Assembly (NCBI GenBank): GCA_902790595.1
Contig: CADASL010000005.1
Span: forward strand, 28,949 to 92,948
Length of the DNA stretch: 64,000 bases
DNA from: an uncultured Bacteroidales bacterium
Lineage (GTDB): Bacteria; Bacteroidota; Bacteroidia; Bacteroidales; SZUA-534
Direction: 5' to 3'
Part shown: one piece after another, positions 1 to 64,000 of the stretch
Position numbering within the stretch: the first letter of the stretch is position 1
Layout: each line of letters begins with the position of its first letter
Notes under the pieces: generated by a model
The model's input: the letters and a program-made list of their open reading frames with translations, nothing else
Databases searched by the model: none
Told to the model about the DNA's origin: nothing
Program-made: the position numbers and the translations under genes

Positions 1-398
1 AGCACCACAAGCGGCTTTTTGTGGAAACCTAACTGTCCGCCCGAAAGGATTTCGAACATCTCGTCCATTGTGCCGAAACCGCCAGGCAGAACCACAAAAC
101 CGTCCGAAAGGCGTTCCATTGTGGCCTTGCGTTCCTGCATTGTGCTCACGGTGAGCATCTTGGCCAATCCCGACTGCGCCAGTTCGCGGCCAGCCAGAAA
201 TTCAGTGATGACACCCGTCACCTTGCTGCCGCCTGCCATTGCGGCTTCAGCCACGCAGCGCATCAGCCCAACGTTGGCGCCGCCGTAAACCAAATCCAAG
301 CCGCGCGCGGCAAGCAATGCGCCAAATTCAGCGGCAACGCGCTCATATTCAGCGTTTGAGCCACGATTCGACGCACAAAAAACGCAGACGGTTTTCAT
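1..398 (-). CDS. LOG-family (TIGR00730-type, lysine-decarboxylase-like) nucleotide phosphoribohydrolase; 3' end cut by window edge
   Basis: Absent from the ORF track because it runs off the window. Reverse translation from ATG 398-396 gives [64 protein letters not shown]...DGFVVLPGGFGTMDEMFEILS, which contains the GGxxxGLM and PGGxGTxxE motifs. There is a TAATG overlap with the ribBA stop. Confidence 0.8.
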   Translation of the reverse strand, partial: MKTVCVFCASNRGSNAEYERVAAEFGALLAARGLDLVYGGANVGLMRCVAEAAMAGGSKVTGVITEFLAGRELAQSGLAKMLTVSTMQERKATMERLSDGFVVLPGGFGTMDEMFEILSGGQLGFHKKPLVV

Positions 399-1630
399 TA
401 TTTGTTGTTGCAGTGTATCAGCCTGAGAGTGTGTCCCATACGCTCTTTTTTGGTGCGCATATAGAACTCGTTGTACTTGTTCGGTTCAATCTCAATTGGC
501 ACATTCTCAACCACTTCGAGCCCATAGGCTTCAAGTCCGATGCGCTTCACGGGATTGTTGGTCATCAGACGCATCTTGCTCACGCCCAACTCGCGCAGAA
601 TGCTCGCCCCCACCCCATAATCGCGCTCATCAGCGTCAAAACCTAAATGGATGTTGGCGTCAACAGTGTCATAGCCGTGCTCCTGCAACTCGTAGGCTTT
701 AATTTTGGCCATCAGTCCAATGCCTCGGCCTTCCTGATTCATATAGATAATGACGCCTTTTCCTTCTTTATCAATGGTTTGCATTGCCTTGTGCAGTTGC
801 TCACCGCACTCGCAGCGCATCGAGCCGAAAATGTCACCGGTCATACACGATGAGTGCACCCTAACCAAAATCGGTTCGCCACTCTCCCACTCTCCTTTAA
901 TCAAAGCGATGTGTTCTTTGCCGTTCGACTTCTGCATAAACGGAATCAGGCGGAAATCGCCGTAAGCCGTGGGCAGATGCACCTCCGGGCCGCGCTCAAT
1001 AAGCGAGTCCTGTTTCAGCCGGAAGGCAATCAAGTCCTTGATGGTTATTATATTTAGGTTGAACTCTTTAGCAATTTTCTGCAACTGTTCCATCCGGGCC
1101 ATTGTGCCGTCTTCGTTCATAATCTCGATAAGTGCGGCTGCAGGATACAATCCCGCCAATCGTGCCAAATCGACAGCGGCCTCGGTGTGTCCGGCACGAC
1201 GGATAACGCCCTTGTTTTGAGCATAAAGCGGATTGATGTGTCCCGGACGGGCAAAGGTTGACGGCTTTGAATTCGGGTCGGCCAACGCCTTAATGGTTGC
1301 GGCACGATCAGCTGCAGAAACACCTGTGGTACAGCCTTCAATCTTATCGACAGACACCGTGAACGGCGTTCCCAAAATCGACGTGTTGTTATCGACCATA
1401 TGGTTGAGTTCAAGCTCGGCGCAACGGTCGATGGTGATTGGCGCACAAAGCAATCCGCGGCCATTTTTCAGCATAAAATTCACCTTTTCGGGAGTGATTT
1501 TTTCGGCAGCAATCACAAAGTCGCCTTCGTTCTCGCGATCCTCGTCATCGACAACAATCACAAAATCACCATTTTTTATTGCCTGAATGGCTTCGGGTAT
1601 CGTGTTCAGTTTTATATCCGTCTTATCCAT
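398..1630 (-). CDS. ribBA: Bifunctional 3,4-dihydroxy-2-butanone-4-phosphate synthase / GTP cyclohydrolase II
   Basis: The ORF is 398-1675. I start it at the internal ATG 1630 ([39 protein letters not shown]...), the typical RibB N-terminus. The C-terminal half ([24 protein letters not shown]...[12 protein letters not shown]) is the RibA zinc/GTP site. Confidence 0.93.
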
Positions 1631-1699
1631 TTTCCCTGTTTTTTCGATGCGCAAAGGTAGGCATTTGTTTGGCAAACTCGCCTTAATCTGTCGGTTTTG

Positions 1700-4351
1700 T
1701 CAGTTACTTTCCTCTTTCAGATTTTCAATTGAGTTGTCAATCCACTCTTGCAAATACGCTTTTTTCAACGTGTTATACCATTTATCGCCGTGAGTGTAAT
1801 CCAAAACCTTCACCTTTGGGTCTGCCGATGGCTGCTCACGAAAATCGCGGCGGGCCAGTTCAATGCCCAACTTCTCCTGACTCTCGCGCGCCCACATCGC
1901 CTCAAAATAACGGCGATTCAGCTCATTGAGCAGCTTGAGCGATTTTTTCAGTTCGTTGCAATCAGCATAATAAATAACCGCTGCGTCAACCAAGCCACTA
2001 TACTGATTTTCAAACACATAATCGTATATCGGCTTATGCCTGATGCCGAATTTGTTGTTGCAGCTGTCGGTGAAAAACTCTGTGGCGGCCACATAGGTCT
2101 CCAGCGCCTGCTTGAACTCTTTTTGCTCAAGCATCGGCTGCACCGAATTAACCATCTGCTGGTAGTGGCAAATATTTTCAATATCGTTGGCACGAAGTTT
2201 TGCAACCGAATCGGTCAGGTTGCACTTGTAGTTGGCCCGGGCAATGCCGGCGGCCTTTTGCAGCACGGTTCGCGCCTTCAGAAACTCCTTTTGCTTGATA
2301 AGTTTCTCGGCGGCTCCGGCCTGCACGTTATAGTCGAACCAAGCCTGACTGCACTCACCCTCGTTGAGTGCGGCCGAAAGCTCGGCCAATGCGTTTTGCA
2401 CCTCTTCAATCTTCGATATTTTCGATTCTTCGGCCACAGCCAACGCCGTCTGATACTGCTGTCCGGCCTTGCCCATCTGCAGCATATTGGCGTATGAAAT
2501 GCCCAAACTGCAAAGATTGATAACGTACATCACTGACGCATCACGGTGCTTGGTGGTCCAGGCTGTGTCGGCCACAATGGGCTGCGACTTGTTGATTGCC
2601 AGCGCCGCGGCATAGAACGCCAACGCCTCGCGCGGTTGCTTGCGGTTCAGCGCGTCATCGCCCTCGCACATCAGGCCGTCGTATTTCTGCTGATAAGCCT
2701 CAACGCGCAACTCATCGGCGAGCGCAATTTTCTTGAGCTCCCAAGTCTGACGGTACGTCTCCGCCTCATCCAGTTGTTCCAGTGCCGAATCGGGATAACC
2801 GTCGTCGAGCGACGATTTTGCCTCAGTCAGCATCTGCATATATTTGTGTGTGCGGCTGTCGAACGCCAGTTTCTCAAGCTCATCGGTACAATTCACAGCT
2901 TTATGCGTGCGGCAGATGTGCGTTGCCTGGTCGAAGGAGAAAAGTGCCTCGTCAGGATTGTCCATCGACACCTTCTTACCGTATGCAATCCAAGCCACAT
3001 ACAACTGGTTCAGCAACTTCGATTCATCGGTGACATCGATGTCAAAGGTCGGATATTCAGCGCGCAAGCTTGCCGCCGAATCGGCAAAAACAGTACTCTG
3101 CCGCAAATCGGCGGCATCATAGAACTCTCTGGCTTGAGCCACCAGTTTGGCGTGGATGGCGCCGTAAAGTTGCGCCGAAAGTTTGTCAAACTCCTCGAAA
3201 CGGCGGATGCCTTTGATTCGCTTGCAGTAGTCCTTGCAAACCGAAAGCATTGCAAATCCGCCATCAACATCCTTATTTTCAATAAAATAACTAACCGAAT
3301 CGATATAAACGTAAATCACTTTTTCGGCAAGCTTGATGGTGCCGTAACGCGTGTCGGAATCGGGATTCATATCGGCAATAATTCTCACGCAAGTGTCGAG
3401 CACCTTCCGATAGAGTTTCCCCTCGAAATCCATCAGCGCAAGCTGATAATGCGGCGGCGCATAATTCGTCTTCGCCCCTATCGACTTGATAAACAAATCC
3501 TCAGCCTTGTCGCCTTTGCCCCAACTGAGCCAGTCCATACCCTTTTTGTAATAGGTCTCCCACATATGCGACAGCGCGTACTCAACCTGTTTTTTGATGT
3601 TGCGGTTAGTCTGCTCCACCGCCCTCACGTGGTCGGTCAAGCCGATGGGGTCGCTGGTGGCAAGGTCAAGCTCGGTGTCGAAATGCCGCGATTTGATATT
3701 GTTGAACACCGCCACATTGTCGATGGTCAGCTGCCGCGATTGCTCAAGCTGCTCAACCGAGTCGGCCTTGACGGCGGCCAGCTCCTGCTCCATCATTTTC
3801 AGATGCGCGTCGGTGTTGAAATAGTCATCGATTAAAGTTACAAACTCATCGGCCTCACGCACACCCGACTTGCTGAAATGCAACCCGGCCTCAACAATCC
3901 GCAGTTTGCAATCGGTTTGCTCATCTTCTGTAAAATAGAAACGCACCATATTTTTGCCCGACTCAAACGGTTCATTTTCAACCGTCCAGCGCTTCAACTC
4001 ACTGCCCTGTTTGGTCAGCAAAACAAACTCAATACTGAATGTGTTGGGCATCAGCACCTTATCAATAGAAAAGCCTTTATACTGATGCGTCGAGCCCATC
4101 TTCACGCTCTTGTTATCGATGGTGATGAGCAACTCTCCGCCAACCCGCGTGAGGCGGCTTGCGAGCTCCATTTTGTAGGTTAGCAGCCTGTCGCCACCGT
4201 CGGGAAAAACTATGTCGAGCAGTGCGTTGTCGGTGCGGTTATCGCCGTTCACATCAACCGACAATGTCTCCGTTTCGTTGAACAATGTGGCTTGCGCCGA
4301 TGCCTGCCAACAAATGGCGGCTAGAATGAGTGTGCTGAATAAACGTTTCAT
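1700..4351 (-). CDS. Large secreted protein, helical (TPR-like?) repeats, function unknown
   Basis: The ORF is 907 aa. The internal ATG at 4351 gives the signal peptide MKRLFSTLILAAICWQASAQ. The rest is a long A/L/E/Y/K-rich helical sequence with no catalytic motif I recognise. Confidence 0.6.
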   Translation of the reverse strand: MKRLFSTLILAAICWQASAQATLFNETETLSVDVNGDNRTDNALLDIVFPDGGDRLLTYKMELASRLTRVGGELLITIDNKSVKMGSTHQYKGFSIDKVLMPNTFSIEFVLLTKQGSELKRWTVENEPFESGKNMVRFYFTEDEQTDCKLRIVEAGLHFSKSGVREADEFVTLIDDYFNTDAHLKMMEQELAAVKADSVEQLEQSRQLTIDNVAVFNNIKSRHFDTELDLATSDPIGLTDHVRAVEQTNRNIKKQVEYALSHMWETYYKKGMDWLSWGKGDKAEDLFIKSIGAKTNYAPPHYQLALMDFEGKLYRKVLDTCVRIIADMNPDSDTRYGTIKLAEKVIYVYIDSVSYFIENKDVDGGFAMLSVCKDYCKRIKGIRRFEEFDKLSAQLYGAIHAKLVAQAREFYDAADLRQSTVFADSAASLRAEYPTFDIDVTDESKLLNQLYVAWIAYGKKVSMDNPDEALFSFDQATHICRTHKAVNCTDELEKLAFDSRTHKYMQMLTEAKSSLDDGYPDSALEQLDEAETYRQTWELKKIALADELRVEAYQQKYDGLMCEGDDALNRKQPREALAFYAAALAINKSQPIVADTAWTTKHRDASVMYVINLCSLGISYANMLQMGKAGQQYQTALAVAEESKISKIEEVQNALAELSAALNEGECSQAWFDYNVQAGAAEKLIKQKEFLKARTVLQKAAGIARANYKCNLTDSVAKLRANDIENICHYQQMVNSVQPMLEQKEFKQALETYVAATEFFTDSCNNKFGIRHKPIYDYVFENQYSGLVDAAVIYYADCNELKKSLKLLNELNRRYFEAMWARESQEKLGIELARRDFREQPSADPKVKVLDYTHGDKWYNTLKKAYLQEWIDNSIENLKEESN

Positions 4352-4637
4352 ATATCGTCCGATTAAATTTCCGCCCGCATTTCCATTCTTGTCAGAATAT
4401 AAAAAAACGCAAGGCTTCGCCATTTATAACAATCTGATTGCCAAACGGTTTTACCTGCTACCAGATGCTAAAAAGCAAGCACAATTTACTTATTTTATCT
4501 ATTGATTTCGGGCTAATTCAATTATGTATTCAACAAGTTGGGTGTTAATAGCTTTTGGGGATTTTTAAAAAGATGAGAAATATGAAATGGGTTAATTATT
4601 CTAAGTGTTTTATGCAATTCAAAGCAATCGCATTCTA

Positions 4638-5759
4638 TTATAATTCAGCAATATACTCCATAAACCCGCGCTTATTCTCCAACGCGGTCGTTGTTGGACG
4701 GCCCAAATCTTCGCGGGCGCCGATTGAGCACTTGACTTCGATAAGGCTTAATTCGCTGGCGTTTTTGGCTGACTGAAGTGCTTTGTCCAACGCTTCAAAC
4801 GAATCAACCGAAACGGCTGACTTGTACCCACAGGCCTTTGCTATGGCAACCAAATCGATTTTGCCTGCCACAGTCGGTTGGCCGCCGACTGTCTCGTGGG
4901 CTGCGTTGTTGATTACAACGTGAACAAGGTTTTTCGGCGCATTAGCCCCGACAACAGCCATCGCTCCCATATGCATCAAAACGGCGCCATCTCCGTCAAT
5001 ACACCAGATTTTGCGGTCGGGCTTGTTGATTGCGACACCCAATGCGATTGACGAGCTGTGGCCCATCGAGCCAACAGTCAGGAAGTCGTATTTGTGGCTT
5101 TGGCCGTTCGCTTCACGGATTTCGAATAACTCGCGGCTTGCCTTGCCCGTTGTCGAAACAATAGGGTTCTCGCCCGAAACGGCAACAATGTGACGGATAA
5201 TTTCCTCGCGAAGCATTGTGTTCTCGTTTTTATACTCGACCTTCCCGTCGTAAGAAAGGCCGCCCTTGCGCACAACAAAAGCCACATCCTTGCCCTGAGC
5301 AAGCAACTCATTAAACCGTTTCATTGAGGCGGCGACTTCCTCATCAGTGGTCTCTTTCCCGATAATAAACGACGCAATGCCCATATCGTCAAGCAGTTTC
5401 ACCGTCACCTCGCCCTGATAAATATGCTGCGGCTCGTCGTGAACGCCAGGCTCGCCGCGCCAACCGATAACAAAAACCACAGGAATCGCATAAACCTTGT
5501 CGTTCAAAAGCGACGCCACGGGATTGATAATGTTTCCCTCGCCCGAATTTTGCATATAAACAACAGGAACCTTGCCCGTAGCAAGGTGATAACCAGCCGC
5601 CAAAGCCGTGCAGTTGCCCTCGTTGGCCGCAATGATATGGTGTTTCGGGTCAATGCCGTATTTGCTCATCAGACAGTTGCACAAAGCCTTCAACTGACTG
5701 TCGGGCACGCCAGTATAAAACTCCGCGCCAATTATATTTAAAAGATTTTCTACTTTCAT
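4638..5759 (-). CDS. aepY: Phosphonopyruvate decarboxylase (ThDP-dependent)
   Basis: 373 aa. The N-terminus FYTGVPDSQLKALCNCL...AANEGNCTALAAGYHLATGK and the C-terminal ThDP motif IDGDGAVLMHMGAMA...NNAAHETVGGQ match the short AepY/Ppd architecture. It sits next to the PEP mutase. Confidence 0.85.
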   Translation of the reverse strand: MKVENLLNIIGAEFYTGVPDSQLKALCNCLMSKYGIDPKHHIIAANEGNCTALAAGYHLATGKVPVVYMQNSGEGNIINPVASLLNDKVYAIPVVFVIGWRGEPGVHDEPQHIYQGEVTVKLLDDMGIASFIIGKETTDEEVAASMKRFNELLAQGKDVAFVVRKGGLSYDGKVEYKNENTMLREEIIRHIVAVSGENPIVSTTGKASRELFEIREANGQSHKYDFLTVGSMGHSSSIALGVAINKPDRKIWCIDGDGAVLMHMGAMAVVGANAPKNLVHVVINNAAHETVGGQPTVAGKIDLVAIAKACGYKSAVSVDSFEALDKALQSAKNASELSLIEVKCSIGAREDLGRPTTTALENKRGFMEYIAEL

Positions 5760-5765
5760 TTTATT

Positions 5766-6881
5766 CTATATCAATATTTTATGATAGAGTATATCGATAG
5801 TGTCCTCATCGAGCTCTACTGGATTGTTTTTTAGCCTCGTCGGATTCACCGATTTTTTCAGCACTTCAAAATCGCCTTCCGATTTGATTTCTGGCTTCTT
5901 CAAATCTAACTGTTTTACAATATTTTGGAATTTCACAGCCGCATCCATCGGGACACTCTCGCCCATCACGTCAGCGATTTCCTTGAAAACCGAATCAAGA
6001 TAATTCTTGCCACGACCATCGATACATTTTTCGGTGTTCTCAATCATAAACGGCCATAACTCACTGACACACAACGCGGCAGCGTGCCCGTGCGCAATTC
6101 CGTATAGCGACGTCAGTTTGTAGCACATAGCGTGCCCCGCCGTAGTCTGAGTTATGTTAATGGCCTTTCCCGCAATGTTGGCGGCCATCAGCATATTCTT
6201 GTTGCCATCGTATTCGTTTTTCAGATACGATTCCATATTATTGAGAATCAATATTATCGCATCTTTCGAAAACTGTTTGCTCTCATCTGTCGAGTTTACC
6301 GACCAGAAAGATTCAACAGCGTGGCAGAAAGCGTCGAGCATCGTTACTTTGCGCTGATAGTCTGGCAAGGTTTCAAGCACCGACGGGTCGAGTAGCACCA
6401 CTTGCGGAATGCAACTGTAATCGGTAACCGACTGTTTTACACCATTATAGTAAATAACCGCAAAACGAGTCGCCTCACTGCCTGTACCCGCCGTTGTTGG
6501 AACCGCGAAAAAAGGAATATCGTTCGGGACGATTTTCTGATTGATATAATCGCTTCCCAAAGGCATTGTCGCATAAAGTTTTATGCACTTTGCCACATCC
6601 ATCGCGCTTCCGCCGCCCACGGCAAGAATCGAATCGCAACCAGAAGATTTGAAAGCATCAACGCCCCTCACAACCGACTCATAATCGGGATTCGGCTGGA
6701 AATCAGAGAAAAAAACAATCTCTATATCGTTCGCCGCGAAGAATTCTGTTATGAACTTCCCAATCGCCAACCGTTTAAATGACGAGCCACAAACGACATT
6801 GATTTTCTTTATGCCGCTTTCAAGGAAACATCTTCCAAATTCAGCGTAACCTTTATCAGGAAAAACTACCGTCTGTTCCAC
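5766..6881 (-). CDS. Iron-containing (group III) alcohol dehydrogenase; candidate phosphonoacetaldehyde reductase
   Basis: 371 aa with the Fe-ADH signatures AVGGGSAMDVAKCIK, PTTAGTGSE and HAMCYKLTSLYGIAHGHA. The start codon is GTG (6881-6879), overlapping the upstream TAG by 1 nt. It lies between the PEP mutase and the decarboxylase. Confidence 0.75.
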   Translation of the reverse strand: MEQTVVFPDKGYAEFGRCFLESGIKKINVVCGSSFKRLAIGKFITEFFAANDIEIVFFSDFQPNPDYESVVRGVDAFKSSGCDSILAVGGGSAMDVAKCIKLYATMPLGSDYINQKIVPNDIPFFAVPTTAGTGSEATRFAVIYYNGVKQSVTDYSCIPQVVLLDPSVLETLPDYQRKVTMLDAFCHAVESFWSVNSTDESKQFSKDAIILILNNMESYLKNEYDGNKNMLMAANIAGKAINITQTTAGHAMCYKLTSLYGIAHGHAAALCVSELWPFMIENTEKCIDGRGKNYLDSVFKEIADVMGESVPMDAAVKFQNIVKQLDLKKPEIKSEGDFEVLKKSVNPTRLKNNPVELDEDTIDILYHKILI

Positions 6882-8179
6882 TATTTTGTTCCTGGAATAA
6901 GTTCAAGAATCTCTTTAACACTCATACACAAATCGTTAGCTTCAAGCGAACGGTGGTGAGTGAGAATCGATTTAGCGGTGTTCACCATTGCTGGATAGGC
7001 CGAACGCAGCATATGGTTTGCATAAATAACCACATTAACGCCCCAACTTGCCAGCTCTTCTTCGGTTATCTGGTTGTAGGTTGTCGGCACCACCACAATT
7101 GGAACCGAAGTGTGCTTCTGACGGAATCGTTGGCAGAATTCCTTTATATCCTCACCCGACTTGTTCTTGCTGTGAATCATAATTCCGTCGGCGCCAGCCT
7201 CAACGTACGCAAAGCAACGCTCAAGCGCATCCTCAACCGATTTGCCAGCGATAAGGCTCTCGCAGCGAGCAATAATCATAAAGTCCTGAGCTATTTGCGC
7301 CCTTTTGCCCGCTCTGATTTTTTCAGAAAAACCTTCAATCGAATCCTGTGTTTGAATTGCATCGGTGCCGAAAAGCGAATTTTTCTTCAACCCCACTTTG
7401 TCCTCAATAATAATTGCCGAAACGCCCAGCCGCTCCAACGTGCGGACGGTGAACACAAAATGCTCGATTTTGCCGCCCGTATCGCCATCAAAAATCACAG
7501 GCTTGGTAGTGCATTCCAATGCATCGTTCAATCCGTGAAGGCGTGTTGTAAGGTCAACGGCCTCAATATCAGGCTTGCCTTTGCTTGTGGAATCGGTAAG
7601 TGAGCTTGCCCACATTCCGTCAAACTCCTCGGTCTTGTTGTTAACCTTGACTTTTGTTTTCTCAATGATAAGACCAGTCAATCCCGAATGGCTTTCCATA
7701 ATGCGGACAATCGGTTTGGCCGCAATCAAACGGCGCAGCATCCGCTGACGGATTTCGGGGGTTGTGCCAATCTCGCGAACTTCGGCATTAAGCGCGGTGG
7801 AAGAAATACCTGGCGTATATGGAATATCAACCACTTTCCCGCCCCATTGGGCGATGCAGTCAATCACTCTTTGACGTGTCTCCTGCTGAACGCCAGTCTT
7901 CCAGTCATCGCCGTGGACCACATAATCAGGCTTGAGTTTTTCAAGATTGGGAACATAGTCCAATGTCGTTTGCGGAACAACTCTTTCGACGCCCTTTATG
8001 TTTGACACGATTTCCGCACGCTGCTCATAAGTCAAGTACGGTAGTCTCTTATAACTTGCGATAGCAGCATCGGTTAAAACACCAACGGTTACCTCACCGA
8101 GTTTCATCGCCTCGTGAATAATGTTCAAGTGCCCGTGATGAATCAGGTCGGCACTCATACCGCAATAGACTGTTTTCAT
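6881..8179 (-). CDS. aepX: Cytidylyltransferase-domain::phosphoenolpyruvate phosphomutase fusion
   Basis: 432 aa. Residues 1-130 form an HxGH nucleotidyltransferase fold ([15 protein letters not shown]...HGDDW). The remainder belongs to the ICL/PEP-mutase family ([10 protein letters not shown]...FDGDTGG...[14 protein letters not shown]). Confidence 0.88.
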
Positions 8180-8232
8180 ATCTTATTGATTTTATTCTAT
8201 ATTTTTCTGATTTTATGACAAATACGCCACCA

Positions 8233-10080
8233 TCATCCTTGGGTGACATTTACTTTCTCCGCATTCAAATCATTCTTATACTCCCAAAAAGGCAAGAACG
8301 AAAGGAACGCAAACAGCGGAAAACTGAAATGGCTGCTGCCACTGAACATACTGAAGAACATACAGCAAAGATACATTATAAAAAATATGCCCAACTGCTG
8401 CCGTTTCTTCCAATAGAGCCACAAGCTCATTATCAGGAAGATGATATAAACCACACCGCCAATAATACCCGAATATAGGAACGATGAAATGATTGGATTG
8501 TGCGGGAAATCATGGCGGTCTGGATTACCATAGAATTTCTCACCGTACCACTCTAGATATTTGAATCCTTGACCAAAGATTTTCTGTTTCGTATTATAAC
8601 GTGTCTGCCAAAGCTCAAGGGCGTAGCGCCAACGATTAACTCTTTGTCTTGTTAGATAATTTATTGTATCTTTTGAAAAATATTTATGTATAACACTATC
8701 TGGCAACTGGTCAACATAACGTGGGAGGCCAATAGTATCATCACAAATCATACTGATGTCTTTCACTTCAATGGTTGAACCTGATTGAAGTGAATTCAAG
8801 AAAGTATGCGGATTCATTCTATCTTCCTTAAATTTATATGACACAGTACATCGATTCCACACACTATCAATTGGTTCTATAGTTTGTGGTTGGTCGTGAA
8901 GTTCTAATTGCCACCCAACTAGAAATGGATTCTGCTTACCTTCTATAACCCTATATGTAAAAGAAATTTTATATGTTACATCCTTGTGATATACAATCGG
9001 TCGTCCTTTGTAATGGACCTGCCAATATCCATTCGAGCACCCTCGTGCAACTCTAATCACTCTATTGCCAAACTCGTCTTCAACCAACCCGAATTGAATA
9101 CAATCATGCGGAGACCGATACACGTCCCATGCTTCAACCCCACACGTTTGCAAATCACCATTATAAAACAAATTTGTAGTATCACCCAGTTCTTGTTTGG
9201 TGTAATATTTTCTTTGTTGCTTAAAATCAAACTCATTGTATGATATATCATTATCAACCAACGAGTACATTTTATAATAACGGACCTTTTGGTCGGTTGA
9301 CATATCTGGCGTATAAAAATAATTAGTACCGAACAATGCAAACGCTCCAAATATACATATCACAAAAATTATGGACAAATTAGATAGTAACGAGAATTTA
9401 AAATCGTATCGTTTAAGCATAACCAACAAAGCCATCAATGCCACAACCGAAACATATAGTATGTAAGCCCGTCGAGACATTCCGGCTACTATATTTATAA
9501 CAGCCACAATGTTGACAACAAGATGTTCTGCCTTACTTATCTGATTATTTACAAATAATTTAGCTGACAATATAATCGAAATGATAAAAAATAACGAATA
9601 AAAATTACTATCATTAACTAATGAGAATTTGTCTCCTTCAAAAATTGCGGTAGATAACAAAAAAGGAATTCCGACAATTGATAACGCAAAGCGCACAACG
9701 GCAAGACAACCTGCAAACATTGTCAACCGCACTATCCATTTCAAAAACGCATCACATTTGTCATCAGCATAATACAGTTTTGAGGAAACGACGAAATACA
9801 CTATCAGTGCAATGTTCATGCTTTCTTTCACAACATTACTTAATAATGAAAAATGAGCCAAAAAGAATAACAATACCAATGCCGGCAGAAACAACTTTTT
9901 TAAAATAGGCCATTCAAAACCTCGTCTAAACAATACATAGACCGAATACAAAAGACACGGGGCCAATACAACAAAAAACAAGTATCTGTAACCGATGAAT
10001 AATGTACGGGCAAAAAATAATGCCAAACAAAGTGGCATTATTTTTTCAATATGTTTTAAAATATTCAGAAAAGACAACAT
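8233..10080 (-). CDS. Polytopic membrane protein with O-antigen polymerase/ligase (Wzy_C-like) signature and an inserted soluble domain
   Basis: 615 aa. About 8 N-terminal TM helices are followed by a ~200-aa hydrophilic beta-rich segment (YNGDLQTCGVEAWDVYRSP...IEVKDISMICDD). Next comes RHDFPHNPIISSFLYSGIIGGVVY, which resembles the H-N-x(n)-E/G-x-G Wzy_C loop, and then more TM helices. Confidence 0.5.
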   Translation of the reverse strand: MLSFLNILKHIEKIMPLCLALFFARTLFIGYRYLFFVVLAPCLLYSVYVLFRRGFEWPILKKLFLPALVLLFFLAHFSLLSNVVKESMNIALIVYFVVSSKLYYADDKCDAFLKWIVRLTMFAGCLAVVRFALSIVGIPFLLSTAIFEGDKFSLVNDSNFYSLFFIISIILSAKLFVNNQISKAEHLVVNIVAVINIVAGMSRRAYILYVSVVALMALLVMLKRYDFKFSLLSNLSIIFVICIFGAFALFGTNYFYTPDMSTDQKVRYYKMYSLVDNDISYNEFDFKQQRKYYTKQELGDTTNLFYNGDLQTCGVEAWDVYRSPHDCIQFGLVEDEFGNRVIRVARGCSNGYWQVHYKGRPIVYHKDVTYKISFTYRVIEGKQNPFLVGWQLELHDQPQTIEPIDSVWNRCTVSYKFKEDRMNPHTFLNSLQSGSTIEVKDISMICDDTIGLPRYVDQLPDSVIHKYFSKDTINYLTRQRVNRWRYALELWQTRYNTKQKIFGQGFKYLEWYGEKFYGNPDRHDFPHNPIISSFLYSGIIGGVVYIIFLIMSLWLYWKKRQQLGIFFIMYLCCMFFSMFSGSSHFSFPLFAFLSFLPFWEYKNDLNAEKVNVTQG

Positions 10081-10186
10081 TGGGCAAAAAGATGCAATAT
10101 AGTCACCAAACTTATTGGTTCAAATATACAAAAACTCACTTAATAAGTTCTTTACAATAGATAAGTACAAGTCCTCGACACACAAA

Positions 10187-11746
10187 TCACGCATTCTCTT
10201 TTTTGAAGATAATTGACAGCTTCCTTTTTACAACAGCTATTAACTTATTTTTTGTAAAAGTATCCAAACCGAAATACCATACAGTTATTAATACCGAACT
10301 TATACTAATTCCACAAATCACTATCAGCCATAAAAATTGATTCTCTATTGTATTTTTCAAATACATATATGAAATAACTGGCAAAACGACAGAGATGACC
10401 GTCACTTTCAAACAAGGTACAAAGACAGAAAAAATATCTTTCCAAGTATAATCAACTATTCTGATGATTAATATTGGCTTAACAAGTAACCCCAACAACA
10501 TATAGGTAATTAGACTAGCCCAAGAAAGCACTATTGGTGAATACCCCATCTTAAATAAGATATAAACTATTGGGAACTGAATAAACATCAAAGATGGAGA
10601 TATTAGTGCATTTTCTTTGAGCCTTCCTTTTGTATATAAAGCTCTGTAAAAAGATGTATCAAATATTGTGAACAAACTTTGAACTATTATTATTTGAAGA
10701 AATACTACTGTATATTCGGGGACTTCGACCAGCCATAATTTTAATATTGACTCAGCCCCAAGACATATTGGAAGACTTAGAATCAACATCAAATAATAAC
10801 TGAATTTTGTGGTTTGTAAAAGCAATAGCTTTGAGCCCTCATAATCTTTCTCCGCATACCGCTTTACTATTTGTGGTGTAGCTGCAGTCTGAAAATTAGT
10901 AATAAAATGAGTCGCCGCCAAATTTACTTGCAACGAAAGCGAACGAGCCACCACTACCGCTGGCGTGAAAAACATATTCAACAAAACCAATATTCCTTGA
11001 TTGTTTAAAGCTATAGTACCATTAGCGAACAAACTCCATCCTGAAAACTGCACAATTTCCTTGAATACGCTCTTATCAATTAAAAATTTAAAACGAGACT
11101 CTTCAAAATGCCTTATACAATAAATACGATAAAAAATTATAATACCTATTTGTAACAAACAAAGCAGAAATGCATATAGCTTAAGCTTATCAATATTACC
11201 CATAGGAAGGACGAAAACAATACTTAGTTGCAAAATCGCCTCCACTATAGTTACTCCGGCAAATACCGACATTTTTTCGTGCGCAATGATGCTCGCCCTA
11301 TAAGGAACTTGTGTCAACGAAAAAAAAGCGGTTAAAATGGAAAGATGGTATACAAACTCCGCGGCAGCCACTCTATCTTCTGCGATTACCAGTTTATTGT
11401 GCAAGAACCACCATCCTATTGTTTCTGCAAAAACAATGATAATTATTGCCAGACAAATATGGGTCGTGAGTGTTGTTGAGAAAATTCTTCTTAACTTTTC
11501 TTTGTCGCCCTCACCTAACCCAAACGTTATAAACCTTGATGAGCCTGTACTTAAAGCATTATTCAGAAAACTCAAAAATCCGACAATGCCACCAACAGAC
11601 TGATAGACTCCATAATCATCAACTCCAAGAATTTTTAGTACCACGCGTGAGGTATACAATGTGATTAGCATTGTAACCATCATCCGGAAATACAGATACA
11701 GTGTATTTTTCGCTATTGTCTTGCTATTAGTGGCTGTATCTACCAT
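10187..11746 (-). CDS. wzx: Polysaccharide flippase, MOP/Wzx family
   Basis: 519 aa and about 12-14 TM helices. The N-terminus KTIAKNTLYLYFRMMVTMLITLYTSRVVLKILGVDDYGVY is typical of Bacteroides CPS flippases. Confidence 0.85.
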   Translation of the reverse strand: MVDTATNSKTIAKNTLYLYFRMMVTMLITLYTSRVVLKILGVDDYGVYQSVGGIVGFLSFLNNALSTGSSRFITFGLGEGDKEKLRRIFSTTLTTHICLAIIIIVFAETIGWWFLHNKLVIAEDRVAAAEFVYHLSILTAFFSLTQVPYRASIIAHEKMSVFAGVTIVEAILQLSIVFVLPMGNIDKLKLYAFLLCLLQIGIIIFYRIYCIRHFEESRFKFLIDKSVFKEIVQFSGWSLFANGTIALNNQGILVLLNMFFTPAVVVARSLSLQVNLAATHFITNFQTAATPQIVKRYAEKDYEGSKLLLLQTTKFSYYLMLILSLPICLGAESILKLWLVEVPEYTVVFLQIIIVQSLFTIFDTSFYRALYTKGRLKENALISPSLMFIQFPIVYILFKMGYSPIVLSWASLITYMLLGLLVKPILIIRIVDYTWKDIFSVFVPCLKVTVISVVLPVISYMYLKNTIENQFLWLIVICGISISSVLITVWYFGLDTFTKNKLIAVVKRKLSIIFKKENA

Positions 11747-12915
11747 TATTTACACCTTGTTTTCTGTAAGATTTTAGAGACAGATTGTAATCCTAAACTT
11801 ATAACCCGAACAAGGATATTGTTACTATATTTGGCCAGCCAATATGTCATTTTGTCTTCAAATGTCGCATTTCCCAAATAATCAACAAATTGCAAATTGT
11901 ATTGGTTAGCGTTTAATCCTTGCTTTTCACACCACTTTTTTATTATTCTATCGGTATCAGCATCATACTTCCAATCAATGCCGTGTTGATAATTATGCGT
12001 TTTATAAGCATTTATTGTTTTTTCAATGCCTTCTTTTAAGAAAATTGTTTGTTTGAACTTTGGAACTACGGATTTAATTTTAGAATTGCTATTTATAGAA
12101 TCTATCGACCGACCGCCTAATATTTCGCCTGATCGTGACGGAAATTCTTTGGCATAAAAATCACTTGTCAAATCTACAGTAATGGCTTTATGCCCTATTA
12201 TTTCGCTCAACGTATCTAAAACATCGTTAAATGTAGGAGTTTCGTCTCCGCATACGTTAAACGCTTGATTATAAGCCAAGTCATTACCAATTAACCCTAC
12301 CACACCAACTGCAAAGTCCTCGACACGAGTCATATTACATTTGTTTATACCGCCATTCCATCTAATAATTGGTTTATCAGCCAATATCCTCGCACATAGA
12401 GTCCAATGATAACCATACTGCGGTGAAATGCCGTATGGTATACGTGTGTCGCCATACGTAACACACGGACGGATTATAGTATATTTGACATCAGTATCTT
12501 TGAATAACGCCTCAAGCTTCTGCTCACTTGCCCATTTATCTACACTATATTTCCAGACCGGTAGCACTTTGGGAGACTCCTCATTTAACAATGAACCTTC
12601 TGCAACTTGAGTGTTGTAAACGGCACAAGATGAAATGTAGAAATATTGTTTTGTGAAATTTTTATAAAACTTGACACTCTGCTCTGTTTGCTTGTCTGTA
12701 TAACACAGATAATCCATAATAGCATCAAACTTACGTCCTTTCAATGCCTCTGCTATTTTAGCAAAATCGTTTTTATCTGCTTTAATATGTTCAACATTCG
12801 CAGGTACTTGACGCCTGCCACGATTAATCATTGTGACCGCTATTCCTTGTTTCAATGCCTCTGCAGTAACAGCCGAGCTTAAAACTCCAGTACCACCAAC
12901 TATAAGAATGTTCAT
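11746..12915 (-). CDS. NAD-dependent epimerase/dehydratase-family (extended SDR) protein
   Basis: 389 aa. It has the Rossmann motif MNILIVGGTGVLS and a central YSVDKW (YxxxK) motif. Confidence 0.75.
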   Translation of the reverse strand: MNILIVGGTGVLSSAVTAEALKQGIAVTMINRGRRQVPANVEHIKADKNDFAKIAEALKGRKFDAIMDYLCYTDKQTEQSVKFYKNFTKQYFYISSCAVYNTQVAEGSLLNEESPKVLPVWKYSVDKWASEQKLEALFKDTDVKYTIIRPCVTYGDTRIPYGISPQYGYHWTLCARILADKPIIRWNGGINKCNMTRVEDFAVGVVGLIGNDLAYNQAFNVCGDETPTFNDVLDTLSEIIGHKAITVDLTSDFYAKEFPSRSGEILGGRSIDSINSNSKIKSVVPKFKQTIFLKEGIEKTINAYKTHNYQHGIDWKYDADTDRIIKKWCEKQGLNANQYNLQFVDYLGNATFEDKMTYWLAKYSNNILVRVISLGLQSVSKILQKTRCK

Positions 12916-12927
12916 TATTACCGTCCC

Positions 12928-13923
12928 CTAAAATTTCAATACCGCTGCCCCCCAACTCAATCCCACACCAAATCCAGCAATGATGACATTCATTCCGGTC
13001 TTTATTATCTTATTGTCAAGACAATCTTTCAATCCGATTAGAATAGTAGAAGATACCGTATTGCCCGTATTTTCAAGATTTATGTAAAAGCTTTCTTGCG
13101 GTATGTCGCAAATCTTACGTATTGTACTGAGCATATACTTGTTGGCTTGATGGAAAAGATAATAATCGATTTTATCTTTAGTCATATTGTTCTTTTCCAA
13201 TACATTGACCAACAAATTAGGTATTACATCCACTGTAAAATTGAAAATTTCGCCACCATTCATAAAAAGGTAGTCGTCACAACGAACATTCCCATTGACA
13301 TCAACGGTTTCTATACCAGTGCGTATCTTATGACGTGCCGCGCCAGTTTTCAAAATCAAGTTGTCATATCCGCCCCCATCCGTTCCCAAAACAAATTCGC
13401 CTATCTCTGCGAATCCATCCGTAGAAATCAGGCACGCAGCTGCACCGTCACCAAAAATAGAACGGTTGCCCTTGTCTTTAGGATGCAGATATTTTGTATA
13501 AGTTTCCGCAGTTAACAGGAGAATGTTTTTGGCCACGCCCGATACAATCAAACCTTTTGCAACCGCCATTCCATACACGCAGCCCGAACAACCCAAATTA
13601 TAGTCGAAAGCACCCGCCGAAATCGGGATACCTAATTTATGTTGCAAAATACAGGCTGTTGACGGCAGAAAAAAATCGGGGCTTTGTGTACAAAACAACA
13701 CAAAATCAACAGTTTGAGGACTAATGTTATAATCATTGAAAAGTTTTTGCGCTGCCTTAAATGCCATATCGCCCGCGGTTTCGTCATTCGCGGAGATATG
13801 CCTTTGATTGACGCCGACTTTCTTCGCAACCTTTTCAACGCTCCATTCCGGGAACTCTTTGATAAGTTCTTCGTTTGTAAGAACTTGAGATGGAAGATAA
13901 CTTGAAATTGCCTTAATAAACAT
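12928..13923 (-). CDS. 3-oxoacyl-ACP synthase III (KAS III / FabH-like)
   Basis: 331 aa. The active-site context is FDYNLGCSGCVYG. The C-terminal motifs HQANKYM and ENTGNTVSSTI give the Cys-His-Asn triad. Confidence 0.85.
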   Translation of the reverse strand: MFIKAISSYLPSQVLTNEELIKEFPEWSVEKVAKKVGVNQRHISANDETAGDMAFKAAQKLFNDYNISPQTVDFVLFCTQSPDFFLPSTACILQHKLGIPISAGAFDYNLGCSGCVYGMAVAKGLIVSGVAKNILLLTAETYTKYLHPKDKGNRSIFGDGAAACLISTDGFAEIGEFVLGTDGGGYDNLILKTGAARHKIRTGIETVDVNGNVRCDDYLFMNGGEIFNFTVDVIPNLLVNVLEKNNMTKDKIDYYLFHQANKYMLSTIRKICDIPQESFYINLENTGNTVSSTILIGLKDCLDNKIIKTGMNVIIAGFGVGLSWGAAVLKF

Positions 13924-13926
13924 ACT

Positions 13927-14673
13927 TTATGATAAATTAATTACCCCGCCAGTAATCTTAACATTACTTATTGTCATCCAACTCGCAGCCTCAGATAGTA
14001 AGTAAACCGCCAAATTCGCTATGTCTTCGGGATTTCCATACCGCTTTAAAGGATAACGTTTTTCATCTTCGGCAAGTTGTTCTTCTGAAATACCGTCAGC
14101 ATAAATTAAGTTCGTTTTTACCATAGCAGGGCTTATGACGTTTACACGAACTTGCCGTACAGCCAATTCTTTGCCAAGACATTGCGCATAGGAAATTAAT
14201 GCCCCTTTTGACGCCGAATATATTGCGTTGCCGATTGATGGTGATTCTGCGGCTATTGATCCAACAAAAATAATAGATGCAGATTTGTTAATTTTTTTTT
14301 GTTTCAGAAGTTCGGTTTGCAGCAGAATTGGCGCCTTGAAATTCGTGTTCATAACAGTGTCAATGTCTTGTTCTGTAAGTTGTTTACACAAAATTCTTTG
14401 ACCTATTCCAGCACAATGCACCACGCCATCGAGATTAGGAATAGTTTCAACAATCTTAGACAACACCGCGGTATCGGTCAGGTCGCATACAATTTTTTGA
14501 TGTCCACCATCAAGCATTTGTGTGAATGTGTCGTTGAGTCGAGCCGCATTTCGCCCTGATACAATGACTGTTGCACCCATCTCAGCGCATAAAATAGCAG
14601 TTGCTTTTCCTATGCCCGATGATGCTCCGGTTACAAAAATTGTCTTGCCTTTTAGCGAGAAAGGATTCTGCAT
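13927..14673 (-). CDS. SDR-family oxidoreductase (FabG-like 3-oxoacyl-ACP reductase)
   Basis: 248 aa with VTGASSGIGKA, YSASKGAL (YxxxK) and a classical short-chain dehydrogenase length. Confidence 0.85.
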   Translation of the reverse strand: MQNPFSLKGKTIFVTGASSGIGKATAILCAEMGATVIVSGRNAARLNDTFTQMLDGGHQKIVCDLTDTAVLSKIVETIPNLDGVVHCAGIGQRILCKQLTEQDIDTVMNTNFKAPILLQTELLKQKKINKSASIIFVGSIAAESPSIGNAIYSASKGALISYAQCLGKELAVRQVRVNVISPAMVKTNLIYADGISEEQLAEDEKRYPLKRYGNPEDIANLAVYLLSEAASWMTISNVKITGGVINLS

Positions 14674-14679
14674 AAAACT

Positions 14680-14907
14680 TTATTTGTTGACAATCAAATT
14701 ATAAAGTTCGTCGATGGTTTCGCAATCCTTTAATTCTTTAGCGGTAATTGTTTTGCTGTATTTGGTTTTTATCATCGCAATTATTGCCATTCCTGTCAAG
14801 GATGACCATTCATCGAGTTGATGGAACTCACAGTCTGGAGTAAACTCAGAACTGTCTGTGTCTTCAAATTGTTCAGAGAAATTCTCAATAAAATCATTTA
14901 ATTCCAT
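14680..14907 (-). CDS. Acyl carrier protein
   Basis: I start at the internal ATG 14907 (MELNDFIENFSEQFEDTD...LDEWSSLTGMAIIAMI...), giving 75 aa. It is acidic, and its D-x-W-S-S-L segment matches the phosphopantetheine-serine context (DSL). Confidence 0.75.
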   Translation of the reverse strand: MELNDFIENFSEQFEDTDSSEFTPDCEFHQLDEWSSLTGMAIIAMIKTKYSKTITAKELKDCETIDELYNLIVNK

Positions 14908-14920
14908 AGTAAAAAAGTAT

Positions 14921-16714
14921 TTAGTATTTCCACAAAATATCTTCATCAACCACCTCTGCTGGATGACCAGAAGCAAGCGAATATGCCGGGACATTTTTCA
15001 ACACAAGCGATAGCGCTCCAACAATTGCACCATCGCCAATTTTGACACCTGGCATTACGGTGCAAGACTCGGTAAGCCATACTTTGTCGCCAATGATTAC
15101 AGGTCGGCTATTTTTATACCCTTGACGGTTCATATAATGCATTCCATTGTTGTCTCTGATTGTGATATGCCGCCCGAGTTTTGTAGTTTTGCCAATTTCA
15201 ATCCTTTCTTGACATATGATTGTTGTACCGATGTTTGTAGCAACATCATCACCAATTTTTATAATCGCGTTTGGAAAAACCTCTATATCTGCACCATAAC
15301 CAATAGTTGCTCCACCTTCAAATTCTAGTATACCATTTTTGTCTACCAAAATTCTTGTTTCGAGTTTTGAGTTAGGAAATTTCTTAGACCCTAAAATGAC
15401 AATGCCATTCTTAATGATTTTGCCTCCTTTTTTTATTGCAATTATCGTGTGCGGTGCAGGCAGAATCGCCTGTCCATGTAATACCTCAGAAATCTTGTTA
15501 TATTTAACAAACTGGTACAATGCTTTCGGATTTAGTCTCGTAGTTCTTACAAATTTGAGCACGAATTTCATTAAGCTAATGATTTTCAATTTTATGCTAC
15601 TATTCCCAGAAAAATTGTACTTCTTTGCCAATTCAAGAAACGACATCGAATCAACATCCTTGAAGAATTGGTCGCGGTCAATTTTTGTCGGTTCCAATGA
15701 TTTATGAAGTGAGCGATTGCCTGCCTCAATACTTTTGAAAGGAACATCGACGTAGTTGATTCGCTTTTTTACCTCTTCAAAGTATTTTTCGCCTTTTGAA
15801 GAATTGACCATTACCAACGATGTTCCAAGATTTTTTTCCATACTCGTATTAACGTTTTCAATTCCCCAAAAATCCGCCAAAGTTATATCTGCGATTCTTG
15901 GATACCCCTTGAATTTGCAGTCATAACAAGACGGGCGACAATAAACACCTGTTTTGAGATAGCCCTTTGTAAAATTGCTTTGTTTTCTCGTTTCGTAATA
16001 CGCTTTCCCATTTTCAAGAATTACCTTTTGTGTAAGGTTACGCCATCCGTATTCTTTAGATTTAGCCTTGCAATAAACAACTTTTGAACCATAACGTTCC
16101 TCAAAAGAATCAAGATATTTACGCCAAACTTTGGGGGAATTGATACCTCTACAAATGTAATCGGCGATGATAAGATTCTCATACTCTTTCCTCAGAAACG
16201 ACCTCAGAGCCGCCATTTGGCACGGAGAACCGCAAACAAGCACTTTTTCCCCATTTTTTAACAAATCTTTAACTTGTTTGTAAAAACCATCGAACCGACT
16301 CTGTAAATACTTGCTACTCCTAAGTTTGGGTAAATCCTTTTTATCATTTGAAATATAATGCCTTACCGAAAAATCCTCATTGAAAATTGCTCCCCCTACA
16401 TATCCTTCGCTTTTGTACATTATATCAGCCAACGCAGAAAACACACCTCCCGAAGTACTATCGAATACCACTTCGAGGTTTTTATGTTCAGCAGCATAAC
16501 AAATAGACTCTGGCAAGTCATTCTTTTTGATATCTTTAATATTGATAATCGGACAAACCTTTTCGCAAAGTCCACAATTATTGCATTTTTCTTTGTCAAC
16601 CTCAGGATACCAGAAGCCTTCATTATCAGTCTTAAAAGTGATAGCATTGCGGTTACAGATGTCGCCACAAGCGTTGCAACCACAGCAATCTATTTTATTT
16701 TGAATTGAAATCAT
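14921..16714 (-). CDS. Fusion protein: 2x[4Fe-4S] ferredoxin + FrhB/FdhB-like (F420 hydrogenase beta-subunit family) domain + C-terminal hexapeptide-repeat acyltransferase
   Basis: 597 aa. The N-terminus has CCGCNACGDIC...CNNCGLCEKVCP. The middle resembles the FrhB family (VCGSPCQMAAL, ADFWG). The last ~190 aa form a left-handed beta-helix acetyltransferase (IGDKVWLTESCTVMPGVKIGDGAIVGALSLV). Confidence 0.75.
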   Translation of the reverse strand: MISIQNKIDCCGCNACGDICNRNAITFKTDNEGFWYPEVDKEKCNNCGLCEKVCPIINIKDIKKNDLPESICYAAEHKNLEVVFDSTSGGVFSALADIMYKSEGYVGGAIFNEDFSVRHYISNDKKDLPKLRSSKYLQSRFDGFYKQVKDLLKNGEKVLVCGSPCQMAALRSFLRKEYENLIIADYICRGINSPKVWRKYLDSFEERYGSKVVYCKAKSKEYGWRNLTQKVILENGKAYYETRKQSNFTKGYLKTGVYCRPSCYDCKFKGYPRIADITLADFWGIENVNTSMEKNLGTSLVMVNSSKGEKYFEEVKKRINYVDVPFKSIEAGNRSLHKSLEPTKIDRDQFFKDVDSMSFLELAKKYNFSGNSSIKLKIISLMKFVLKFVRTTRLNPKALYQFVKYNKISEVLHGQAILPAPHTIIAIKKGGKIIKNGIVILGSKKFPNSKLETRILVDKNGILEFEGGATIGYGADIEVFPNAIIKIGDDVATNIGTTIICQERIEIGKTTKLGRHITIRDNNGMHYMNRQGYKNSRPVIIGDKVWLTESCTVMPGVKIGDGAIVGALSLVLKNVPAYSLASGHPAEVVDEDILWKY

Positions 16715-17994
16715 AAATTAGAAGATTGAACTATATGTTGTTTATTTATCGAGACACATAACCAAATAGACACCAACCAAGTATATAACAATGGTATGTC
16801 GTAGAGTGCATTACCGGAAAACCAAAATAAATAATAGAAAATCATAAATGCCATAGAGCAACAACGGCAAGTCCCGAAAACGAAAGTTCGTTTTTGTTGT
16901 GCATCTAAATTCCTAATTACTAATCGGTTTCTTCTAAAACATACACCCAAATAATACAAGTTAATTAAAATCACAGGAATAAAACCAACAATACCGACTT
17001 CGGCTAATAATTGTAAAAAAACGTTATGGCCTTGATTAGGTTTTCCTGACGCAGATCTGGCTCGAGAGAAGTCGCTAAAGTTTTCCCATCCTATACCAAA
17101 TAATTTATGTGTTTCAAACTGTTCTAAGACATTCCTATATATTGCTAATCGGCCAGATAATATCTTATTGGCATCTCCGGTGCCATCTTTAATCATCGTG
17201 AATAATGCTAAAAATCTATTAAATATCGGAACCGAAGGGAACATATTTGCGACTACAATCAAAAGGACAACGGAGCCGACAAATGCTATCAATAGTTTTA
17301 AGAATCTATTAAATTTCTGTTTGGGAGATGCGTTAAAAAAATAAATCATTAATAATATAATAACAAAAAATAATAGAGCCGAACGTTTGTTGGTTAATAG
17401 TAAAGCTATAAACAAAAATACCACCCTCGCATATTTCTTTTTCTTTGTTATTTCATAATCATACACGTAAGCGAACATTCCTAAAACAATATACAGTGCC
17501 GTATATCCTATCTGATGATTAATACCCGGGCAATACCCTTTCTGTATAGCTCGTATATAACCATCCACAGTTGCACGATCAAAAAACACCAATTCCGCAT
17601 AACCGCACATTAAGTTTGGGAATATCTTGGTAACAAAAACAAATATTGCATAAACTATTGCTGCTCGTTTTATAACATCCAAAGCTAATCGCATATCTTT
17701 TTCATCTGGTCGAATAAACACAAGAGCTTCTATTAGAATAAAAAAATACACGAAACTTTTGTGCGGTTCAGTTGACCATAATAGCATAATAGCATACAAC
17801 AATAGTATTGGAAACACATATGCTCTAATAGTTATAGACATTCTCTCGTATGCCAAAACAGGAATAGCCGCCATTACTGCGGCTGCTCCCACATAATATG
17901 GTATAATTGTTTGGAATACAAACAAAAAGCAGAAATATATCATAAATATATAAACTGCCAATTGCTTTGATGTAAAATACATATTTAACCTCAT
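16711..17994 (-). CDS. wzy: O-antigen/CPS polymerase (Wzy, O-antigen-ligase-like family)
   Basis: 427 aa and about 10-11 TM helices. It has a periplasmic loop, KPNQGHNVFLQLLAEVGIVGF (Wzy_C signature), and an ATGA overlap with the upstream gene. Confidence 0.75.
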   Translation of the reverse strand: MRLNMYFTSKQLAVYIFMIYFCFLFVFQTIIPYYVGAAAVMAAIPVLAYERMSITIRAYVFPILLLYAIMLLWSTEPHKSFVYFFILIEALVFIRPDEKDMRLALDVIKRAAIVYAIFVFVTKIFPNLMCGYAELVFFDRATVDGYIRAIQKGYCPGINHQIGYTALYIVLGMFAYVYDYEITKKKKYARVVFLFIALLLTNKRSALLFFVIILLMIYFFNASPKQKFNRFLKLLIAFVGSVVLLIVVANMFPSVPIFNRFLALFTMIKDGTGDANKILSGRLAIYRNVLEQFETHKLFGIGWENFSDFSRARSASGKPNQGHNVFLQLLAEVGIVGFIPVILINLYYLGVCFRRNRLVIRNLDAQQKRTFVFGTCRCCSMAFMIFYYLFWFSGNALYDIPLLYTWLVSIWLCVSINKQHIVQSSNL

Positions 17995-19145
17995 CTGTTA
18001 AATAATTCTTTTGCTTCTGCTGCTTTAGCGATATAATCGGGCATTATAGCCTTCAAGTGATTTACAATACTCATTTCGTTGCTTTCCATCCATCGAAACT
18101 TTGACAGCAATTCGTCATTCGATTTCATATTATGTATATCTACAACATAATTATTAGCTGTGCCAAAAATATCAGTCGCTATGCCATCAGCTTTCACCGA
18201 ATAACCGGCGACTAATGTAGGCACACAAGTAGAATACGATGCAATCGAAGCATGGGTTCTTGCCGTAATTAAGAATCTGCATTTACTGATTATATATTTT
18301 AATTGCATACAATTCATTTTTCCTGACTCATTCACCATATGCATTCGCGGATTATTTGGGAAACTATTTAAAAGCTTTCTTAAAGCATCCCTATCATCAT
18401 TGTTCTCTTTACACACGTGGGGGATAAGAACCACATTCATATCAGTATTCTGTAGAATATAGTCAACGCATTTTTTAAAATTAGAAAAGACATTTTGTGC
18501 AGTCTTATCCAATTTCAATACCAATGGGCTCAAATTAATACCAACTACCTTCTTGTCATTAAACAACGCCGGCAATTCACACTTTTCACATTTTAAAGTG
18601 AAAGCCGGATCTGGATACAAATATACATTCTTGATACCTTTTTCTTTTAAGGCGTTATATGTTATTGATTCTCTCGCCGTAATAAAAGAATACAACCGCA
18701 TATCATCTACAACGCTTTCATTGTCTAATATTTTTGGTTCAATAGAACATCCCCACAATGCAGTTTTTGCACCTTTCTTATTTAATGATTGATTAACATA
18801 ATGTAAATATTGATTCGCATTATAACAATAATTATCACCACCAATGGACAAATACAAATCTCCTTTCTTCACAGAGTTCAAAACATTTTTGTAGGCATAT
18901 TTATATTTGATGTTGGGATTATGAAATAATAGTTCAATTATTTTGCACACAATGAACATTGGGTTAATCTTTCTCCGCTTTCCGCCTTGTGATTCAATGT
19001 TACACAAGTTGTCCAAATTAACAGCCTTATCTTCTGCACTATTCCCCGAAAAAAGAGTCACGGATTCATCAGTCATTTCTAAAGTAGTTCTTACTATAGC
19101 CTCACAACCATGATTCAAACTCCCAGCATGCATGTAAAAAAACAT
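17991..19145 (-). CDS. Polysaccharide pyruvyl transferase family protein
   Basis: 384 aa. The N-terminus GSLNHGCEAIVRTT, the GGDNYCY motif and ITARTHASIASYSTCVPT are characteristic of the WcaK/CsaB-type pyruvyl transferases seen in CPS loci. Confidence 0.75.
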   Translation of the reverse strand: MFFYMHAGSLNHGCEAIVRTTLEMTDESVTLFSGNSAEDKAVNLDNLCNIESQGGKRRKINPMFIVCKIIELLFHNPNIKYKYAYKNVLNSVKKGDLYLSIGGDNYCYNANQYLHYVNQSLNKKGAKTALWGCSIEPKILDNESVVDDMRLYSFITARESITYNALKEKGIKNVYLYPDPAFTLKCEKCELPALFNDKKVVGINLSPLVLKLDKTAQNVFSNFKKCVDYILQNTDMNVVLIPHVCKENNDDRDALRKLLNSFPNNPRMHMVNESGKMNCMQLKYIISKCRFLITARTHASIASYSTCVPTLVAGYSVKADGIATDIFGTANNYVVDIHNMKSNDELLSKFRWMESNEMSIVNHLKAIMPDYIAKAAEAKELFNR

Positions 19146-19160
19146 AGATACCTCCCTATC

Positions 19161-20183
19161 TTACAATCTTTTTAATAAAATCTGCCACAGATTTATTTTA
19201 CACAAGAAAAACAATATCTTGTATTTTTGTGGCAAATATCTTTTTACTTCTTTATTAGTAATTATTTCCCAAGGTTTTGATTCAAGTAATGAATGAACGA
19301 TAATGTTTTTATCTCTAAAACTCATACTATTACTTGGTGATAACAATTCGTATCTCAAAATACAATAGAATTCCACTGCAACATTTTTCCCATATACATC
19401 TATGTTTTCTAAACAGAAAGACTTATGAGTATTATACAAACAATTCAAGTATTTCTCGACTTTTTCAATTCTATTGCCATAATACTTTCGTATTGCCGAC
19501 GAAGAACTGACAAGATAGCCATACCACACATTATAAACAATGCATACTTTGCTGCATTTACATAACAGGTTCAAATTCCACAACAAATCTTCACCTATCG
19601 GCATTCCCAAAGGAAATGGGGTTGATATTGCCACTTCTCTTTTTATCAATCTGCAATAAGGCCCTCTGTTTATATACCCATTTCCGTTGATGTTTTTATA
19701 CTTTGGATTATCAAGCGCTAAATAATGCCTTTTAAGTTCTGTTATTCCATTCTTATTTAATACTTCACTTTTGGATGTAAAGATACCTGAATAATCAAAA
19801 TCAGAATGAGATTTAATTTTACTAACTCCAGATATTACAAGGTCAGCATTGTTTTCAACAATACACTTATGAGCTTCCTCTAAAGAGTGATATGCCAATA
19901 AATCATCAGCATCGACATAGATTACGTAATCTCCTTTGGCTGCTTTAGTACCATTATTCCTTGCAGCACTAACTCCTTGATTATTTTGATGAATTGCCAA
20001 GATTCTATCATCTTTTTTTGCAATTTCATCGCAGTATGAAGCGACATCTTTGAGCGAGCCATCATCAACGAGCAAAACTTCAATATTAGAATAAGATTGT
20101 TTTAAAACAGAGCTTATACACGATTCCAGTAATTTTTTATCTACATTATAGACTGGTATAATAATACTAATTAAATGCTCCAT
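19161..20183 (-). CDS. Family 2 glycosyltransferase
   Basis: 340 aa with ISIIIPVYNVDKKLLESCISSVLKQSYSNIEVLLVDDGS and a YVDADD (DxD) motif. Confidence 0.9.
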   Translation of the reverse strand: MEHLISIIIPVYNVDKKLLESCISSVLKQSYSNIEVLLVDDGSLKDVASYCDEIAKKDDRILAIHQNNQGVSAARNNGTKAAKGDYVIYVDADDLLAYHSLEEAHKCIVENNADLVISGVSKIKSHSDFDYSGIFTSKSEVLNKNGITELKRHYLALDNPKYKNINGNGYINRGPYCRLIKREVAISTPFPLGMPIGEDLLWNLNLLCKCSKVCIVYNVWYGYLVSSSSAIRKYYGNRIEKVEKYLNCLYNTHKSFCLENIDVYGKNVAVEFYCILRYELLSPSNSMSFRDKNIIVHSLLESKPWEIITNKEVKRYLPQKYKILFFLCKINLWQILLKRL

Positions 20184-20216
20184 TTTATTTATAACCTCTT
20201 TTCAAACAGGGAAAGA

Positions 20217-21233
20217 TTATCTCTTAAAATGTTTAATAACATATTTTAACTTATATTTTAATCCCATTTTCTCAAACATATCACTCAGTCCTCGTTTAAT
20301 TTTATACTTCAAACTAGCCTTGGAATATTTTTTATAAAACTCTTCAATTGAATATCGCTCATAATTATCCCAAAACTCATCATAATTTAGTGGAATAGGT
20401 GTCTGTTCAAACAAATGAGGATTGAATACTCTCCAACGCTCATCATTACATTCTTTTATTAATATTGACTCATTCAAAAATTTACTTACCATATGGTCAA
20501 ATGCGCGTTGACCTTTATCAGTATGTGGTATTACAAGAGAAACATCTTTAATTCCCTTAAATTCAGGAATTAACTCTTGTACCCCCCAAAAATCTCCTAT
20601 CGTTATATCGGCTGGTCTATTTAAATCTTTATTTCGGAAATTACAATTAAAACATCCCTTATATAAGGACACACAAGTTGAGAACAACCTCATCCATGCC
20701 TTCATTTCGTCAGGATCATATATTATTCTTCCATCTTCAAGTTCAACAAATGTCCTCCCCTTTTTGCGTGTAAAATTATTTCTAAAACAAACACGCTTTA
20801 TTTTTCCATACTTTTGTTCTATGAGTTTGACATAACCTCTCCAAAGTTCCGACTTAGGAGTACCATGACAGATTAAGTCAATTGTCAGCAACGAATCAGA
20901 ATCACATCCACTTTTTTTAATAATACTGTTGATTGCAGCTACCTGACACGGGGTTCCAACAAACAATACAGGAATTTTCTGTCTGATTAATTCTTGTATC
21001 TGTTCTAATGGTTCTGATATATCACTTCTAACATATTTACTCTCCTGAAAACATAAGATACCATCTCTATATTTCTTGCCAAAATGTTTTACCGAAAAGT
21101 CATCATTAAAGGCCGCACCAAATACAATAAATTCATCTCCAACTTCTTCATATAATGCTCGAGCAATTGCGGGGAATGCGCCACCCGACGAACTCGTGGG
21201 ATACTCAAAACTTTTGAAAGCATATACACTCAT
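20217..21233 (-). CDS. FrhB/FdhB-like (coenzyme F420 hydrogenase beta-subunit family) protein, no ferredoxin domain
   Basis: 338 aa with FVGTPCQVAAI and IGDFWG, the same motifs as the middle part of the 597-aa fusion at 14921-16714. Confidence 0.7.
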   Translation of the reverse strand: MSVYAFKSFEYPTSSSGGAFPAIARALYEEVGDEFIVFGAAFNDDFSVKHFGKKYRDGILCFQESKYVRSDISEPLEQIQELIRQKIPVLFVGTPCQVAAINSIIKKSGCDSDSLLTIDLICHGTPKSELWRGYVKLIEQKYGKIKRVCFRNNFTRKKGRTFVELEDGRIIYDPDEMKAWMRLFSTCVSLYKGCFNCNFRNKDLNRPADITIGDFWGVQELIPEFKGIKDVSLVIPHTDKGQRAFDHMVSKFLNESILIKECNDERWRVFNPHLFEQTPIPLNYDEFWDNYERYSIEEFYKKYSKASLKYKIKRGLSDMFEKMGLKYKLKYVIKHFKR

Positions 21234-21267
21234 ACAAAAATTCCTATTACATTCCCAAGTCTATTTT

Positions 21268-21705
21268 TTATTCTTCTCCGTTTTCGCTCATTTTGTGAAG
21301 AACCTCGGACAACAATGATGAAGAAACTCCATCCGTATGTGGAAGAAAAACAACATCAACCCCAACTTCTTTGAACTCATCAATCATCTTGTTGTACATA
21401 TCACTGCCTTTCCAATCTGAACCATGAAAAAGAGCATCAAAATGATATTTCTCCCAAGCTTCCATTTTATTCATACAAGTTTGAGGAACAGCCTGATCTA
21501 CACATTTAAGAGCAGAAACAATAGCCATTCTTTCTTCAAATGGAATGATGGGAGTTTTATTTTTATAACTCCTAACAACCTCATCTGTACTCACTCCGAC
21601 AATAAGGTATTCACATTGTTCTTTTGCTCTCTGAAGGACTTTCAAATGTCCGATATGAAACATATCAAAAACCCCTGTTGTATAGCCTATTTTGTATTTT
21701 TTCAT
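21268..21705 (-). CDS. Small cytidylyltransferase (glycerol-3-phosphate cytidylyltransferase/TagD-like)
   Basis: 145 aa with GYTTGVFDMFHIGHLKVLQRAKEQCEYLIVGVSTDE (HxGH) and a later HGSDW. There is an ATGA overlap with licD. Confidence 0.8.
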   Translation of the reverse strand: MKKYKIGYTTGVFDMFHIGHLKVLQRAKEQCEYLIVGVSTDEVVRSYKNKTPIIPFEERMAIVSALKCVDQAVPQTCMNKMEAWEKYHFDALFHGSDWKGSDMYNKMIDEFKEVGVDVVFLPHTDGVSSSLLSEVLHKMSENGEE

Positions 21706-22568
21706 TGTTTTAGATTATCCTTTACACAATAATAAGTCCCTTTGTAATCAAGATATGAATGTTCCGTATCTATCTTTGCAAGCTTATCAAGCTTAACACC
21801 TCGTTTTTCTATAGGTGGCAATTTCATATAGTCCCCATAAAACTTCTTCAAGAAATAATCATATCCAACCGGAACACTAAAAGTATCCGTTTCAAATTGC
21901 ATAGGTATTGTCTTCTCAAAAACATCTGCTGGATATATTCTACGGCATCTATTTAAATTTCCATAGAAATGTGCCTTATACTTTGTTTTTTCCCCTTCAT
22001 ATCTTGCCATATATCTAAGACAAAATCTTTTATATTTTTCTCTAAGCTTGCCTCGGACTATAAACAAAATAACTGCTCCGACAACTTTCATAAAAGCACC
22101 ATTATTATGAGGAATTTCACCAACTTCCAAGAGCATGTACATCACTGCATGAAGAGCCTGTATTTCTCTTAGAATCTTATTGTCAGCAACATTATATAGA
22201 GGATATATATCTATGTTAATTCCGTGATGCATATCTCTATGCGCTTGCGGTTTTACAATAAATGCTGTGCCATCTCTTCTTAATTTATAATATGTTGTTC
22301 CAGAATTAGGATCCGTATTAGCTGTCTGCAAGAAATAACCTTCCTTAAACTCTCCTTTTTTGAATAATTCTTCCAATCTTTTATAATCAGCAATAGGCAT
22401 TCCTGTATCTATATCGTCATCCCAAGGAATAAACCCACGATGCCTAATAGCGCCAAGTAATGTACCAAAAGCAAGATAATAAGTCAAACCGTTTTTATCA
22501 CAAACGCGTTTTAATTCCTTAAGAATCTCATATTGTTTTTTATGCAATGGTTGTATTTCTTCGTACAT
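21702..22568 (-). CDS. licD: LicD-family phosphotransferase
   Basis: 288 aa with YYLAFGTLLGAIRHRGFIPWDDDIDTGMP, the LicD nucleotidyltransferase-fold motif (DxD). Confidence 0.85.
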   Translation of the reverse strand: MYEEIQPLHKKQYEILKELKRVCDKNGLTYYLAFGTLLGAIRHRGFIPWDDDIDTGMPIADYKRLEELFKKGEFKEGYFLQTANTDPNSGTTYYKLRRDGTAFIVKPQAHRDMHHGINIDIYPLYNVADNKILREIQALHAVMYMLLEVGEIPHNNGAFMKVVGAVILFIVRGKLREKYKRFCLRYMARYEGEKTKYKAHFYGNLNRCRRIYPADVFEKTIPMQFETDTFSVPVGYDYFLKKFYGDYMKLPPIEKRGVKLDKLAKIDTEHSYLDYKGTYYCVKDNLKQ

Positions 22569-22630
22569 AAAACAAACAAATAATATATTTTACAAACAGA
22601 ATAGCACTATTTCTATTCTTAATCCACATA

Positions 22631-23461
22631 TCAATTTTTATTCTCGTTTATTACCCCATAAAAATCTAAAGCTTCTTTAACACTCACAATACGTATATTA
22701 TTCTCTAAACAATAATCAATTGCTTTTCTAAAATCGTTAAGGAAATCTTCTGACATCTCATTATATATTGAATGCATCATCCATATTTCCCAACCAGGAG
22801 TTTCATTTAATTGATTAATATAACCCTTTAAATCTTCAAGAGTATTTGTCATATGATTGCAAATAGGGAACCGTTTTAGCCCATATTTATGCATTTTTAT
22901 AAATTCATAGTCATTAACGACACTGCCAGAACTATTTATTCCGCATCTCATAACTTTTGAACAAATAGTAACCGTTGCCCCAGCTGATGCTCCCGGATAA
23001 ACCCAAATATCAGAAGTTTCCTCATATCCATTGCTTGACAAATCTTCAATGCTTTCTATCATTTCATTTCGTATATCATCCTTACTTCGTTTCTCACTCT
23101 CTGCCTTACTATATATATGATATTTACTATGGTTTAATACCTCAGCTCCTTGTTCGTGGCATTCCCTTATAGTTTCCCAATCCATGTAATTTCTAGTTCC
23201 GGCCCTACTCGTTTCTATTGCCATCGAAATGGAAATATTTTTTTCCTTTATGATTGGTAGTAACTTATCCACGAACGAAGTGTGACCATCGTCATCAATA
23301 AAAGTCAATAGTTTTGCGTTTTTTCTAATTTCTACAGTATCAACAAACTCTTGTTGATTGTTGATTGTTAATTGTTGATTGTTTGTAATGCACAAGACTA
23401 CAATAATAGTGACAAAAAGAGAGAAGAAAAGAAAAACAGTGAATTTCTTCATTTTAAACAT
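22631..23461 (-). CDS. Polysaccharide deacetylase (CE4-like) family protein with N-terminal membrane anchor
   Basis: 276 aa. It has a TM/signal segment (KKFTVFLFFSLFVTIIVVLC) and the motifs FIDDDGH and LNHSKYH, typical of the family. Confidence 0.65.
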   Translation of the reverse strand: MFKMKKFTVFLFFSLFVTIIVVLCITNNQQLTINNQQEFVDTVEIRKNAKLLTFIDDDGHTSFVDKLLPIIKEKNISISMAIETSRAGTRNYMDWETIRECHEQGAEVLNHSKYHIYSKAESEKRSKDDIRNEMIESIEDLSSNGYEETSDIWVYPGASAGATVTICSKVMRCGINSSGSVVNDYEFIKMHKYGLKRFPICNHMTNTLEDLKGYINQLNETPGWEIWMMHSIYNEMSEDFLNDFRKAIDYCLENNIRIVSVKEALDFYGVINENKN

Positions 23462-23471
23462 TTTATATACA

Positions 23472-24242
23472 TTATATATACTCCCCTGCCGTCAACCTAA
23501 ATGTGCTTCCCGTCATCATCGCCGAAGCGTCTGACATCAAATAGATTAATCCTTCCATATAGTCATTGCGTTCGCACATACGACCCATTGGTAGAATGTC
23601 GGCAGCGCGTTTGCGGAGTTCCGCCTCACTTTCTCCTTGGCTTATGCGAAGCGCGACCTCACCCTCGGTTGGTGTCCAACCGAGAGTAAGATAGTTGCAG
23701 CGTATCTGTTCTGTTGCGTATTGGTGCGATATGTGCTCCATTAGAATCCTCAACACACCTTTAGAGCAAGCGTATGCTGCACGGTCTTTTTGTCCGCCCC
23801 AAGCGTGAGCTGAGCCTGTGAGCACAATACTGCCACCGCCATTGAGTCTCATATATTTAATGGCCTGTTGGCAGCAAAAAAAACACGCTTTGAAGTTTAC
23901 ATCCATTACCCAATCGAAAGTCTCCTCGTCGCAAGTATCAAGAGGGCTAACAGGTGTTACTCCAGCGTAGTTAAAAAAGCCATCGATTTTGCCATATTTT
24001 TCATAAGCGGCATCAAATAAATGCTTGCAGTCGTCCACCTTCAGAAGGTCGCAGTGAACAAAAATACCATCAGAGCCGAATGTACGGATATTTCGGACTG
24101 CCTCTTTCCCCGCTTTCTCATCTCGGCCACCAATAACCACCTTCGCCCCTTCGCGTCCGGCGACTTCGGCGAAAGCCCTGCCCACACCTTTAGTGCCACC
24201 AGAAATAACAATGACTTTGTCTTTTAAACGTTCAAGTTCCAT
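23472..24242 (-). CDS. SDR-family oxidoreductase
   Basis: 256 aa with ISGGTKGVGRA and YACSKGVL (YxxxK). Confidence 0.85.
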   Translation of the reverse strand: MELERLKDKVIVISGGTKGVGRAFAEVAGREGAKVVIGGRDEKAGKEAVRNIRTFGSDGIFVHCDLLKVDDCKHLFDAAYEKYGKIDGFFNYAGVTPVSPLDTCDEETFDWVMDVNFKACFFCCQQAIKYMRLNGGGSIVLTGSAHAWGGQKDRAAYACSKGVLRILMEHISHQYATEQIRCNYLTLGWTPTEGEVALRISQGESEAELRKRAADILPMGRMCERNDYMEGLIYLMSDASAMMTGSTFRLTAGEYI

Positions 24243-24261
24243 AGGCGTTCAGCAAAAAGTG

Positions 24262-25554
24262 TTATTTAAGTTCTAAAGCCTTGTTGACGTCAAACCCTTT
24301 GAGTAAAAGATTGTTGCCGTTTTCGTCCACAACTTTTACAGTGTTCATATAGTATTTCAAAGTGTCGGCTAATTCCATTTTGCTATTGCAAACAAGGTAC
24401 ATACGCGTAAGCACTTGTTTCTCGTTTCCAATCCACTCGGGAAGAACCGTATCGCCTTCGTGCAAACGTTGGATATTAGCCACTACTCGCGGGTCTTTGT
24501 CAATCTCTTCCAATCCTGTGATTTTGGCAATCTTGCCCTTTTTGAGCAAGAACCATAACGTTGCAGCCCATTTGCCGCGTAAACGTGTGTCGTCATCGGT
24601 TTCAAGGTTGACATCGCCTTCCGAACCTGTAAGTGCAAAACGGATAAGCATTTCTCTCTGGTCGAACCCGTGAATGGCTTTCATCAACAGATGAGGAGCC
24701 TCTCCTTGCAAACGGAATCCGGTATCGTAAACATAAAATTCCCCGTTCTCATAAAAGCCAGACAGCATCAAAACGCCGTTTTCTATGCCGATTTCCTTGA
24801 ACAATCGCAAAGCGTTAGGATGCATTCGCTCAAAGTATTCATCAAGATGCTTTGACGGATATGTACCTCCAAGACAAACGCGTGACAATCCAGGCTGTTC
24901 GTCGGTGGTATAACGGTCGTATATGCAAGATGCAGAGCAATATCCGTCTTTGAATGTGTAATACATTCCCATATCGTCACACTGCATATATTTCTCAACA
25001 ATGAAGCGTTTTTTATGGCTGTTTTCCAAAGCGAGTTTTACACCAGCTTTGAGCTCTTCTTCGTTATAAGCCACTGTCATTCCAACACCTCCACCATTGT
25101 CAACAGGCTTAACCATAACCGGATAGACAATCTTGTCAAGATCCTCACGTTTCATATCGGCATCAAGATAAAACTCAGGAATACCGTGAACGCCATATCT
25201 CTCGCAAGTGGATTTGAACACATCTTTGAAGGCAAACACATCCACAATTTGTTGAGTGGCATAGCAAGGCAGATTAAGTGCCTCACATACTTTGCAATAC
25301 GATGGCACTAGAATGTCAGCAACACCAACCAATACGCCGTCAACTTTTTCTTCACGAGCCAACGCGATAAGTCCCGGCACGTCCATACCATCGACATCGT
25401 ACGATTTCCACGCCGCTTTTTTCGCTGCATCTGTATGTCTGCCAGAAGAGACTATTGTTTTGATACCCATATTGTTGGCTATTTCTACAAGTGGTGTCGT
25501 TTCGGGATTGCCACCCAAAATCAACAACTTCTTACCCTCAAATTCTTTGCTCAT
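24262..25554 (-). CDS. ATP-grasp domain protein (carboxylate-amine ligase type)
   Basis: 430 aa. The N-terminal pre-ATP-grasp segment is KKLLILGGNPETTPLV. The central YPVMVKPVDNGGGVGMTV and later E..MLSGF..NGEFYVYDTGFRLQG fit the ATP-grasp fold. Confidence 0.7.
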   Translation of the reverse strand: MSKEFEGKKLLILGGNPETTPLVEIANNMGIKTIVSSGRHTDAAKKAAWKSYDVDGMDVPGLIALAREEKVDGVLVGVADILVPSYCKVCEALNLPCYATQQIVDVFAFKDVFKSTCERYGVHGIPEFYLDADMKREDLDKIVYPVMVKPVDNGGGVGMTVAYNEEELKAGVKLALENSHKKRFIVEKYMQCDDMGMYYTFKDGYCSASCIYDRYTTDEQPGLSRVCLGGTYPSKHLDEYFERMHPNALRLFKEIGIENGVLMLSGFYENGEFYVYDTGFRLQGEAPHLLMKAIHGFDQREMLIRFALTGSEGDVNLETDDDTRLRGKWAATLWFLLKKGKIAKITGLEEIDKDPRVVANIQRLHEGDTVLPEWIGNEKQVLTRMYLVCNSKMELADTLKYYMNTVKVVDENGNNLLLKGFDVNKALELK

Positions 25555-25580
25555 TTTATACGTGTTAATAATTAATATGT

Positions 25581-26345
25581 TTACAATGTAAATTGTTCAC
25601 CTTGCTGCATCAACAGGCAAGGAAGGTCTTTCTCTTTCATAATCTCATAAAAGCGTCCAACATCTCCGTGGTGCGATGCAAACATACCATAATGGCACGG
25701 AATTGTGATTTCTGATTTCAACGACTCGGCCAATGTAGCACATTCGCTTTCGTTCATATTCCCGCACACTCCATTAATTGGTGCTATCAATACATCCAGC
25801 GGCATTGGAATCTCTCCAACCCTATCAAGACGCAAACAAGTGTCACCTGCTTCATAAATTGTTTTACCATCCACTTTTATTACCACACCAACAGCATCGG
25901 GAGCCCCTTTTCCGTGGTCGCAGTTAACAAACGAAATATCAAAATCCCCGATAGTCAAATTATTACCTGGTGATACATATGTTATTTGGCTATCGTAATA
26001 ATCCAACAGCAAATTATTTATAAGCTTCTGGCAATCAACAGAACACAGCAACTTGGTTTTACCATTTGCAAGCATTGCCGGAACAGAATCCACATCGAAA
26101 TGGTCAAGATGCGGATGGGTGCAAACAACCACGTCAAAATCAATGTCTGATGGGTTAAGTATTTGTGGCAAAAGACGTTTGAATCCTTTGTGACCCTCCA
26201 ATCTTTCAACACACTCCGACAGGTATAAATCGATGGCAAGAAGTTGACCCGATGCCGATTTGATAATGAACCCCGCCTGTCCTGTAGCGAATATATTTGT
26301 TTGACCTAACTTGGCAGTTATGACTTTTGTTGCGAAATCAAGCAT
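25581..26345 (-). CDS. MBL-fold metallo-hydrolase
   Basis: The ORF-track start at 26381 is a TTG, so I prefer ATG 26345 (MLDFATKV...). The motif VVCTHPHLDHFD (HxHxDH) defines the family. Confidence 0.8.
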   Translation of the reverse strand: MLDFATKVITAKLGQTNIFATGQAGFIIKSASGQLLAIDLYLSECVERLEGHKGFKRLLPQILNPSDIDFDVVVCTHPHLDHFDVDSVPAMLANGKTKLLCSVDCQKLINNLLLDYYDSQITYVSPGNNLTIGDFDISFVNCDHGKGAPDAVGVVIKVDGKTIYEAGDTCLRLDRVGEIPMPLDVLIAPINGVCGNMNESECATLAESLKSEITIPCHYGMFASHHGDVGRFYEIMKEKDLPCLLMQQGEQFTL

Positions 26346-27585
26346 GGGATATGTTTTTTTGTTTGTTTTTGGTTTCTTCAATTCTTATAGCATCAACATC
26401 AAGGAATTGAGATATAAGTTCTGTTTTATTGTCCGGAACAGAAACCGTAAGAATTTTTTGTTTACTTACACCCAAGTCCAACAACCTTTTGGTCACATTT
26501 TTCGCGACTATAGAGTCAACCGTAGCGATAAGAACATAATCATACTCAATATGAGTAATTGACTCCACCGGATCAACATCCAAGCAGCACCTCCTGTACT
26601 CCCAAAAATCGTCATCGAGCCAAGCTACGACATTACAGTGTCCGGTTTCTTTGAAACGGTTGATTAATTGCTGTCCGAATGTCCCGGCGCTGTATACAAC
26701 AATGTTCCTATTGAAATATTTATTATCGAATGTAGAGAAACTATCCTGCGGCAATCTTCCACCTGAACGCATAATGGCTATCGACAACACATAATCGGTA
26801 ATTTGCTTTCCGATTTCAAATTCCATAGGGGCGGTATTACTCCATTGCATCATATAATCGTACAGATACTTAAGTTTTTGTGCCTCATCGGCATAACTTG
26901 TACTCTGTTTCAGCATGCTGTCTTCACGCTGGCGATAGTGGTAAGCCACATTGTCAACAACGGCAACACATTTACACTTCAACAGTGCCGGATATGTAAC
27001 AGCACCATCTTCGCCTATCGAAATTCTATTGTCAACGGTTGATTGCGGGGACAGCAAAATATCGCGCTTAAACAGTTTATTCCAAACGTATGTGCTTATG
27101 CCTGGCCGATAGTATTCACCATATGAAATCATTGATTTCCAAAGCTCATTCAATTTTTCACCTTGATAAATACCAGTTGGTATTGCATTATTGAAATGGG
27201 CAGATTTTGAGAACAAATCTCTTGTTTGTCCTGCACAAACCATATCTGCGCTACTTGTTACTGCAACGGTACACAGGTTTTCTATAAAACCTGTACCTAT
27301 CCAATCATCACCATCAACGTAACTTATGTATCCTCCGTTACTTTCTCTAAGCCCAGCCTTGCGAGCACTTACCAAACCACCATTGGGCTTATGAATTACC
27401 TTTATTCTAGAGTCTTTCCTAGCGTAAAGGTCGCAAATTTCGGGGCATCGGTCCTTACTACCATCATCAACAAGAATTATTTCTATATTTTTATATGTTT
27501 GATTAATAATACTCTCGATACAAATACCGAGATATTTGTCAATCATATAAATTGGAACTATTATGCTGATAAGTGGCTGATTCAT
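26338..27585 (-). CDS. Family 2 glycosyltransferase with extended C-terminal domain
   Basis: The internal ATG 27585 gives MNQPLISIIVPIYMIDKYLGICIESIINQTYKNIEIILVDDGS, followed by YVDGDD. The ~170-aa C-terminal extension looks Rossmann-like (NIVVYSAGTFGQQL). Confidence 0.85.
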   Translation of the reverse strand: MNQPLISIIVPIYMIDKYLGICIESIINQTYKNIEIILVDDGSKDRCPEICDLYARKDSRIKVIHKPNGGLVSARKAGLRESNGGYISYVDGDDWIGTGFIENLCTVAVTSSADMVCAGQTRDLFSKSAHFNNAIPTGIYQGEKLNELWKSMISYGEYYRPGISTYVWNKLFKRDILLSPQSTVDNRISIGEDGAVTYPALLKCKCVAVVDNVAYHYRQREDSMLKQSTSYADEAQKLKYLYDYMMQWSNTAPMEFEIGKQITDYVLSIAIMRSGGRLPQDSFSTFDNKYFNRNIVVYSAGTFGQQLINRFKETGHCNVVAWLDDDFWEYRRCCLDVDPVESITHIEYDYVLIATVDSIVAKNVTKRLLDLGVSKQKILTVSVPDNKTELISQFLDVDAIRIEETKNKQKNISHA

Positions 27586-27590
27586 ACAAT

Positions 27591-28223
27591 CTATCTTAAT
27601 GCTTTTCGACCAACACTTGCACAATAATCTGTAAAATCTTCCATTGTGGCACAAGTTTCGGAACTGATACCTTCCCGTTTAAACACTTTACCCACTGTTT
27701 GTAATATTATTTTTATATCACCCCCAAAGGTAATATTAGAAACGTATTTTAAATCCAAGGTAAACTTATCTTCCCAACCAAGGGCGTTTCTTCCACTTAC
27801 TTGTGCCAGCCCCGTTAATCCTGGCAGAGCATCGTGTCTATGTTTTTCCTCTATGGTATAATATGGCAAGTATTTGACTAAAAGTGGTCTTGGGCCAACG
27901 ATAGACATATCTCCTTTTAAAATATTGAACAACTCTGGCAACTCATCAAGACTCGTACTTCTTAGGAATTTTCCATATTTGGTGAGTCGAACTTCGTCTG
28001 GCAAGAGATTTCCTTCTTTATCTTTCTTATTGTTCATAGTACGGAACTTGATAAGTTTGAAAATCTTTTCGTTCTTGCCAGGACGCTGCTGAGTAAAAAA
28101 AGGGTTACCAGACATTGCTATAAACCCAACAATCATCAATAGCAATAATAGTGGCAACAAAAAAACAACAGCCAACAATGAAAGGGTAAAATCTATTAAT
28201 CGCTTAAAAAAGATACTATACAT
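27591..28223 (-). CDS. Small monotopic phosphoglycosyl transferase (initiating undecaprenyl-phosphate sugar-1-phosphate transferase, PglC/WcfS-like)
   Basis: 210 aa. It has one re-entrant helix (LIDFTLSLLAVVFLLPLLLLLMIV), then KFRTM, SLDELPELFNILKGDMSIVGPRP. Confidence 0.88.
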   Translation of the reverse strand: MYSIFFKRLIDFTLSLLAVVFLLPLLLLLMIVGFIAMSGNPFFTQQRPGKNEKIFKLIKFRTMNNKKDKEGNLLPDEVRLTKYGKFLRSTSLDELPELFNILKGDMSIVGPRPLLVKYLPYYTIEEKHRHDALPGLTGLAQVSGRNALGWEDKFTLDLKYVSNITFGGDIKIILQTVGKVFKREGISSETCATMEDFTDYCASVGRKALR

Positions 28224-28234
28224 ATAAGGTTGCC

Positions 28235-29014
28235 TTATTCTCTTTTATGATTTGATTTATACGCCAACCTCAATCCTATGGAATGGGCTTTAACAGTTAA
28301 TTCATAAAAACAACGACTAGATACCCTCGGATAAGCTCTGGCTGGATTTGTAATAGCTCCACCCCTAACCGTATACATCATATTGGGAACGGCACTCAAT
28401 AAATCCTGCATCATTTCAAACACATTTCCACTCATATCATATATTCCCAACTCATTAGCACTCTTACTTGCCACAGCATGAGTAGTTCCTCCAGCATTAT
28501 CTTTATACCACGCCACTTCATCAACATCATCACTCCCGGCGTACTTTTTGTCTGTTGATTTCTTTCCTCCTCTTGCTGCATATTCCCATTCTGCTTCAAA
28601 AGGCAATCGGAATTGCTGTCCTGTCATCTCATTAAGTTTCTTAATAAATTCCTGCACATCGTTCCACGATACATTCTCTACCGGATAGTTACCATCCTTA
28701 TATTTGAAATGGCTAGGATTACTTCCCATAACGGCAAACCATAATTCTTGAGTTACTTCTGTTTCTCCTATCAGAAAATCTTCAACAATCACCTTATGAG
28801 CTGGTTTTTCGTTTTCACGAGCATCATCGCCTTGTCCAGGAGTAGCGCCCATCATAAATGAGCCTCCTTCAACAGCTATCATTTTGAATTTTACACCGTT
28901 GACATCAAATTCCTGGTCCGATATGGTACTGCACGAGTTTAACGCTACACTGGCGCCCAATATGGCTATTACAATACTATATTTTATGTTTTTCATAATA
29001 AAATACACCATCAT
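28235..29014 (-). CDS. FGE-sulfatase/SUMF1-domain lipoprotein
   Basis: 259 aa with a lipobox (ILGASVALNSC). EAEWEYAARGG and RGGAITNPARAYPRVSSR...IGLRLA are typical of the formylglycine-generating-enzyme-like fold. There is an ATGA overlap with the upstream ORF (29011-29014). Confidence 0.75.
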   Translation of the reverse strand: MMVYFIMKNIKYSIVIAILGASVALNSCSTISDQEFDVNGVKFKMIAVEGGSFMMGATPGQGDDARENEKPAHKVIVEDFLIGETEVTQELWFAVMGSNPSHFKYKDGNYPVENVSWNDVQEFIKKLNEMTGQQFRLPFEAEWEYAARGGKKSTDKKYAGSDDVDEVAWYKDNAGGTTHAVASKSANELGIYDMSGNVFEMMQDLLSAVPNMMYTVRGGAITNPARAYPRVSSRCFYELTVKAHSIGLRLAYKSNHKRE

Positions 29015-29592
29015 ATCAACCTCTCATACCCCGACACTTCCTTCAAGCTCCCCGACAAGCAATATCCCGCATCAGTTTTGGTTAAAACTCCCGATTTCTC
29101 AAGATTGATAGCTGCCGATAGAATACTTTTTCGGTCGAAAGGTTCGGGGGTTGAATTGTTGTTTTTTAATTGTGTCTCTAAATCGTTGATATTCGCGCTA
29201 TTGCTTTGATGAACACAACCAATTATCGCTGATATTAATGCAAGTTCACTGCTATCGGATATTGAGTTGACAAAACCTGCGCTCTGAATCACGTATGGTA
29301 TGCTACGCTTGTATGCTTCGGTTATGCGCGAATCCTGGTTATCAAGTTGAGATTGCAGCGTCGCGGCCGTATCAGTATTGCTTTGCTTTTGAAGCTGTTT
29401 TATTTCAACTGCAAGGTTATCAACTATCTGGTAATATTCTTGCATTTCATCTTCAATATTGAAACAATCGCGGCCGCTGAACACATTGAGCATCAAGGCC
29501 GATTTATGCAGCCGAAGTCTGTCGAATGGTGAAAGTTCAGTCTTCAACCTCATCAGAATCAGCTCACATAGTATTGTTCTTGAATCACTCAT
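29011..29592 (-). CDS. Hypothetical protein (193 aa), no recognisable domain
   Basis: Uninterrupted ORF with an ATG start, translationally coupled to the FGE-like lipoprotein. It is predicted soluble with a coiled-coil-like middle (EIKQLQKQSNTDTAATLQSQLDNQ). Confidence 0.55.
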   Translation of the reverse strand: MSDSRTILCELILMRLKTELSPFDRLRLHKSALMLNVFSGRDCFNIEDEMQEYYQIVDNLAVEIKQLQKQSNTDTAATLQSQLDNQDSRITEAYKRSIPYVIQSAGFVNSISDSSELALISAIIGCVHQSNSANINDLETQLKNNNSTPEPFDRKSILSAAINLEKSGVLTKTDAGYCLSGSLKEVSGYERLI

Positions 29593-29619
29593 TTGGCAAA
29601 AGTTGCGACAATGCCTATC

Positions 29620-30906
29620 CTACTCAAAGCAACTTCTAATTATCTCAATAATAATATCTTGTTGCTCGGGAGTCATCTTGTTGTCCGATGGCAGGCACAA
29701 GCCGCGCGCAAAAATATCGGCGCCGACATCGTTTGCCGCGCCACAATCGATATAGGCGTTCGACTGGCCGCGGCCGTTGCCGTTGGCTGTCACAAACGGG
29801 TTCATTCGGTAGATTGGCTGCATATGCATCGGCTTCCAGATTGGGCGGCCTTCGGCATTGAATTTTGCCAAAGTTTCAAGGATTTCCGTCGGACAGGTTT
29901 TGCCTTTCTCTGAAATGTACATTGGCTCGTTCTCGCTGCGGACCTGACGGCACATTGCTTCGGGCTTGATAAGCATACAACTGAGCCAATAATTCGGAAC
30001 GCTGTTTGCTGAATCAAATGGATTCATCGAAACGGGCAGTCCTTCAAAGCCTTTCTTATAACGCTCGTAGATGGTACGTTTCTGTGCAATATGCTCGTCG
30101 AGATAGTTCATCTGGCCGCGAACGATACCTGCAATAATGTTCGACATACGATAATTGTAGCCAATCTCCTCGTGCTGATACCATGGTGCGGCCTCGCGCG
30201 ATTGGGTTGACCATTTGCGCACCTTGTCGGCATCTTCTTTGCTGTTTGTCAGAAACATACCGCCCGATGAACCTGTGATTATTTTGTTGCCATTGAAACT
30301 TATCGCGCCAAAATCGCCAAATTGTCCCGTCTCTTTTCCCTTATATGTGGCACCAAACGATTCGGCAGCATCCTCAACAATGAGTGCGCCGTGACGACTG
30401 CAAATCGCACGAATCTCGTCAATCTTTCCTGGAATGCCGTAAAGGTGCGCCACCACAACAAGTTTGACTTCGGGATAAATCTCAAAAGCCTTCTCAAGCG
30501 CCTTTGGGCACATATTCCACGTATCAGGCTCTGTATCAATAAACACGGCTTCTCCATCCTCATATGCCACTGGATTAATTGTCGCATCAAAAGTCATATC
30601 TGAGCAAAAGACTTTATATCCTTGCAGCGTTCCGCAGTTAGGTTTTGCCTGACCGTAAAGCCTTTCACCTGCAAGTTTTGTTGCCAAATGAAGCGCGGCC
30701 GTTCCGCAAGACAGCGCAACAGCATATTTAACGCCAATGCGCTCTGCTACAATCTCTTCAACCTCGTTTATATTCTCGCCTGCGGTGGTAATCCAGTTTT
30801 TTACAAAGGCATCGTTAACCCATTTCTGCTCGTCGCCGTGCATTGTGGGCGATGACAGCCAAACCTTCTTCTCGAATGGTTTTATGTTTTTGGTATTCTG
30901 AAACAT
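29620..30906 (-). CDS. DegT/DnrJ/EryC1/StrS-family PLP-dependent sugar aminotransferase (WcfR-like)
   Basis: 428 aa with SCGTAALHLA, VEDAAESFGA and ISFNGNKIITGSSGG (PLP lysine). Confidence 0.88.
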   Translation of the reverse strand: MFQNTKNIKPFEKKVWLSSPTMHGDEQKWVNDAFVKNWITTAGENINEVEEIVAERIGVKYAVALSCGTAALHLATKLAGERLYGQAKPNCGTLQGYKVFCSDMTFDATINPVAYEDGEAVFIDTEPDTWNMCPKALEKAFEIYPEVKLVVVAHLYGIPGKIDEIRAICSRHGALIVEDAAESFGATYKGKETGQFGDFGAISFNGNKIITGSSGGMFLTNSKEDADKVRKWSTQSREAAPWYQHEEIGYNYRMSNIIAGIVRGQMNYLDEHIAQKRTIYERYKKGFEGLPVSMNPFDSANSVPNYWLSCMLIKPEAMCRQVRSENEPMYISEKGKTCPTEILETLAKFNAEGRPIWKPMHMQPIYRMNPFVTANGNGRGQSNAYIDCGAANDVGADIFARGLCLPSDNKMTPEQQDIIIEIIRSCFE

Positions 30907-31021
30907 CTTATTGGGGTGTTATGTATTGGGGGGGTGGGTGTTAGTATACAAAGAGTTAAGCGTTCTCTTTTGACATCTATCGCACCTTACTCACCACTCT
31001 TTTCTCTTTATTCTTTACACT

Positions 31022-31525
31022 TTACTCTTTCTCTACGCCAAGCTGTTCGGCCGGAAGGTCAACTGCAATATTAGCAATGCCATCGAGCACAATAACGAAT
31101 CGTTTCTTGCCGTTGATGCGGCTCACAACGCCCTGCAAGCCATCGAATTGTCCGCCGTTGATGGTCACTTTGTCGCCTATTGCGAATTCGACACACTCAA
31201 GTTTGACTTCGGGGACGTTGCAGACACGCATAAAATCGCTCATCTGCTTGTCGCTCACCACCATACTTGAATTGGTTGCACGGTCGACCAAATAGCGGAC
31301 CTCGTGCTTCAGATTGTTGACTATGGCAAACCGGTCGTCGGCCTCAACGTGCACAAAGACCATTGTTGGCAGCACTGGCGACTCAATCTTCTTCTTACGT
31401 CCGTGGCCGTAATAGTGGTAATCGGTTGTGGTGGGCAGATAGAGTTCAACACCGAATGCCTGAAGCTCGGTGCGGACGGCCTTCTCTTGCCGCGGTTTGG
31501 TCCGCATCACATACCAATTCACCAT
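31022..31525 (-). CDS. upxY: UpxY-family (NusG-like) transcription antiterminator
   Basis: 167 aa. It has the NGN N-terminus WYVMRTKPRQEKAVRTEL...LYLPT and a KOW-like C-terminus (GDKVTINGGQFDGLQGVV). It is the first gene of the CPS operon. Confidence 0.88.
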   Translation of the reverse strand: MVNWYVMRTKPRQEKAVRTELQAFGVELYLPTTTDYHYYGHGRKKKIESPVLPTMVFVHVEADDRFAIVNNLKHEVRYLVDRATNSSMVVSDKQMSDFMRVCNVPEVKLECVEFAIGDKVTINGGQFDGLQGVVSRINGKKRFVIVLDGIANIAVDLPAEQLGVEKE

Positions 31526-31875
31526 TTCAGCCGGCGGTTTTCCTGATTTTTTCGGTTAAAACCTTACTTATACATACAGCTTCGCCACTGTCGGGAGTGG
31601 CGACAAACCAACATTGCGTCTGCCTTTTGCGCGTAATCATCTGTAAACCAAAGTCATTCGCAGGCCAGCTACCAATTTGGCGTTTTTACTTTATTCCGAG
31701 GCAATATTAACACTATATCGCGAATTTTGAAATTGTGTTTTTAAAGATTTTTGCGACAGACAACTGGTGTTTGATATGGATTATCATTTCTGAGACAAAA
31801 TAACAACCGCATATTAAAACGCGAGCTTGTTCTACGACAAGGAATGTAAATTAGCCCCTATCTGACATAATAAAA

Positions 31876-32003
31876 AAGATTTGGATGAAAATGACTAGGT
31901 TTTCGTCCAAATCCATATCAAAAACACCACATTCGGACAAAAACGCAAAGAAATATGTCCAAATCTAGGGTGAAAAGGTCTGATTCGGACGAAAATGGCA
32001 AAT
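31876..32003. repeat. Copy A of a ~128-bp direct repeat containing five 13-14-nt ATT(C/T)GGA(C/T)(A/G)AAAAT-type motifs in alternating orientation
   Basis: Positions 31900-31943 are identical over 44 nt to 33612-33655, and the flanks match at roughly 85 %. The motif copies lie at 31879-31892, 31900-31912 (inverted), 31931-31943, 31956-31965 (inverted) and 31982-31996. Confidence 0.85.
31960..31967 (-). promoter_or_regulatory. Possible Bacteroides -7 box (TAGATTTG on the minus strand) inside repeat copy A, facing upxY
   Basis: The plus-strand caaatcta gives minus-strand TAGATTTG, matching TAnnTTTG. No TTTG lies at the expected -33 spacing. Copy B has CAGATTTG instead. Confidence 0.2.
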
Positions 32004-32045
32004 AGAAAAATTGGCAATGTCGCCGGACGTACTTGTTTCAAACAT

Positions 32046-33479
32046 TTACAACTCAGCAAATAAATCGCTGGCTGTCAACGAAGAATGTACTACGCCGTTA
32101 TGAATGCCCTGCGTCAAACCTTTTGGTGTGATAAAAGTTATCACAACGCCCCGGCCGGAATCGGTAACGTCCATAAAAGTATCACGCCTATCGGCAAGCA
32201 ACTTTTCGTAATCCTTTGTAATAGAGAAGTTTTTCTCGGAGAATTTCATTTCACACAAATGCACAATCTTGTCAATCCGTTTTATAACTAAATCGACTTG
32301 GGTGCCCCGACGGTTATCGCCCTTTTTGGGCACAAAACGCCAGGCCGAGGTTTCGGTGGCCACGCCCGATATTCCCAACCCCTTTTTGATTTGCGGCAAA
32401 TGGCGGATGCACAATTCCTCGAAAGAGAAACCTTCCCAAGTTTCTACATTCCGGTCGGCGAAGTGGTGCTGCCAATACTGCTCATCGCGCGTGTTGTTGC
32501 CATCGACATACTTGAAATAGAACAACGTGTAGAAATCGCACAAGCGATAAAGCATATCCTTTTTCTTATTGCCAAACTGGTTGTAGGCCACAATGAAATC
32601 GCAACGCGTCAAATTGTCCAATATTTTTGAAAGCCCGCCTCCCGACAGTCCGGTGGAAAGCTCAATATCGCTGCGGGTGAATCCCTCGCGCTTTGTTGAA
32701 AGCAGGCGGACAATGCTAATGTATTTGTCGGCTGAACGGAAAAGAGCGTTGTATAGTTCGCCAAACTCGTCGCTCAAATCGCCGCCGATATGGAAAATCA
32801 GCGCATCAACATTCTCCTGAAGGCTCAGATAAGGGCGAAGAAGACTCAGATAGTATGGGACGCCGCCAAAAATCATATAACATTGCATTATCTGGTAGTC
32901 GTCCCAATGAAATCCCCGTCCCGAAAGGTATTGACGGCACTCGTTCAGGTAGAACGGACGCAAATAGATTTTGTGAGTGATACGATTGTGTAAGCCGCCC
33001 TGATTTTCCTCAAGCCGCTCACGCATCCAAATTGTAGCGCTACCGCAAGCGATGAAAACAATATCGTCGCGGTTTTGCACCCAACTTGCCCAAAAATATT
33101 CCAATTCACTCACAAAATCACCGCCTTGAGTATCCATCCACGGCATCTCGTCGAAGAATATTACCTTGCGTTTTTCTGTGCGGCACTCCAAATATGCTTG
33201 CAGCTGCAAGAATGCCGTATGCCAGTTTTTTATTTTCGGCAACTCATTGTTACCCGAAAACCTTACAAGCGCCTCGCGAAAATAGTCCAACTGCGCCTGC
33301 ATACTTTTGCGGTGAGCCCCGACAAAATGGAAAGCATACTCATCGTTAAAGAAATTGCGTACTAAAAAGGTCTTGCCGATTCGCCGGCGGCCATATAGCA
33401 TAATGAACTCAGAGCGGTTTGAATTCATTGCCCACTCCAGCTCTTCACATTCCTTTTTCCTTCCAACCAGTTGTTCCAT
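32046..33479 (-). CDS. AAA+ ATPase of the archaeal-ATPase/DUF234 type (ATP-binding protein)
   Basis: 477 aa with LVGRKKECEELEWAM...FIMLYGRRRIGKTFLV (Walker A) and VIFFDEMPW (Walker B). Confidence 0.8.
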   Translation of the reverse strand: MEQLVGRKKECEELEWAMNSNRSEFIMLYGRRRIGKTFLVRNFFNDEYAFHFVGAHRKSMQAQLDYFREALVRFSGNNELPKIKNWHTAFLQLQAYLECRTEKRKVIFFDEMPWMDTQGGDFVSELEYFWASWVQNRDDIVFIACGSATIWMRERLEENQGGLHNRITHKIYLRPFYLNECRQYLSGRGFHWDDYQIMQCYMIFGGVPYYLSLLRPYLSLQENVDALIFHIGGDLSDEFGELYNALFRSADKYISIVRLLSTKREGFTRSDIELSTGLSGGGLSKILDNLTRCDFIVAYNQFGNKKKDMLYRLCDFYTLFYFKYVDGNNTRDEQYWQHHFADRNVETWEGFSFEELCIRHLPQIKKGLGISGVATETSAWRFVPKKGDNRRGTQVDLVIKRIDKIVHLCEMKFSEKNFSITKDYEKLLADRRDTFMDVTDSGRGVVITFITPKGLTQGIHNGVVHSSLTASDLFAEL

Positions 33480-33586
33480 AACTAATGCATTTCAGTTAAA
33501 CCATCAAATTCTGCAGGCGTTTCTGCGTTTTCGAAAGCTAGCGTCCCAAAGTCCATCTTTATTAATTATGCGAAGATAGTATTTTT

Positions 33587-33714
33587 TGATATTCGGACAA
33601 AAATAATACAATTTTCGTCCAAATCCATATCAAAAACACCACATTCGGACAAAAATATAAAGGAATCCGTCCAAATCTGGGGTAAAAAGGAGTGATTCGG
33701 ACGAAAATGGCAAA
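33587..33714. repeat. Copy B of the ~128-bp direct repeat
   Basis: See copy A. This copy lies about 110-130 nt upstream of the ATPase start codon (33479). Confidence 0.85.
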
Positions 33715-33747
33715 GTGGTATTGGTATTGCTATAGACTTCTACCAAA

Positions 33748-33782
33748 CAAAAAAAGCGGCCCGAGTGAGCCGCTTTTTTTGA
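33748..33782 (-). terminator. Rho-independent terminator (bidirectional-looking) after the SusC/D operon
   Basis: The sequence is aaaaaaagcggc-ccgagtga-gccgcttttttt. A GC-rich stem (33754-33760 / 33769-33775) is flanked by A and T runs, about 20 nt after the stop at 33801. Confidence 0.8.
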
Positions 33783-33800
33783 TATGCATTGAACTATCAA

Positions 33801-34616
33801 CTATTCGTCTTTAGCGAATCCCGTGTAGCGGTAACCCGAAATGCGGTAGTTTTTGAATCCGTAAGCTTCCGGTGCATACACTAGATTGCCTTCATCGTCT
33901 TTTGTATAATCATCGTCAAATTCAACATAGAACACGATTGAATCAGCCGGCATGCCACTTGGGGTTGTCGCTGCACCTTTAATTATTGCTCCGTTAGTAA
34001 TGGTAATATTAAACGCATTCTCCGTTTCCTCACCTTTGGCATTCTGTCCCACTTCGAATTCTTTGCCTGCATATTTAACAAAATACCCCGCCGAAACAGA
34101 GTCATCAGCTATTGCAAAATATTCGTCGAGCATTTTATCCAAGCTGTCTTTCTTTATCACGCCGGCATTATACTGCTTCTCACCTTCTTTATACCAAGCC
34201 CACATCTCTGCATCAAATTTCCTTGCCTTATAACAGAAATTATTGTAAGTATACTCCCCATCTCCGTCATATTCTGTTGCATAAACATACTTATCCGATT
34301 CTGGAGCAGAGAATGTTAAAGCAGACAAATCGCAATCCACTTTTGTTTTAAAAGACCAAGAAAATCCTTCTACTTCCAAATCATCAACAAACATCACATC
34401 TGATTTATTATCCGCGACATTATAGGTAAGCAATAAGAAATTACCCAGATCAAACAAATCTTCATCAGAATAAACCAACGCGCCATTCTCATCAACGGCA
34501 TCAACATGCACATACCATTGGCCTGCCATCGACTCAGTTGCCGTGCCGCCAATTTCGTCTTTCTCGCACGATGCGAACAGAAGCACCGCTGCGAATAAAT
34601 AAACTATCTTTTTCAT
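33801..34616 (-). CDS. Surface lipoprotein of unknown function (PUL accessory protein)
   Basis: 271 aa with a lipobox (LLFASCEKDE). The D/E/Y-rich beta-type sequence sits in the position of SusE/F-like proteins. Confidence 0.6.
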   Translation of the reverse strand: MKKIVYLFAAVLLFASCEKDEIGGTATESMAGQWYVHVDAVDENGALVYSDEDLFDLGNFLLLTYNVADNKSDVMFVDDLEVEGFSWSFKTKVDCDLSALTFSAPESDKYVYATEYDGDGEYTYNNFCYKARKFDAEMWAWYKEGEKQYNAGVIKKDSLDKMLDEYFAIADDSVSAGYFVKYAGKEFEVGQNAKGEETENAFNITITNGAIIKGAATTPSGMPADSIVFYVEFDDDYTKDDEGNLVYAPEAYGFKNYRISGYRYTGFAKDE

Positions 34617-34682
34617 AAATTAATCGAATTAATACCTGACTTCATTTTCTCCTGCTTAATAAGCATTTTGTTTTACAGCAGA

Positions 34683-35462
34683 TTATTGAACCCGTTTTGC
34701 TACAATTGTCATTTTCACAACACCTCCGGCATAACTAACAAAATAAGTAAGGTCGCCGGTCGCTGCGTTATAGTGTGCATTTTCAATATAATCAAGTGCA
34801 TCACCAAAAGCTGGAACTGAGCTTGTTAATAGTATTATATCCCCACTAGCATCTAAATAGACAATTCCATTTGCTTTAAAATCATACTGCCCTTCATACT
34901 TATCATTATAGCCTCGAATTTGGTCATACCATTTTGCCAACAAATCATTACATCTATAAAAGCCGGGCAATATTTCTGTGAATTTTATGCTCACTTTACC
35001 AGAAAAACCATAATTATCTGCAGCTTGAGTAAATGTCCAATCACCGTCGGTGCGCTCATATATCGATTTTTCAAAATCAATAGTATATTCACCTTCGAGC
35101 GAAATATCCAAGTCTGGATTATAAACATAAACAGTACGATTTGTTATGTCTTCCACATCATCCTCGTTGACATACCGGTATGATATAGTATAAATACCAG
35201 GATTTTCTGTATCAACACTTTCAACAGGTTCGTCATTTATATCCAATATTTCATACTCAATTTCGTTTGTCACATCTTTTCCATTGCATACCGCAGTAAA
35301 CGATGGAGAGAATTCGCCCCCTAAAGAGACATAATCAGAATAAGCGAAATCATACGCAGGATAATACGTAATATTTGTCTTGCCCTCGGTTTCCTTCTCA
35401 CAACTTGAGAATGAGACAACCGATGCTGCAAGTGCCATTAACAATAAAAATCTATTTTTCAT
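34683..35462 (-). CDS. Surface lipoprotein of unknown function (PUL accessory protein)
   Basis: 259 aa with a lipobox (VVSFSSCEKE). It lies downstream of susD. Confidence 0.6.
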   Translation of the reverse strand: MKNRFLLLMALAASVVSFSSCEKETEGKTNITYYPAYDFAYSDYVSLGGEFSPSFTAVCNGKDVTNEIEYEILDINDEPVESVDTENPGIYTISYRYVNEDDVEDITNRTVYVYNPDLDISLEGEYTIDFEKSIYERTDGDWTFTQAADNYGFSGKVSIKFTEILPGFYRCNDLLAKWYDQIRGYNDKYEGQYDFKANGIVYLDASGDIILLTSSVPAFGDALDYIENAHYNAATGDLTYFVSYAGGVVKMTIVAKRVQ

Positions 35463-35484
35463 TTTCTTTCATTTTTCTTGTTAC

Positions 35485-36978
35485 TTATTTACCCCAAAAT
35501 ACCGGCACATCATAGCCCGGGAATGCTGGAGCATTGCTATTACGAGCCGACGAACTCTCGGCATAAGGGAAACGTTCTAGAACCTTGTTTGCTCCCAACA
35601 AACCGAAGTACTCAATAGGAGTGTACAAAGTACCAGGGGCGTAAACTTCCGGTTTATAAGTGTCGTTTACAACATTGTAGATGTCGCTGCCTTGCACACT
35701 ACCAAAAGCCGGATAATCGAGACGACGCAGTTCGCACCAAGCCTCATAGTTATTGGTTCCTGCGAGAGCAATCCATTTTGCAATGCCTATCGATTTCTTG
35801 TAGTTGTCTTTATCGTAAGGATTTTGGGCAATATTAGCTTCAGCTCCTGTAACCCCAAACTCGTCAAACGAAGCAGTGATGGCTGCTGCATAATGCTCTG
35901 CCGCAACATCGTGTGAGCCTTTCTTTGCGTAATACTCGGCAAGGAAAAACTCAATTTCTGGCATTGAAATCAAATAAACCGGCATGTCAAACGAGGCCTT
36001 TGGACGACACCAGTAATCTGACTTGTATGTTTTTGTCGCACCGAAATTAGTACCCGATACGCCGCCCGTATATTTACCCGCACCATTTTTCTCATAGAAT
36101 GCGGCCAAACGCGGGTCGGTATAGGCATCAGTCTGCATTGTGCCTATAATCGCAATGTTGGCAATCACGTTAATCTGTGTCGAACCCCATTTTGATGAGA
36201 ACTCTTCTGCGTAATAGGGGCTCATCTTGCCTGATTCGTCAATCCAGCAATCAGTGAAAGCAATATCCTCAGTTGGGAAATTGCCTTCCGCAACCAATGC
36301 GTCAAGTTGTGATTGAACGTCAGCAACACCGCTCATTCGCATCAAGAGTTTCAGCTTCAAAGCATTGGCGAACTGAATCCATACAGATGCACGCTCGTTG
36401 GGGAACAAGAAATTTGTGCAAACCAAATCTGTTGCCGATACTTTGCTTAAAGCATTGTCAATCTCAGCCAAAACTCCCTCATAGATGGTTTTTCCGTCAT
36501 CATATTTTGGTGTCGGATTGTTTTCGTCTAGCGCCTCAGTATATGGCAACTCGCCGTAGCAGTCCACCATTACTTGATAAGTGAAGGCGCGAATAACAGT
36601 TGCCGCCAAATATGTGCCCCAATCTTCCTTCTCCTCGGCTTTTTTCAACACAGTCTTCAAGTTATTCAAAACTAGCAGATTTGTCTGACTATACGCCAAA
36701 CTGCTACTGCGAGTAGCCGACATCGTGAATTTCGAGTAGTCTAAATAATTACTTGTACCAAAAGATTGCGCAAAATGTTGTGAATAGTAACCACCGACAA
36801 TGCGCAGATAGTTGCCATAGCTCGAGGCCAAGTTCATTTCCACTGCGGGAAAAATCAAATCAGAAGTAAGATCCTTCTCGCTTGGAGCCGTGGGATCATA
36901 GTTAATGTCAAGGTAATCGTCGCAAGAAGCAAAAACAAATCCCAAGGCAACTAATGATAATAATATATGTTTCTTCAT
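35485..36978 (-). CDS. susD: SusD/RagB-family nutrient-binding outer-membrane lipoprotein
   Basis: 497 aa with a lipobox (FVFASCDDYLD). It has a TPR-like helical N-half and lies immediately downstream of susC. Confidence 0.88.
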   Translation of the reverse strand: MKKHILLSLVALGFVFASCDDYLDINYDPTAPSEKDLTSDLIFPAVEMNLASSYGNYLRIVGGYYSQHFAQSFGTSNYLDYSKFTMSATRSSSLAYSQTNLLVLNNLKTVLKKAEEKEDWGTYLAATVIRAFTYQVMVDCYGELPYTEALDENNPTPKYDDGKTIYEGVLAEIDNALSKVSATDLVCTNFLFPNERASVWIQFANALKLKLLMRMSGVADVQSQLDALVAEGNFPTEDIAFTDCWIDESGKMSPYYAEEFSSKWGSTQINVIANIAIIGTMQTDAYTDPRLAAFYEKNGAGKYTGGVSGTNFGATKTYKSDYWCRPKASFDMPVYLISMPEIEFFLAEYYAKKGSHDVAAEHYAAAITASFDEFGVTGAEANIAQNPYDKDNYKKSIGIAKWIALAGTNNYEAWCELRRLDYPAFGSVQGSDIYNVVNDTYKPEVYAPGTLYTPIEYFGLLGANKVLERFPYAESSSARNSNAPAFPGYDVPVFWGK

Positions 36979-36996
36979 TTCTGTATCTCCTCTCTT

Positions 36997-39900
36997 TTAG
37001 AATTTAGCACTAAGGTTCACACCAAAAATGCGGCACGATGGATTTGCGTACAACTCACCGAACTGAGTTGCCAAATCACCTAAAGATTCCTGATTGATCG
37101 TCGTTGTCTCTGGATCAATGTAATGGTTATCTTTAGCTGTCCAGGTGAATACATTGTTGCAGAACAACGAAACTGTGACATCAGAAAGTTTCACAGGTGC
37201 CACCCACTCTTGTGGCAGAGAATAGGCAAGACTGACACTACGAAGTTTTGCATATGAACGGTCAATCAAGTAAGCCTCGCAACCTTTGCCCCAGCCCGAT
37301 TTGTCATAGTAATCTTGATAACTACTGTTAGCCAAATATATTGGCATAGTGTTTTCTGTATAACCGCCGTCTTCAAGTTTAACAACAGAGTTAGGAATTA
37401 CAAACGGATTACGGCCATTGTATGTTGTTTCTATTCCGTTACCAGTAAACTGCATTAAGTTTTTGGTACGCGAGAACATATATCCTCCATACCGAATATC
37501 AAGAGCCGCGCTCAAAGTAATGCCATACGCTGACAAAGCTGTAGTTACACCTCCAGTCCATTTGTTATTGATTGACTTGCCTGTTGATTCTAAGACATCA
37601 CTTATAATTAAATTGCCATTTTCGTCAACAATATATTTACCATCTTCTGTACGTTTAGGCAGATAGGTGTAGAATGTGCCTAATTCAGCATCCTTCTCGG
37701 CATACATGTAAATAGCATCGTTGCCAGCGCCGAAATCGTAGATTGAAATACGACCGCCTTCCAAACCGTCAGGCATTTCCAAAACTTTGTTTCTATTGAT
37801 AGCAAAGTTAAAATCAATATCCCACCGCAAGTTGTTTGTACGAACCGGGGTTGTGTTTACTAACAACTCGAAACCTTGATTACGTACCTTACCAACATTC
37901 TTAACCTCTGCAGAATAACCGCAAGCCGGATCTACAGGGAGCTCGAATATCTGGTCATCGGTTGTGCGGCTATAGAACGAAGCGTCGATACCGAAACGAT
38001 TTTTAAAGAACAGAAGATTCAAACCGAACTCTATTTCTTTTGTCATTTCAGGTTTAAGAGTGGTACTGCCTGCAGTTGACGATGTTACAAAAGCATTTTT
38101 GCCGTTAAGTGGGAAACGGGCAATGTTAGCTCCATAATAACCATCTGCATAACCCTGCTCATATTTGTTGCTTGTGCGATATGGGTCAGTGTCATTACCT
38201 GTCTTACCGAAAGCAAAACGGGCTTTACCAAATGAGAGTACATCACTCTTTGGAAGCACTTTCGTGAAAATCCAGCTTAAAGTAGCACCAGAATAAAAAT
38301 AGCTGTTGGCATTGATTGGAAGAGTTGACGACCAATCGTTACGTGCCGAAATCTCCAGATAAACCATATCGTCCCATCCGAACGTTACATCTCCAAAGAG
38401 GCCTATCGCACGACGTTTCTCTTGCTTCTCTGTAAGAATTGTTTTGGTAGCGCCATTTCCCAACTGCCAGAAACCTGTGCCAATACCCAATTCATCAGTC
38501 TGTCCTGTTGTGCGGGTAAAGTAGCGTTCGTTGACATTGGTACCGAAGTTCAAATTTACATCAAACTTGTCGGCAAAATACTTGTCGGCAAAATTTACAA
38601 TTACATCGTGGTTGAGCTCGTACTTGCGAGAGTATCGTGTATAAACACTTCCACTCTGATTCATATTTGAAGGAGCATAGCCGTAATCTTCATTTATCAG
38701 AGCGTCATCAAGTGCGATTTCCGGCGTACCCGTCTTCTTGTCAAAGTCTGAATAATCGAAACCGTAACGGTAGGTAAGTGTCAAAGCTTCAATAGGGGTA
38801 ACATCCAACTGCAATTTACCGAACACCTGCTTGCCGTCAACGTGTATATAGTTGTTAGCCAATGCCCAATACGGGTTGGTAATACCATAAGGCGTAAAAT
38901 AAGCTTCGGGGGTGAATAAAGGATTTGACAAATCCTTCATATCAACAATTGACACATCGCGCGGCATCTCATACAAACCGTCAATCACTGTTGTTCCTTG
39001 GTCTGTGCCCACTGCATCGGTCTTGGTTCGAGCAAAACTAATGTTTGATGATAACTTGAACCAGCGACCTTCGTCAAATGAACTTACAACAGATATTACA
39101 TTTCGTTTATATCTGTCAGCATCTGATGGCATAATACCATTCTCGTTTGCATTTGCATACGACAAACGATAAGTGAATTTGTTGTCATCAGAAGCTCCGC
39201 TCAAGGCCACATTGTGATTTTGTGTCCAACCAATGTCAAAGAAGTCCTTCACATTGTTCTTTTGCGCCGTGTACTCGTGAATGCGCTGCTGGTAATTCCA
39301 AATAGGGCCATAAATTTGCGTAGAGCCATCGAATTTTGGACCCCAAGAGCCATTTTCTATGAATGTCTGTGTTCCATTCCAACCTTGGCCATAATCATTT
39401 TGAAATTCCGGGAGAGTAGAAACCACACGAGCTTCAACACTACCTGAATATTCAATCATAAAATTCTTATCAGCACCTTTCTTACCTTTTTTAGTGTTGA
39501 TAATGATGACGCCGTTGGCTGCGCGTGAACCGTAAAGTGCGGTAGCAGCTGCGCCTTTCAACACGGTCATCGACTCAATGTTGTCTGAAGCGATGTTAGA
39601 AATACCTGCAGTGGAAATGTTCTTTCCCGTTCCTGAAGTCATCGTATTGTCCATCGGCACACCGTCAACAACATAAAGCGGTTGGTTGCTACCATTGATT
39701 GAGCTGAAACCACGAATTACAATGTTGCTCACAGATCCCGGATCAGATGACGTGCTGTTGACCTGTACACCAGCCACACGACCGGAAAGTGCATTCGCCA
39801 CATTGGTCGTACGGGCTGCAACAATGTCATCACTCTTGACTGTGGTTGCCGCATAACCCAACGTCTTTTCGGCACGGGTGATACCCAACGCTGTTACCAC

Positions 39901-40224
39901 AACCTCTTCCATACCAATGGATTCCGGATCCATTGTCACATTAAACGTGGTGGTACTACCAATTGGCACCTCCTGGGTCTGCATACCCATAAAAGAGAAC
40001 ACCAGCGCCTCGGCGTCAGCCGGAACGTTCAAGGTAAACTTACCATCAAAATCGGTGATTGTTCCCTGTGTAGTGCCCTTCAAAATCACATTGACACCAG
40101 GCAGCGGCAAGTTGTCTTCCGACGAAATAACCGTACCTGTCAATGTTTTGTTTTGAGCATTAACTAATTGTACCCCAAGGAACAGAAGGCTGACAATTAG
40201 CATTGCTATTTTCTTCATAAACAT
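36997..40224 (-). CDS. susC: SusC/RagA-family TonB-dependent outer-membrane transporter
   Basis: 1075 aa with a signal peptide, a carboxypeptidase-regulatory-like N-domain (LTGTVISSEDNLPLPGVNVILKGTTQGTITDFDGKFTL) and a plug (VVVTALGI...). The C-terminus ends in the aromatic F. Confidence 0.93.
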   Translation of the reverse strand: MFMKKIAMLIVSLLFLGVQLVNAQNKTLTGTVISSEDNLPLPGVNVILKGTTQGTITDFDGKFTLNVPADAEALVFSFMGMQTQEVPIGSTTTFNVTMDPESIGMEEVVVTALGITRAEKTLGYAATTVKSDDIVAARTTNVANALSGRVAGVQVNSTSSDPGSVSNIVIRGFSSINGSNQPLYVVDGVPMDNTMTSGTGKNISTAGISNIASDNIESMTVLKGAAATALYGSRAANGVIIINTKKGKKGADKNFMIEYSGSVEARVVSTLPEFQNDYGQGWNGTQTFIENGSWGPKFDGSTQIYGPIWNYQQRIHEYTAQKNNVKDFFDIGWTQNHNVALSGASDDNKFTYRLSYANANENGIMPSDADRYKRNVISVVSSFDEGRWFKLSSNISFARTKTDAVGTDQGTTVIDGLYEMPRDVSIVDMKDLSNPLFTPEAYFTPYGITNPYWALANNYIHVDGKQVFGKLQLDVTPIEALTLTYRYGFDYSDFDKKTGTPEIALDDALINEDYGYAPSNMNQSGSVYTRYSRKYELNHDVIVNFADKYFADKFDVNLNFGTNVNERYFTRTTGQTDELGIGTGFWQLGNGATKTILTEKQEKRRAIGLFGDVTFGWDDMVYLEISARNDWSSTLPINANSYFYSGATLSWIFTKVLPKSDVLSFGKARFAFGKTGNDTDPYRTSNKYEQGYADGYYGANIARFPLNGKNAFVTSSTAGSTTLKPEMTKEIEFGLNLLFFKNRFGIDASFYSRTTDDQIFELPVDPACGYSAEVKNVGKVRNQGFELLVNTTPVRTNNLRWDIDFNFAINRNKVLEMPDGLEGGRISIYDFGAGNDAIYMYAEKDAELGTFYTYLPKRTEDGKYIVDENGNLIISDVLESTGKSINNKWTGGVTTALSAYGITLSAALDIRYGGYMFSRTKNLMQFTGNGIETTYNGRNPFVIPNSVVKLEDGGYTENTMPIYLANSSYQDYYDKSGWGKGCEAYLIDRSYAKLRSVSLAYSLPQEWVAPVKLSDVTVSLFCNNVFTWTAKDNHYIDPETTTINQESLGDLATQFGELYANPSCRIFGVNLSAKF

Positions 40225-40383
40225 TATGAATTTTAATTAAACTAATAGTTGCTTTACAAAAGCACAAAGGAAAGAAAATTTCATTTATCTGCACAATCTT
40301 TTTACAAACTGAATAAAAATACAAGAGATTTACGTAAAAAAGAGAAAATACCGACACTGACATTAACAAAATCAGTTTTTTAT

Positions 40384-40391
40384 TACTTTTG
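40384..40391 (+). promoter_or_regulatory. Possible Bacteroides -7 promoter box (TACTTTTG)
   Basis: It matches TAnnTTTG and lies 30 nt upstream of the ATG at 40421. I found no clear -33 TTTG. Confidence 0.3.
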
Positions 40392-40420
40392 CATTATTAA
40401 AAAATAATAAAAGGTTTAAA

Positions 40421-41545
40421 ATGCAGATTAATCCATTCATAATCAGTGGGTACGTATCGGAAAGGTATTTCTGCGGGAGAGAAAAAGAAACGCAAGAACT
40501 GATACAGGAGATTACAGATGGCAACAATGTGGCCATAATCGCCACAAGGCGTATGGGTAAAAGCGACCTAATTAGACACGTATTCAATCAGAGCGAAATC
40601 TGTGCGTCGTACTACACTTTTTATGTTGACATATACGCAACACGCACTTTGCGAGAATTTGTGTACCTACTTAGCAAAGAGATTGTTGATGAATTAAAGC
40701 CACAAGGACAGAAGTCAATCAGCCGGTTCTGGAATTACATAAAATCAATTCAGGCAGGAGTCTCATTCGGTCCGACAGGCGAACCGTCATTCAACCTTCA
40801 ACTTGGCGATCTACAACAACCAGAGACAACCCTCGATGAAATTTTCAAATATCTGCAAACGGCCGACAAACCTTGCATTGTAGCCATCGATGAGTTTCAA
40901 CAAACGGCTCTCTATCCTGAAAAGAACATTGAAGCAATACTGCGCACATACATTCAAAAATGCTCAAATGCAAAATTCATCTTCGCTGGCAGCCAGCGAC
41001 ACCTGATGGGACAGATGTTCACAAGTGCATCACGCCCGTTCTACCAAAGCGTTTCGATAATGAACATCGGCCCGATAGATATTGACAAATACAAAACTTT
41101 CGCCGTCCATCATTTCGAGGATGTTGGCAAAAAACTTGATACCGAAACAGTTGACAAGGTTTTTGCTGTTTGCCATAACATCACTTGGTATGTTCAAAAA
41201 ATGTTCAGCATATTATACTCAAGAACAAGCAGAGGGGAAACTTGCCGTCCCGATATGGTTATGCCAACACTCGCTTACATTTTATCGACTTTGGACTATA
41301 CCTATAAAGAAACGTTGTTCAGAATGCCCAAAAAGCAGAAAGAAGTTTTTGTGGCCATCGCCAAAGAGGGCGAAGCAAAAAACATCACATCCGGTTCATT
41401 TGTAAAGAAATACAAATTACCGTCGCCAAGCACTGTGCAAGCAGCCGTCAAAGGACTGCTCGAAAACGATTATCTAACGCACGAATTAGGCGTTTACACC
41501 GTTTACGACCTGTTTTTGGGTTATTGGATACAGAGGAATTATTAG
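40421..41545 (+). CDS. AAA+ ATPase of the archaeal-ATPase type (ATP-binding protein)
   Basis: 374 aa with FCGREKETQELIQEI...VAIIATRRMGKSDLI (Walker A) and IVAIDEFQ (Walker B). It is a paralogue type of 32046-33479. Confidence 0.8.
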   Translation: MQINPFIISGYVSERYFCGREKETQELIQEITDGNNVAIIATRRMGKSDLIRHVFNQSEICASYYTFYVDIYATRTLREFVYLLSKEIVDELKPQGQKSISRFWNYIKSIQAGVSFGPTGEPSFNLQLGDLQQPETTLDEIFKYLQTADKPCIVAIDEFQQTALYPEKNIEAILRTYIQKCSNAKFIFAGSQRHLMGQMFTSASRPFYQSVSIMNIGPIDIDKYKTFAVHHFEDVGKKLDTETVDKVFAVCHNITWYVQKMFSILYSRTSRGETCRPDMVMPTLAYILSTLDYTYKETLFRMPKKQKEVFVAIAKEGEAKNITSGSFVKKYKLPSPSTVQAAVKGLLENDYLTHELGVYTVYDLFLGYWIQRNY

Positions 41546-41552
41546 TGGTTCA

Positions 41553-43853
41553 TCAATCCACCACTTGAAGTTTGGCGAATTTCAGAAGCAGTTTTTTCTC
41601 ACCGGCTTTTGGGAAGAAAATGATGGCTGCACGGCTGTCGGCCTCGCCTTCCATACGGAGGACCTTGCCCTGACCGAACATTGAGTGCAAAACTGTTGCT
41701 CCGGCGCGCACTTTGTCAATCGGCGAAGGAACAATGCCTGCCGATGATGCCGACGGCTGACGGAGCTGCTGCAAACGCTGCCGGGCCGCAAACGAGGCCC
41801 CCATCGGTGCTTTTGTCTGCCCGAACGAGCTGGAACCGAAAGAGCTGGAACCAAACGTGGGGCGGCCCATTGTGCCCGTTCCCGACGACATTTGTGAGAG
41901 ATATTGCGGGTCGATGTCTTTGATGAAACGACTTGGCGTAACCGACTCGCGGGCGCCGCCATACTTCGAGCGGCTGCGGCTAAAAGTGATGGTTGCCTGT
42001 TGCATTGCGCGCGTCAGTGCCACATAGAAGAGCCTTCGCTCCTCCTCAAGCTCGTGCTGGCTGTAAACCGACATTGCCGACGGGAAAAGCCCCTCTTCCA
42101 TACCTACTATATATACGTAAGGGAACTCCAGTCCTTTTGCCGAATGGATGGTCATCAGCGTCACACTGTCGGTGCCTTCGGTGCGCTTGTTGTCCTGGTC
42201 GGTGATGAGCGCCACGTTTTCAAGGAATCCGGCCAACAGCGGAGTATTGCTTTCGGTATAGTTTGCGGCCACATAGTCATCGATGCCGCGCATAAGTTCC
42301 TCAATATTCTCAAGGCGGCTGCGGTCCTCAACATCATCAGAGCCCTGATACTCGTTTTTGATTCCCGCACGGTCAATAATCTCGCGCGCCATATCGCTGG
42401 CGTTCACCGTTCCGACATTTGCCACAAACGACTCGATGAGTTCGATGAAAGCATTGACTTTGGCCGTTGTGCCTTTGTTGAACCCGATTGCCTCCATTGC
42501 CATCGGGTTGGTAATCACGCTCCACATACTGCACTTGCCGTCGAAAGCTGCGTGGGCGATTTTCTCGACAGTTGTCTCACCAATGCCTCGTGCCGGATAG
42601 TTGATTATTCGGCGCAGAGCCTCATCATCGTTATGATTGACGGTCAGTCGCATATAAGCGATGGCGTCTTTCACCTCCTTACGCTGGTAGAACGACTGTC
42701 CGCCGTAGATTTTATAAGCGATGTTGCGCTTGCGAAGGGCCTCCTCGAAAGTCCGGCTCTGAGCGTTGGTGCGGTACAGAACGGCGAAATCGCTATAATG
42801 ACAGTGCAGGTTGGCGATTTTTGCAAAAATGTCGCCCACCACGTTGTAGCTCTCCTCAATCTCTGTCATTGCGGCCATCACGCGGATTGGCTCGCCCTCA
42901 TCCTTCTCCGAGAAAACATCTTTCGGAATCTGGTGTTCGTTCTTCTTTATCAGGCTGTTAGCCGCTGAAACAATGTTTTGCGTCGAGCGGTAGTTCTGCT
43001 CCAGTTTGAACAACTTGCACTGCGGATAATCGTTGCGGAAATTCAAGATGTTCTCGATTTTTGCGCCACGGAACGAATAGATGCTCTGCGCGTCGTCGCC
43101 CACCACACAAATATTCTGGTGCTGTTGTGCCAACTTTTTGATTATCAAATACTGGGCATAATTGGTATCTTGATACTCATCGACCAAAACATATTTGAAT
43201 TTGTTCTGATACTTATCGAGCACATCGGGATTGTCGCGGAACAAAATGTTGGTATAGAGCAGCAAATCGTCGAAATCCATTGCCGCCGACTGACGGCAGC
43301 GCGCCACATACCTCGAATAAATCTCACCGATGAGCGGCATCCGGTTGGCGTTGTCGGTGGCCATAAGCTCGGCGTTGGTGCGATAGACTTCGGCCGTCAC
43401 CAAATTGTTCTTGGCCATCGATATGCGGCTCATTATATGATTGATTTTATACACCTTATCATCAAGTCGCAAATCTTTCACTATCGATTTCACAAGACTT
43501 TTTGAATCGGCCGTATCGTAGATGGTGTACGCTGACGGGAAACCCAGTCTCTCGTGCTCAACGCGCAGAATCTGGTTGAAAATGGAGTGGAACGTGCCCA
43601 TTGTGAGCTTAGCCGCGTCCTGCTCGCCAACCAACTGCGCAATACGTTTCTGCATCTCGCGCGCGGCCTTGTTGGTGAAGGTCAGCGCCAGAATGTTCCA
43701 GGGTTTGACGCCCGTTGCCAGCAGGTGAGCAATGCGGTATGTGAGTACGCGGGTTTTGCCCGAGCCGGCACCGGCCACAATCAGGCAAGGACCTTGTGTG
43801 GCCTGGACAGCCGTGCGCTGCACGTCGTTGAGTTGGTCGAGGTAATTCTCCAT
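41553..43853 (-). CDS. UvrD/PcrA/Rep-family ATP-dependent DNA helicase
   Basis: 766 aa with LNDVQRTAVQATQGPCLIVAGAGSGKTRVLTYRIAHL, VLVDEYQDTN, TIHSAKGLEF and YVALTRA. Confidence 0.93.
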   Translation of the reverse strand: MENYLDQLNDVQRTAVQATQGPCLIVAGAGSGKTRVLTYRIAHLLATGVKPWNILALTFTNKAAREMQKRIAQLVGEQDAAKLTMGTFHSIFNQILRVEHERLGFPSAYTIYDTADSKSLVKSIVKDLRLDDKVYKINHIMSRISMAKNNLVTAEVYRTNAELMATDNANRMPLIGEIYSRYVARCRQSAAMDFDDLLLYTNILFRDNPDVLDKYQNKFKYVLVDEYQDTNYAQYLIIKKLAQQHQNICVVGDDAQSIYSFRGAKIENILNFRNDYPQCKLFKLEQNYRSTQNIVSAANSLIKKNEHQIPKDVFSEKDEGEPIRVMAAMTEIEESYNVVGDIFAKIANLHCHYSDFAVLYRTNAQSRTFEEALRKRNIAYKIYGGQSFYQRKEVKDAIAYMRLTVNHNDDEALRRIINYPARGIGETTVEKIAHAAFDGKCSMWSVITNPMAMEAIGFNKGTTAKVNAFIELIESFVANVGTVNASDMAREIIDRAGIKNEYQGSDDVEDRSRLENIEELMRGIDDYVAANYTESNTPLLAGFLENVALITDQDNKRTEGTDSVTLMTIHSAKGLEFPYVYIVGMEEGLFPSAMSVYSQHELEEERRLFYVALTRAMQQATITFSRSRSKYGGARESVTPSRFIKDIDPQYLSQMSSGTGTMGRPTFGSSSFGSSSFGQTKAPMGASFAARQRLQQLRQPSASSAGIVPSPIDKVRAGATVLHSMFGQGKVLRMEGEADSRAAIIFFPKAGEKKLLLKFAKLQVVD

Positions 43854-44014
43854 TATCGAAGGTTTCTGACAGCGGCAAATTACGGCAAAAAAGTTATGCG
43901 AATGGAAATGCCGGCAGACATAGTTTTTAACAATGCGGCAAATCGTATCATTTGCCCTAATTTTTATAATATTGCACGCGATTTTGAGTTATAGCTATCG
44001 ACAAGATTTTCGAG

Positions 44015-45406
44015 ATGAACAGACCCGGACTAACATTTTTGCTTCTCACCAGCCTGATACTGTTGGGCGGCAGCGCATTTTCGCAAATCACGGCCAACGC
44101 CAACCGGTCTGACACCACAACATACCAAACCGACTCCATAGCCAACGACCCCATCTTCATCTACTACTCCGACCCGCGCGGTTTCAGCACTACAGGAACT
44201 CTGACTGCCGAGGTTCCCGACAGCACAAACCTCACTTTCAAATGGTTCCGCTACAACGAGCGCACGTCGGCTTTCGACATCGCACTGAAAACAGAAAGCG
44301 GTGTCTCGCGCTCCGAAAAGAGCGATTGCACCCAGGGCGGCTATATGGTTACCGTGCAGAACGATTCCTGCACCTGGGACACAACATTTTACGCTTGGGT
44401 TTTCCAGAACGAGTTCAATGTGAGCGCGATAAATGTCTATAACTCGACCTGCGAGATTATGGAGCTTCGCACCACAATGGCCTACGACGAGGAGTTTGAA
44501 TATTACGACCGTGTGAGCGGCGCGCCACTCACCTATTTCAGCGACAACATCAAGTTTATGAAATTCCGCTGGGAATCGACTCCGTCGGCCGGACAGATTC
44601 CATCGGTGAAAAACCCGTCTTTCGCCGCGCCCACCAAGCCCACCGTCTTCCGCTTGACGGTTGAAGACTCACACGGCGAGAGCCGCACCAAAAAGCTTGA
44701 AATTGAAGAAGGTGACGACAACGGCGACGGCAACCTCTATCTGAAGGCCGTGAAGGCGAGGTTCACTGCGAGCCGCAGCTTTGTGCCCACCGAGGAAACC
44801 GACAGCTCGGGACAGGCGCCTCTGACGGTGCAGTTTATCGATGATTCGGAAAACGCCACCGAATGGTGCTGGCATTTCTACAAACCCGAAGACCGCCGCC
44901 GCGACGAGGCCGACTCACTGCTGATGGACTCCATCACAACGCAGTATCTGCCCGATTCTATTCGATACACGCGCCCCAACGAGCAATACGGCTACGATGT
45001 GGCACTGACAGTGAAAGGTCCGGTTTATATGGTTGACGGCGGGCAGCACCAATGCGTCGACAGGCTGCTGAAACGTGAATATATCAACGTTGACTCGTCG
45101 TTCATTGCCAAGAACCCCGATATTCCAAACGCCTTCACTCCCGGCGGCGCTAACCCTGTGTTCAAGTTCACCGATGAGACAATGCCAAAGTCAATCCGCC
45201 ATTTCGAGATTAAGATTTACGACCGTTGGGGAATGAGAATCTACAGCTACGAAGACAGCGACGGCAGCTGGGAAGGCTGGGACGGCAGCACGTTCGGCTT
45301 TGGCGACGCTCCGGCCGGCGTCTATTTCTACACCATCTACGCCGAAGGCTGGAACAATGAGAAATTCCGCCGCAAAGGCTACGTGCACCTGTTCCGAGGT
45401 AAATAG
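44015..45406 (+). CDS. Secreted protein with T9SS type-B (gliding-motility-associated) C-terminal sorting domain
   Basis: 463 aa with a signal peptide (LLLTSLILLGGSAFSQ). The C-terminus reads IPNAFTPGGANPVFKF...IKIYDRWGMRIYSY...WDGS...APAGVYFYTI...KGYVHLFR. Confidence 0.8.
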   Translation: MNRPGLTFLLLTSLILLGGSAFSQITANANRSDTTTYQTDSIANDPIFIYYSDPRGFSTTGTLTAEVPDSTNLTFKWFRYNERTSAFDIALKTESGVSRSEKSDCTQGGYMVTVQNDSCTWDTTFYAWVFQNEFNVSAINVYNSTCEIMELRTTMAYDEEFEYYDRVSGAPLTYFSDNIKFMKFRWESTPSAGQIPSVKNPSFAAPTKPTVFRLTVEDSHGESRTKKLEIEEGDDNGDGNLYLKAVKARFTASRSFVPTEETDSSGQAPLTVQFIDDSENATEWCWHFYKPEDRRRDEADSLLMDSITTQYLPDSIRYTRPNEQYGYDVALTVKGPVYMVDGGQHQCVDRLLKREYINVDSSFIAKNPDIPNAFTPGGANPVFKFTDETMPKSIRHFEIKIYDRWGMRIYSYEDSDGSWEGWDGSTFGFGDAPAGVYFYTIYAEGWNNEKFRRKGYVHLFRGK

Positions 45407-45509
45407 ACTTCGGACAACAGACTTCAGACTATATGAATTAGAAAATCGAAGAGCTGGTAAATCAAAGACCGGAATCGACGATTACTCCTTCAATCTTTCA
45501 TCCCGATAA

Positions 45510-46178
45510 CTATCGGGACTTCAATCCTTCAGTTATTCGTCCGTCCTGCATTGTAATGGTGCGGTCCGACATTTGGGCCAGGCTCATATCGTGGGTGACG
45601 ATGACGAATGTCTGATTGAATTTGTCGCGCAAATCGAAGAAGAGTCGGTGCAGTTCCTCTTTGTTCATTGTGTCGAGGTTGCCCGACGGCTCATCAGCCA
45701 GAATAACTTCGGGACCGTTGATTAGGGCGCGGGCCACGGCCACACGCTGCTGCTCACCGCCCGACATTTCGCGAGGTTTGTGGTTCAGCCGGTGGCCAAG
45801 ATTCAGATACTCAAGCAACTCAATGGCTCGGGCCTCGCACTGCTTGCGCGTTCCGTTGTTTATCAGGGCCGGAATCATTACATTCTCTACCGCCGTAAAC
45901 TCGGGCAACAGCTGATGACCTTGAAAGACAAATCCCAAGTTGCGGTTGCGGAACTTCGACAACTCCTTCTCCGACAGTGCCGTGACCTCAACGCCGCCAA
46001 TTGTCACCCGGCCGCTGTCGGGGCGCAGAAGCGTTCCAACAATCTGCAACAGCGTGGTCTTGCCCGCGCCGCTCTTGCCCACTATCGAGACAATCTCGCC
46101 CTTTGCCACCTCAAGATTGATGCCCTTCAAAACCTCAACCTCGCCATACGACTTGTGAATATCAGAAATGCTAATCAT
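45510..46178 (-). CDS. ABC transporter ATP-binding protein (LolD/MacB-type ATPase)
   Basis: 222 aa with [27 protein letters not shown] and [11 protein letters not shown]. Confidence 0.9.
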
Positions 46179-46214
46179 ACCGTGTCATTTATGCCGTAAA
46201 GATAAAGTGTTGGC

Positions 46215-46247
46215 GCAAAAAAGAAAAGGCCACCTTGCGGTAGCCTT
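46215..46247 (-). terminator. Rho-independent terminator downstream of secDF
   Basis: The minus strand reads aaggctacc-gcaa-ggtggcctt followed by ttcttttttg. The 9-bp stem has one G-U pair (46226-46234 / 46239-46247). Confidence 0.7.
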
Positions 46248-46268
46248 CTCAAAAAATTCAATCAAATT

Positions 46269-49200
46269 TTATTTTGCCTCTTCAGCTTTTTTAGCTTGGC
46301 GGTTAAGCAAATCGTAAGTGATTGGCGTTGCCACGAACAGTGAAGAGTAAGTACCAACTGCGATACCAATCATCATTGCGAAGATGAATCCGCGGATAAC
46401 CTCGCCACCGAAGATGAAGATGATAATCAACACCATCAAAGTGGTTACCGAAGTATTGATTGTACGGGCCAAAGTGCTGTTGACGGCTCCGTTCATCACC
46501 TCCTGCAGACTGCGTTTCGATTGCAGACCCATATATTCACGGATGCGGTCGAATACAACCACGGTGTCGTTGATTGAGTAACCAACCACAGTCAGGATGG
46601 CTGCGATGAACGACTGGTCTATCGACATTGAGAACGGCATTATGCTGTAGAGCAGCGAGTACATCGAGAACACGAACAATGTATCGTGAACCAAAGCCAC
46701 CAAACTGCCCACACCGTACTGCCATTTGCGGAAACGGAAGGCGATGTAGAGGAATATCACAATCAGTGAGAATGTGATGGCCAGCGCTGCCGACGACTTG
46801 ATGTCCTCAGCGATTGTGGCGCCCACTTTCTCCGAACTCATACGGTAATCGTTCTTGAATGTGGTGTAAGATGTACCCTCTGGCAGGAATTTGTCCTTCA
46901 AAGCCAAGTAGAACTTAACCTCAACAACCTCGTCAACCGACGGCTCCTGATTGGTGTATTGTGCTGCCTCTGCGTAATCGGCCTCAGTAGCCTCCTCGCC
47001 AGCGGCGAACAGATATTTCGAAGTGATTTTCACCTGCTCGTTGCCACCGTAGGTCTTAACCTCAGGAGTCTGGCCAATCTTCTCGGCAATAGCGTTCTGA
47101 ATCTCGATGGTGTTAACCGGTTTGTCGAAACGAACCACATAAGTGCGGCCACCAGTGAAATCAACACCGAAGTCAAGTCCGCGAGTGCAGAGCGAAATGA
47201 TACCGATGAGAAGAACTGTGCCCGAGATAACGTAGCAAACCTTGCGTGCGCCAATGAAGTTGAACTTGGTGTTCTTGAATGCGTTGGCGGTTGCTGCGGT
47301 AGCAAACGTCGGGGTCTTCTCTTTTGCAAGCATACGCTCGAAAATCAAGCGGGTGATGAAAATTGAAGTGAACAACGATGCAAGGATACCAATGCTCAAG
47401 GTTACAGCGAAACCGTGGATTGGGCCTTCGCCGAATTTACCAAGAACAAATGCTGTCAGCAAGGTTGTGATGTTTGAGTCGAGAATTGCCGAGTAAGCAT
47501 TGCTGTAACCATCTTTGATGGCCAGTTTGATGCCCTTGCCTGAGGCGATTTCCTCCTTAATACGTTCGTAGATAAGCACGTTCGAGTCGACGGCCATACC
47601 AAGTGTCAGCACGATACCAGCGATACCCGACAATGTGAGGACAGCGCCCAACGAAGCAAGCACTCCGAAGATGAAGAACACGTTCAAGAGCAAGGCAAGG
47701 TTTGCGGCCATACCACCTGTACGATAGTAGAGCAACATATATACAAGCACTACTACGAAGGCCAGAACAAACGACCACATACCTTTATTAATTGACTCCT
47801 GACCAAGTGACGGACCAACGATGGTCTCCTGCTCGATGCGTGCAGGTGCCGGCATCTTACCAGATTTCAGAATGTTGGCCAAGTCTTTTGCCTCAGCAAC
47901 TGTGAAGTTACCAGTAATTGACGAGCGGCCGCCCTTGATTTCCGACTGAACTGTCGGGTAGCTGTAAACATAGTTGTCAAGAACGATGGCAACACTCTTG
48001 CCGATGTTCTCTTTTGTGATGCGGGCCCATTTGCGTGCGCCCTCAGCGTTCATACTCATTGAAACCTCTGAAACGCCACGACCTTGTGCGTACTCGTCAG
48101 AAGCGTCGGTTACTACATCGCCCGAAAGAGCAGGCTGGCCGTCGCGGCTTGTAACCTTGATGGCGATAAGTTCGAAGTAGTTGCCACCCTCGTCGAACGA
48201 CTTAACGCTCCACAGAAGTTTCAGGTTGCGCGGGAACAAAGCCTTAACAAGCGGCTCGTTCAACATTGCGTTAACAGCTGCAGTATCTTTAAAGTGAGCA
48301 AAACCAACTGCAGCACCCGGACGAAGACGTCCGTCCTGAGTGTAATACGGATTCAAAACTGAGTACAGAGGATAGTTCTTTGCCACTTCAGCGTTCGAAG
48401 CATCGGCATTAACGGCTGTTGTGTCAGCGGCAAGTTTGTCAATCAGTGAGTTCGACTCCTCTGCCGGAGCGGCTTTCTGCTCATCAGCAGGTGCGGCTTC
48501 GTCGGCAGTCTTGTTCTCAGCCTCTTTCAAATCGTTGATTTCCTTGATTTTGGCATTAGCCTCAGCCAGATATTGCTGAACTTCAGTGTTGTCATAAGTT
48601 TCCCAGAACTCCAGGTTTGCGGTTCCCTGCAACAGCTTGCGGACACGCTCCGAGTCTTTGATACCCGGCAGCTCAACCAAGATGCGGCCGGTGTTGCCCA
48701 GACGCTGGATGTTTGGCTGTGCCACGCCGAAACGGTCGATACGTGTGCGGAGGATTTGGAACGAGTTTGCGATTGCAGCCTCTGTCTCATCACGAAGCAC
48801 ATTCAAAACTTCAGCGTTGGTCGAGTTGAAATTCACCTTGTCTTTCAGCACAGTGGTGTTGAAGATGGCCGCCAGTTTTGCGTTGGGGTCAATCTTCTCG
48901 AAACTCTGACCGAACAGCGTTACAAAGTTGGTCTGTCCGCCTTCAGCCTTCTGCGCTTTCTTGGCCATATCAATAGCCTCAAGGAAAGTGGTGTCGGTGC
49001 TGTAGTTCGACAGCGACTTGATTACGTCAACCACGCTCACCTCAAGAATGACGTTCATACCGCCCTTCAGGTCAAGACCGAGGTTGATTTCACGCTCTTT
49101 GCACTCGCGGTAGGTGAAATTCTTCAGGAAGAAGAAGTTGTAAACCGGTGTACTCGACAGTGAATCAAGGTAATTGTTGTACTTTACCAGATTCAAATTG

Positions 49201-49331
49201 CCATCGGCTTCTGTTGCGATAGCCGTGGCTTTTTTCTCTTCACGCGTTGTTACTACTGTAAAAAACAATTGATACAGACACACTAAAACAAGTGCGATAG
49301 CAACAAATCTAATAGCTCCTTTATTCTGCAT
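46269..49331 (-). CDS. secDF: Protein translocase subunit SecDF (fused)
   Basis: 1020 aa. The SecD part has GLDLKGGMNVILEV and a periplasmic domain. Two 6-TM bundles are present (LTLSGIAGIVLTLGMAVDSNVLIYERI and VGYSINDTVVVFDRIRE). Confidence 0.93.
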   Translation of the reverse strand: MQNKGAIRFVAIALVLVCLYQLFFTVVTTREEKKATAIATEADGNLNLVKYNNYLDSLSSTPVYNFFFLKNFTYRECKEREINLGLDLKGGMNVILEVSVVDVIKSLSNYSTDTTFLEAIDMAKKAQKAEGGQTNFVTLFGQSFEKIDPNAKLAAIFNTTVLKDKVNFNSTNAEVLNVLRDETEAAIANSFQILRTRIDRFGVAQPNIQRLGNTGRILVELPGIKDSERVRKLLQGTANLEFWETYDNTEVQQYLAEANAKIKEINDLKEAENKTADEAAPADEQKAAPAEESNSLIDKLAADTTAVNADASNAEVAKNYPLYSVLNPYYTQDGRLRPGAAVGFAHFKDTAAVNAMLNEPLVKALFPRNLKLLWSVKSFDEGGNYFELIAIKVTSRDGQPALSGDVVTDASDEYAQGRGVSEVSMSMNAEGARKWARITKENIGKSVAIVLDNYVYSYPTVQSEIKGGRSSITGNFTVAEAKDLANILKSGKMPAPARIEQETIVGPSLGQESINKGMWSFVLAFVVVLVYMLLYYRTGGMAANLALLLNVFFIFGVLASLGAVLTLSGIAGIVLTLGMAVDSNVLIYERIKEEIASGKGIKLAIKDGYSNAYSAILDSNITTLLTAFVLGKFGEGPIHGFAVTLSIGILASLFTSIFITRLIFERMLAKEKTPTFATAATANAFKNTKFNFIGARKVCYVISGTVLLIGIISLCTRGLDFGVDFTGGRTYVVRFDKPVNTIEIQNAIAEKIGQTPEVKTYGGNEQVKITSKYLFAAGEEATEADYAEAAQYTNQEPSVDEVVEVKFYLALKDKFLPEGTSYTTFKNDYRMSSEKVGATIAEDIKSSAALAITFSLIVIFLYIAFRFRKWQYGVGSLVALVHDTLFVFSMYSLLYSIMPFSMSIDQSFIAAILTVVGYSINDTVVVFDRIREYMGLQSKRSLQEVMNGAVNSTLARTINTSVTTLMVLIIIFIFGGEVIRGFIFAMMIGIAVGTYSSLFVATPITYDLLNRQAKKAEEAK

Positions 49332-49560
49332 TTTTAAATAGTGTTATTGAATTCCAAAATGTTTTCCGGCAACGCCGGTTTTTGCTTAAAGCACGCAAAT
49401 ATATCGGTTTTTTTAAAAAAGCGAAACAAAATTACTTTGCTCCGAATTGTTGTTACAAATCATTTTAAATCGATAATTTTCAATCGGTTATTTCGTGTCG
49501 AAAAACAACATCGGGCGAACATCGCCGCACCTATATAATATTAGGTGCCGAAACAAAGGC

Positions 49561-49593
49561 CGAAAAACAAAGAAGCCGCAAGCAATTTGCGGC
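49561..49593 (-). terminator. Rho-independent terminator downstream of rho
   Basis: The minus strand reads gccgcaa-attgc-ttgcggc followed by ttctttgttttt (stem 49575-49581 / 49587-49593). It lies about 20 nt after the stop at 49614. Confidence 0.7.
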
Positions 49594-49613
49594 CTCTTCC
49601 GGTTTATTCTGCG

Positions 49614-51434
49614 TTATGAGTTCATCGAAATGAAGAACTCCTCGTTGTTTCGTGTTCTGGCCAGACGGTCGCGAAGGAACTGCATAGCCTCCACCGAGTT
49701 CATATCCGACAGGTGGTTGCGCAGAACCCACATACGGCTGAGCGTGTCCTTGTCCACGAGCAGGTCGTCGCGGCGGGTACTGCTCAAGTTGATGTCCACT
49801 GCCGGATAGATGCGCTTGTTCGACAGCTTGCGGTCGAGCTGCAACTCCATATTGCCGGTGCCCTTGAACTCCTCGAAAATCACCTCGTCCATCTTTGAAC
49901 CGGTTTCGGTCAGGGCTGTTGCCAGGATGGTGAGCGAACCGCCGTTCTCAATGTTGCGGGCAGCGCCGAAGAAGCGTTTCGGCTTGTGCAGCGCGTTGGC
50001 ATCCACACCACCCGAAAGCACCTTGCCCGATGCGGGCGAAACAGTGTTATAGGCACGCGCCAGACGGGTGATTGAGTCGAGCAGGATGACCACATCGTGG
50101 CCGCACTCAACAAGGCGTTTGGCCTTCTCAAGCACGATTGACGACACTTTCACGTGTTTTTCGGCCGGCTCGTCGAATGTTGATGCGATAACCTCGCCGT
50201 TCACGCTGCGAGCCATATCAGTAACCTCCTCAGGACGCTCGTCGATGAGCAGAACAATGAGGTAAACCTCTGGGTGATTGTATGCGATTGCGTTTGCTAT
50301 CTCTTTGAGCAATACGGTTTTACCAGTCTTCGGCTGAGCCACAATCAAACCGCGCTGTCCCTTGCCAATCGGCGAGAACATATCAACAACGCGAGTGGAG
50401 ATTGAGCATTGCGGATGGCTTGTGAGGTCGAATTTCTCCTCCGGGAAGAGCGGTGTGAGGAAGTCGAACGGCACGCGGTCGCGGATGCTCTCCGGCGTGC
50501 AGCCGTTGATGGTCTCAACCTTGATGAGCGGGAAGTACTTCTCGCCCTCTTTCGGCGGACGGATGGTACCGGTAACGGTGTCGCCGGTCTTCAAACCGAA
50601 AAGTTTAATCTGCGACTGGCTCACATAAACGTCGTCGGGCGAGTTCAGGTAGTTGTAGTCCGACGAGCGGAGGAATCCGTAGCCGTCCTGCATCAGTTCA
50701 AGCACGCCAGTGGCGCTGATGAGCTGGTCGAACTCGTATTTCTTATCGTCCTCTTTCGGCTGAGGATTGTTATTATTCTGATTCTGAAGCTGATTTTGCG
50801 GCTGTGACTGATTTTGGCCGTGATTCTCGCGCGCCCCGTTTTGCGGACGGTGCTGATGACGCTGCTGGAACTCGCCTTGCTGCTGGAACTCGCGGCGCGG
50901 TGCCGGCTCCGAGGCTGCACGCTCACCCTCGGCGGCTGCCGTGTCTGCGTGACTCTGCTGCGCCGGCGACGACGGTTTCTGTCCGAAAGGCCTTGCATCG
51001 CGCTCCTGACGCGGATAACGCGACCAGTATTTTTCAACAGGTGAATTGGCTGCCGTAGATTGAGTGGCCGCCGATGATGGTGCCGGTGTCGGCTCATCAT
51101 CGTCCATTCGGTTGCGGTCGGCGTACGAAGGCACGGTGATTACGCGTTTTGGAGCCTCAACCTTCTCGGTTGTTGCCTCATTGTCGGCATTGAGCGACAC
51201 GCCCATCACGCGCTCTGCTCGTCCGCCAAGACGGGTGCGCTTGCGTGGCTGACGGTCGGTGTTTACTGCCGTCGGCTCAGCGCTTTTGCCTGCCTGCGCG
51301 CCTTGCACCTCAAGGATTTTAGCTATTAACTCTTTTTTCTTCAGAAGCTCAACTCGCTTCATTCCCAAGCCTTTAGCAATGATTCTCAACTCGGGAAGAA
51401 GTTTATCGTTCAACGATAAATTATCGTAACTCAT
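49614..51434 (-). CDS. rho: Transcription termination factor Rho with long low-complexity insertion in the N-terminal region
   Basis: 606 aa. It has a Rho N-terminal helical motif ([18 protein letters not shown]), a CSD-like RNA-binding part ([15 protein letters not shown]), Walker A (AQPKTGKT) and the conserved C-terminus. Between residues ~60 and ~235 lies a Q/N/P/R/A-rich segment. Confidence 0.95.
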
Positions 51435-51675
51435 AATATAAATGATTGTAATAGAATTGATTACAAAATTTCAGTGATTGTTCGAAAAGGAATTCAAAAA
51501 AAAATGAATTGATTTTGTTTGGATAGAACTATCCGCGCCTTTTGAAAACGGTGCAATTTTAGTGATAAATTGCTTTCGTGCAAACAAAAAACAAAAAAAA
51601 GTTCCATTCAGGCACGCCCAAGGCGTAATATACCGCCGTTTTGTTACCTTTGGGCTCGTTATAATAAAAATAGGT

Positions 51676-53295
51676 ATGCGAAAAATATTGATTGCAATAG
51701 CAGCCATTGTGCTGACAATGAGCGCGCAAGCGCAACGCGGCAACCGGGAGCAGAATTTCAAGATGAACCGCGTTCTCGACCTCATCGACAACCTTTACGT
51801 TGATACCGCCAATATGCAGAAACTGGTTGAAACGGGCATTGTTGCAATGCTTAAGGAACTTGACCCGCACTCGGTTTACATCACGCAGGACGATGTGAAG
51901 GCGATGAACGAGCCGCTTGAAGGCAATTTCGAGGGCATCGGCATCCAGTTCAGCATTCTGAACGACACGCTGATGATTGTGGCCGTGATTCCCGGCGGAC
52001 CGTCGGAGCGCGTGGGCCTGATGGCCGGCGACCGTATTATATATGTGGATACGGCCAACATTGCCGGCGTGGGCCTCACCAACCAGATGGTGCAGAAGAA
52101 ACTGCGCGGCAAAAAGGGCACAGTGGTTGGCGTGAGAGTACTGCGCCACGGAAGCAAAGATTTGATTGACTTCAAGATAACACGCGACAAAATTCCAATC
52201 TACAGCGTTGATGCGGCTTATATGATTGACGCAAAAGCGGGCATCGGATACATCAAAATCAACAAGTTTGCGGCCACCACCACAAGTGAGTTCAACACGG
52301 CCGTCGGCAAATTGCGCAAGCAGGGGCTGAAACACCTGATTGTGGACCTGACCGACAACGGCGGCGGCTACCTGAACACCGGTTTCGACCTTGCAAGCCA
52401 GTTCCTGCAAAGCGGCAAGATGGTGGTGTTCACGCAAGGCACCAAAATGCCACGCCAGAACTACTACACCGAATCGGGCCACAGCGAGAAGGATTTTGGC
52501 AAGGTTGTGGTGATGGTAAACGAGAATTCGGCATCGGCAAGCGAGATTGTGTCAGGCGCGCTGCAAGACTGGGACCGCGCCGTGCTGGTGGGGCGCCGCA
52601 CCTTCGGCAAAGGCCTGGTTCAGAACCAGTTCCCCCTACCCGACGGCTCAATGATGCGACTCACCGTGGCCCGCTACTATACCCCGACCGGCCGCTGCAT
52701 CCAACGCTCGTACAAAGACGGCGTTGACGAGTACAACAAAGAATTCGACAAACGCTACAACGACGGCGAGCTCTACAGCGCCGACTCAATCCATCTGCCC
52801 ACAGGCGAGAAATACTTCACCAAAGTGAACAACCGCGTGGTGTATGGCGGCGGCGGCATTATGCCCGACGTGTTTGTGTCAATCGACACCACCTACACAT
52901 CGAAATACTACGTGAAGATGGTGCGCCACGGAATCTTCAACCGATTCGTTCTCAACTATATCGATAACAATCGCGCCGAGCTGGAGAAGAAATACAAACC
53001 GACCAAAACCGACAAGGACTTCAAGCTGTTCGACGAGAAATTCACCGTCACCGATGAGTTCCTGAAACAGCTGACCGACTTTGCCGAAAAGGAGAAACTG
53101 CCGTTCGACGAGAAAGACTTTGAACGCAGCAAAGAGCATATGCGCGTGAACCTGAAAGCCGCCATTGCCCGCGACCTCTACGATTCGGGCGAGTACTATC
53201 AGATTATCAACCGCATCGACCCCATCTTTAAAGAGGCCGTGAAGGTTATAAAAGACGACAAGCTGTATAACGCGGAACTTCAGCCGAGCAAATAG
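51676..53295 (+). CDS. S41-family C-terminal processing peptidase
   Basis: I start at the internal ATG 51676 (MRKILIAIAAIVLTMSAQAQ, a signal peptide). It has a PDZ segment (GIGIQF...VIPGGPSERVGLMAGDRI) and the catalytic NENSASASEI...GRRTFGKG. Confidence 0.9.
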   Translation: MRKILIAIAAIVLTMSAQAQRGNREQNFKMNRVLDLIDNLYVDTANMQKLVETGIVAMLKELDPHSVYITQDDVKAMNEPLEGNFEGIGIQFSILNDTLMIVAVIPGGPSERVGLMAGDRIIYVDTANIAGVGLTNQMVQKKLRGKKGTVVGVRVLRHGSKDLIDFKITRDKIPIYSVDAAYMIDAKAGIGYIKINKFAATTTSEFNTAVGKLRKQGLKHLIVDLTDNGGGYLNTGFDLASQFLQSGKMVVFTQGTKMPRQNYYTESGHSEKDFGKVVVMVNENSASASEIVSGALQDWDRAVLVGRRTFGKGLVQNQFPLPDGSMMRLTVARYYTPTGRCIQRSYKDGVDEYNKEFDKRYNDGELYSADSIHLPTGEKYFTKVNNRVVYGGGGIMPDVFVSIDTTYTSKYYVKMVRHGIFNRFVLNYIDNNRAELEKKYKPTKTDKDFKLFDEKFTVTDEFLKQLTDFAEKEKLPFDEKDFERSKEHMRVNLKAAIARDLYDSGEYYQIINRIDPIFKEAVKVIKDDKLYNAELQPSK

Positions 53296-53301
53296 CGCAA
53301 C

Positions 53302-53883
53302 GTGATTAACTGGATTACAAGCAATTGGCTCGAACTGTTCGGCGTGGTGTCAACCATCGTCTACCTTGTTCTGTCCATCCGTCAGAGCATCTGGCTGTGG
53401 CCGCTGGGCGCGCTCTCGTCGGCAATCTACATTGCCGTGTACTTTGCCAACAAGTTCTACGCCGATATGGGGCTGCAGACTTACTACCTGATTATCAGCA
53501 TCTACGGCTTTGTGGCGTGGCTTGCGCACAAGAACCGCGAAGGCCGCGAACTGGCCGTGAGCCGCACCACAGCAAGGCAATGGCTCGTTTTGGGAATCAT
53601 CACCGCCGCCATCTGGGGTGCGCTTTACGCGATTCTGACCCTGTTCACCGACTCGCCCGTGCCTGTCGGCGACTCGTTCACAACCGCGCTGGCCATCACC
53701 GCCACCTGGATGCTCACCCGCAAAATGATTGAGCAGTGGCTCGTGTTCATCGTGGCCGACGCCGTCTCGGTGGCGCTCTACTTCACGCGCTCGATGCCGC
53801 TCACCGCATTCCTATATATAATATATACAACAATGGCCGTTGTGGGCTACCTGAAATGGCGGAAAGAACTGATACAAAGATAA
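53302..53883 (+). CDS. pnuC: Nicotinamide riboside transporter PnuC
   Basis: 193 aa with a GTG start and 7 TM helices. WLELFGVVSTIVYLVLSIRQSIWLWPLGALSSAIYI is typical of PnuC. Confidence 0.85.
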   Translation: MINWITSNWLELFGVVSTIVYLVLSIRQSIWLWPLGALSSAIYIAVYFANKFYADMGLQTYYLIISIYGFVAWLAHKNREGRELAVSRTTARQWLVLGIITAAIWGALYAILTLFTDSPVPVGDSFTTALAITATWMLTRKMIEQWLVFIVADAVSVALYFTRSMPLTAFLYIIYTTMAVVGYLKWRKELIQR

Positions 53884-54386
53884 TTGTGGCCACTGGTGCC
53901 GAATCGACGGGCAAAACCGAACTCTGCCGATTTTTAGCCCAAACGCTTGATATTCCGTGGGTTCCAGAACTGGCGCGCGGCTACGTTGAGCAGTTGGGCC
54001 GCCCCTACTCTTACGATGATGTGGTTGAGATTGCCCGTCTGCAGATTGCCGAATTTGAGCGCGCCACTACCGCTGGTCACTCTGCCGTTTTGTTCGATAC
54101 CGACCTGATTATCACCAAAGTATGGTTCGATGTGGTTTACGGCCGCTGCCCCGAGTGGATTCCCGAAGCCATCCGTTCGCATCCCGCCACGCTGCATCTG
54201 CTTTGCCTGCCCGATATTCCCTGGGTGCCCGACCCCGTGCGCGAAAACGGCGGCCCGATGCGCGATAAACTATCGGCCATCTATCGTAACGAGCTGGAAA
54301 CGTTTGGTTTGCCGTATGCCGAAGTGAACGGCAACGGCGATGAGCGACGGAATTGTGCCTTGATGGCGGTGAAAAAAGTGCTGTAA
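53856..54386 (+). CDS. NadR-type P-loop kinase (ribosylnicotinamide kinase-like ATPase)
   Basis: The internal ATG 53856 gives MAERTDTKIIVATGAESTGKTELCRFLA (Walker A). It overlaps the pnuC 3' end by 28 nt; pairing with pnuC is the classical context. Confidence 0.75.
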   Translation: MAERTDTKIIVATGAESTGKTELCRFLAQTLDIPWVPELARGYVEQLGRPYSYDDVVEIARLQIAEFERATTAGHSAVLFDTDLIITKVWFDVVYGRCPEWIPEAIRSHPATLHLLCLPDIPWVPDPVRENGGPMRDKLSAIYRNELETFGLPYAEVNGNGDERRNCALMAVKKVL

Positions 54387-54454
54387 AACAGCGTGTTAAA
54401 TCTGACCCGACAAGCAAACATCTGAATTGTAATCACATCTGTAAAAAAACGCGA

Positions 54455-55258
54455 ATGGCTGAAAACTGGGAAATATACGCCGACTGGAATCCGTGGCACG
54501 GCTGCACCAAGATTAGCTCGGGGTGCAAGCATTGCTACGTGTACCGACAAGACGAGATGTACGGCAGCGAAATATCGACCCAGGAATGTCGGAAAACCGC
54601 CAACTTCAACCTTCCCGTAAAGCGGAAGCGCGACAAGAGCTGGAAGATTGAAAGCGGCAAGATGGTTTTCACCTGCTTCACCTCCGATTTTCTGCTGAAA
54701 GACGCCGACGCGTGGCGCCCCGAGTGCTGGAAGATGATGAAAGAGCGCAGCGACCTCTGGTTCTATTTCTTCACCAAACGCATCGACCGCTTTACGGAGT
54801 GCATCCCCGACGACTGGGGCGACGGCTACGACAATGTGCTTGTGGGCTGCACCGTCGAGGACCAGGAAATGGCCGATTACCGACTGCCGATTTTTCTGTC
54901 GGCCCCCATCAAGCATAAGAGCATTATGGTGGCGCCAATGCTCACCAATGTTGACCTTACGCCCTACCTCACCCCGCAGATTGAGGAAGTGGCCGTCAGC
55001 GGCGAGTCGGGTGTTGACGCGCGACCCTGCAACTACGACTGGATTCTCAACGTGCGCGAACAGTGCATATCGAAAGGCATCGCTTTCCGCTTTCATCAGA
55101 CGGGGGCTCACTTTATCAAGGACGGCAAGATGTACCGCATCCATCGGCGCTTTCAGCTAAGCCAGGCTCACAAGGCGAACATCGATTACAAAATCGGCAA
55201 ATATATGGTGCCCGAAACCATCAGGTTTGAATGGAAGGATGATGACTATCACGAGTGA
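54455..55258 (+). CDS. DUF5131 (phage Gp37/Gp68-like) family protein
   Basis: The internal ATG 54455 gives MAENWEIYADWNPWHGCTKISSGCKHCYVY, the W-x-P-x-x-GC-x(4)-GC-x-x-CY N-terminal motif of this family. Confidence 0.7.
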   Translation: MAENWEIYADWNPWHGCTKISSGCKHCYVYRQDEMYGSEISTQECRKTANFNLPVKRKRDKSWKIESGKMVFTCFTSDFLLKDADAWRPECWKMMKERSDLWFYFFTKRIDRFTECIPDDWGDGYDNVLVGCTVEDQEMADYRLPIFLSAPIKHKSIMVAPMLTNVDLTPYLTPQIEEVAVSGESGVDARPCNYDWILNVREQCISKGIAFRFHQTGAHFIKDGKMYRIHRRFQLSQAHKANIDYKIGKYMVPETIRFEWKDDDYHE

Positions 55259-55328
55259 TAGGATGCGAATTGCACGACATTCGCTGCAAATTTTGAAGTG
55301 AATGTTGGTAAGATTCGCTTCATTTGCT

Positions 55329-55336
55329 TATTTTTG
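55329..55336 (+). promoter_or_regulatory. Possible Bacteroides -7 promoter box (TATTTTTG) for the fic gene
   Basis: It matches TAnnTTTG and lies 19 nt upstream of the ATG at 55355. No well-spaced -33 TTTG is present. Confidence 0.3.
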
Positions 55337-55354
55337 CAAGAAAATAAGTGAGTT

Positions 55355-56464
55355 ATGAAACCGCATTACATCTGGCAATATCCCGACTGGCCTAATTTTC
55401 GTTGGGAAACCGACAAAATAATGAACCTTCTTTCCGAAGTGCGTCTTCAGGAAGGGCGCATTACAGGGATGATGGATGGCTTAGGATTCGAAGTTCAGAC
55501 AAAAACATCACTTGACGTGATGACTGAAGATGTTATCCGTTCCAATGAGATTGAAGGTGTTTTGCTGAATGCCGATAGAGTACGGTCTTCAGTTGCCAGG
55601 CATCTTGGCATTTCAACGGAAGGACTACCTGAGCCGGACCATTACACTGATGGTGTTGTGCAGGTAATGATTGATGCTGTCAGCAACTATTCTGATGAAC
55701 TAACCGAACAGCGCCTTTTTAATTGGCACGCAGCCTTGTTCCCAACTGGGCGAAGCGGCATAACCCCCATAACAGTGGCGGGATGGCGAGTTGGCGAAGA
55801 GCCAATGCAAGTGGTTTCTGGCACGCTCGGCAAAGAGAAGGTTCATTACGAAGCCCCGGCATCAGCCGATGTGCCAAAAGAGATGGCGCGTTTTCTGGAT
55901 TGGATTAACAATGAAAAGACTTCCGACCCTATTCTAAAAGCGGCTGTTGCGCATCTGTGGTTTGTCGCCATCCATCCATTCGACGACGGAAATGGCCGAC
56001 TAACCAGGACAATCACCGATATGCTGCTCGCCCGTGCCGATGGTATGCCACATCGCTACTACAGTATGTCAGCCACAATTCTCAAGAGTAAGAACAAATA
56101 CTATGAAGCGTTGGAAAACACCACAGTGGGCAATGTTGATATTACATTGTGGCTTGAATGGTTTCTTCAAACCTTAAAAGGTGCAATGGAACACAGCGAA
56201 GTTGTTGTCAGCCGCGTGGTTAAAAAATCGTTGTTCTGGCAAGAGCACCGCAATGTGGCTATGAACAAGCGCCAAGTTAAGGTTGTGAACAAATTGTGGG
56301 ACGGATTCGAAGGCAAACTCACAACCGACAAATGGGCTAAACTTTGCAAAACCTCGCAGGCTACCGCTCTCCGTGATATCAACGATTTGATTGACAAAGG
56401 CATTTTGGTAAAAGGTGCGGAAGGCAGCAAGAATACCAGTTATGTTCTTTTGGAAGATAAGTAA
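55355..56464 (+). CDS. Fic-family protein (class II, intramolecular inhibitory helix) with C-terminal wHTH-like domain
   Basis: 369 aa. It has the Fic motif IHPFDDGNGRLTRT (HxFx[DE]GNGRxxR) and an upstream SNEIEG matching the inhibitory (S/T)xxxE(G/N) motif. Confidence 0.9.
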   Translation: MKPHYIWQYPDWPNFRWETDKIMNLLSEVRLQEGRITGMMDGLGFEVQTKTSLDVMTEDVIRSNEIEGVLLNADRVRSSVARHLGISTEGLPEPDHYTDGVVQVMIDAVSNYSDELTEQRLFNWHAALFPTGRSGITPITVAGWRVGEEPMQVVSGTLGKEKVHYEAPASADVPKEMARFLDWINNEKTSDPILKAAVAHLWFVAIHPFDDGNGRLTRTITDMLLARADGMPHRYYSMSATILKSKNKYYEALENTTVGNVDITLWLEWFLQTLKGAMEHSEVVVSRVVKKSLFWQEHRNVAMNKRQVKVVNKLWDGFEGKLTTDKWAKLCKTSQATALRDINDLIDKGILVKGAEGSKNTSYVLLEDK

Positions 56465-56480
56465 GGGAGGAGAACAAAAC

Positions 56481-56515
56481 GGGCGGAACCGATGATTTTT
56501 TAGCCGATTCCGCCC
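56481..56515 (+). terminator. Hairpin downstream of fic (possible terminator)
   Basis: gggcggaa...ttccgccc forms an 8-bp GC-rich stem (56481-56488 / 56508-56515) with a 19-nt loop, followed by the moderately T-rich tgattgtgtttgcttatttt. Confidence 0.4.
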
Positions 56516-56677
56516 TGATTGTGTTTGCTTATTTTCTAATCTAACGGGTCTGGCTCATCGTTTTCTATACTTTCTACGAGCGAGGCATCGAAGGCCAGGA
56601 ACACTTCAAGGAAAGCAGTCTCGCGGTAGAAATAGTTGGGGTCGTCGGTTAGTTTGTATTGCGATAATCCTCTATTT

Positions 56678-58537
56678 TCAAGTGTAAAGCATTTGTTGAA
56701 TACACTCTCTCAAATACTTAAACGGAAATGGTACTACTGTCAGTTGTCCGTTTCGCACGAAAGTCACACTCATTAGCGGTAATAATTGTTCAAAGAACAG
56801 TTCTGATTGCTTATAAGGAAGAATCTTTCTTATGTTAGCGGCGCATTGTATCGTTGAATTTAAGCCGTAGCCAGACACTCCCGAATAGTAATATTGACAA
56901 CCATCTTTTTGGTAGCATTTAATATCTATACAAGAACCGAACAATTGTTCTTTGTATTGAGTGCTGCGGACACCTTTCACAGAACGCTTGTTTTCAGCTA
57001 CCGCCACTTCCTGCTTGTATCGTTTTAATTGAGACTCAACTTCGAACATATCGGGAAGTGTTCTTAAATCCGTCTCCTGGATAATGTTTATTGACTCTCC
57101 GTGTTGAATTGTACCACAAACAATGCCATCTTCATCGTTGTCAAATATTTCCATACAATCATTGAATTTGTTCATATTAAACAAGTCCAATTCCAACTCT
57201 TCGAAATCAAATGTTCCATCTGGGTGAATGGTCATAAAAAAGAAACGGGGTGTCTTATCGTCCATAATCCGTAAACCGAAAGTCCAATCATCCAAGAAAT
57301 TGTACTCTTTCCAATCAACCAAAGATATGGTTCTCCCCTGAATGTCGTTCTTAATCAAAAGCTCTTCGGCGACGGTGTTTATCGCACTTGTGACATTAGT
57401 TTTGAAATTCTCATAGGTTATGTGCTGAACAACGCACCCCTCAAATTTGTCGTTGTGCGGGTCGTTGCCGCCATCGTATGTGTCTTTGTCGTGTATTATC
57501 CTCAAATTGAGGCAACCTTTTTTGGGGTGCTTTATTACTGTAGCCTGCACACTAAATCTTTCTTTTAATGCGGATTGCAAGTCGTCAACAAAATCACTAG
57601 AATAGGTATCGCCAATTGCATCAACTATTCTTATTGGTTGCTTCTTTATCAATTCACCAATCAACGCTTTTGTCTTTTCAGACAATTTAGGCTCCACAAC
57701 CAACTCTCTTAAATTGGGTATACTCAGAAATTGAACTTCAACAAATTTGCCGCACTTCTCATTAAACTTCTTTAGCACATTAGTTATCACTCCCAATTTG
57801 CATTGTTTGTAGTATTCAATTCCCCGAATATCCAAGAATGTTATTTCGTTTTTGTCTTTTTTTGTTTGACGGGCAATAAAACCAACATCTTTGCTGTCTT
57901 TCGGTTTGCGGCGTAATGTTTGGTTTCGCGATAATATGTACTGTGGGTATTCTTCAAACTTCTTTGCTTTAAATTCTATTTCTTTGCGTAATGTGGCTGA
58001 TGAGAACGTTTGAATCGACCATTTTAAAACAAGGTCTTTTGTGATTTTCAACTCCAAACAAGGAATTTGCGATACTGGCGCATCCTCACCTTTGAATCGT
58101 TTTATCCAAGAAGCATCGTAGCAATAGAAATGGCCTGTAATGTTGTTGAATTTCAACTCATCGGTTTCGTATGTGCCCAAACTATTGAGCAACAATTGGG
58201 CAATTACGTGTTCTGGAACTTGTTTAAACCCCGTGTCGCGCTCATCATTGGAAATGATATTGTTTCCTCCGTCAGACTTGACGAGTTCTCCATTCAATTG
58301 CCTGAAATTGTGTTCATTGTGCTTTAACAACACATAAAACGTTTTGCCGCCTTCAAAAACAACCGAAAGAACATTGCTGTTCTCAAATGGCACATCAACC
58401 ATTTTAGCCCCATTGGGGAAATATGGATTTTTCTTACTTGGATTCTTGACTTGAGAATCGATTCTAAATATGTCGTAGGTTTTCAGAAGTTTCTCTCTGT
58501 CAACCTTTATTGCTACCTGATTTATTATACTTTCCAT
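56678..58537 (-). CDS. 619-aa protein of unknown family; candidate Argonaute-like (MID/PIWI-type) component of the operon
   Basis: Uninterrupted ORF whose ATG at 58537 overlaps the upstream gene by 38 nt. The only motifs I can relate to a family are GIEYYKQCKLGVITNVL (about aa 239-255, compare Argonaute MID Y-x3-K...G-x-x-T-Q-x-V) and the C-terminal NGQLTVVPFPFKYLRECI (compare the PIWI C-terminal h-P-x-P-h-x-Y-A). The gene call is solid; the family call is inference. Confidence 0.6.
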   Translation of the reverse strand: MESIINQVAIKVDREKLLKTYDIFRIDSQVKNPSKKNPYFPNGAKMVDVPFENSNVLSVVFEGGKTFYVLLKHNEHNFRQLNGELVKSDGGNNIISNDERDTGFKQVPEHVIAQLLLNSLGTYETDELKFNNITGHFYCYDASWIKRFKGEDAPVSQIPCLELKITKDLVLKWSIQTFSSATLRKEIEFKAKKFEEYPQYILSRNQTLRRKPKDSKDVGFIARQTKKDKNEITFLDIRGIEYYKQCKLGVITNVLKKFNEKCGKFVEVQFLSIPNLRELVVEPKLSEKTKALIGELIKKQPIRIVDAIGDTYSSDFVDDLQSALKERFSVQATVIKHPKKGCLNLRIIHDKDTYDGGNDPHNDKFEGCVVQHITYENFKTNVTSAINTVAEELLIKNDIQGRTISLVDWKEYNFLDDWTFGLRIMDDKTPRFFFMTIHPDGTFDFEELELDLFNMNKFNDCMEIFDNDEDGIVCGTIQHGESINIIQETDLRTLPDMFEVESQLKRYKQEVAVAENKRSVKGVRSTQYKEQLFGSCIDIKCYQKDGCQYYYSGVSGYGLNSTIQCAANIRKILPYKQSELFFEQLLPLMSVTFVRNGQLTVVPFPFKYLRECIQQMLYT

Positions 58538-61500
58538 CTATGGCATTTTTAATGTATAAAACGGCTTGTTCGTTGGGAACCAACTCGCCATTAACTAAAG
58601 AATACAAACACGGAATTTCAACTATCATTTGTGTGACCGAAGGTTGATAGTTTGATTGGCTCACAATTTGGGTATTCGCAACAATAATGGTCTCGGCTCC
58701 GCATTCGTCTTTCTTATTAGTTATCTTCTCAATGTATTCATCTGCATTGAATTGGGTGCTTTCTTTCCAATGTTTGAAATCGATAAAAATAGGTTTACCT
58801 TTCACTTGGAAATCAAAGAACTCATAATATTCGGGCACCAAATCTTCCAATTCTACATTTATAATTTGCGAGAAGAAAACTCTCCCGACAAATTCTCCTA
58901 ATGCTCCTTTGTAAATATTGTTGAACAACGGTGGCGACATTATGAACTTACGTTTCACCCAATCTGTGGCATATCTATTTTGCTCGAAATAAGATTTCAA
59001 TCCTGGCAGTTTCAATAGATTGTGTAAATTCACGCTTTCTGCGGATTCTGTTGCGAAACCTGATTGAGCCGAGAACGACACCTCGGTTTTGGAAAAGTCG
59101 TTTTCGGTTTTGTAATAGACATTGTTGGCCACTGTTGGCAACTCAATGTAGAAGAACCTCCACGAAGTGTTTTCCCACTCTTCTTTTGTTAATGTCGGGT
59201 GTTGCAAGACAAAATCACGCAGACGCTGCCATCGTTCAATATTATCTTTATTCCAATATTTGAAATTCAGCATTCTCAGTATCTGTCGGTTCGCCTTATA
59301 CGAAACATCTTCCGCTTTCTTCACAGCGTCAATTTCTTCTGGAATTAGCATTTTGCGATTATCTTTCAACCTATTTGCAAGTGCCCGAAACTCCCAATTG
59401 AAATCCTTTGATTTATCATCAATTATCGGATAGTATAAGACATCTGCAATCTCGTCGTGAGCAAAAATGTAAATATGCTGGCTTTTCATATTGGTTCTGC
59501 ATATTCGACCAACCGCCTGAATCAGACATCTGGTTGCGGCAATCTGCGCACTATTGGTGTCTAATAAAGAGTTGAAAAACTTGTTCTTTCCTCTCAACTT
59601 ATCGAATGCGGCTCGTATATTGTTGTCTTTATCTGCTGGTGAAATTTCATAATTGTCGCACAGGTATTCACATTGATAAATGTAACGCGCCACATCTTCA
59701 ATCGGCACGTCTGGCAGAATCATATTCACCATTACATTCGTAGGCTTATCGAGATAAATGGCATCGAAATCTTTCTGTTCGCGTTCTTTAAAATCGTTTG
59801 TATGAACAAGTTTTCCTTTTAATAATTCGGGAATGTCATATTGCAAATTTTGCCCTGCGCCAATGGTTTGGTATGACGATACTACAAAACGACGATGGCC
59901 TTTTGCCAGGGCATCAAGAATGTCGTCCTTTTTGTTGTCGAAATCGGCACTATCCAAAATAACCGCCACTTTTTCGTCATAAGGGACTTTCGCTTCTTCG
60001 GAAATCGCCTTGAATATTTTTTGTAAGAAAGACCATTTCAAGGTATTGCTATCTTCTTTAGGTAACGTAGTAAGCATACACAACAACGAATATATTTCGG
60101 GGTGGTTGATAAACTGCTTATAAACCCAAGCGATTCTTATATATCGACACTTAAGATAGACTTCGGTCCTTTTCCCTTTGCTATCCAATCTTGGTGGCAG
60201 CATACTTTCAAGTTCGTTGTAAATCAACTCTGCCACTTCTTCGTTTGAAAAGATTTTCCTCCATTGATTACTATTGATATAATCACCATCGGTTATGTGT
60301 TCTGTCACACCAACTTGAATCATATCTTTCTTGTAACCCGAGACTGAATTTTTGAATTGTTGATGAAGCCGTTCTCTATCGTTGTCTGTGAGTTGGCGGT
60401 ATCCACTATGAAGCCGCCATTTCAAATAATTCAAATCGTAGTTGGCAGTCACGCTTTCCAACGATGCTGTAGCAGATAGTCCTACAACTTTTGCCGACAA
60501 ACACATTTTCTTCATTATCTTTTCTGGTGTTTCCTCAAAAGAATAACGGAAAATGTCGGTTTTCAAATCGTGTCGGTCCTCATCAAGAAATTCATAATAG
60601 TTCCAACCTTTGTTGCAAAATCTGGTATCGCCACTTTCATAATCATCATCAATGCTGTTGGCTTCGTTATTGTTCCCCTTCCAAGTCATTTGCACTTCAC
60701 GAACCAATTTCGTTACAATGCTTGGCTCAGCAATAAATGTTGATAACACGGTTTGAATTGCTGAGTCAATAGAATAGTCCCTTTGAGTATCAGAATGACT
60801 TATCTCTTCTTGCCGAAGTTGCTGATAATTGATTGAAAGAACACTAACACCTTTCAAGAAATAATTAATGAAACGCTTAACATCGGAAAGAACTTCTTGA
60901 ATTTTCTTGGTTTCGCTGTCCGAATTGAGCAATATGGCATTCCAATTCCCTTTGCCGTCAAATTTGGTTACAATGTCTTTTTTGTCTGAAACCATTGATG
61001 AATATCCAAAGTCATTGAACAAGAAGTATCGTTCTTCGTGGTCGAAATCCTGCGACTTATGACAGAAATCGAGTTTGTGCTTCTCGTTAGTTTCCTGTGC
61101 CAATTTCTTTATGTCATTTATAATTTTTTCCAAGGGGAACTTCTTGTTATACTCATTCTTTTTCCTGTTTTCCGATGGTGTGATTAATCTTTTGGGGATT
61201 TCTCTTGTCAAAAGCCCCGAATGGATTCTCTTAAAAAGGTCAATATAGTTTATCCCATTCTCGATATTCCTGTCAATGATATTATTAAGCATTGTCTCTT
61301 TTGTGGCATCAAACTCATCGACAAAAACAAAGGAATTCTTGAATGACGGATGATTGTAAAAGAAATATGGATGCTCGACAATAGTTGAATGTTCGAGCAG
61401 AAACTTATCAATGGTAAGGAAATAAACTGAATAGTCTTGAGTGAACACTGACGGGTATAACTCACCAATCCAATGCCATTGCGCTTGAGTTTTGACCGCT

Positions 61501-61988
61501 TGTAGTTTTTTCTTTCTATCCTTAAATTCCTCGTGAAGTTTATATGTAAGCATTTTGCGGAAATTTCTTTCCGCTTCTTGAAATTCATTGAATTGGGATT
61601 CTTTATGTCTTTCTTTTAATAATTCGACTATTTCATATTTTTCTTCCAGTTTCTTAAACTCATCGCTTTTCCATACCTTGTCATTTTTCTTGACATCATC
61701 TCTTATTGAATCGAAATTCTCTTTTACAAAATCAATGTTTGGTTTAATTCTAAATACCTTTTTCCGTTGTTCTTCCGATAATATATCCAACAAGTCATTA
61801 TACGGGTCATCAAGATTCTTTTTGAGTGTGGTCACAAAGAAAATTTTCTTATCTGGATATTTTTCCATTAGTTCTTTGATATAATGGATAACCTCGTAAG
61901 TTTTGCCTGCACCTGTCGGCATATCTATAAGAAACAACCCATTGGTTGATTGTTCGTCTTCGCAAAAACTCTTTATTACTTCTTTCAT
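58500..61988 (-). CDS. 1162-aa SF2 (DEAD/DEAH, type-III-restriction-Res-like) helicase with C-terminal PD-(D/E)xK-like nuclease motif
   Basis: The motifs are I (DMPTGAGKTY, aa ~22-31), II (FVFVDEFDAT), III (VVGLSATASL) and VI (IQAVGRICRTN). The C-terminal YKGALGEFVGRVFF...FFDFQVKGKPIFIDFKHW (nt ~58770-58915) fits E...D...(D/E)xK. Confidence 0.8.
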   Translation of the reverse strand: MKEVIKSFCEDEQSTNGLFLIDMPTGAGKTYEVIHYIKELMEKYPDKKIFFVTTLKKNLDDPYNDLLDILSEEQRKKVFRIKPNIDFVKENFDSIRDDVKKNDKVWKSDEFKKLEEKYEIVELLKERHKESQFNEFQEAERNFRKMLTYKLHEEFKDRKKKLQAVKTQAQWHWIGELYPSVFTQDYSVYFLTIDKFLLEHSTIVEHPYFFYNHPSFKNSFVFVDEFDATKETMLNNIIDRNIENGINYIDLFKRIHSGLLTREIPKRLITPSENRKKNEYNKKFPLEKIINDIKKLAQETNEKHKLDFCHKSQDFDHEERYFLFNDFGYSSMVSDKKDIVTKFDGKGNWNAILLNSDSETKKIQEVLSDVKRFINYFLKGVSVLSINYQQLRQEEISHSDTQRDYSIDSAIQTVLSTFIAEPSIVTKLVREVQMTWKGNNNEANSIDDDYESGDTRFCNKGWNYYEFLDEDRHDLKTDIFRYSFEETPEKIMKKMCLSAKVVGLSATASLESVTANYDLNYLKWRLHSGYRQLTDNDRERLHQQFKNSVSGYKKDMIQVGVTEHITDGDYINSNQWRKIFSNEEVAELIYNELESMLPPRLDSKGKRTEVYLKCRYIRIAWVYKQFINHPEIYSLLCMLTTLPKEDSNTLKWSFLQKIFKAISEEAKVPYDEKVAVILDSADFDNKKDDILDALAKGHRRFVVSSYQTIGAGQNLQYDIPELLKGKLVHTNDFKEREQKDFDAIYLDKPTNVMVNMILPDVPIEDVARYIYQCEYLCDNYEISPADKDNNIRAAFDKLRGKNKFFNSLLDTNSAQIAATRCLIQAVGRICRTNMKSQHIYIFAHDEIADVLYYPIIDDKSKDFNWEFRALANRLKDNRKMLIPEEIDAVKKAEDVSYKANRQILRMLNFKYWNKDNIERWQRLRDFVLQHPTLTKEEWENTSWRFFYIELPTVANNVYYKTENDFSKTEVSFSAQSGFATESAESVNLHNLLKLPGLKSYFEQNRYATDWVKRKFIMSPPLFNNIYKGALGEFVGRVFFSQIINVELEDLVPEYYEFFDFQVKGKPIFIDFKHWKESTQFNADEYIEKITNKKDECGAETIIVANTQIVSQSNYQPSVTQMIVEIPCLYSLVNGELVPNEQAVLYIKNAIDGKYNKSGSNKG

Positions 61989-62006
61989 ATGATAAAACGT
62001 GTCTAA

Positions 62007-62879
62007 CTAATACTTCTGTTTCCCTGGTATAACTCCCCTAACCCCGCCTTTCGGGTTCTCAACATCGCCTTTGTAGCGCGGAATCAGGTGAATGTGAACG
62101 TGAAAAACGCTTTGCCCTGCGGCCTCGCCAACGTTTATGCCCACGTTGAAGCCATCGGGGTGGAAACGCTCCGCCAACAGTTTTTTGCAATGGTTCACCA
62201 AAAGCCACAAGGCACGCTGTTCACGTGTTGTTAAATCGAAATAACTGGCAACGTGGCGTTTGGGGATAATCAACGTATGGCCTTTGCTCACTGGGTAGCC
62301 GTCGAAAAAGGCAACTGCGGTGGCGGTCTCGCTCAACAATTCCACTTTCGGATTCAGGTTGCAGAAAGGGCAACCTTGGACAATCTCGTATTTCTTTTTG
62401 TAATCGGTTTTGTTGAAGTGCCTGTACTCATATATTTCGCAATTCTCGTTTGCAAAAACGCTTTTGTACGGTAGAACCACATTGCATTGATATGTGGGTT
62501 GCTTGTGTACAAAATGCGTGCGGAACCCTTCGCTTTTCAAATCGCGGCGGACTGCGAAATAGGCGGTTCCTGTTGGTTTGAGCAGTTCTGAAACCGACAT
62601 CAGCACTTCGGCTTGTTCTTCGGGTTCAAGAACGTTGAGCACATAATTGCAAATTATTGTGTCAAAGCGTTTTGTCGGATATTCGGGGCGGTAATAGTTG
62701 TCGTAACCGACAATGTTGTAGCCTTCCTTCTGAAGTTGGTCAGTGTCAAAACCAAATCCACAGCCAAAATCAAGAATCTCGCCTTTCAAAAGGTTGTTTT
62801 GTTTCAGCCATCGTGTTGGAAACGAATATGTTGTGCGCTCTTTGGCCGTCAAATGTGGGTTGTTCTTTATCTTTTTCAT
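62007..62879 (-). CDS. Fusion protein: class-I SAM-dependent methyltransferase (N) + histidine-triad (HIT) nucleotide hydrolase/transferase (C)
   Basis: I start at ATG 62879, which forms an ATGA overlap with the upstream stop; the ORF track starts 3 codons earlier. The N-half has ILDFGCGFGFDT (motif I) and FDTIICNYVLNVLEPEE. The C-half has CPFC...FFDGYPVSKGHTLIIPKRH...AGQSVFHVHIHLIPR (HxHxHxx). Confidence 0.82.
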   Translation of the reverse strand: MKKIKNNPHLTAKERTTYSFPTRWLKQNNLLKGEILDFGCGFGFDTDQLQKEGYNIVGYDNYYRPEYPTKRFDTIICNYVLNVLEPEEQAEVLMSVSELLKPTGTAYFAVRRDLKSEGFRTHFVHKQPTYQCNVVLPYKSVFANENCEIYEYRHFNKTDYKKKYEIVQGCPFCNLNPKVELLSETATAVAFFDGYPVSKGHTLIIPKRHVASYFDLTTREQRALWLLVNHCKKLLAERFHPDGFNVGINVGEAAGQSVFHVHIHLIPRYKGDVENPKGGVRGVIPGKQKY

Positions 62880-63931
62880 CGCTCCCAATATTTAAAGCCC
62901 ATATTTTCAGCAATCTGCGCCAATGGCGAGAATGTCTTTTGAAAAACATTGCAAAAATCATCGTCTGACATACGAACCAATTCACCAACTGAATCATATA
63001 CAGTAAGATAATCTTCGAGAATCTTGTTGTTAGGATTCTTCGGATAGATTGTTTTCAATGCCTTATGGTGCAACTCCGCATACGGATTCAGGTAAATATC
63101 CAACGGCGGCAGATTGTTGCTTTTCGACGAATTAATGCTTGAATCGGCTGGCAACAAATTCCATAACAGATTGTGCGACACAAAACTCCACGGAATAAAA
63201 TGGTCCAAATCGTAGTCTTTGGCAATCAACGGTTTATTGGTGTATATGCAACGAATTGAGCCAACGGTTTCGATATATGCGTCCCAAAACTTATGCTGCT
63301 TTGTGAGTGAATCGCGAAGAATCGGTTTTATAAGTTTCGAAGGCACATCTGGCACATTCGGGTTGCGTTTTTGCAGAAATTCGGTCAGGTTCCAAAAAGC
63401 AAAATCGCGCAGAATTGTGTAATGCTCAGTCAGATATTCAACCCAATTGTCGTTGATTACAATTTCATCGCCGTAAATGGCATAAAGACAATCATTTTCA
63501 AAACGTTGCGATTTGGCCACCACATCTTCATCGTAGGTGTATTTTATCCAAGGCGAAAGAAAACGATATGGTACATTCAGAGTGAAAACCCTTAAAAACT
63601 TCTTTGTACCGTTCAGATTATCAAGCAAATATTTCTTTATCTTATCCTTATCAGATTCGATTGAAATCTGAAACGCATTTTGAATTTCAAGCGATTTGTC
63701 GAACAGCGAATCGGACTTGCCAAACGAGATTTTAAAATAATGAATCGGATACCAAGATTCCGCCACCATTCCTGCAATGATTTCCCAAAACGAGATTCGC
63801 GTTTTGCGCTCTTTCACAACAATATCCAACAATGCCACAAACCAATAGAATTTGTACGTTGCAGTGGTATTGCTGAATATCCCTGCAAGGGTGGGGATTG
63901 GAAGTTTGTAGCTGTTTGGTAAGGTCATCAT
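62876..63931 (-). CDS. HNH-endonuclease-domain protein with uncharacterised ~230-aa N-terminal region
   Basis: 351 aa. The HNH core is YDLDHFIPWSFVSHNLLWNLLPADSSINSSKSN. I cannot place the N-terminus (ATYKFYWFVALLDIVVKERK...) in a family. It is the first gene of the operon, and only 69 nt of upstream sequence lie inside the window. Confidence 0.75.
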   Translation of the reverse strand: MMTLPNSYKLPIPTLAGIFSNTTATYKFYWFVALLDIVVKERKTRISFWEIIAGMVAESWYPIHYFKISFGKSDSLFDKSLEIQNAFQISIESDKDKIKKYLLDNLNGTKKFLRVFTLNVPYRFLSPWIKYTYDEDVVAKSQRFENDCLYAIYGDEIVINDNWVEYLTEHYTILRDFAFWNLTEFLQKRNPNVPDVPSKLIKPILRDSLTKQHKFWDAYIETVGSIRCIYTNKPLIAKDYDLDHFIPWSFVSHNLLWNLLPADSSINSSKSNNLPPLDIYLNPYAELHHKALKTIYPKNPNNKILEDYLTVYDSVGELVRMSDDDFCNVFQKTFSPLAQIAENMGFKYWER

Positions 63932-64000
63932 CTACATATGTAAAAAATAAGAAAAGACTTGTATGGAAGCATTTTATAATCATCCATAACTATGCGTCTT

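Follow-up and report, generated by a model that had tools for sequence, protein, structure and literature searches.

We found that the last two genes of a tightly packed operon from an uncultured Bacteroidales bacterium encode a diverged Bacteroidales version of DdmDE, placed inside a hotspot for defence cassettes. The operon comprises four genes, g1 to g4 in the order of transcription, and lies at the end of the 64,000-nucleotide stretch of DNA that was analysed (the window). A preliminary description had proposed that the four genes form a single undescribed defence system. This was not supported: PADLOC assigned g3 and g4 to the already named DdmDE, and the four genes rarely co-occur. Since this known pair is swappable behind a separate and conserved pair (g1–g2), we conclude that the locus does not encode a new four-gene machine. 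It probably combines two modules that are independent of each other and happen to share a transcript, in which DdmDE would be exchanged as a cassette and the g1–g2 pair would act as a restriction-modification (R-M)-like or addiction module.

Organization and transcription of the locus

All four genes lie on the minus strand. g1 (62876–63931; 351 aa) encodes an HNH_4 nuclease, g2 (62007–62879; 290 aa from its ATG, the open reading frame list extending it to a TTG at 62888) a methyltransferase (MTase) fused to a HIT domain, g3 (58500–61988; 1162 aa) a DdmD homologue and g4 (56678–58537; 619 aa) a DdmE homologue. g1 and g2 overlap by 4 nt in an ATGA junction (...CGATGAAAAAG), an 18-nt gap separates g2 from g3, and g3 and g4 overlap by 38 nt. 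Independent metagenome contigs show identical gene calls and overlaps, in agreement with the reading frames and junctions of the preliminary description, all of which are correct. Its domain assignments (HNH; MTase plus HIT; helicase with GAGKT and a D-F-K motif) likewise hold by Pfam and sequence. The AT-richness that it pointed out is real but modest: the G+C content of g1, g2, g3 and g4 is 0.396, 0.464, 0.370 and 0.381, respectively, against 0.47–0.57 in the adjacent 44–56 kb, and, owing to another low-GC block at 8–24 kb, 21% of the same-size windows elsewhere in the 64 kb are no less AT-rich.

More genes had been thought possible beyond position 64000, but on the source contig g1 is preceded, at a distance of 772 nt, by dnaK. 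The g1 ATG has a Bacteroidetes-type promoter motif (TAACTTTG) 83 nt before it, and no such motif was found inside g2 or g3. Downstream, an intrinsic-terminator-like hairpin with a 12-bp stem followed by GUUUUGUU (56473..56515, minus strand) is located about 165–205 nt past the ddmE stop codon, between the operon and a convergent Fic gene. Its RNA fold (−23.5 kcal/mol, z = −4.9) was matched by 0 of 200 shuffles. The consensus terminator scan passes over this hairpin, whose loop exceeds the length allowed by the scan; on the minus strand of g1–g4 it returned only a weak 5-bp site inside g3. Given the 18-nt gap, a promoter motif before g1 but none inside g2 or g3, and strong termination predicted only downstream of g4, co-transcription of the four genes is likely, as the preliminary description had supposed, and the g1 promoter would drive ddmDE as well.

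Homology of g3 and g4 to DdmD and DdmE

g3 matched the PADLOC DdmD model (2.7e-39) and, in the PDB, the DdmD structure 9ix4 (1.8e-60) and Vibrio cholerae (Vc) DdmD (1.2e-35), the alignment to 9ix4 covering residues 12–61 and 148–1100. The helicase is of the SF2, XPD/DinG-like type, with a Pfam ResIII match at the N-terminus, the Walker A motif GAGKT at 26–30 (K29, equivalent to Vc K55) and the Walker B motif VDEFD at 223–227 (D224-E225). Residues E1032, E1056, D1059, D1070 and K1072 of the C-terminal PD-(D/E)xK nuclease, the last two belonging to the D-F-K motif at 1070–1072, occupy in a residue-level alignment the columns of VcDdmD E1059, E1082, D1085, D1100 and K1102, all of which are kept. 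By these sequence comparisons, g3 is a true homologue of DdmD.

The product of g4 had been described as an Argonaute-like orphan; it is an Argonaute, but not an orphan. It matched the PADLOC DdmE model (4.4e-8), and its family profile matched Lactobacillus casei DdmE over the full length (1.8e-57) and V. cholerae DdmE (2.5e-30). When its AF2 model (pLDDT 85.4, pTM 0.83) was searched with Foldseek, an Argonaute fold was found and the six best matches were all DdmE structures (E 8e-36 to 1.6e-22): the five full complexes had TMq values of 0.73–0.77, and 8u0j had one of 0.62. Other Argonautes came after them, at a TM of about 0.45. Residues Q371, E392 and K396 align to the ligands of the guide 5′ end and Mg2+ in the Vc protein (Q376, E401 and K405), each of them being either invariant in the family or conserved in 90% or more of its members. 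K607 and E611 fall within a C-terminal motif, PFPFKYLRE, that is shared with LcDdmE (the corresponding Vc Mg2+ ligands are K674 and E678). One substitution was seen, His361 standing at the column of Vc Tyr363, which stacks on the guide 5′ base. Profile and model together thus identify g4 as a true DdmE homologue, a predicted long-C-type prokaryotic Argonaute (pAgo). The fold of this type comprises N, L1, L2 and MID, a PIWI domain with an insertion, and C-APAZ in place of PAZ. The resemblance of g3 and g4 to DdmDE suggested earlier turns out to be true homology by PADLOC, PDB sequence and profile searches, AF2 with Foldseek, and key residues. As a member of this family, the protein is expected to lack the DEDX slicer tetrad and to have a catalytically inactive PIWI domain.

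The pair has the gene order of the V. cholerae and L. casei systems, ddmD then ddmE, and comparable sizes (1162 and 619 aa, against 1190–1192 and 687–715 aa), with homology in sequence or profile over the full length, a matching predicted DdmE fold, and Walker A/B, all five nuclease residues and the MID-pocket Mg2+/5′-phosphate ligands retained. It differs from them by strong divergence, DdmE being only about 15–16% identical to the solved structures in the Foldseek alignments and matching the PADLOC model no better than 4e-8, by a DdmE that is about 70–95 residues shorter, by the overlap of the two genes, and by its position behind another operon with no promoter of its own. Its host is an uncultured rumen or gut Bacteroidales bacterium.

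With homology and catalytic residues both in place, the mechanism that we infer from the V. cholerae and L. casei systems is as follows. DdmE would be a catalytically silent Argonaute that loads short 5′-phosphorylated DNA guides; guided DdmE would bind complementary DNA of a plasmid or another mobile element and recruit DdmD; and the DdmD helicase would thread the displaced strand into its own PD-(D/E)xK nuclease. Studies of DdmDE have so far concerned Vibrio and Lactobacillus; the system now includes a deeply diverged clade from uncultured Bacteroidales of the rumen and gut, in which it bears on plasmid carriage and genetic tractability.

Separate distributions of ddmDE and the g1–g2 pair

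We inspected the neighbourhoods of both pairs. There are 423 relatives of g2 among GTDB species representatives, and in the best 80 of these loci g1 was immediately upstream of g2 in 79 genomes, while DdmDE followed the pair in just one (L035), in the form of a very distant DdmD/partner pair; the other 79 had no DdmDE. Conversely, among the best 80 of 408 DdmE loci, in which metagenome loci are partly redundant, none of the 40 informative ones had the g1–g2 pair, and wherever a related locus had room for it, ddmD directly preceded ddmE. The closest relatives, at 91% nucleotide identity, are stand-alone ddmDE pairs between housekeeping genes (L083/L091) with no g1–g2, and the homology to them spans 61989–56706 only, that is, the two ORFs alone. 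Another DdmDE, at 59% identity, adjoins WYL/Cas12a, again with no g1–g2.

These distributions bear on whether g1–g4 could be one integrated system in which the HNH protein and the MTase::HIT fusion are accessory subunits of a DdmDE variant; they might, for example, mark self DNA, generate or edit 5′-phosphorylated DNA guides, or provide a second nuclease. The tight spacing and what is probably a single promoter and terminator fit such a system. So do several recurrences. The whole block is found at 75% nucleotide identity, in a different chromosomal context, in L087–89, where it keeps the g2–ddmD junction and the remnant of a further gene (c4, see below); the distant DdmDE of L035 follows g1–g2; and distant relatives of g1 (28% identity; the same HNH family), together with a small MTase lacking HIT, lie directly upstream of diverged DdmDE in L114 and L121 and downstream of it in L149. 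The HIT-less MTase also follows DdmE in 11 further metagenome loci, with a helicase as its partner there. The L087–89 recurrence and these distant modules could point to a loose functional link, and not just to clustering in islands. Against integration, the recurrences differ in gene order and MTase type, and the g2 MTase and the HIT-less MTase share the SAM motif only. The pair has other cargo, or none, in 79 of the best 80 of 423 loci, the nearest DdmDE relatives do without it, and a sister strain carries AbiU in the DdmDE slot. Moreover, expression of V. cholerae DdmDE in E. coli led to plasmid elimination, the constructs described being those of DdmD and DdmE only (10.1101/2024.05.10.593530). 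We therefore consider an integrated system unlikely.

Probable exchange of cassettes behind g2

The junctions support two independent modules. The sister strain (L004) is 94.6–96.4% identical to the window on both sides of the cargo, but the match between the two ends at 62008, within the stop codon of g2 (62007–62009), and begins again at 56657; exactly in between, the strain carries AbiU. The segment 56658..62007 (minus strand), with ddmD and ddmE, is thus absent from that strain and replaced. The variable region started exactly at the g2 stop codon in all four close comparisons, and neither a recombinase nor repeat borders were seen. In another locus (L131), ddmD comes after 60 codons left over from the 3′ end of g2.

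The preliminary description mentioned a start-less ORF fragment beside the left edge of the block; it is real and lies at about 56536–56655. Translation and blastx indicate that it is the remnant of a gene, c4 (56536..56655, minus strand), comprising the last 39 or so codons and the stop codon of a 192-aa family, with 51–96% identity to the C-termini of its members. c4 or its remnant is found downstream of g2 in 16 loci, and the remnant is also kept in L003, L004, L005 and L087. Four relatives (L017, L027, L031 and L038) have an intact operon in the order HNH, MTase::HIT, SspD-like, PbeA, PbeC-like and c4, the PbeA assignment having E = 0. Judged by its sequence, the remnant is the 3′ end of the gene that closed a Pbe-type operon, which DdmDE displaced. 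We propose that g1 and g2 originated as the first two genes of such a Pbe/Ssp-type, phosphorothioation-related operon, and that a promoter-less ddmDE ORF pair replaced the SspD-like, PbeA, PbeC and c4 genes, leaving the end of c4.

The operon headed by g1–g2 in these relatives is comparable to the PbeABCD, or CxC-ABC-ATPase, systems and the SspBCD phosphorothioation systems, as reinterpreted in PMC10853773. An SspD/DndC-like PAPS-reductase protein, PbeA (an HKD nuclease-helicase) and a PbeC-like ABC ATPase follow the pair, and the small last gene, c4, takes the place of PbeD/DndE, although the c4 protein did not match any PbeD model. SspB and SspC lie upstream of g1–g2 in several loci, and the closest family to the g2 MTase, TIGR04096, is dnd-associated. 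PbeA, PbeC and a DndE-like partner are absent from the window, which holds only the c4 stub. The passages of PMC10853773 found by term search do not mention the HNH and MTase::HIT pair, and 'HIT' has 0 occurrences.

If the pair were a non-functional leftover of this degraded system, only DdmDE would matter at the locus. The rest of the Pbe-type operon is indeed deleted down to a 39-codon stub, and no Ssp or Pbe gene was found on the 21 kb of the source contig inspected. However, the g1 and g2 ORFs are intact with all motif residues, their dN/dS is far below 1 (next section), and most of the best 80 of 423 loci keep the pair with no Pbe/Ssp neighbour. That g1–g2 is a leftover is thus most improbable.

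Properties of the g1–g2 pair

Residues 1–225 of g1 form an N-terminal domain with no recognised fold, followed by the HNH_4 domain and a short helical tail; the AF2 model is poor (pLDDT 55). HNH_4 is the domain type common to Septu PtuB and Cas9. The Pfam HNH_4 match (4e-10) is to a Cas9-type HNH, D243-H244...N258...N267, and the PDB matches of the family profile were Cas9 HNH domains only. H244, N258 and N267 are invariant across 45 homologues. The N-terminal domain belongs to a set of 1365 representative clusters and is elsewhere fused to sigma-70 r2+r4, MTaX1+Myb and HTH_40 proteins; it probably recognises DNA.

The N-terminal part of g2 (about residues 1–160) is a small class-I SAM MTase with motif I LDFGCGFG, and its HIT domain, of a nucleotide hydrolase/transferase type, has CxxC at 170–173 and H260-x-H262-x-H264. 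Matches were found to Pfam HIT (7e-24) and Methyltransf_23 (3e-10), to HIT proteins in the PDB (6e-18) and to the N-terminus of the NCBIfam TIGR04096 putative MTase (1e-15). Apart from the latter, the MTase part matched generic class-I SAM-binding families and, weakly, the SAM region of MADS Mad2; no DNA-MTase family was matched in PADLOC, Pfam or NCBIfam, and no DPPY/PCQ catalytic motif or target-recognition domain was recognisable on inspection of the sequence. The motif residues are invariant across 67 homologues. With dN/dS of 0.07–0.11 for g1 and 0.014–0.04 for g2 (synonymous sites saturated) and invariant catalytic motifs in both, the pair is under strong purifying selection and appears to be functional and not debris.

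We found no specific match for the pair in PADLOC or in the literature searched. Like type II and IV HNH R-M enzymes, it consists of a nuclease and a SAM MTase that are strictly paired, translationally coupled and located in defence islands, and the nuclease has an extra N-terminal domain, elsewhere joined to DNA-binding or methylase-associated domains. In contrast to these modules, the MTase is small and HIT-fused and has none of the hallmarks sought above, and both genes evolve far more slowly than typical R-M genes. The most likely role of g1–g2, as we infer it, is that of an autonomous R-M-like or addiction module in which a nuclease effector would be paired with a modifying or protecting enzyme.

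A probable defence hotspot beside g1–g2

The flanks of g1–g2 are unrelated between loci, the upstream side of g1 being as variable and as rich in defence genes as the downstream side. They include Wadjet, Hachiman, SspB/C/D, PbeA/C, SIR2-pAgo, PDC-S02, PDC-M31, Mokosh-like, AbiU, PARIS-like and HEC-01 systems. Cargo after the pair was co-directional and within 150 nt in 42 of 67 loci. Because g1–g2 is conserved while its surroundings turn over, the site right after the g2 stop codon would be a cassette-exchange hotspot; because the genomic position of g1–g2 varies as well, the pair is itself mobile.

Core-gene-flanked defence hotspots are known in Pseudomonas and E. coli (PMC10250203, PMC10121019), and 'Hma-embedded candidates' are listed in PADLOC. 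As in those, conserved flanks enclose interchangeable cargo that differs even between close strains. Here, by contrast, the conserved flank is a mobile, conflict-type gene pair and not a housekeeping gene or an integrase, the breakpoints fall at the boundaries of reading frames, and the cargo comes promoter-less.

Such features might also be expected if g1–g2 were no defence effector but a platform, a promoter-proximal pair that lends expression and a homology arm to promoter-less cassettes and has a housekeeping-like role in nucleotide or RNA metabolism. The breakpoints at the g2 stop codon, the closely spaced co-directional cargo, the movement of DdmDE as ORFs only, the g2 remnant in L131 and the evolution of g2, as slow as that of a housekeeping gene, agree with this. 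Yet a Cas9-type HNH with invariant catalytic residues, strictly coupled to an MTase whose gene overlaps its own by 4 nt, is what conflict systems typically consist of, the side upstream of g1 is equally variable and defence-rich, no recombinase or repeat borders were seen, and the pair itself moves. We regard a mere platform as very unlikely.

Tentatively, we suggest that g1–g2 represents an autonomous type of conflict module, so far undescribed, in Bacteroidales. Its nuclease, equipped with a new domain that reads DNA or a mark, would be held in check by a non-canonical enzyme modifying nucleotides or nucleic acids. This enzyme might couple methylation to HIT-type nucleotidyl chemistry, perhaps on DNA or RNA 5′ ends or on the backbone. 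Being so conserved and possibly addictive, the module could nucleate a hotspot for promoter-less cassettes (DdmDE, Wadjet, Hachiman, AbiU, pAgo and several unannotated ones) exchanged by homologous recombination. With its unusual candidate chemistry, g1–g2 is a more novel lead than DdmDE.

The locus shows that membership of one system cannot be inferred for adjacent defence genes from tight translational coupling and a common promoter. The HNH and MTase::HIT genes constitute a conserved two-gene marker whose flanks are full of interchangeable defence systems, and because PADLOC and Pfam leave several of the adjoining cargo genes unmatched, it can serve as a beacon in the search for new systems.

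Organization and transcription of the block

Four minus-strand ORFs make up the block: g1 (62876–63931, 351 aa), encoding an HNH_4 nuclease; g2 (62007–62879, 290 aa counted from the ATG), encoding a class-I methyltransferase (MTase) fused to a HIT domain; g3 (58500–61988, 1162 aa); and g4 (56678–58537, 619 aa). The ORFs and junctions given in the preliminary description hold: the same four products are called on independent metagenome contigs, an ATGA overlap joins g1 to g2, 18 nt lie between g2 and g3, and the g3–g4 overlap is 38 nt. It was also suggested that the operon might extend past position 64000; this is ruled out, since on the 239-kb metagenome scaffold from which the window was taken dnaK lies 772 nt upstream of g1. 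Just beyond the window edge, a Bacteroidetes-type −7 motif (TAACTTTG) precedes the g1 ATG by 83 nt; no such motif was found ahead of g4 or within the 3′ portion of g2, and a hairpin with a U-tract (56473–56515; 12-bp stem, −23.5 kcal/mol, z = −4.9) lies 3′ of g4. A single transcript spanning g1–g4 is therefore likely. A sigma-70 promoter scan, whose model is uninformative for Bacteroidetes, returned fewer sites than in shuffled sequences, and neither Rfam nor tRNA scans gave a match in the window.

g3 and g4 encode a diverged DdmDE

PADLOC HMMs identified g3 as DdmD (2.7e-39) and g4 as DdmE (4.4e-8). Against PDB sequences, g3 matched DdmD 9ix4 (1.8e-60) and Vibrio cholerae (Vc) DdmD (1.2e-35), and g4 as a single sequence matched DdmE 9iw3 (4e-15) and VcDdmE (4e-7); 9iw3 and 9ixm are from L. 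casei (Lc) according to Foldseek labels. A profile of 49 g4 relatives matched LcDdmE over its full length (1.8e-57) and VcDdmE (2.5e-30), with no other PDB match. When the AF2 model of g4 (pLDDT 85.4, pTM 0.83) was searched with Foldseek, six DdmE structures ranked first (E 8e-36 to 1.6e-22), with TMq values of 0.73–0.77 except in the case of 8u0j (0.62), and non-DdmE Argonautes ranked below at a TM of about 0.45. A PHROGs search gave no match for g1, g3 or g4.

Mutagenesis of VcDdmD has shown K55, E1059, E1082, D1085, D1100 and K1102 to be essential (10.1101/2024.05.10.593530); each is matched in the alignment by a g3 residue (K29, E1032, E1056, D1059, D1070 and K1072). In VcDdmE, Y363, Q376, E401, K405, K674 and E678 hold the guide 5′ end and Mg2+ (10.1101/2024.05.10.593530). 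Q371, E392 and K396 of g4 align residue for residue with Q376, E401 and K405, and K607 and E611 of g4 fall within a conserved C-terminal PFPFKYLRE motif, whereas the Y363 position is occupied by His361 in the alignment. Wherever a related locus extends far enough, ddmD lies directly upstream of ddmE. By sequence profiles, predicted structure and conserved residues, g3–g4 is a diverged member of DdmDE, which by homology should carry out DNA-guided plasmid/MGE elimination, executed by the helicase-nuclease. The likeness to DdmDE noted earlier thus reflects true homology; the larger machine built upon it is not supported, as described below.

g1 and g2 form a separate conserved pair

There are 423 relatives of g2 among GTDB species representatives. 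We surveyed the loci of the best 80 (66–99% identity), whose hosts are uncultured Bacteroidales, Paludibacteraceae, Prevotellaceae, Muribaculaceae, Bacteroides caecigallinarum, Seramator and Geofilum. Within these best 80 of 423, g1 is immediately upstream of g2 in 79, the exception being a contig that begins inside g2, and DdmD and DdmE are missing from 79; the sole DdmD, at locus L035, is very distant (23% identity, PADLOC 1e-22) and has a 659-aa partner. Clustering of flanking ORFs at the 80 loci found g1 and g2 alone to be common, with both flanks hypervariable. The adjoining gene is co-directional and within 150 nt at 42 of 67 loci downstream of the pair and at 41 of 67 upstream. Strong purifying selection acts on the pair, with dN/dS values of 0.07–0.11 for g1 and 0.014–0.04 for g2; synonymous sites are saturated in most comparisons, and the HNH residues of g1 (D-H...N...N), MTase motif I of g2 and its HIT HxHxH are invariant.

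Genes 85–96% identical to the Bacteroidales g1 and g2 also occur in contigs binned as Methanobrevibacter and Alphaproteobacteria (L040, P0167), host labels that are probably MAG binning errors. Viral contigs lacked the pair; the homologues that they did yield were stand-alone HIT or MTase proteins from very large phage contigs. Stand-alone HIT proteins on viral contigs of 108–360 kb, a jumbo-phage size (L171–L176), are 45–64% identical to the HIT half of g2, match phrog_19494 (1e-32) and could serve phage nucleotide metabolism or counter-defence.

Juxtaposition of the two pairs

The preliminary description proposed that the four genes constitute one undescribed defence system. Against this proposal stand the PADLOC assignment of g3 and g4 to DdmDE, the g2 survey and the reciprocal survey of the best 80 of 408 metagenome loci with g4 relatives: in 40 of these, a full-length ddmD is preceded by 2.1 kb of sequence or more, and none of the 40 carries the g1–g2 pair beside DdmDE. 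The closest DdmDE relatives among the loci inspected (DdmE 95–96% identical in amino acids, 91% in nucleotides) stand alone between housekeeping genes, and their homology to the window covers 61989–56706, that is, the two ddmDE ORFs alone. At L090 (1–4456), where DdmE is 59% identical, DdmDE is directly preceded by Cas12a (Cpf1) and a WYL-domain regulator and followed by GmrSD-like genes, a defence island without the HNH/MTase pair.

An integrated system, or a looser functional link, could nonetheless account for several recurrences. The whole block, including the gene remnant that follows it, is kept in L087–89 at 75% nucleotide identity in a different chromosomal context, and at L035 the distant DdmDE follows g1–g2. 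Elsewhere, a small MTase lacking HIT and a g1-family HNH protein (28% identity) precede DdmD and DdmE (L114, L121), or DdmE is followed by HNH and then MTase (L149). At L128 (9467–12543), the gene of the same small MTase (202 aa, class I), overlapped by that of an 834-aa SF2-helicase protein, lies about 180 nt downstream of ddmE; with L126, L130, L136, L137, L139, L140, L142, L143, L152 and L153, 11 loci share this arrangement, which probably represents a few lineages sampled repeatedly and looks like another MTase-plus-effector module beside a gut-metagenome DdmDE clade. Finally, a 60-codon 3′ fragment of g2 (L131:3926–4105, 83% identity) immediately precedes a diverged ddmD; this apparent scar suggests that the cassette moved by recombination within g2. 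However, gene orders and partners differ among the recurrences, and the small MTases have only the SAM motif in common with that of g2, so that repeated juxtaposition in defence islands fits the recurrences better than a fixed system. We conclude that ddmDE here is a new, diverged member of its system, riding as cargo at a defence-cassette hotspot whose head is the highly conserved HNH and MTase::HIT pair.

Probable replacement of an older operon by ddmDE

Locus L004 is 94.6–96.4% identical to the window in nucleotides on both sides (dnaK, g1 and g2; Fic and DUF5131). Its homology ends at 62008, inside the g2 stop codon (62007–62009), and restarts at 56657; in between it carries AbiU (PADLOC 8e-188) where the window has ddmDE. 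L003, L005 and L006 likewise part from the window at most 3 nt from the g2 stop. The start-less ORF fragment noted earlier at the left edge of the block is real: 56536–56655 is a gene remnant, coding for the C-terminal ~39 residues of the 192-aa c4 family. Intact operons in L017, L027, L031 and L038 read g1, g2, an SspD-like PAPS-reductase, PbeA (PADLOC E=0), a PbeC-like ABC ATPase and c4. Several loci have SspB and SspC upstream, and in others the PbeC-like gene is truncated and the operon interior swapped for other systems. PMC10853773 reinterprets PbeABCD as CxC-ABC-ATPase systems that end in a DndE-like gene; c4, which matches no PbeD model, may by its position be the DndE-like partner. 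Among curated families, the g2 MTase best matches the N-terminal part of TIGR04096, a putative methyltransferase associated with dnd. Given this match and the SspD/PbeA/PbeC operons, g1–g2 probably originated at the head of a system related to phosphorothioation. The pair remains intact in many islands after replacement of the other genes, and ddmDE would have taken the place of older operon genes, leaving the c4 stub.

Two genes on the plus strand (54353–56464), one of the phage Gp37/Gp68-like DUF5131 type and the other DUF4172+Fic, are convergent to the operon, with AAA_28 and PnuC-like NMN transporter genes further on; the Fic-bearing segment is without counterpart in sister loci L003 and L005.

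The block had also been described as AT-rich and as looking horizontally acquired. Its G+C (0.40, 0.46, 0.37 and 0.38 for g1 to g4) is indeed lower than that of the neighbouring 44–56 kb (about 0.47–0.57). Low G+C is not confined to the defence block: 8000–24000, a long run of minus-strand ORFs, has a G+C of 0.33–0.39. Since 21% of equal-size windows also match the AT-richness of the g3–g4 segment, composition alone is weak evidence for recent transfer, and we rejected strongly anomalous composition as its sign, the cassette being unexceptional within the window.

Possible functions of g1 and g2

The AF2 model of g1, built on a shallow alignment of 76–95% identical sequences, had a pLDDT of 55 and gave no Foldseek match in the PDB below E=0.1; the g1-family profile matched PDB sequences in the HNH domain alone, to Cas9. 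Its N-terminal domain (residues 1–225) occurs in 1365 representative clusters, mostly of the same ~350–380-aa architecture. It is also fused to sigma-70 r2+r4 proteins (660–1249 aa, with the domain at the C-terminal side), MTaX1+Myb and HTH_40 (P0341, P0359, P0395, P0439, P0428 and P0418), which suggests a role in DNA or mark recognition. The g2 MTase has no recognisable DNA-MTase motifs, and a PADLOC match to MADS Mad2 was judged generic, as it covers the SAM-binding region only. The nearest relatives of the HIT domain are Ap4A phosphorylase/HinT-type enzymes. PADLOC 2.0 has no specific model for g1–g2, and literature searches for an HNH/HIT/methyltransferase defence system or such a Bacteroidales hotspot found nothing specific. 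The most economical reading of these sequence features would be a restriction-modification-like or addiction module, whose conservation could make the pair's borders a recombination hotspot.

Defence cargo beside g1–g2 in other genomes

Of greater interest as leads are the HNH and MTase::HIT pair and the unannotated cargo that accompanies it in other genomes. Known defence systems adjoin the pair: in five loci g2 is directly followed by type I Wadjet jetABC(D), and a Wadjet-like variant occurs in further ones. Other neighbours include Hachiman hamAB, SspB/SspC/SspD, PbeA/PbeC-like, SIR2-pAgo, PDC-S02, PDC-M31, Mokosh-like, Lamassu-like, PARIS-like AriA, HEC-01 and AbiU. Three kinds of cargo directly downstream of g1–g2 that lack a PADLOC match are candidate unannotated defence systems: a 600-aa protein (L029:10897–12699), a pair of 868 and ~1590 aa (L047:10969–13575 with L056:8996–13759), and a Wadjet-like four-gene set (L054:2199–8500) whose SMC protein matches Pfam DUF3584 alone.

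Follow-up and report, generated by a model that had tools for sequence, protein, structure and literature searches.

A DdmDE-like gene pair in an uncultured Bacteroidales bacterium whose Argonaute lacks the INS domain

DdmDE is a defence system against plasmids that was characterised recently. Its mechanism is known from two organisms alone, V. cholerae (VC1771/VC1770; PDB 8u3k, 9ezy, 9bgk; Jaskolska 2022, Loeff 2024, Bravo 2024, Yang 2024) and L. casei (PDB 9iw3, 9ix4, 9ixm; bioRxiv 10.1101/2024.10.09.617351), and in both the INS element of the Argonaute, DdmE, is presented as the recruiter of the helicase-nuclease, DdmD. Loeff et al. grouped DdmE with the long pAgos, as clade long-C (Loeff 2024). 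In the DdmE proteins studied, INS (also called DID) is a helical domain inserted in PIWI, which in L. casei has 107 aa and spans residues 510-616 (bioRxiv 10.1101/2024.10.09.617351). Together with L1/PAZ it clamps the helical bundle of DdmD HD2, INS thus making up half of the site at which DdmD docks, and it also holds the 5'-P-proximal duplex; its deletion abolishes V. cholerae DdmDE activity. INS has been described as conserved in long-C pAgos, on the basis of orthologues gathered at a 60% identity cut-off, and a 2026 review treats it as the DdmD-recruiting element.

Several other systems combine an Argonaute with a separate partner. Those of BPAN (a long-B pAgo plus nuclease) and SPARTA/SPARDA have in common with the locus described here an inactive Argonaute that serves as a guide-dependent sensor, with a separate effector, but their output is collateral or takes the form of abortive infection, in contrast to the processive degradation by a recruited helicase-nuclease in DdmDE; structural similarity to our protein is also far lower (E ~1e-9 for long Agos, 0.09 for SPARDA). 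In ApsAB, an antiplasmid system of E. coli ST38 (PMC11096173), the helicase-nuclease ApsA, a relative of DdmD, likewise has an Argonaute-like partner, ApsB, which is reported to have no sequence similarity to DdmE and has a Y-x3-K...QG...K MID motif without recognisable PIWI or PAZ; that ApsA and DdmD belong to a broad family spread over many taxa was described in the same study.

The locus analysed here lies in a stretch of 64,000 nucleotides from an uncultured Bacteroidales bacterium (GCA_902790595.1 CADASL010000005.1:28949-92948), the whole of which we call the window. It is a system of a known kind, which existing DdmDE profiles already detect; what is new is the architectural variant without INS. 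The L. casei system is the best match by both sequence and structure for both proteins, sharing gene order, the N-L1-miniPAZ-L2-MID-PIWI layout, an inactive PIWI, a helicase-nuclease partner and, in DdmE, the C-terminal PFPxKYLRE motif; unlike L. casei DdmE, the window's protein has ~20 residues in place of the 107-aa INS and His361 in place of Tyr339, at an identity of ~16%. With V. cholerae the pair shares the Mg2+/5'-P pocket, the minor-groove Lys, the five DdmD nuclease residues and the HD2 helical-bundle region, and it departs from that system in lacking INS/DID, in two DdmE substitutions (R232 to E231 and Y363 to H361), in its Bacteroidales host and in adjoining an HNH and MTase-HIT gene pair.

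The gene pair and its relatives

The two genes and their main features are as follows.
56678..58537, minus strand: ddmE-like gene, ATG start, 619 aa
58500..61988, minus strand: ddmD-like gene, 1162 aa, SF2 (XPD/DinG-like) helicase with a C-terminal PD-(D/E)xK nuclease
61899..61919, minus strand: Walker A of DdmD, aa 24-30, PTGAGKT
61308..61319, minus strand: helicase motif II of DdmD, aa 224-227, DEFD
58773..58895, minus strand: PD-(D/E)xK active site of DdmD, E1032, E1056, D1059, D1070 and K1072
56471..56515, minus strand: likely terminator, a stem-loop and T-run between ddmE and a convergent Fic gene

The original prediction, made from the sequence of the window, had called an open reading frame at 56678-58537 without giving its strand; the frame is confirmed, lies on the minus strand and overlaps the end of the upstream 1162-aa frame, on the same strand, by 38 nt. 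Its product is a divergent relative of DdmE, an inactive Argonaute of the long-C type, and only DdmE-specific profiles and structure bring its family to light. Neither Pfam nor NCBIfam had a match for the 619-aa protein, and none of 31 family members matched the Argonaute-related Pfam entries (Piwi / ArgoMid / pPIWI_RE) even at E<=1, chance matches alone being returned. Under present Pfam / NCBIfam annotation this Argonaute thus stays a hypothetical protein, as does its closest relative (96% identity, in a Bacteroidales MAG). The PADLOC DdmE profile matches it at 4.4e-8, covering aa 226-400, and a sequence search of the PDB (phmmer) returned L. casei DdmE (9iw3, 4.2e-15) and V. cholerae DdmE (4e-7), the alignment falling in two stretches, the L1-to-MID region and the C-terminus. 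The protein had been taken for an orphan, but relatives are plentiful: 53 clusters at 90% identity, members in 164 species genomes and, in a profile search of 1.84 billion representatives, 1464 family representatives (50% identity) at E<=1e-3, 687 of them at E<=1e-30.

The 1162-aa protein is matched by the PADLOC DdmD profile (2.7e-39) and, in the PDB sequence search, by DdmD of L. casei (1.8e-60) and of V. cholerae (1.2e-35), which bears out the suggestion that the 619-aa gene follows a helicase-nuclease as DdmE follows DdmD. Among 60 full-length homologues, K29 of Walker A and both D224 and E225 of motif II were present in all, and the five nuclease residues, counterparts of E1059, E1082, D1085, D1100 and K1102 of V. 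cholerae, were invariant; the helicase and nuclease residues matched here were shown to be essential in V. cholerae DdmD. The catalytic residues of DdmD (Walker A, motif II and the E/E/D/D/K set) are thus intact. We rejected an ApsB-like reading of the locus on the direct matches of the window's proteins to DdmE and DdmD, ApsB being compared by description only; the helicase-nuclease, too, is DdmD-sized, unlike ApsA at ~1450 aa.

We scanned one genome per species, finding a relative in 164 genomes, and examined 80 loci. A DdmD homologue was found by tblastn in 71 of the 80, and where both frames could be delimited the ddmD frame ended within 7 nt of the ddmE start, or overlapped it by <=71 nt, in 67 of 69 loci. 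The arrangement with ddmD immediately upstream of ddmE in one operon therefore recurs in nearly every related locus. Their hosts are spread over Bacteroidota, Bacillota, Fibrobacterota, Spirochaetota, Cyanobacteria and methanogens, and include Bacteroidales, many Clostridia, Fibrobacter, Treponema, lactobacilli and Nostoc. In the window GC content is 34-40% across ddmD and ddmE vs. 50-55% in the flanks, where housekeeping genes reside (SecDF, Rho, Ctp protease, PnuC), which points to horizontal acquisition by the Bacteroidales chromosome; a 59%-identical relative is encoded in a defence island that also contains Cas12a, WYL and GmrSD. The terminator stem-loop was read directly from the sequence, its loop (>8 nt) being outside our pattern scan; that scan, for sigma-70 promoters and terminators, showed no enrichment over shuffles, and its patterns do not cover Bacteroidetes promoters. 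Plasmid barriers resembling DdmDE are evidently common in Bacteroidales and Clostridia, which bears on how plasmids spread and on how amenable gut bacteria are to genetic work.

Fold, guide pocket and PIWI

An AlphaFold2 model of the 619-aa protein, built on an alignment of 31 homologues, reached a mean pLDDT of 83.3 and a pTM of 0.81. Foldseek against the PDB placed DdmE structures in the first six positions (E 1e-34 to 6e-23, query-normalised TM 0.60-0.75), led by DdmE of L. casei (E 1e-34) and V. cholerae (E 4e-30), with TM 0.72-0.75, even though identity to the characterised DdmE proteins in this structure search is only ~15-16%. Next came Marinitoga piezophila Ago (MpAgo) and human AGO1/2/4, at ~1e-9 to 1e-7, and everything beyond these had E >=0.016. 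The resemblance to Argonautes that had been noticed in two short segments thus holds, and modelling followed by Foldseek, which the original prediction had proposed as its check, gave a bilobed Argonaute fold with DdmE as the best match. The model has all of the parts of that fold, N, L1, a reduced PAZ (C-APAZ), L2, MID and PIWI. Approximate domain limits, set by homology to L. casei DdmE, are these.
aa 1-106: N domain
aa 107-185: L1
aa 186-223: mini-PAZ
aa 224-281: L2
aa 282-408: MID
aa 409-619: PIWI

The features within the protein on which the assignment of motifs depends are the following.
57773..57817, minus strand: first motif, aa 241-255, in linker L2, aligning to L. casei DdmE 218-232
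57350..57478, minus strand: MID 5'-end/Mg2+ pocket, aa 354-396, placed by HMMER alignment mapping
56681..56764, minus strand: C-terminal strand-helix, the second motif, aa 592-619, with R595, P603, P605, K607 and E611

The first motif, EYYKQCKLGVITNVL, which is exactly aa 241-255 of the 619-aa protein, had been read as the MID 5'-end pocket. It aligns instead in L2, which in L. casei DdmE covers 201-258 with MID following at 259-407, and so falls ~30 residues before MID; only K247 and G249 are kept in the family, whose members differ at Y242 and have F or Y at position 243. On this sequence comparison, the likeness of aa 241-255 to the canonical Y-x3-K MID motif is coincidental, and the real pocket is ~110 residues downstream.

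The placement of that motif had carried with it a proposal for the whole layout, a short pAgo with MID from ~aa 240, no N-PAZ lobe and a novel N-terminal domain. The protein is indeed shorter than canonical long pAgos, its PAZ is tiny, and one 2026 review loosely terms DdmE a 'short pAgo'. However, aa 241-255 map onto L2 of L. casei DdmE rather than onto MID, the structural match to DdmE extends along the entire model, so that the first ~280 aa are accounted for as the N, L1, mini-PAZ and L2 of DdmE, and Loeff et al. put DdmE among the long pAgos (long-C). The best short-pAgo match in Foldseek was SPARDA (9qbq_B), with E 0.09 and TM 0.24. Membership of the short-pAgo class, which has MID and PIWI only and in place of the N-lobe an APAZ-effector protein, separate or fused, is refuted by the presence of N, L1, mini-PAZ and L2 in the same chain, and the partner is a helicase-nuclease and not an APAZ protein (PADLOC). 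We give the short-pAgo layout practically no credence and proceed with the long-C assignment.

Pocket residues were mapped from HMMER alignments onto those described for V. cholerae (Vc) and L. casei (Lc) DdmE. They are Y354, H361 (Vc Y363, Lc Y339), Q371 (Vc Q376), E392 (Vc E401) and K396 (Vc K405), and the pocket is closed from the C-terminus by K607 (Vc K674) and E611 (Vc E678); in V. cholerae DdmE, K674 and E678 hold Mg2+ and the guide 5'-phosphate. Five of six guide-pocket residues compared with V. cholerae DdmE are identical and one is conservatively replaced (Y to H), the Tyr that contacts the 5'-phosphate in the studied proteins being His361 here. Conservation over 124 homologues is nearly complete, with Y354 and K396 in 124/124, T374 invariant, Q371, K607 and E611 each in 123/124, and E392 in 115/124; position 361 is H in 86/124 and Y in 38/124. 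The minor-groove sensor K230 of V. cholerae DdmE corresponds to K229, a position occupied by K or R in 121/124.

The second motif fared better than the first. TFVRNGQLTVVPFPFKYLRECIQQMLYT is aa 592-619, exactly where it had been counted, and it does form the PIWI C-terminus; K607 and E611, which correspond to Vc K674 and E678, lie within it. Few parts of the family are as strongly conserved (P603, P605, K607 and E611 invariant or nearly so). Failure to find a DEDX tetrad had also been reported, and across the 124 homologues we found no conserved acidic tetrad in PIWI and no invariant acidic column between aa 403 and 600, the best being D538 (D in 107/124, N in 13). In PIWI strand 418-426 the F420-G421 pair is followed by the slot that we take to be the first catalytic Asp position of canonical Agos; it holds R423 in this protein and varies among its relatives. 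The lack of an invariant acidic column and the residue at this slot fit a non-slicing protein.

The missing INS domain

INS/DID is absent from the 619-aa protein, in which ~20 residues stand at its place.
56954..57010, minus strand: INS/DID site, aa ~510-528, ~20 residues, a lower-confidence loop after helix 497-513

The AlphaFold2 model has at this site one helix (497-513) and the lower-confidence loop. The distance between aligned anchors is 171 aa in the protein and 281 aa in L. casei DdmE; the shortfall of 110 aa approximates the size of the 107-aa INS. Measured more narrowly, from the anchor at aa 495 to that at aa 553, the stretch is 59 aa, and in the family its length is bimodal (42-62 aa in 95 sequences, 122-143 aa in 29), while the other domains have equal lengths in the short (INS-less) and long forms. 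The INS-less form thus makes up 95 of 124 sequences in a sample that was chosen for similarity to the 619-aa protein, and is found in Bacteroidales, Clostridia, Fibrobacter and Treponema; among Bacteroidales and Clostridia of the gut and rumen it is common. The 619-aa protein therefore belongs to a large INS-less branch of DdmE, and a search of the DdmDE literature found no description of INS-less DdmE homologues. In a midpoint-rooted NJ tree the long and short forms were not strictly monophyletic: most short forms stood together in leaf order, and a few (P0045, P0051-P0053) lay among or beside long forms. Because of this non-monophyly we make no claim on the direction of INS gain or loss.

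Such a gap invites the explanation that loss of INS inactivated the Argonaute and left the locus a non-functional remnant. In its favor are the fatal effect of INS deletion on V. cholerae DdmDE and a small frame that follows ddmE in close relatives and is truncated in the window. Yet the INS-less form is that of most of the sampled family (the 95 of 124 above) and of several phyla, the INS region has a uniform length of 46-50 or 59 aa, the pocket residues are invariant in homologues, and the DdmD partner is always intact, the two genes overlapping as if translationally coupled. A decayed relic is accordingly very improbable.

We consider it very likely instead that the two genes constitute a DdmDE-type defence module, horizontally acquired, in which a guide-directed Argonaute acts with degradation by DdmD. 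The fold, the conserved pocket, the intact catalytic residues of DdmD and the conserved gene pairing support this directly. The mechanism is expected to be that of the V. cholerae and L. casei systems, and from these we infer by analogy the type and chemistry of the guide, the plasmid target or target class (plasmid or phage), and the handover. The Argonaute would bind a short single-stranded DNA guide, probably 5'-phosphorylated, whose 5' nucleotide would be held with Mg2+ in the MID pocket (Y354/H361/Q371/E392/K396), closed by K607 and E611. It would then base-pair with a complementary sequence in a plasmid or another mobile element that invades the cell, without cutting, and the displaced non-target strand would be passed to the 1162-aa DdmD, which would translocate 5'->3' with ATP and degrade the DNA processively by means of its PD-(D/E)xK nuclease.

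The handover interface is the weakest step of this scheme, because INS is absent; for the same reason the handover or docking of DdmD cannot be identical to that in the published structures. Without INS, DdmD must be recruited in another way, whether by the L1/mini-PAZ/L2 surface, by contacts through DNA or by some further interface. We also considered that the DdmD partners of INS-less Argonautes had lost the HD2 helical bundle (HD2 is at aa ~560-612 of the 1162-aa protein), and rejected this: the segment is 31-53 aa in 60 of 60, and DdmD has the same build, the HD2 bundle region included, whether its Argonaute is of the short or the long form. We offer only tentatively, as a possibility short of an even chance, that the INS-less clade recruits or activates DdmD by a mechanism unlike the INS-mediated handover now taken as the paradigm; candidate routes are L1/mini-PAZ contact alone, coupling purely via DNA structure, or, at loci that have them, assistance by the HNH and MTase-HIT proteins (e.g. 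in making 5'-phosphorylated guides). If so, INS would be a lineage-specific add-on and not the core of DdmDE. The INS-less clade, with its guide pocket, partner and operon retained, offers a natural test of which contacts the handover truly needs.

The adjoining HNH and MTase-HIT genes

Two further genes lie upstream of ddmD.
62007..62888, minus strand: SAM-methyltransferase / HIT fusion, 293 aa, 18 nt upstream of ddmD
62876..63931, minus strand: HNH_4 nuclease-domain protein, 351 aa, with a 13-nt overlap with the MTase-HIT gene

All four genes run on one strand with close junctions (13-nt overlap, 18-nt gap, 38-nt overlap), and the four-gene unit recurs in three chromosomal neighborhoods, those of the window, of locus L081 and of locus L029 (where glmS and a TonB receptor flank it). 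Directly downstream of ddmE, one Lachnospiraceae genome and one Methanoculleus genome also encode an HNH_4 protein, with or without HIT. These arrangements would suit a four-gene system, in which HNH and MTase-HIT are functional parts of a DdmDE variant and might have a part in making or processing 5'-phosphorylated guides or in labelling self DNA, thereby offsetting the absent INS. Against this, just 3 of the 80 loci from species genomes have an HNH gene beside ddmDE, the majority of INS-less DdmDE loci carry neither HNH nor MTase-HIT genes, and in loci L028 and L084 only a HIT gene remnant is left next to ddmD. The HNH and MTase-HIT pair also keeps other company, where it precedes or adjoins unrelated cargo (HerA/NurA/MTase/SLFN, a 649-aa protein of no known kind, CRISPR-Cas), and the MTase-HIT family exceeds this DdmE clade ~100-fold in size and is far better conserved (5194 matches, the top 120 being 75-91% identical). 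A literature search for a defence system of HNH, HIT and methyltransferase found nothing relevant. The four-gene reading is therefore unlikely, and the MTase-HIT and HNH genes are probably a separate, co-travelling module. The HNH_4 gene is always paired with an MTase-HIT gene, and the MTase-HIT family as a whole is very large and highly conserved in Bacteroidales. At L029 the HNH and MTase-HIT pair is 79-86% identical to that of the window, while DdmD and DdmE are 33% and 36% identical.

The HNH_4 and MTase-HIT gene pair

In the window and in five fetched relative loci from other genomes (L-numbers), an HNH_4 protein of ~350 aa and a SAM-methyltransferase/HIT fusion of ~290 aa (MTase-HIT) are always encoded as a pair, with the two genes overlapping:

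window 62007..63931 (-), HNH_4 + MTase-HIT pair
L029 4687-6608, same pair
L081 3562-5489, same pair
L086 7010-8873, same pair
L089 6952-8873, same pair
L092 6892-8855, same pair

The fusion is highly abundant (5194 matches at E<=1e-10), and among the best 120 of these matches its identity between Bacteroidales families is 75-91%. The same-strand gene that follows the pair is variable in five of these six loci, being DdmDE in three, HerA(DUF87), NurA, an N6/N4 methyltransferase and SLFN-AlbA in one, and an uncharacterised 649-aa protein in another. At L092 the pair converges with a type I CRISPR-Cas locus; upstream of it, in divergent orientation, is a HigB-like toxin/HTH pair. PADLOC gave only weak matches, and a literature search for the pair as a defence system found no paper. 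The pair resembles a hitherto undescribed defence or mobile module of two genes, or else an anchoring point for defence cargo.

ddmDE beside the pair and elsewhere

When L029 (Paludibacteraceae) is compared with window 61785..63904, the HNH and MTase-HIT proteins are 79% and 86% identical, whereas identity to the window falls to 33% for the adjoining DdmD and 36% for DdmE, a disparity suggesting that the ddmDE cassette was replaced next to a conserved pair. The four-gene unit of L029 has glmS on one side and a TonB-dependent receptor on the other.

The HNH/HIT-DdmDE neighbourhood recurs across domains of life. HNH_4 genes also occur directly downstream of ddmE:

L023 11975-13234, HNH_4 gene(s)
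L073 11818-13454, HNH_4 gene(s)

A Lachnospiraceae genome has HNH_4 directly 3' of ddmE; Methanoculleus has the same arrangement, and next after its HNH_4 gene comes a free-standing HIT protein that shares 57% identity with the HIT portion of the fusion in the window.

L083, the context of family member P0014 (DdmE 59% identical to the window's), has ddmDE without HNH or MTase-HIT. The defence island around it is densely packed, its other members being Cas12a-Cas4-Cas1, a WYL regulator, two GmrSD-like proteins, a Toprim protein and a tubulin-like gene.

The region downstream of ddmE

window 56539..56655 (-), remnant of a small acidic ORF (39 codons)
L084 9462-9659 and L081 10887-11057, the small acidic ORF in relatives
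window 56471..56515, GC-rich stem-loop (GGGCGGAATCGG...CGGTTCCGCCC), then GTTTTGTT
window 54281..55144 (-), 287-aa ORF
window 55355..56464 (+), Fic/DOC protein, DUF4172 + C-terminal HTH

In close relatives ddmE is followed, overlapping or closely spaced, by this ORF, which there measures 56-65 aa; the window's remnant is 64-69% identical to it and lacks a start codon. The stem-loop with its GTTTTGTT lies where ddmE and Fic converge and is a probable terminator, overlooked by the terminator pattern scan because its loop is long. The 287-aa ORF, between a NadR-like AAA_28 gene and Fic, had no match in Pfam, NCBIfam or PADLOC and no relative among the fetched loci. The Fic/DOC protein matched SoFic in PADLOC (1e-41), on which basis its gene may be a second defence gene of the same small island.
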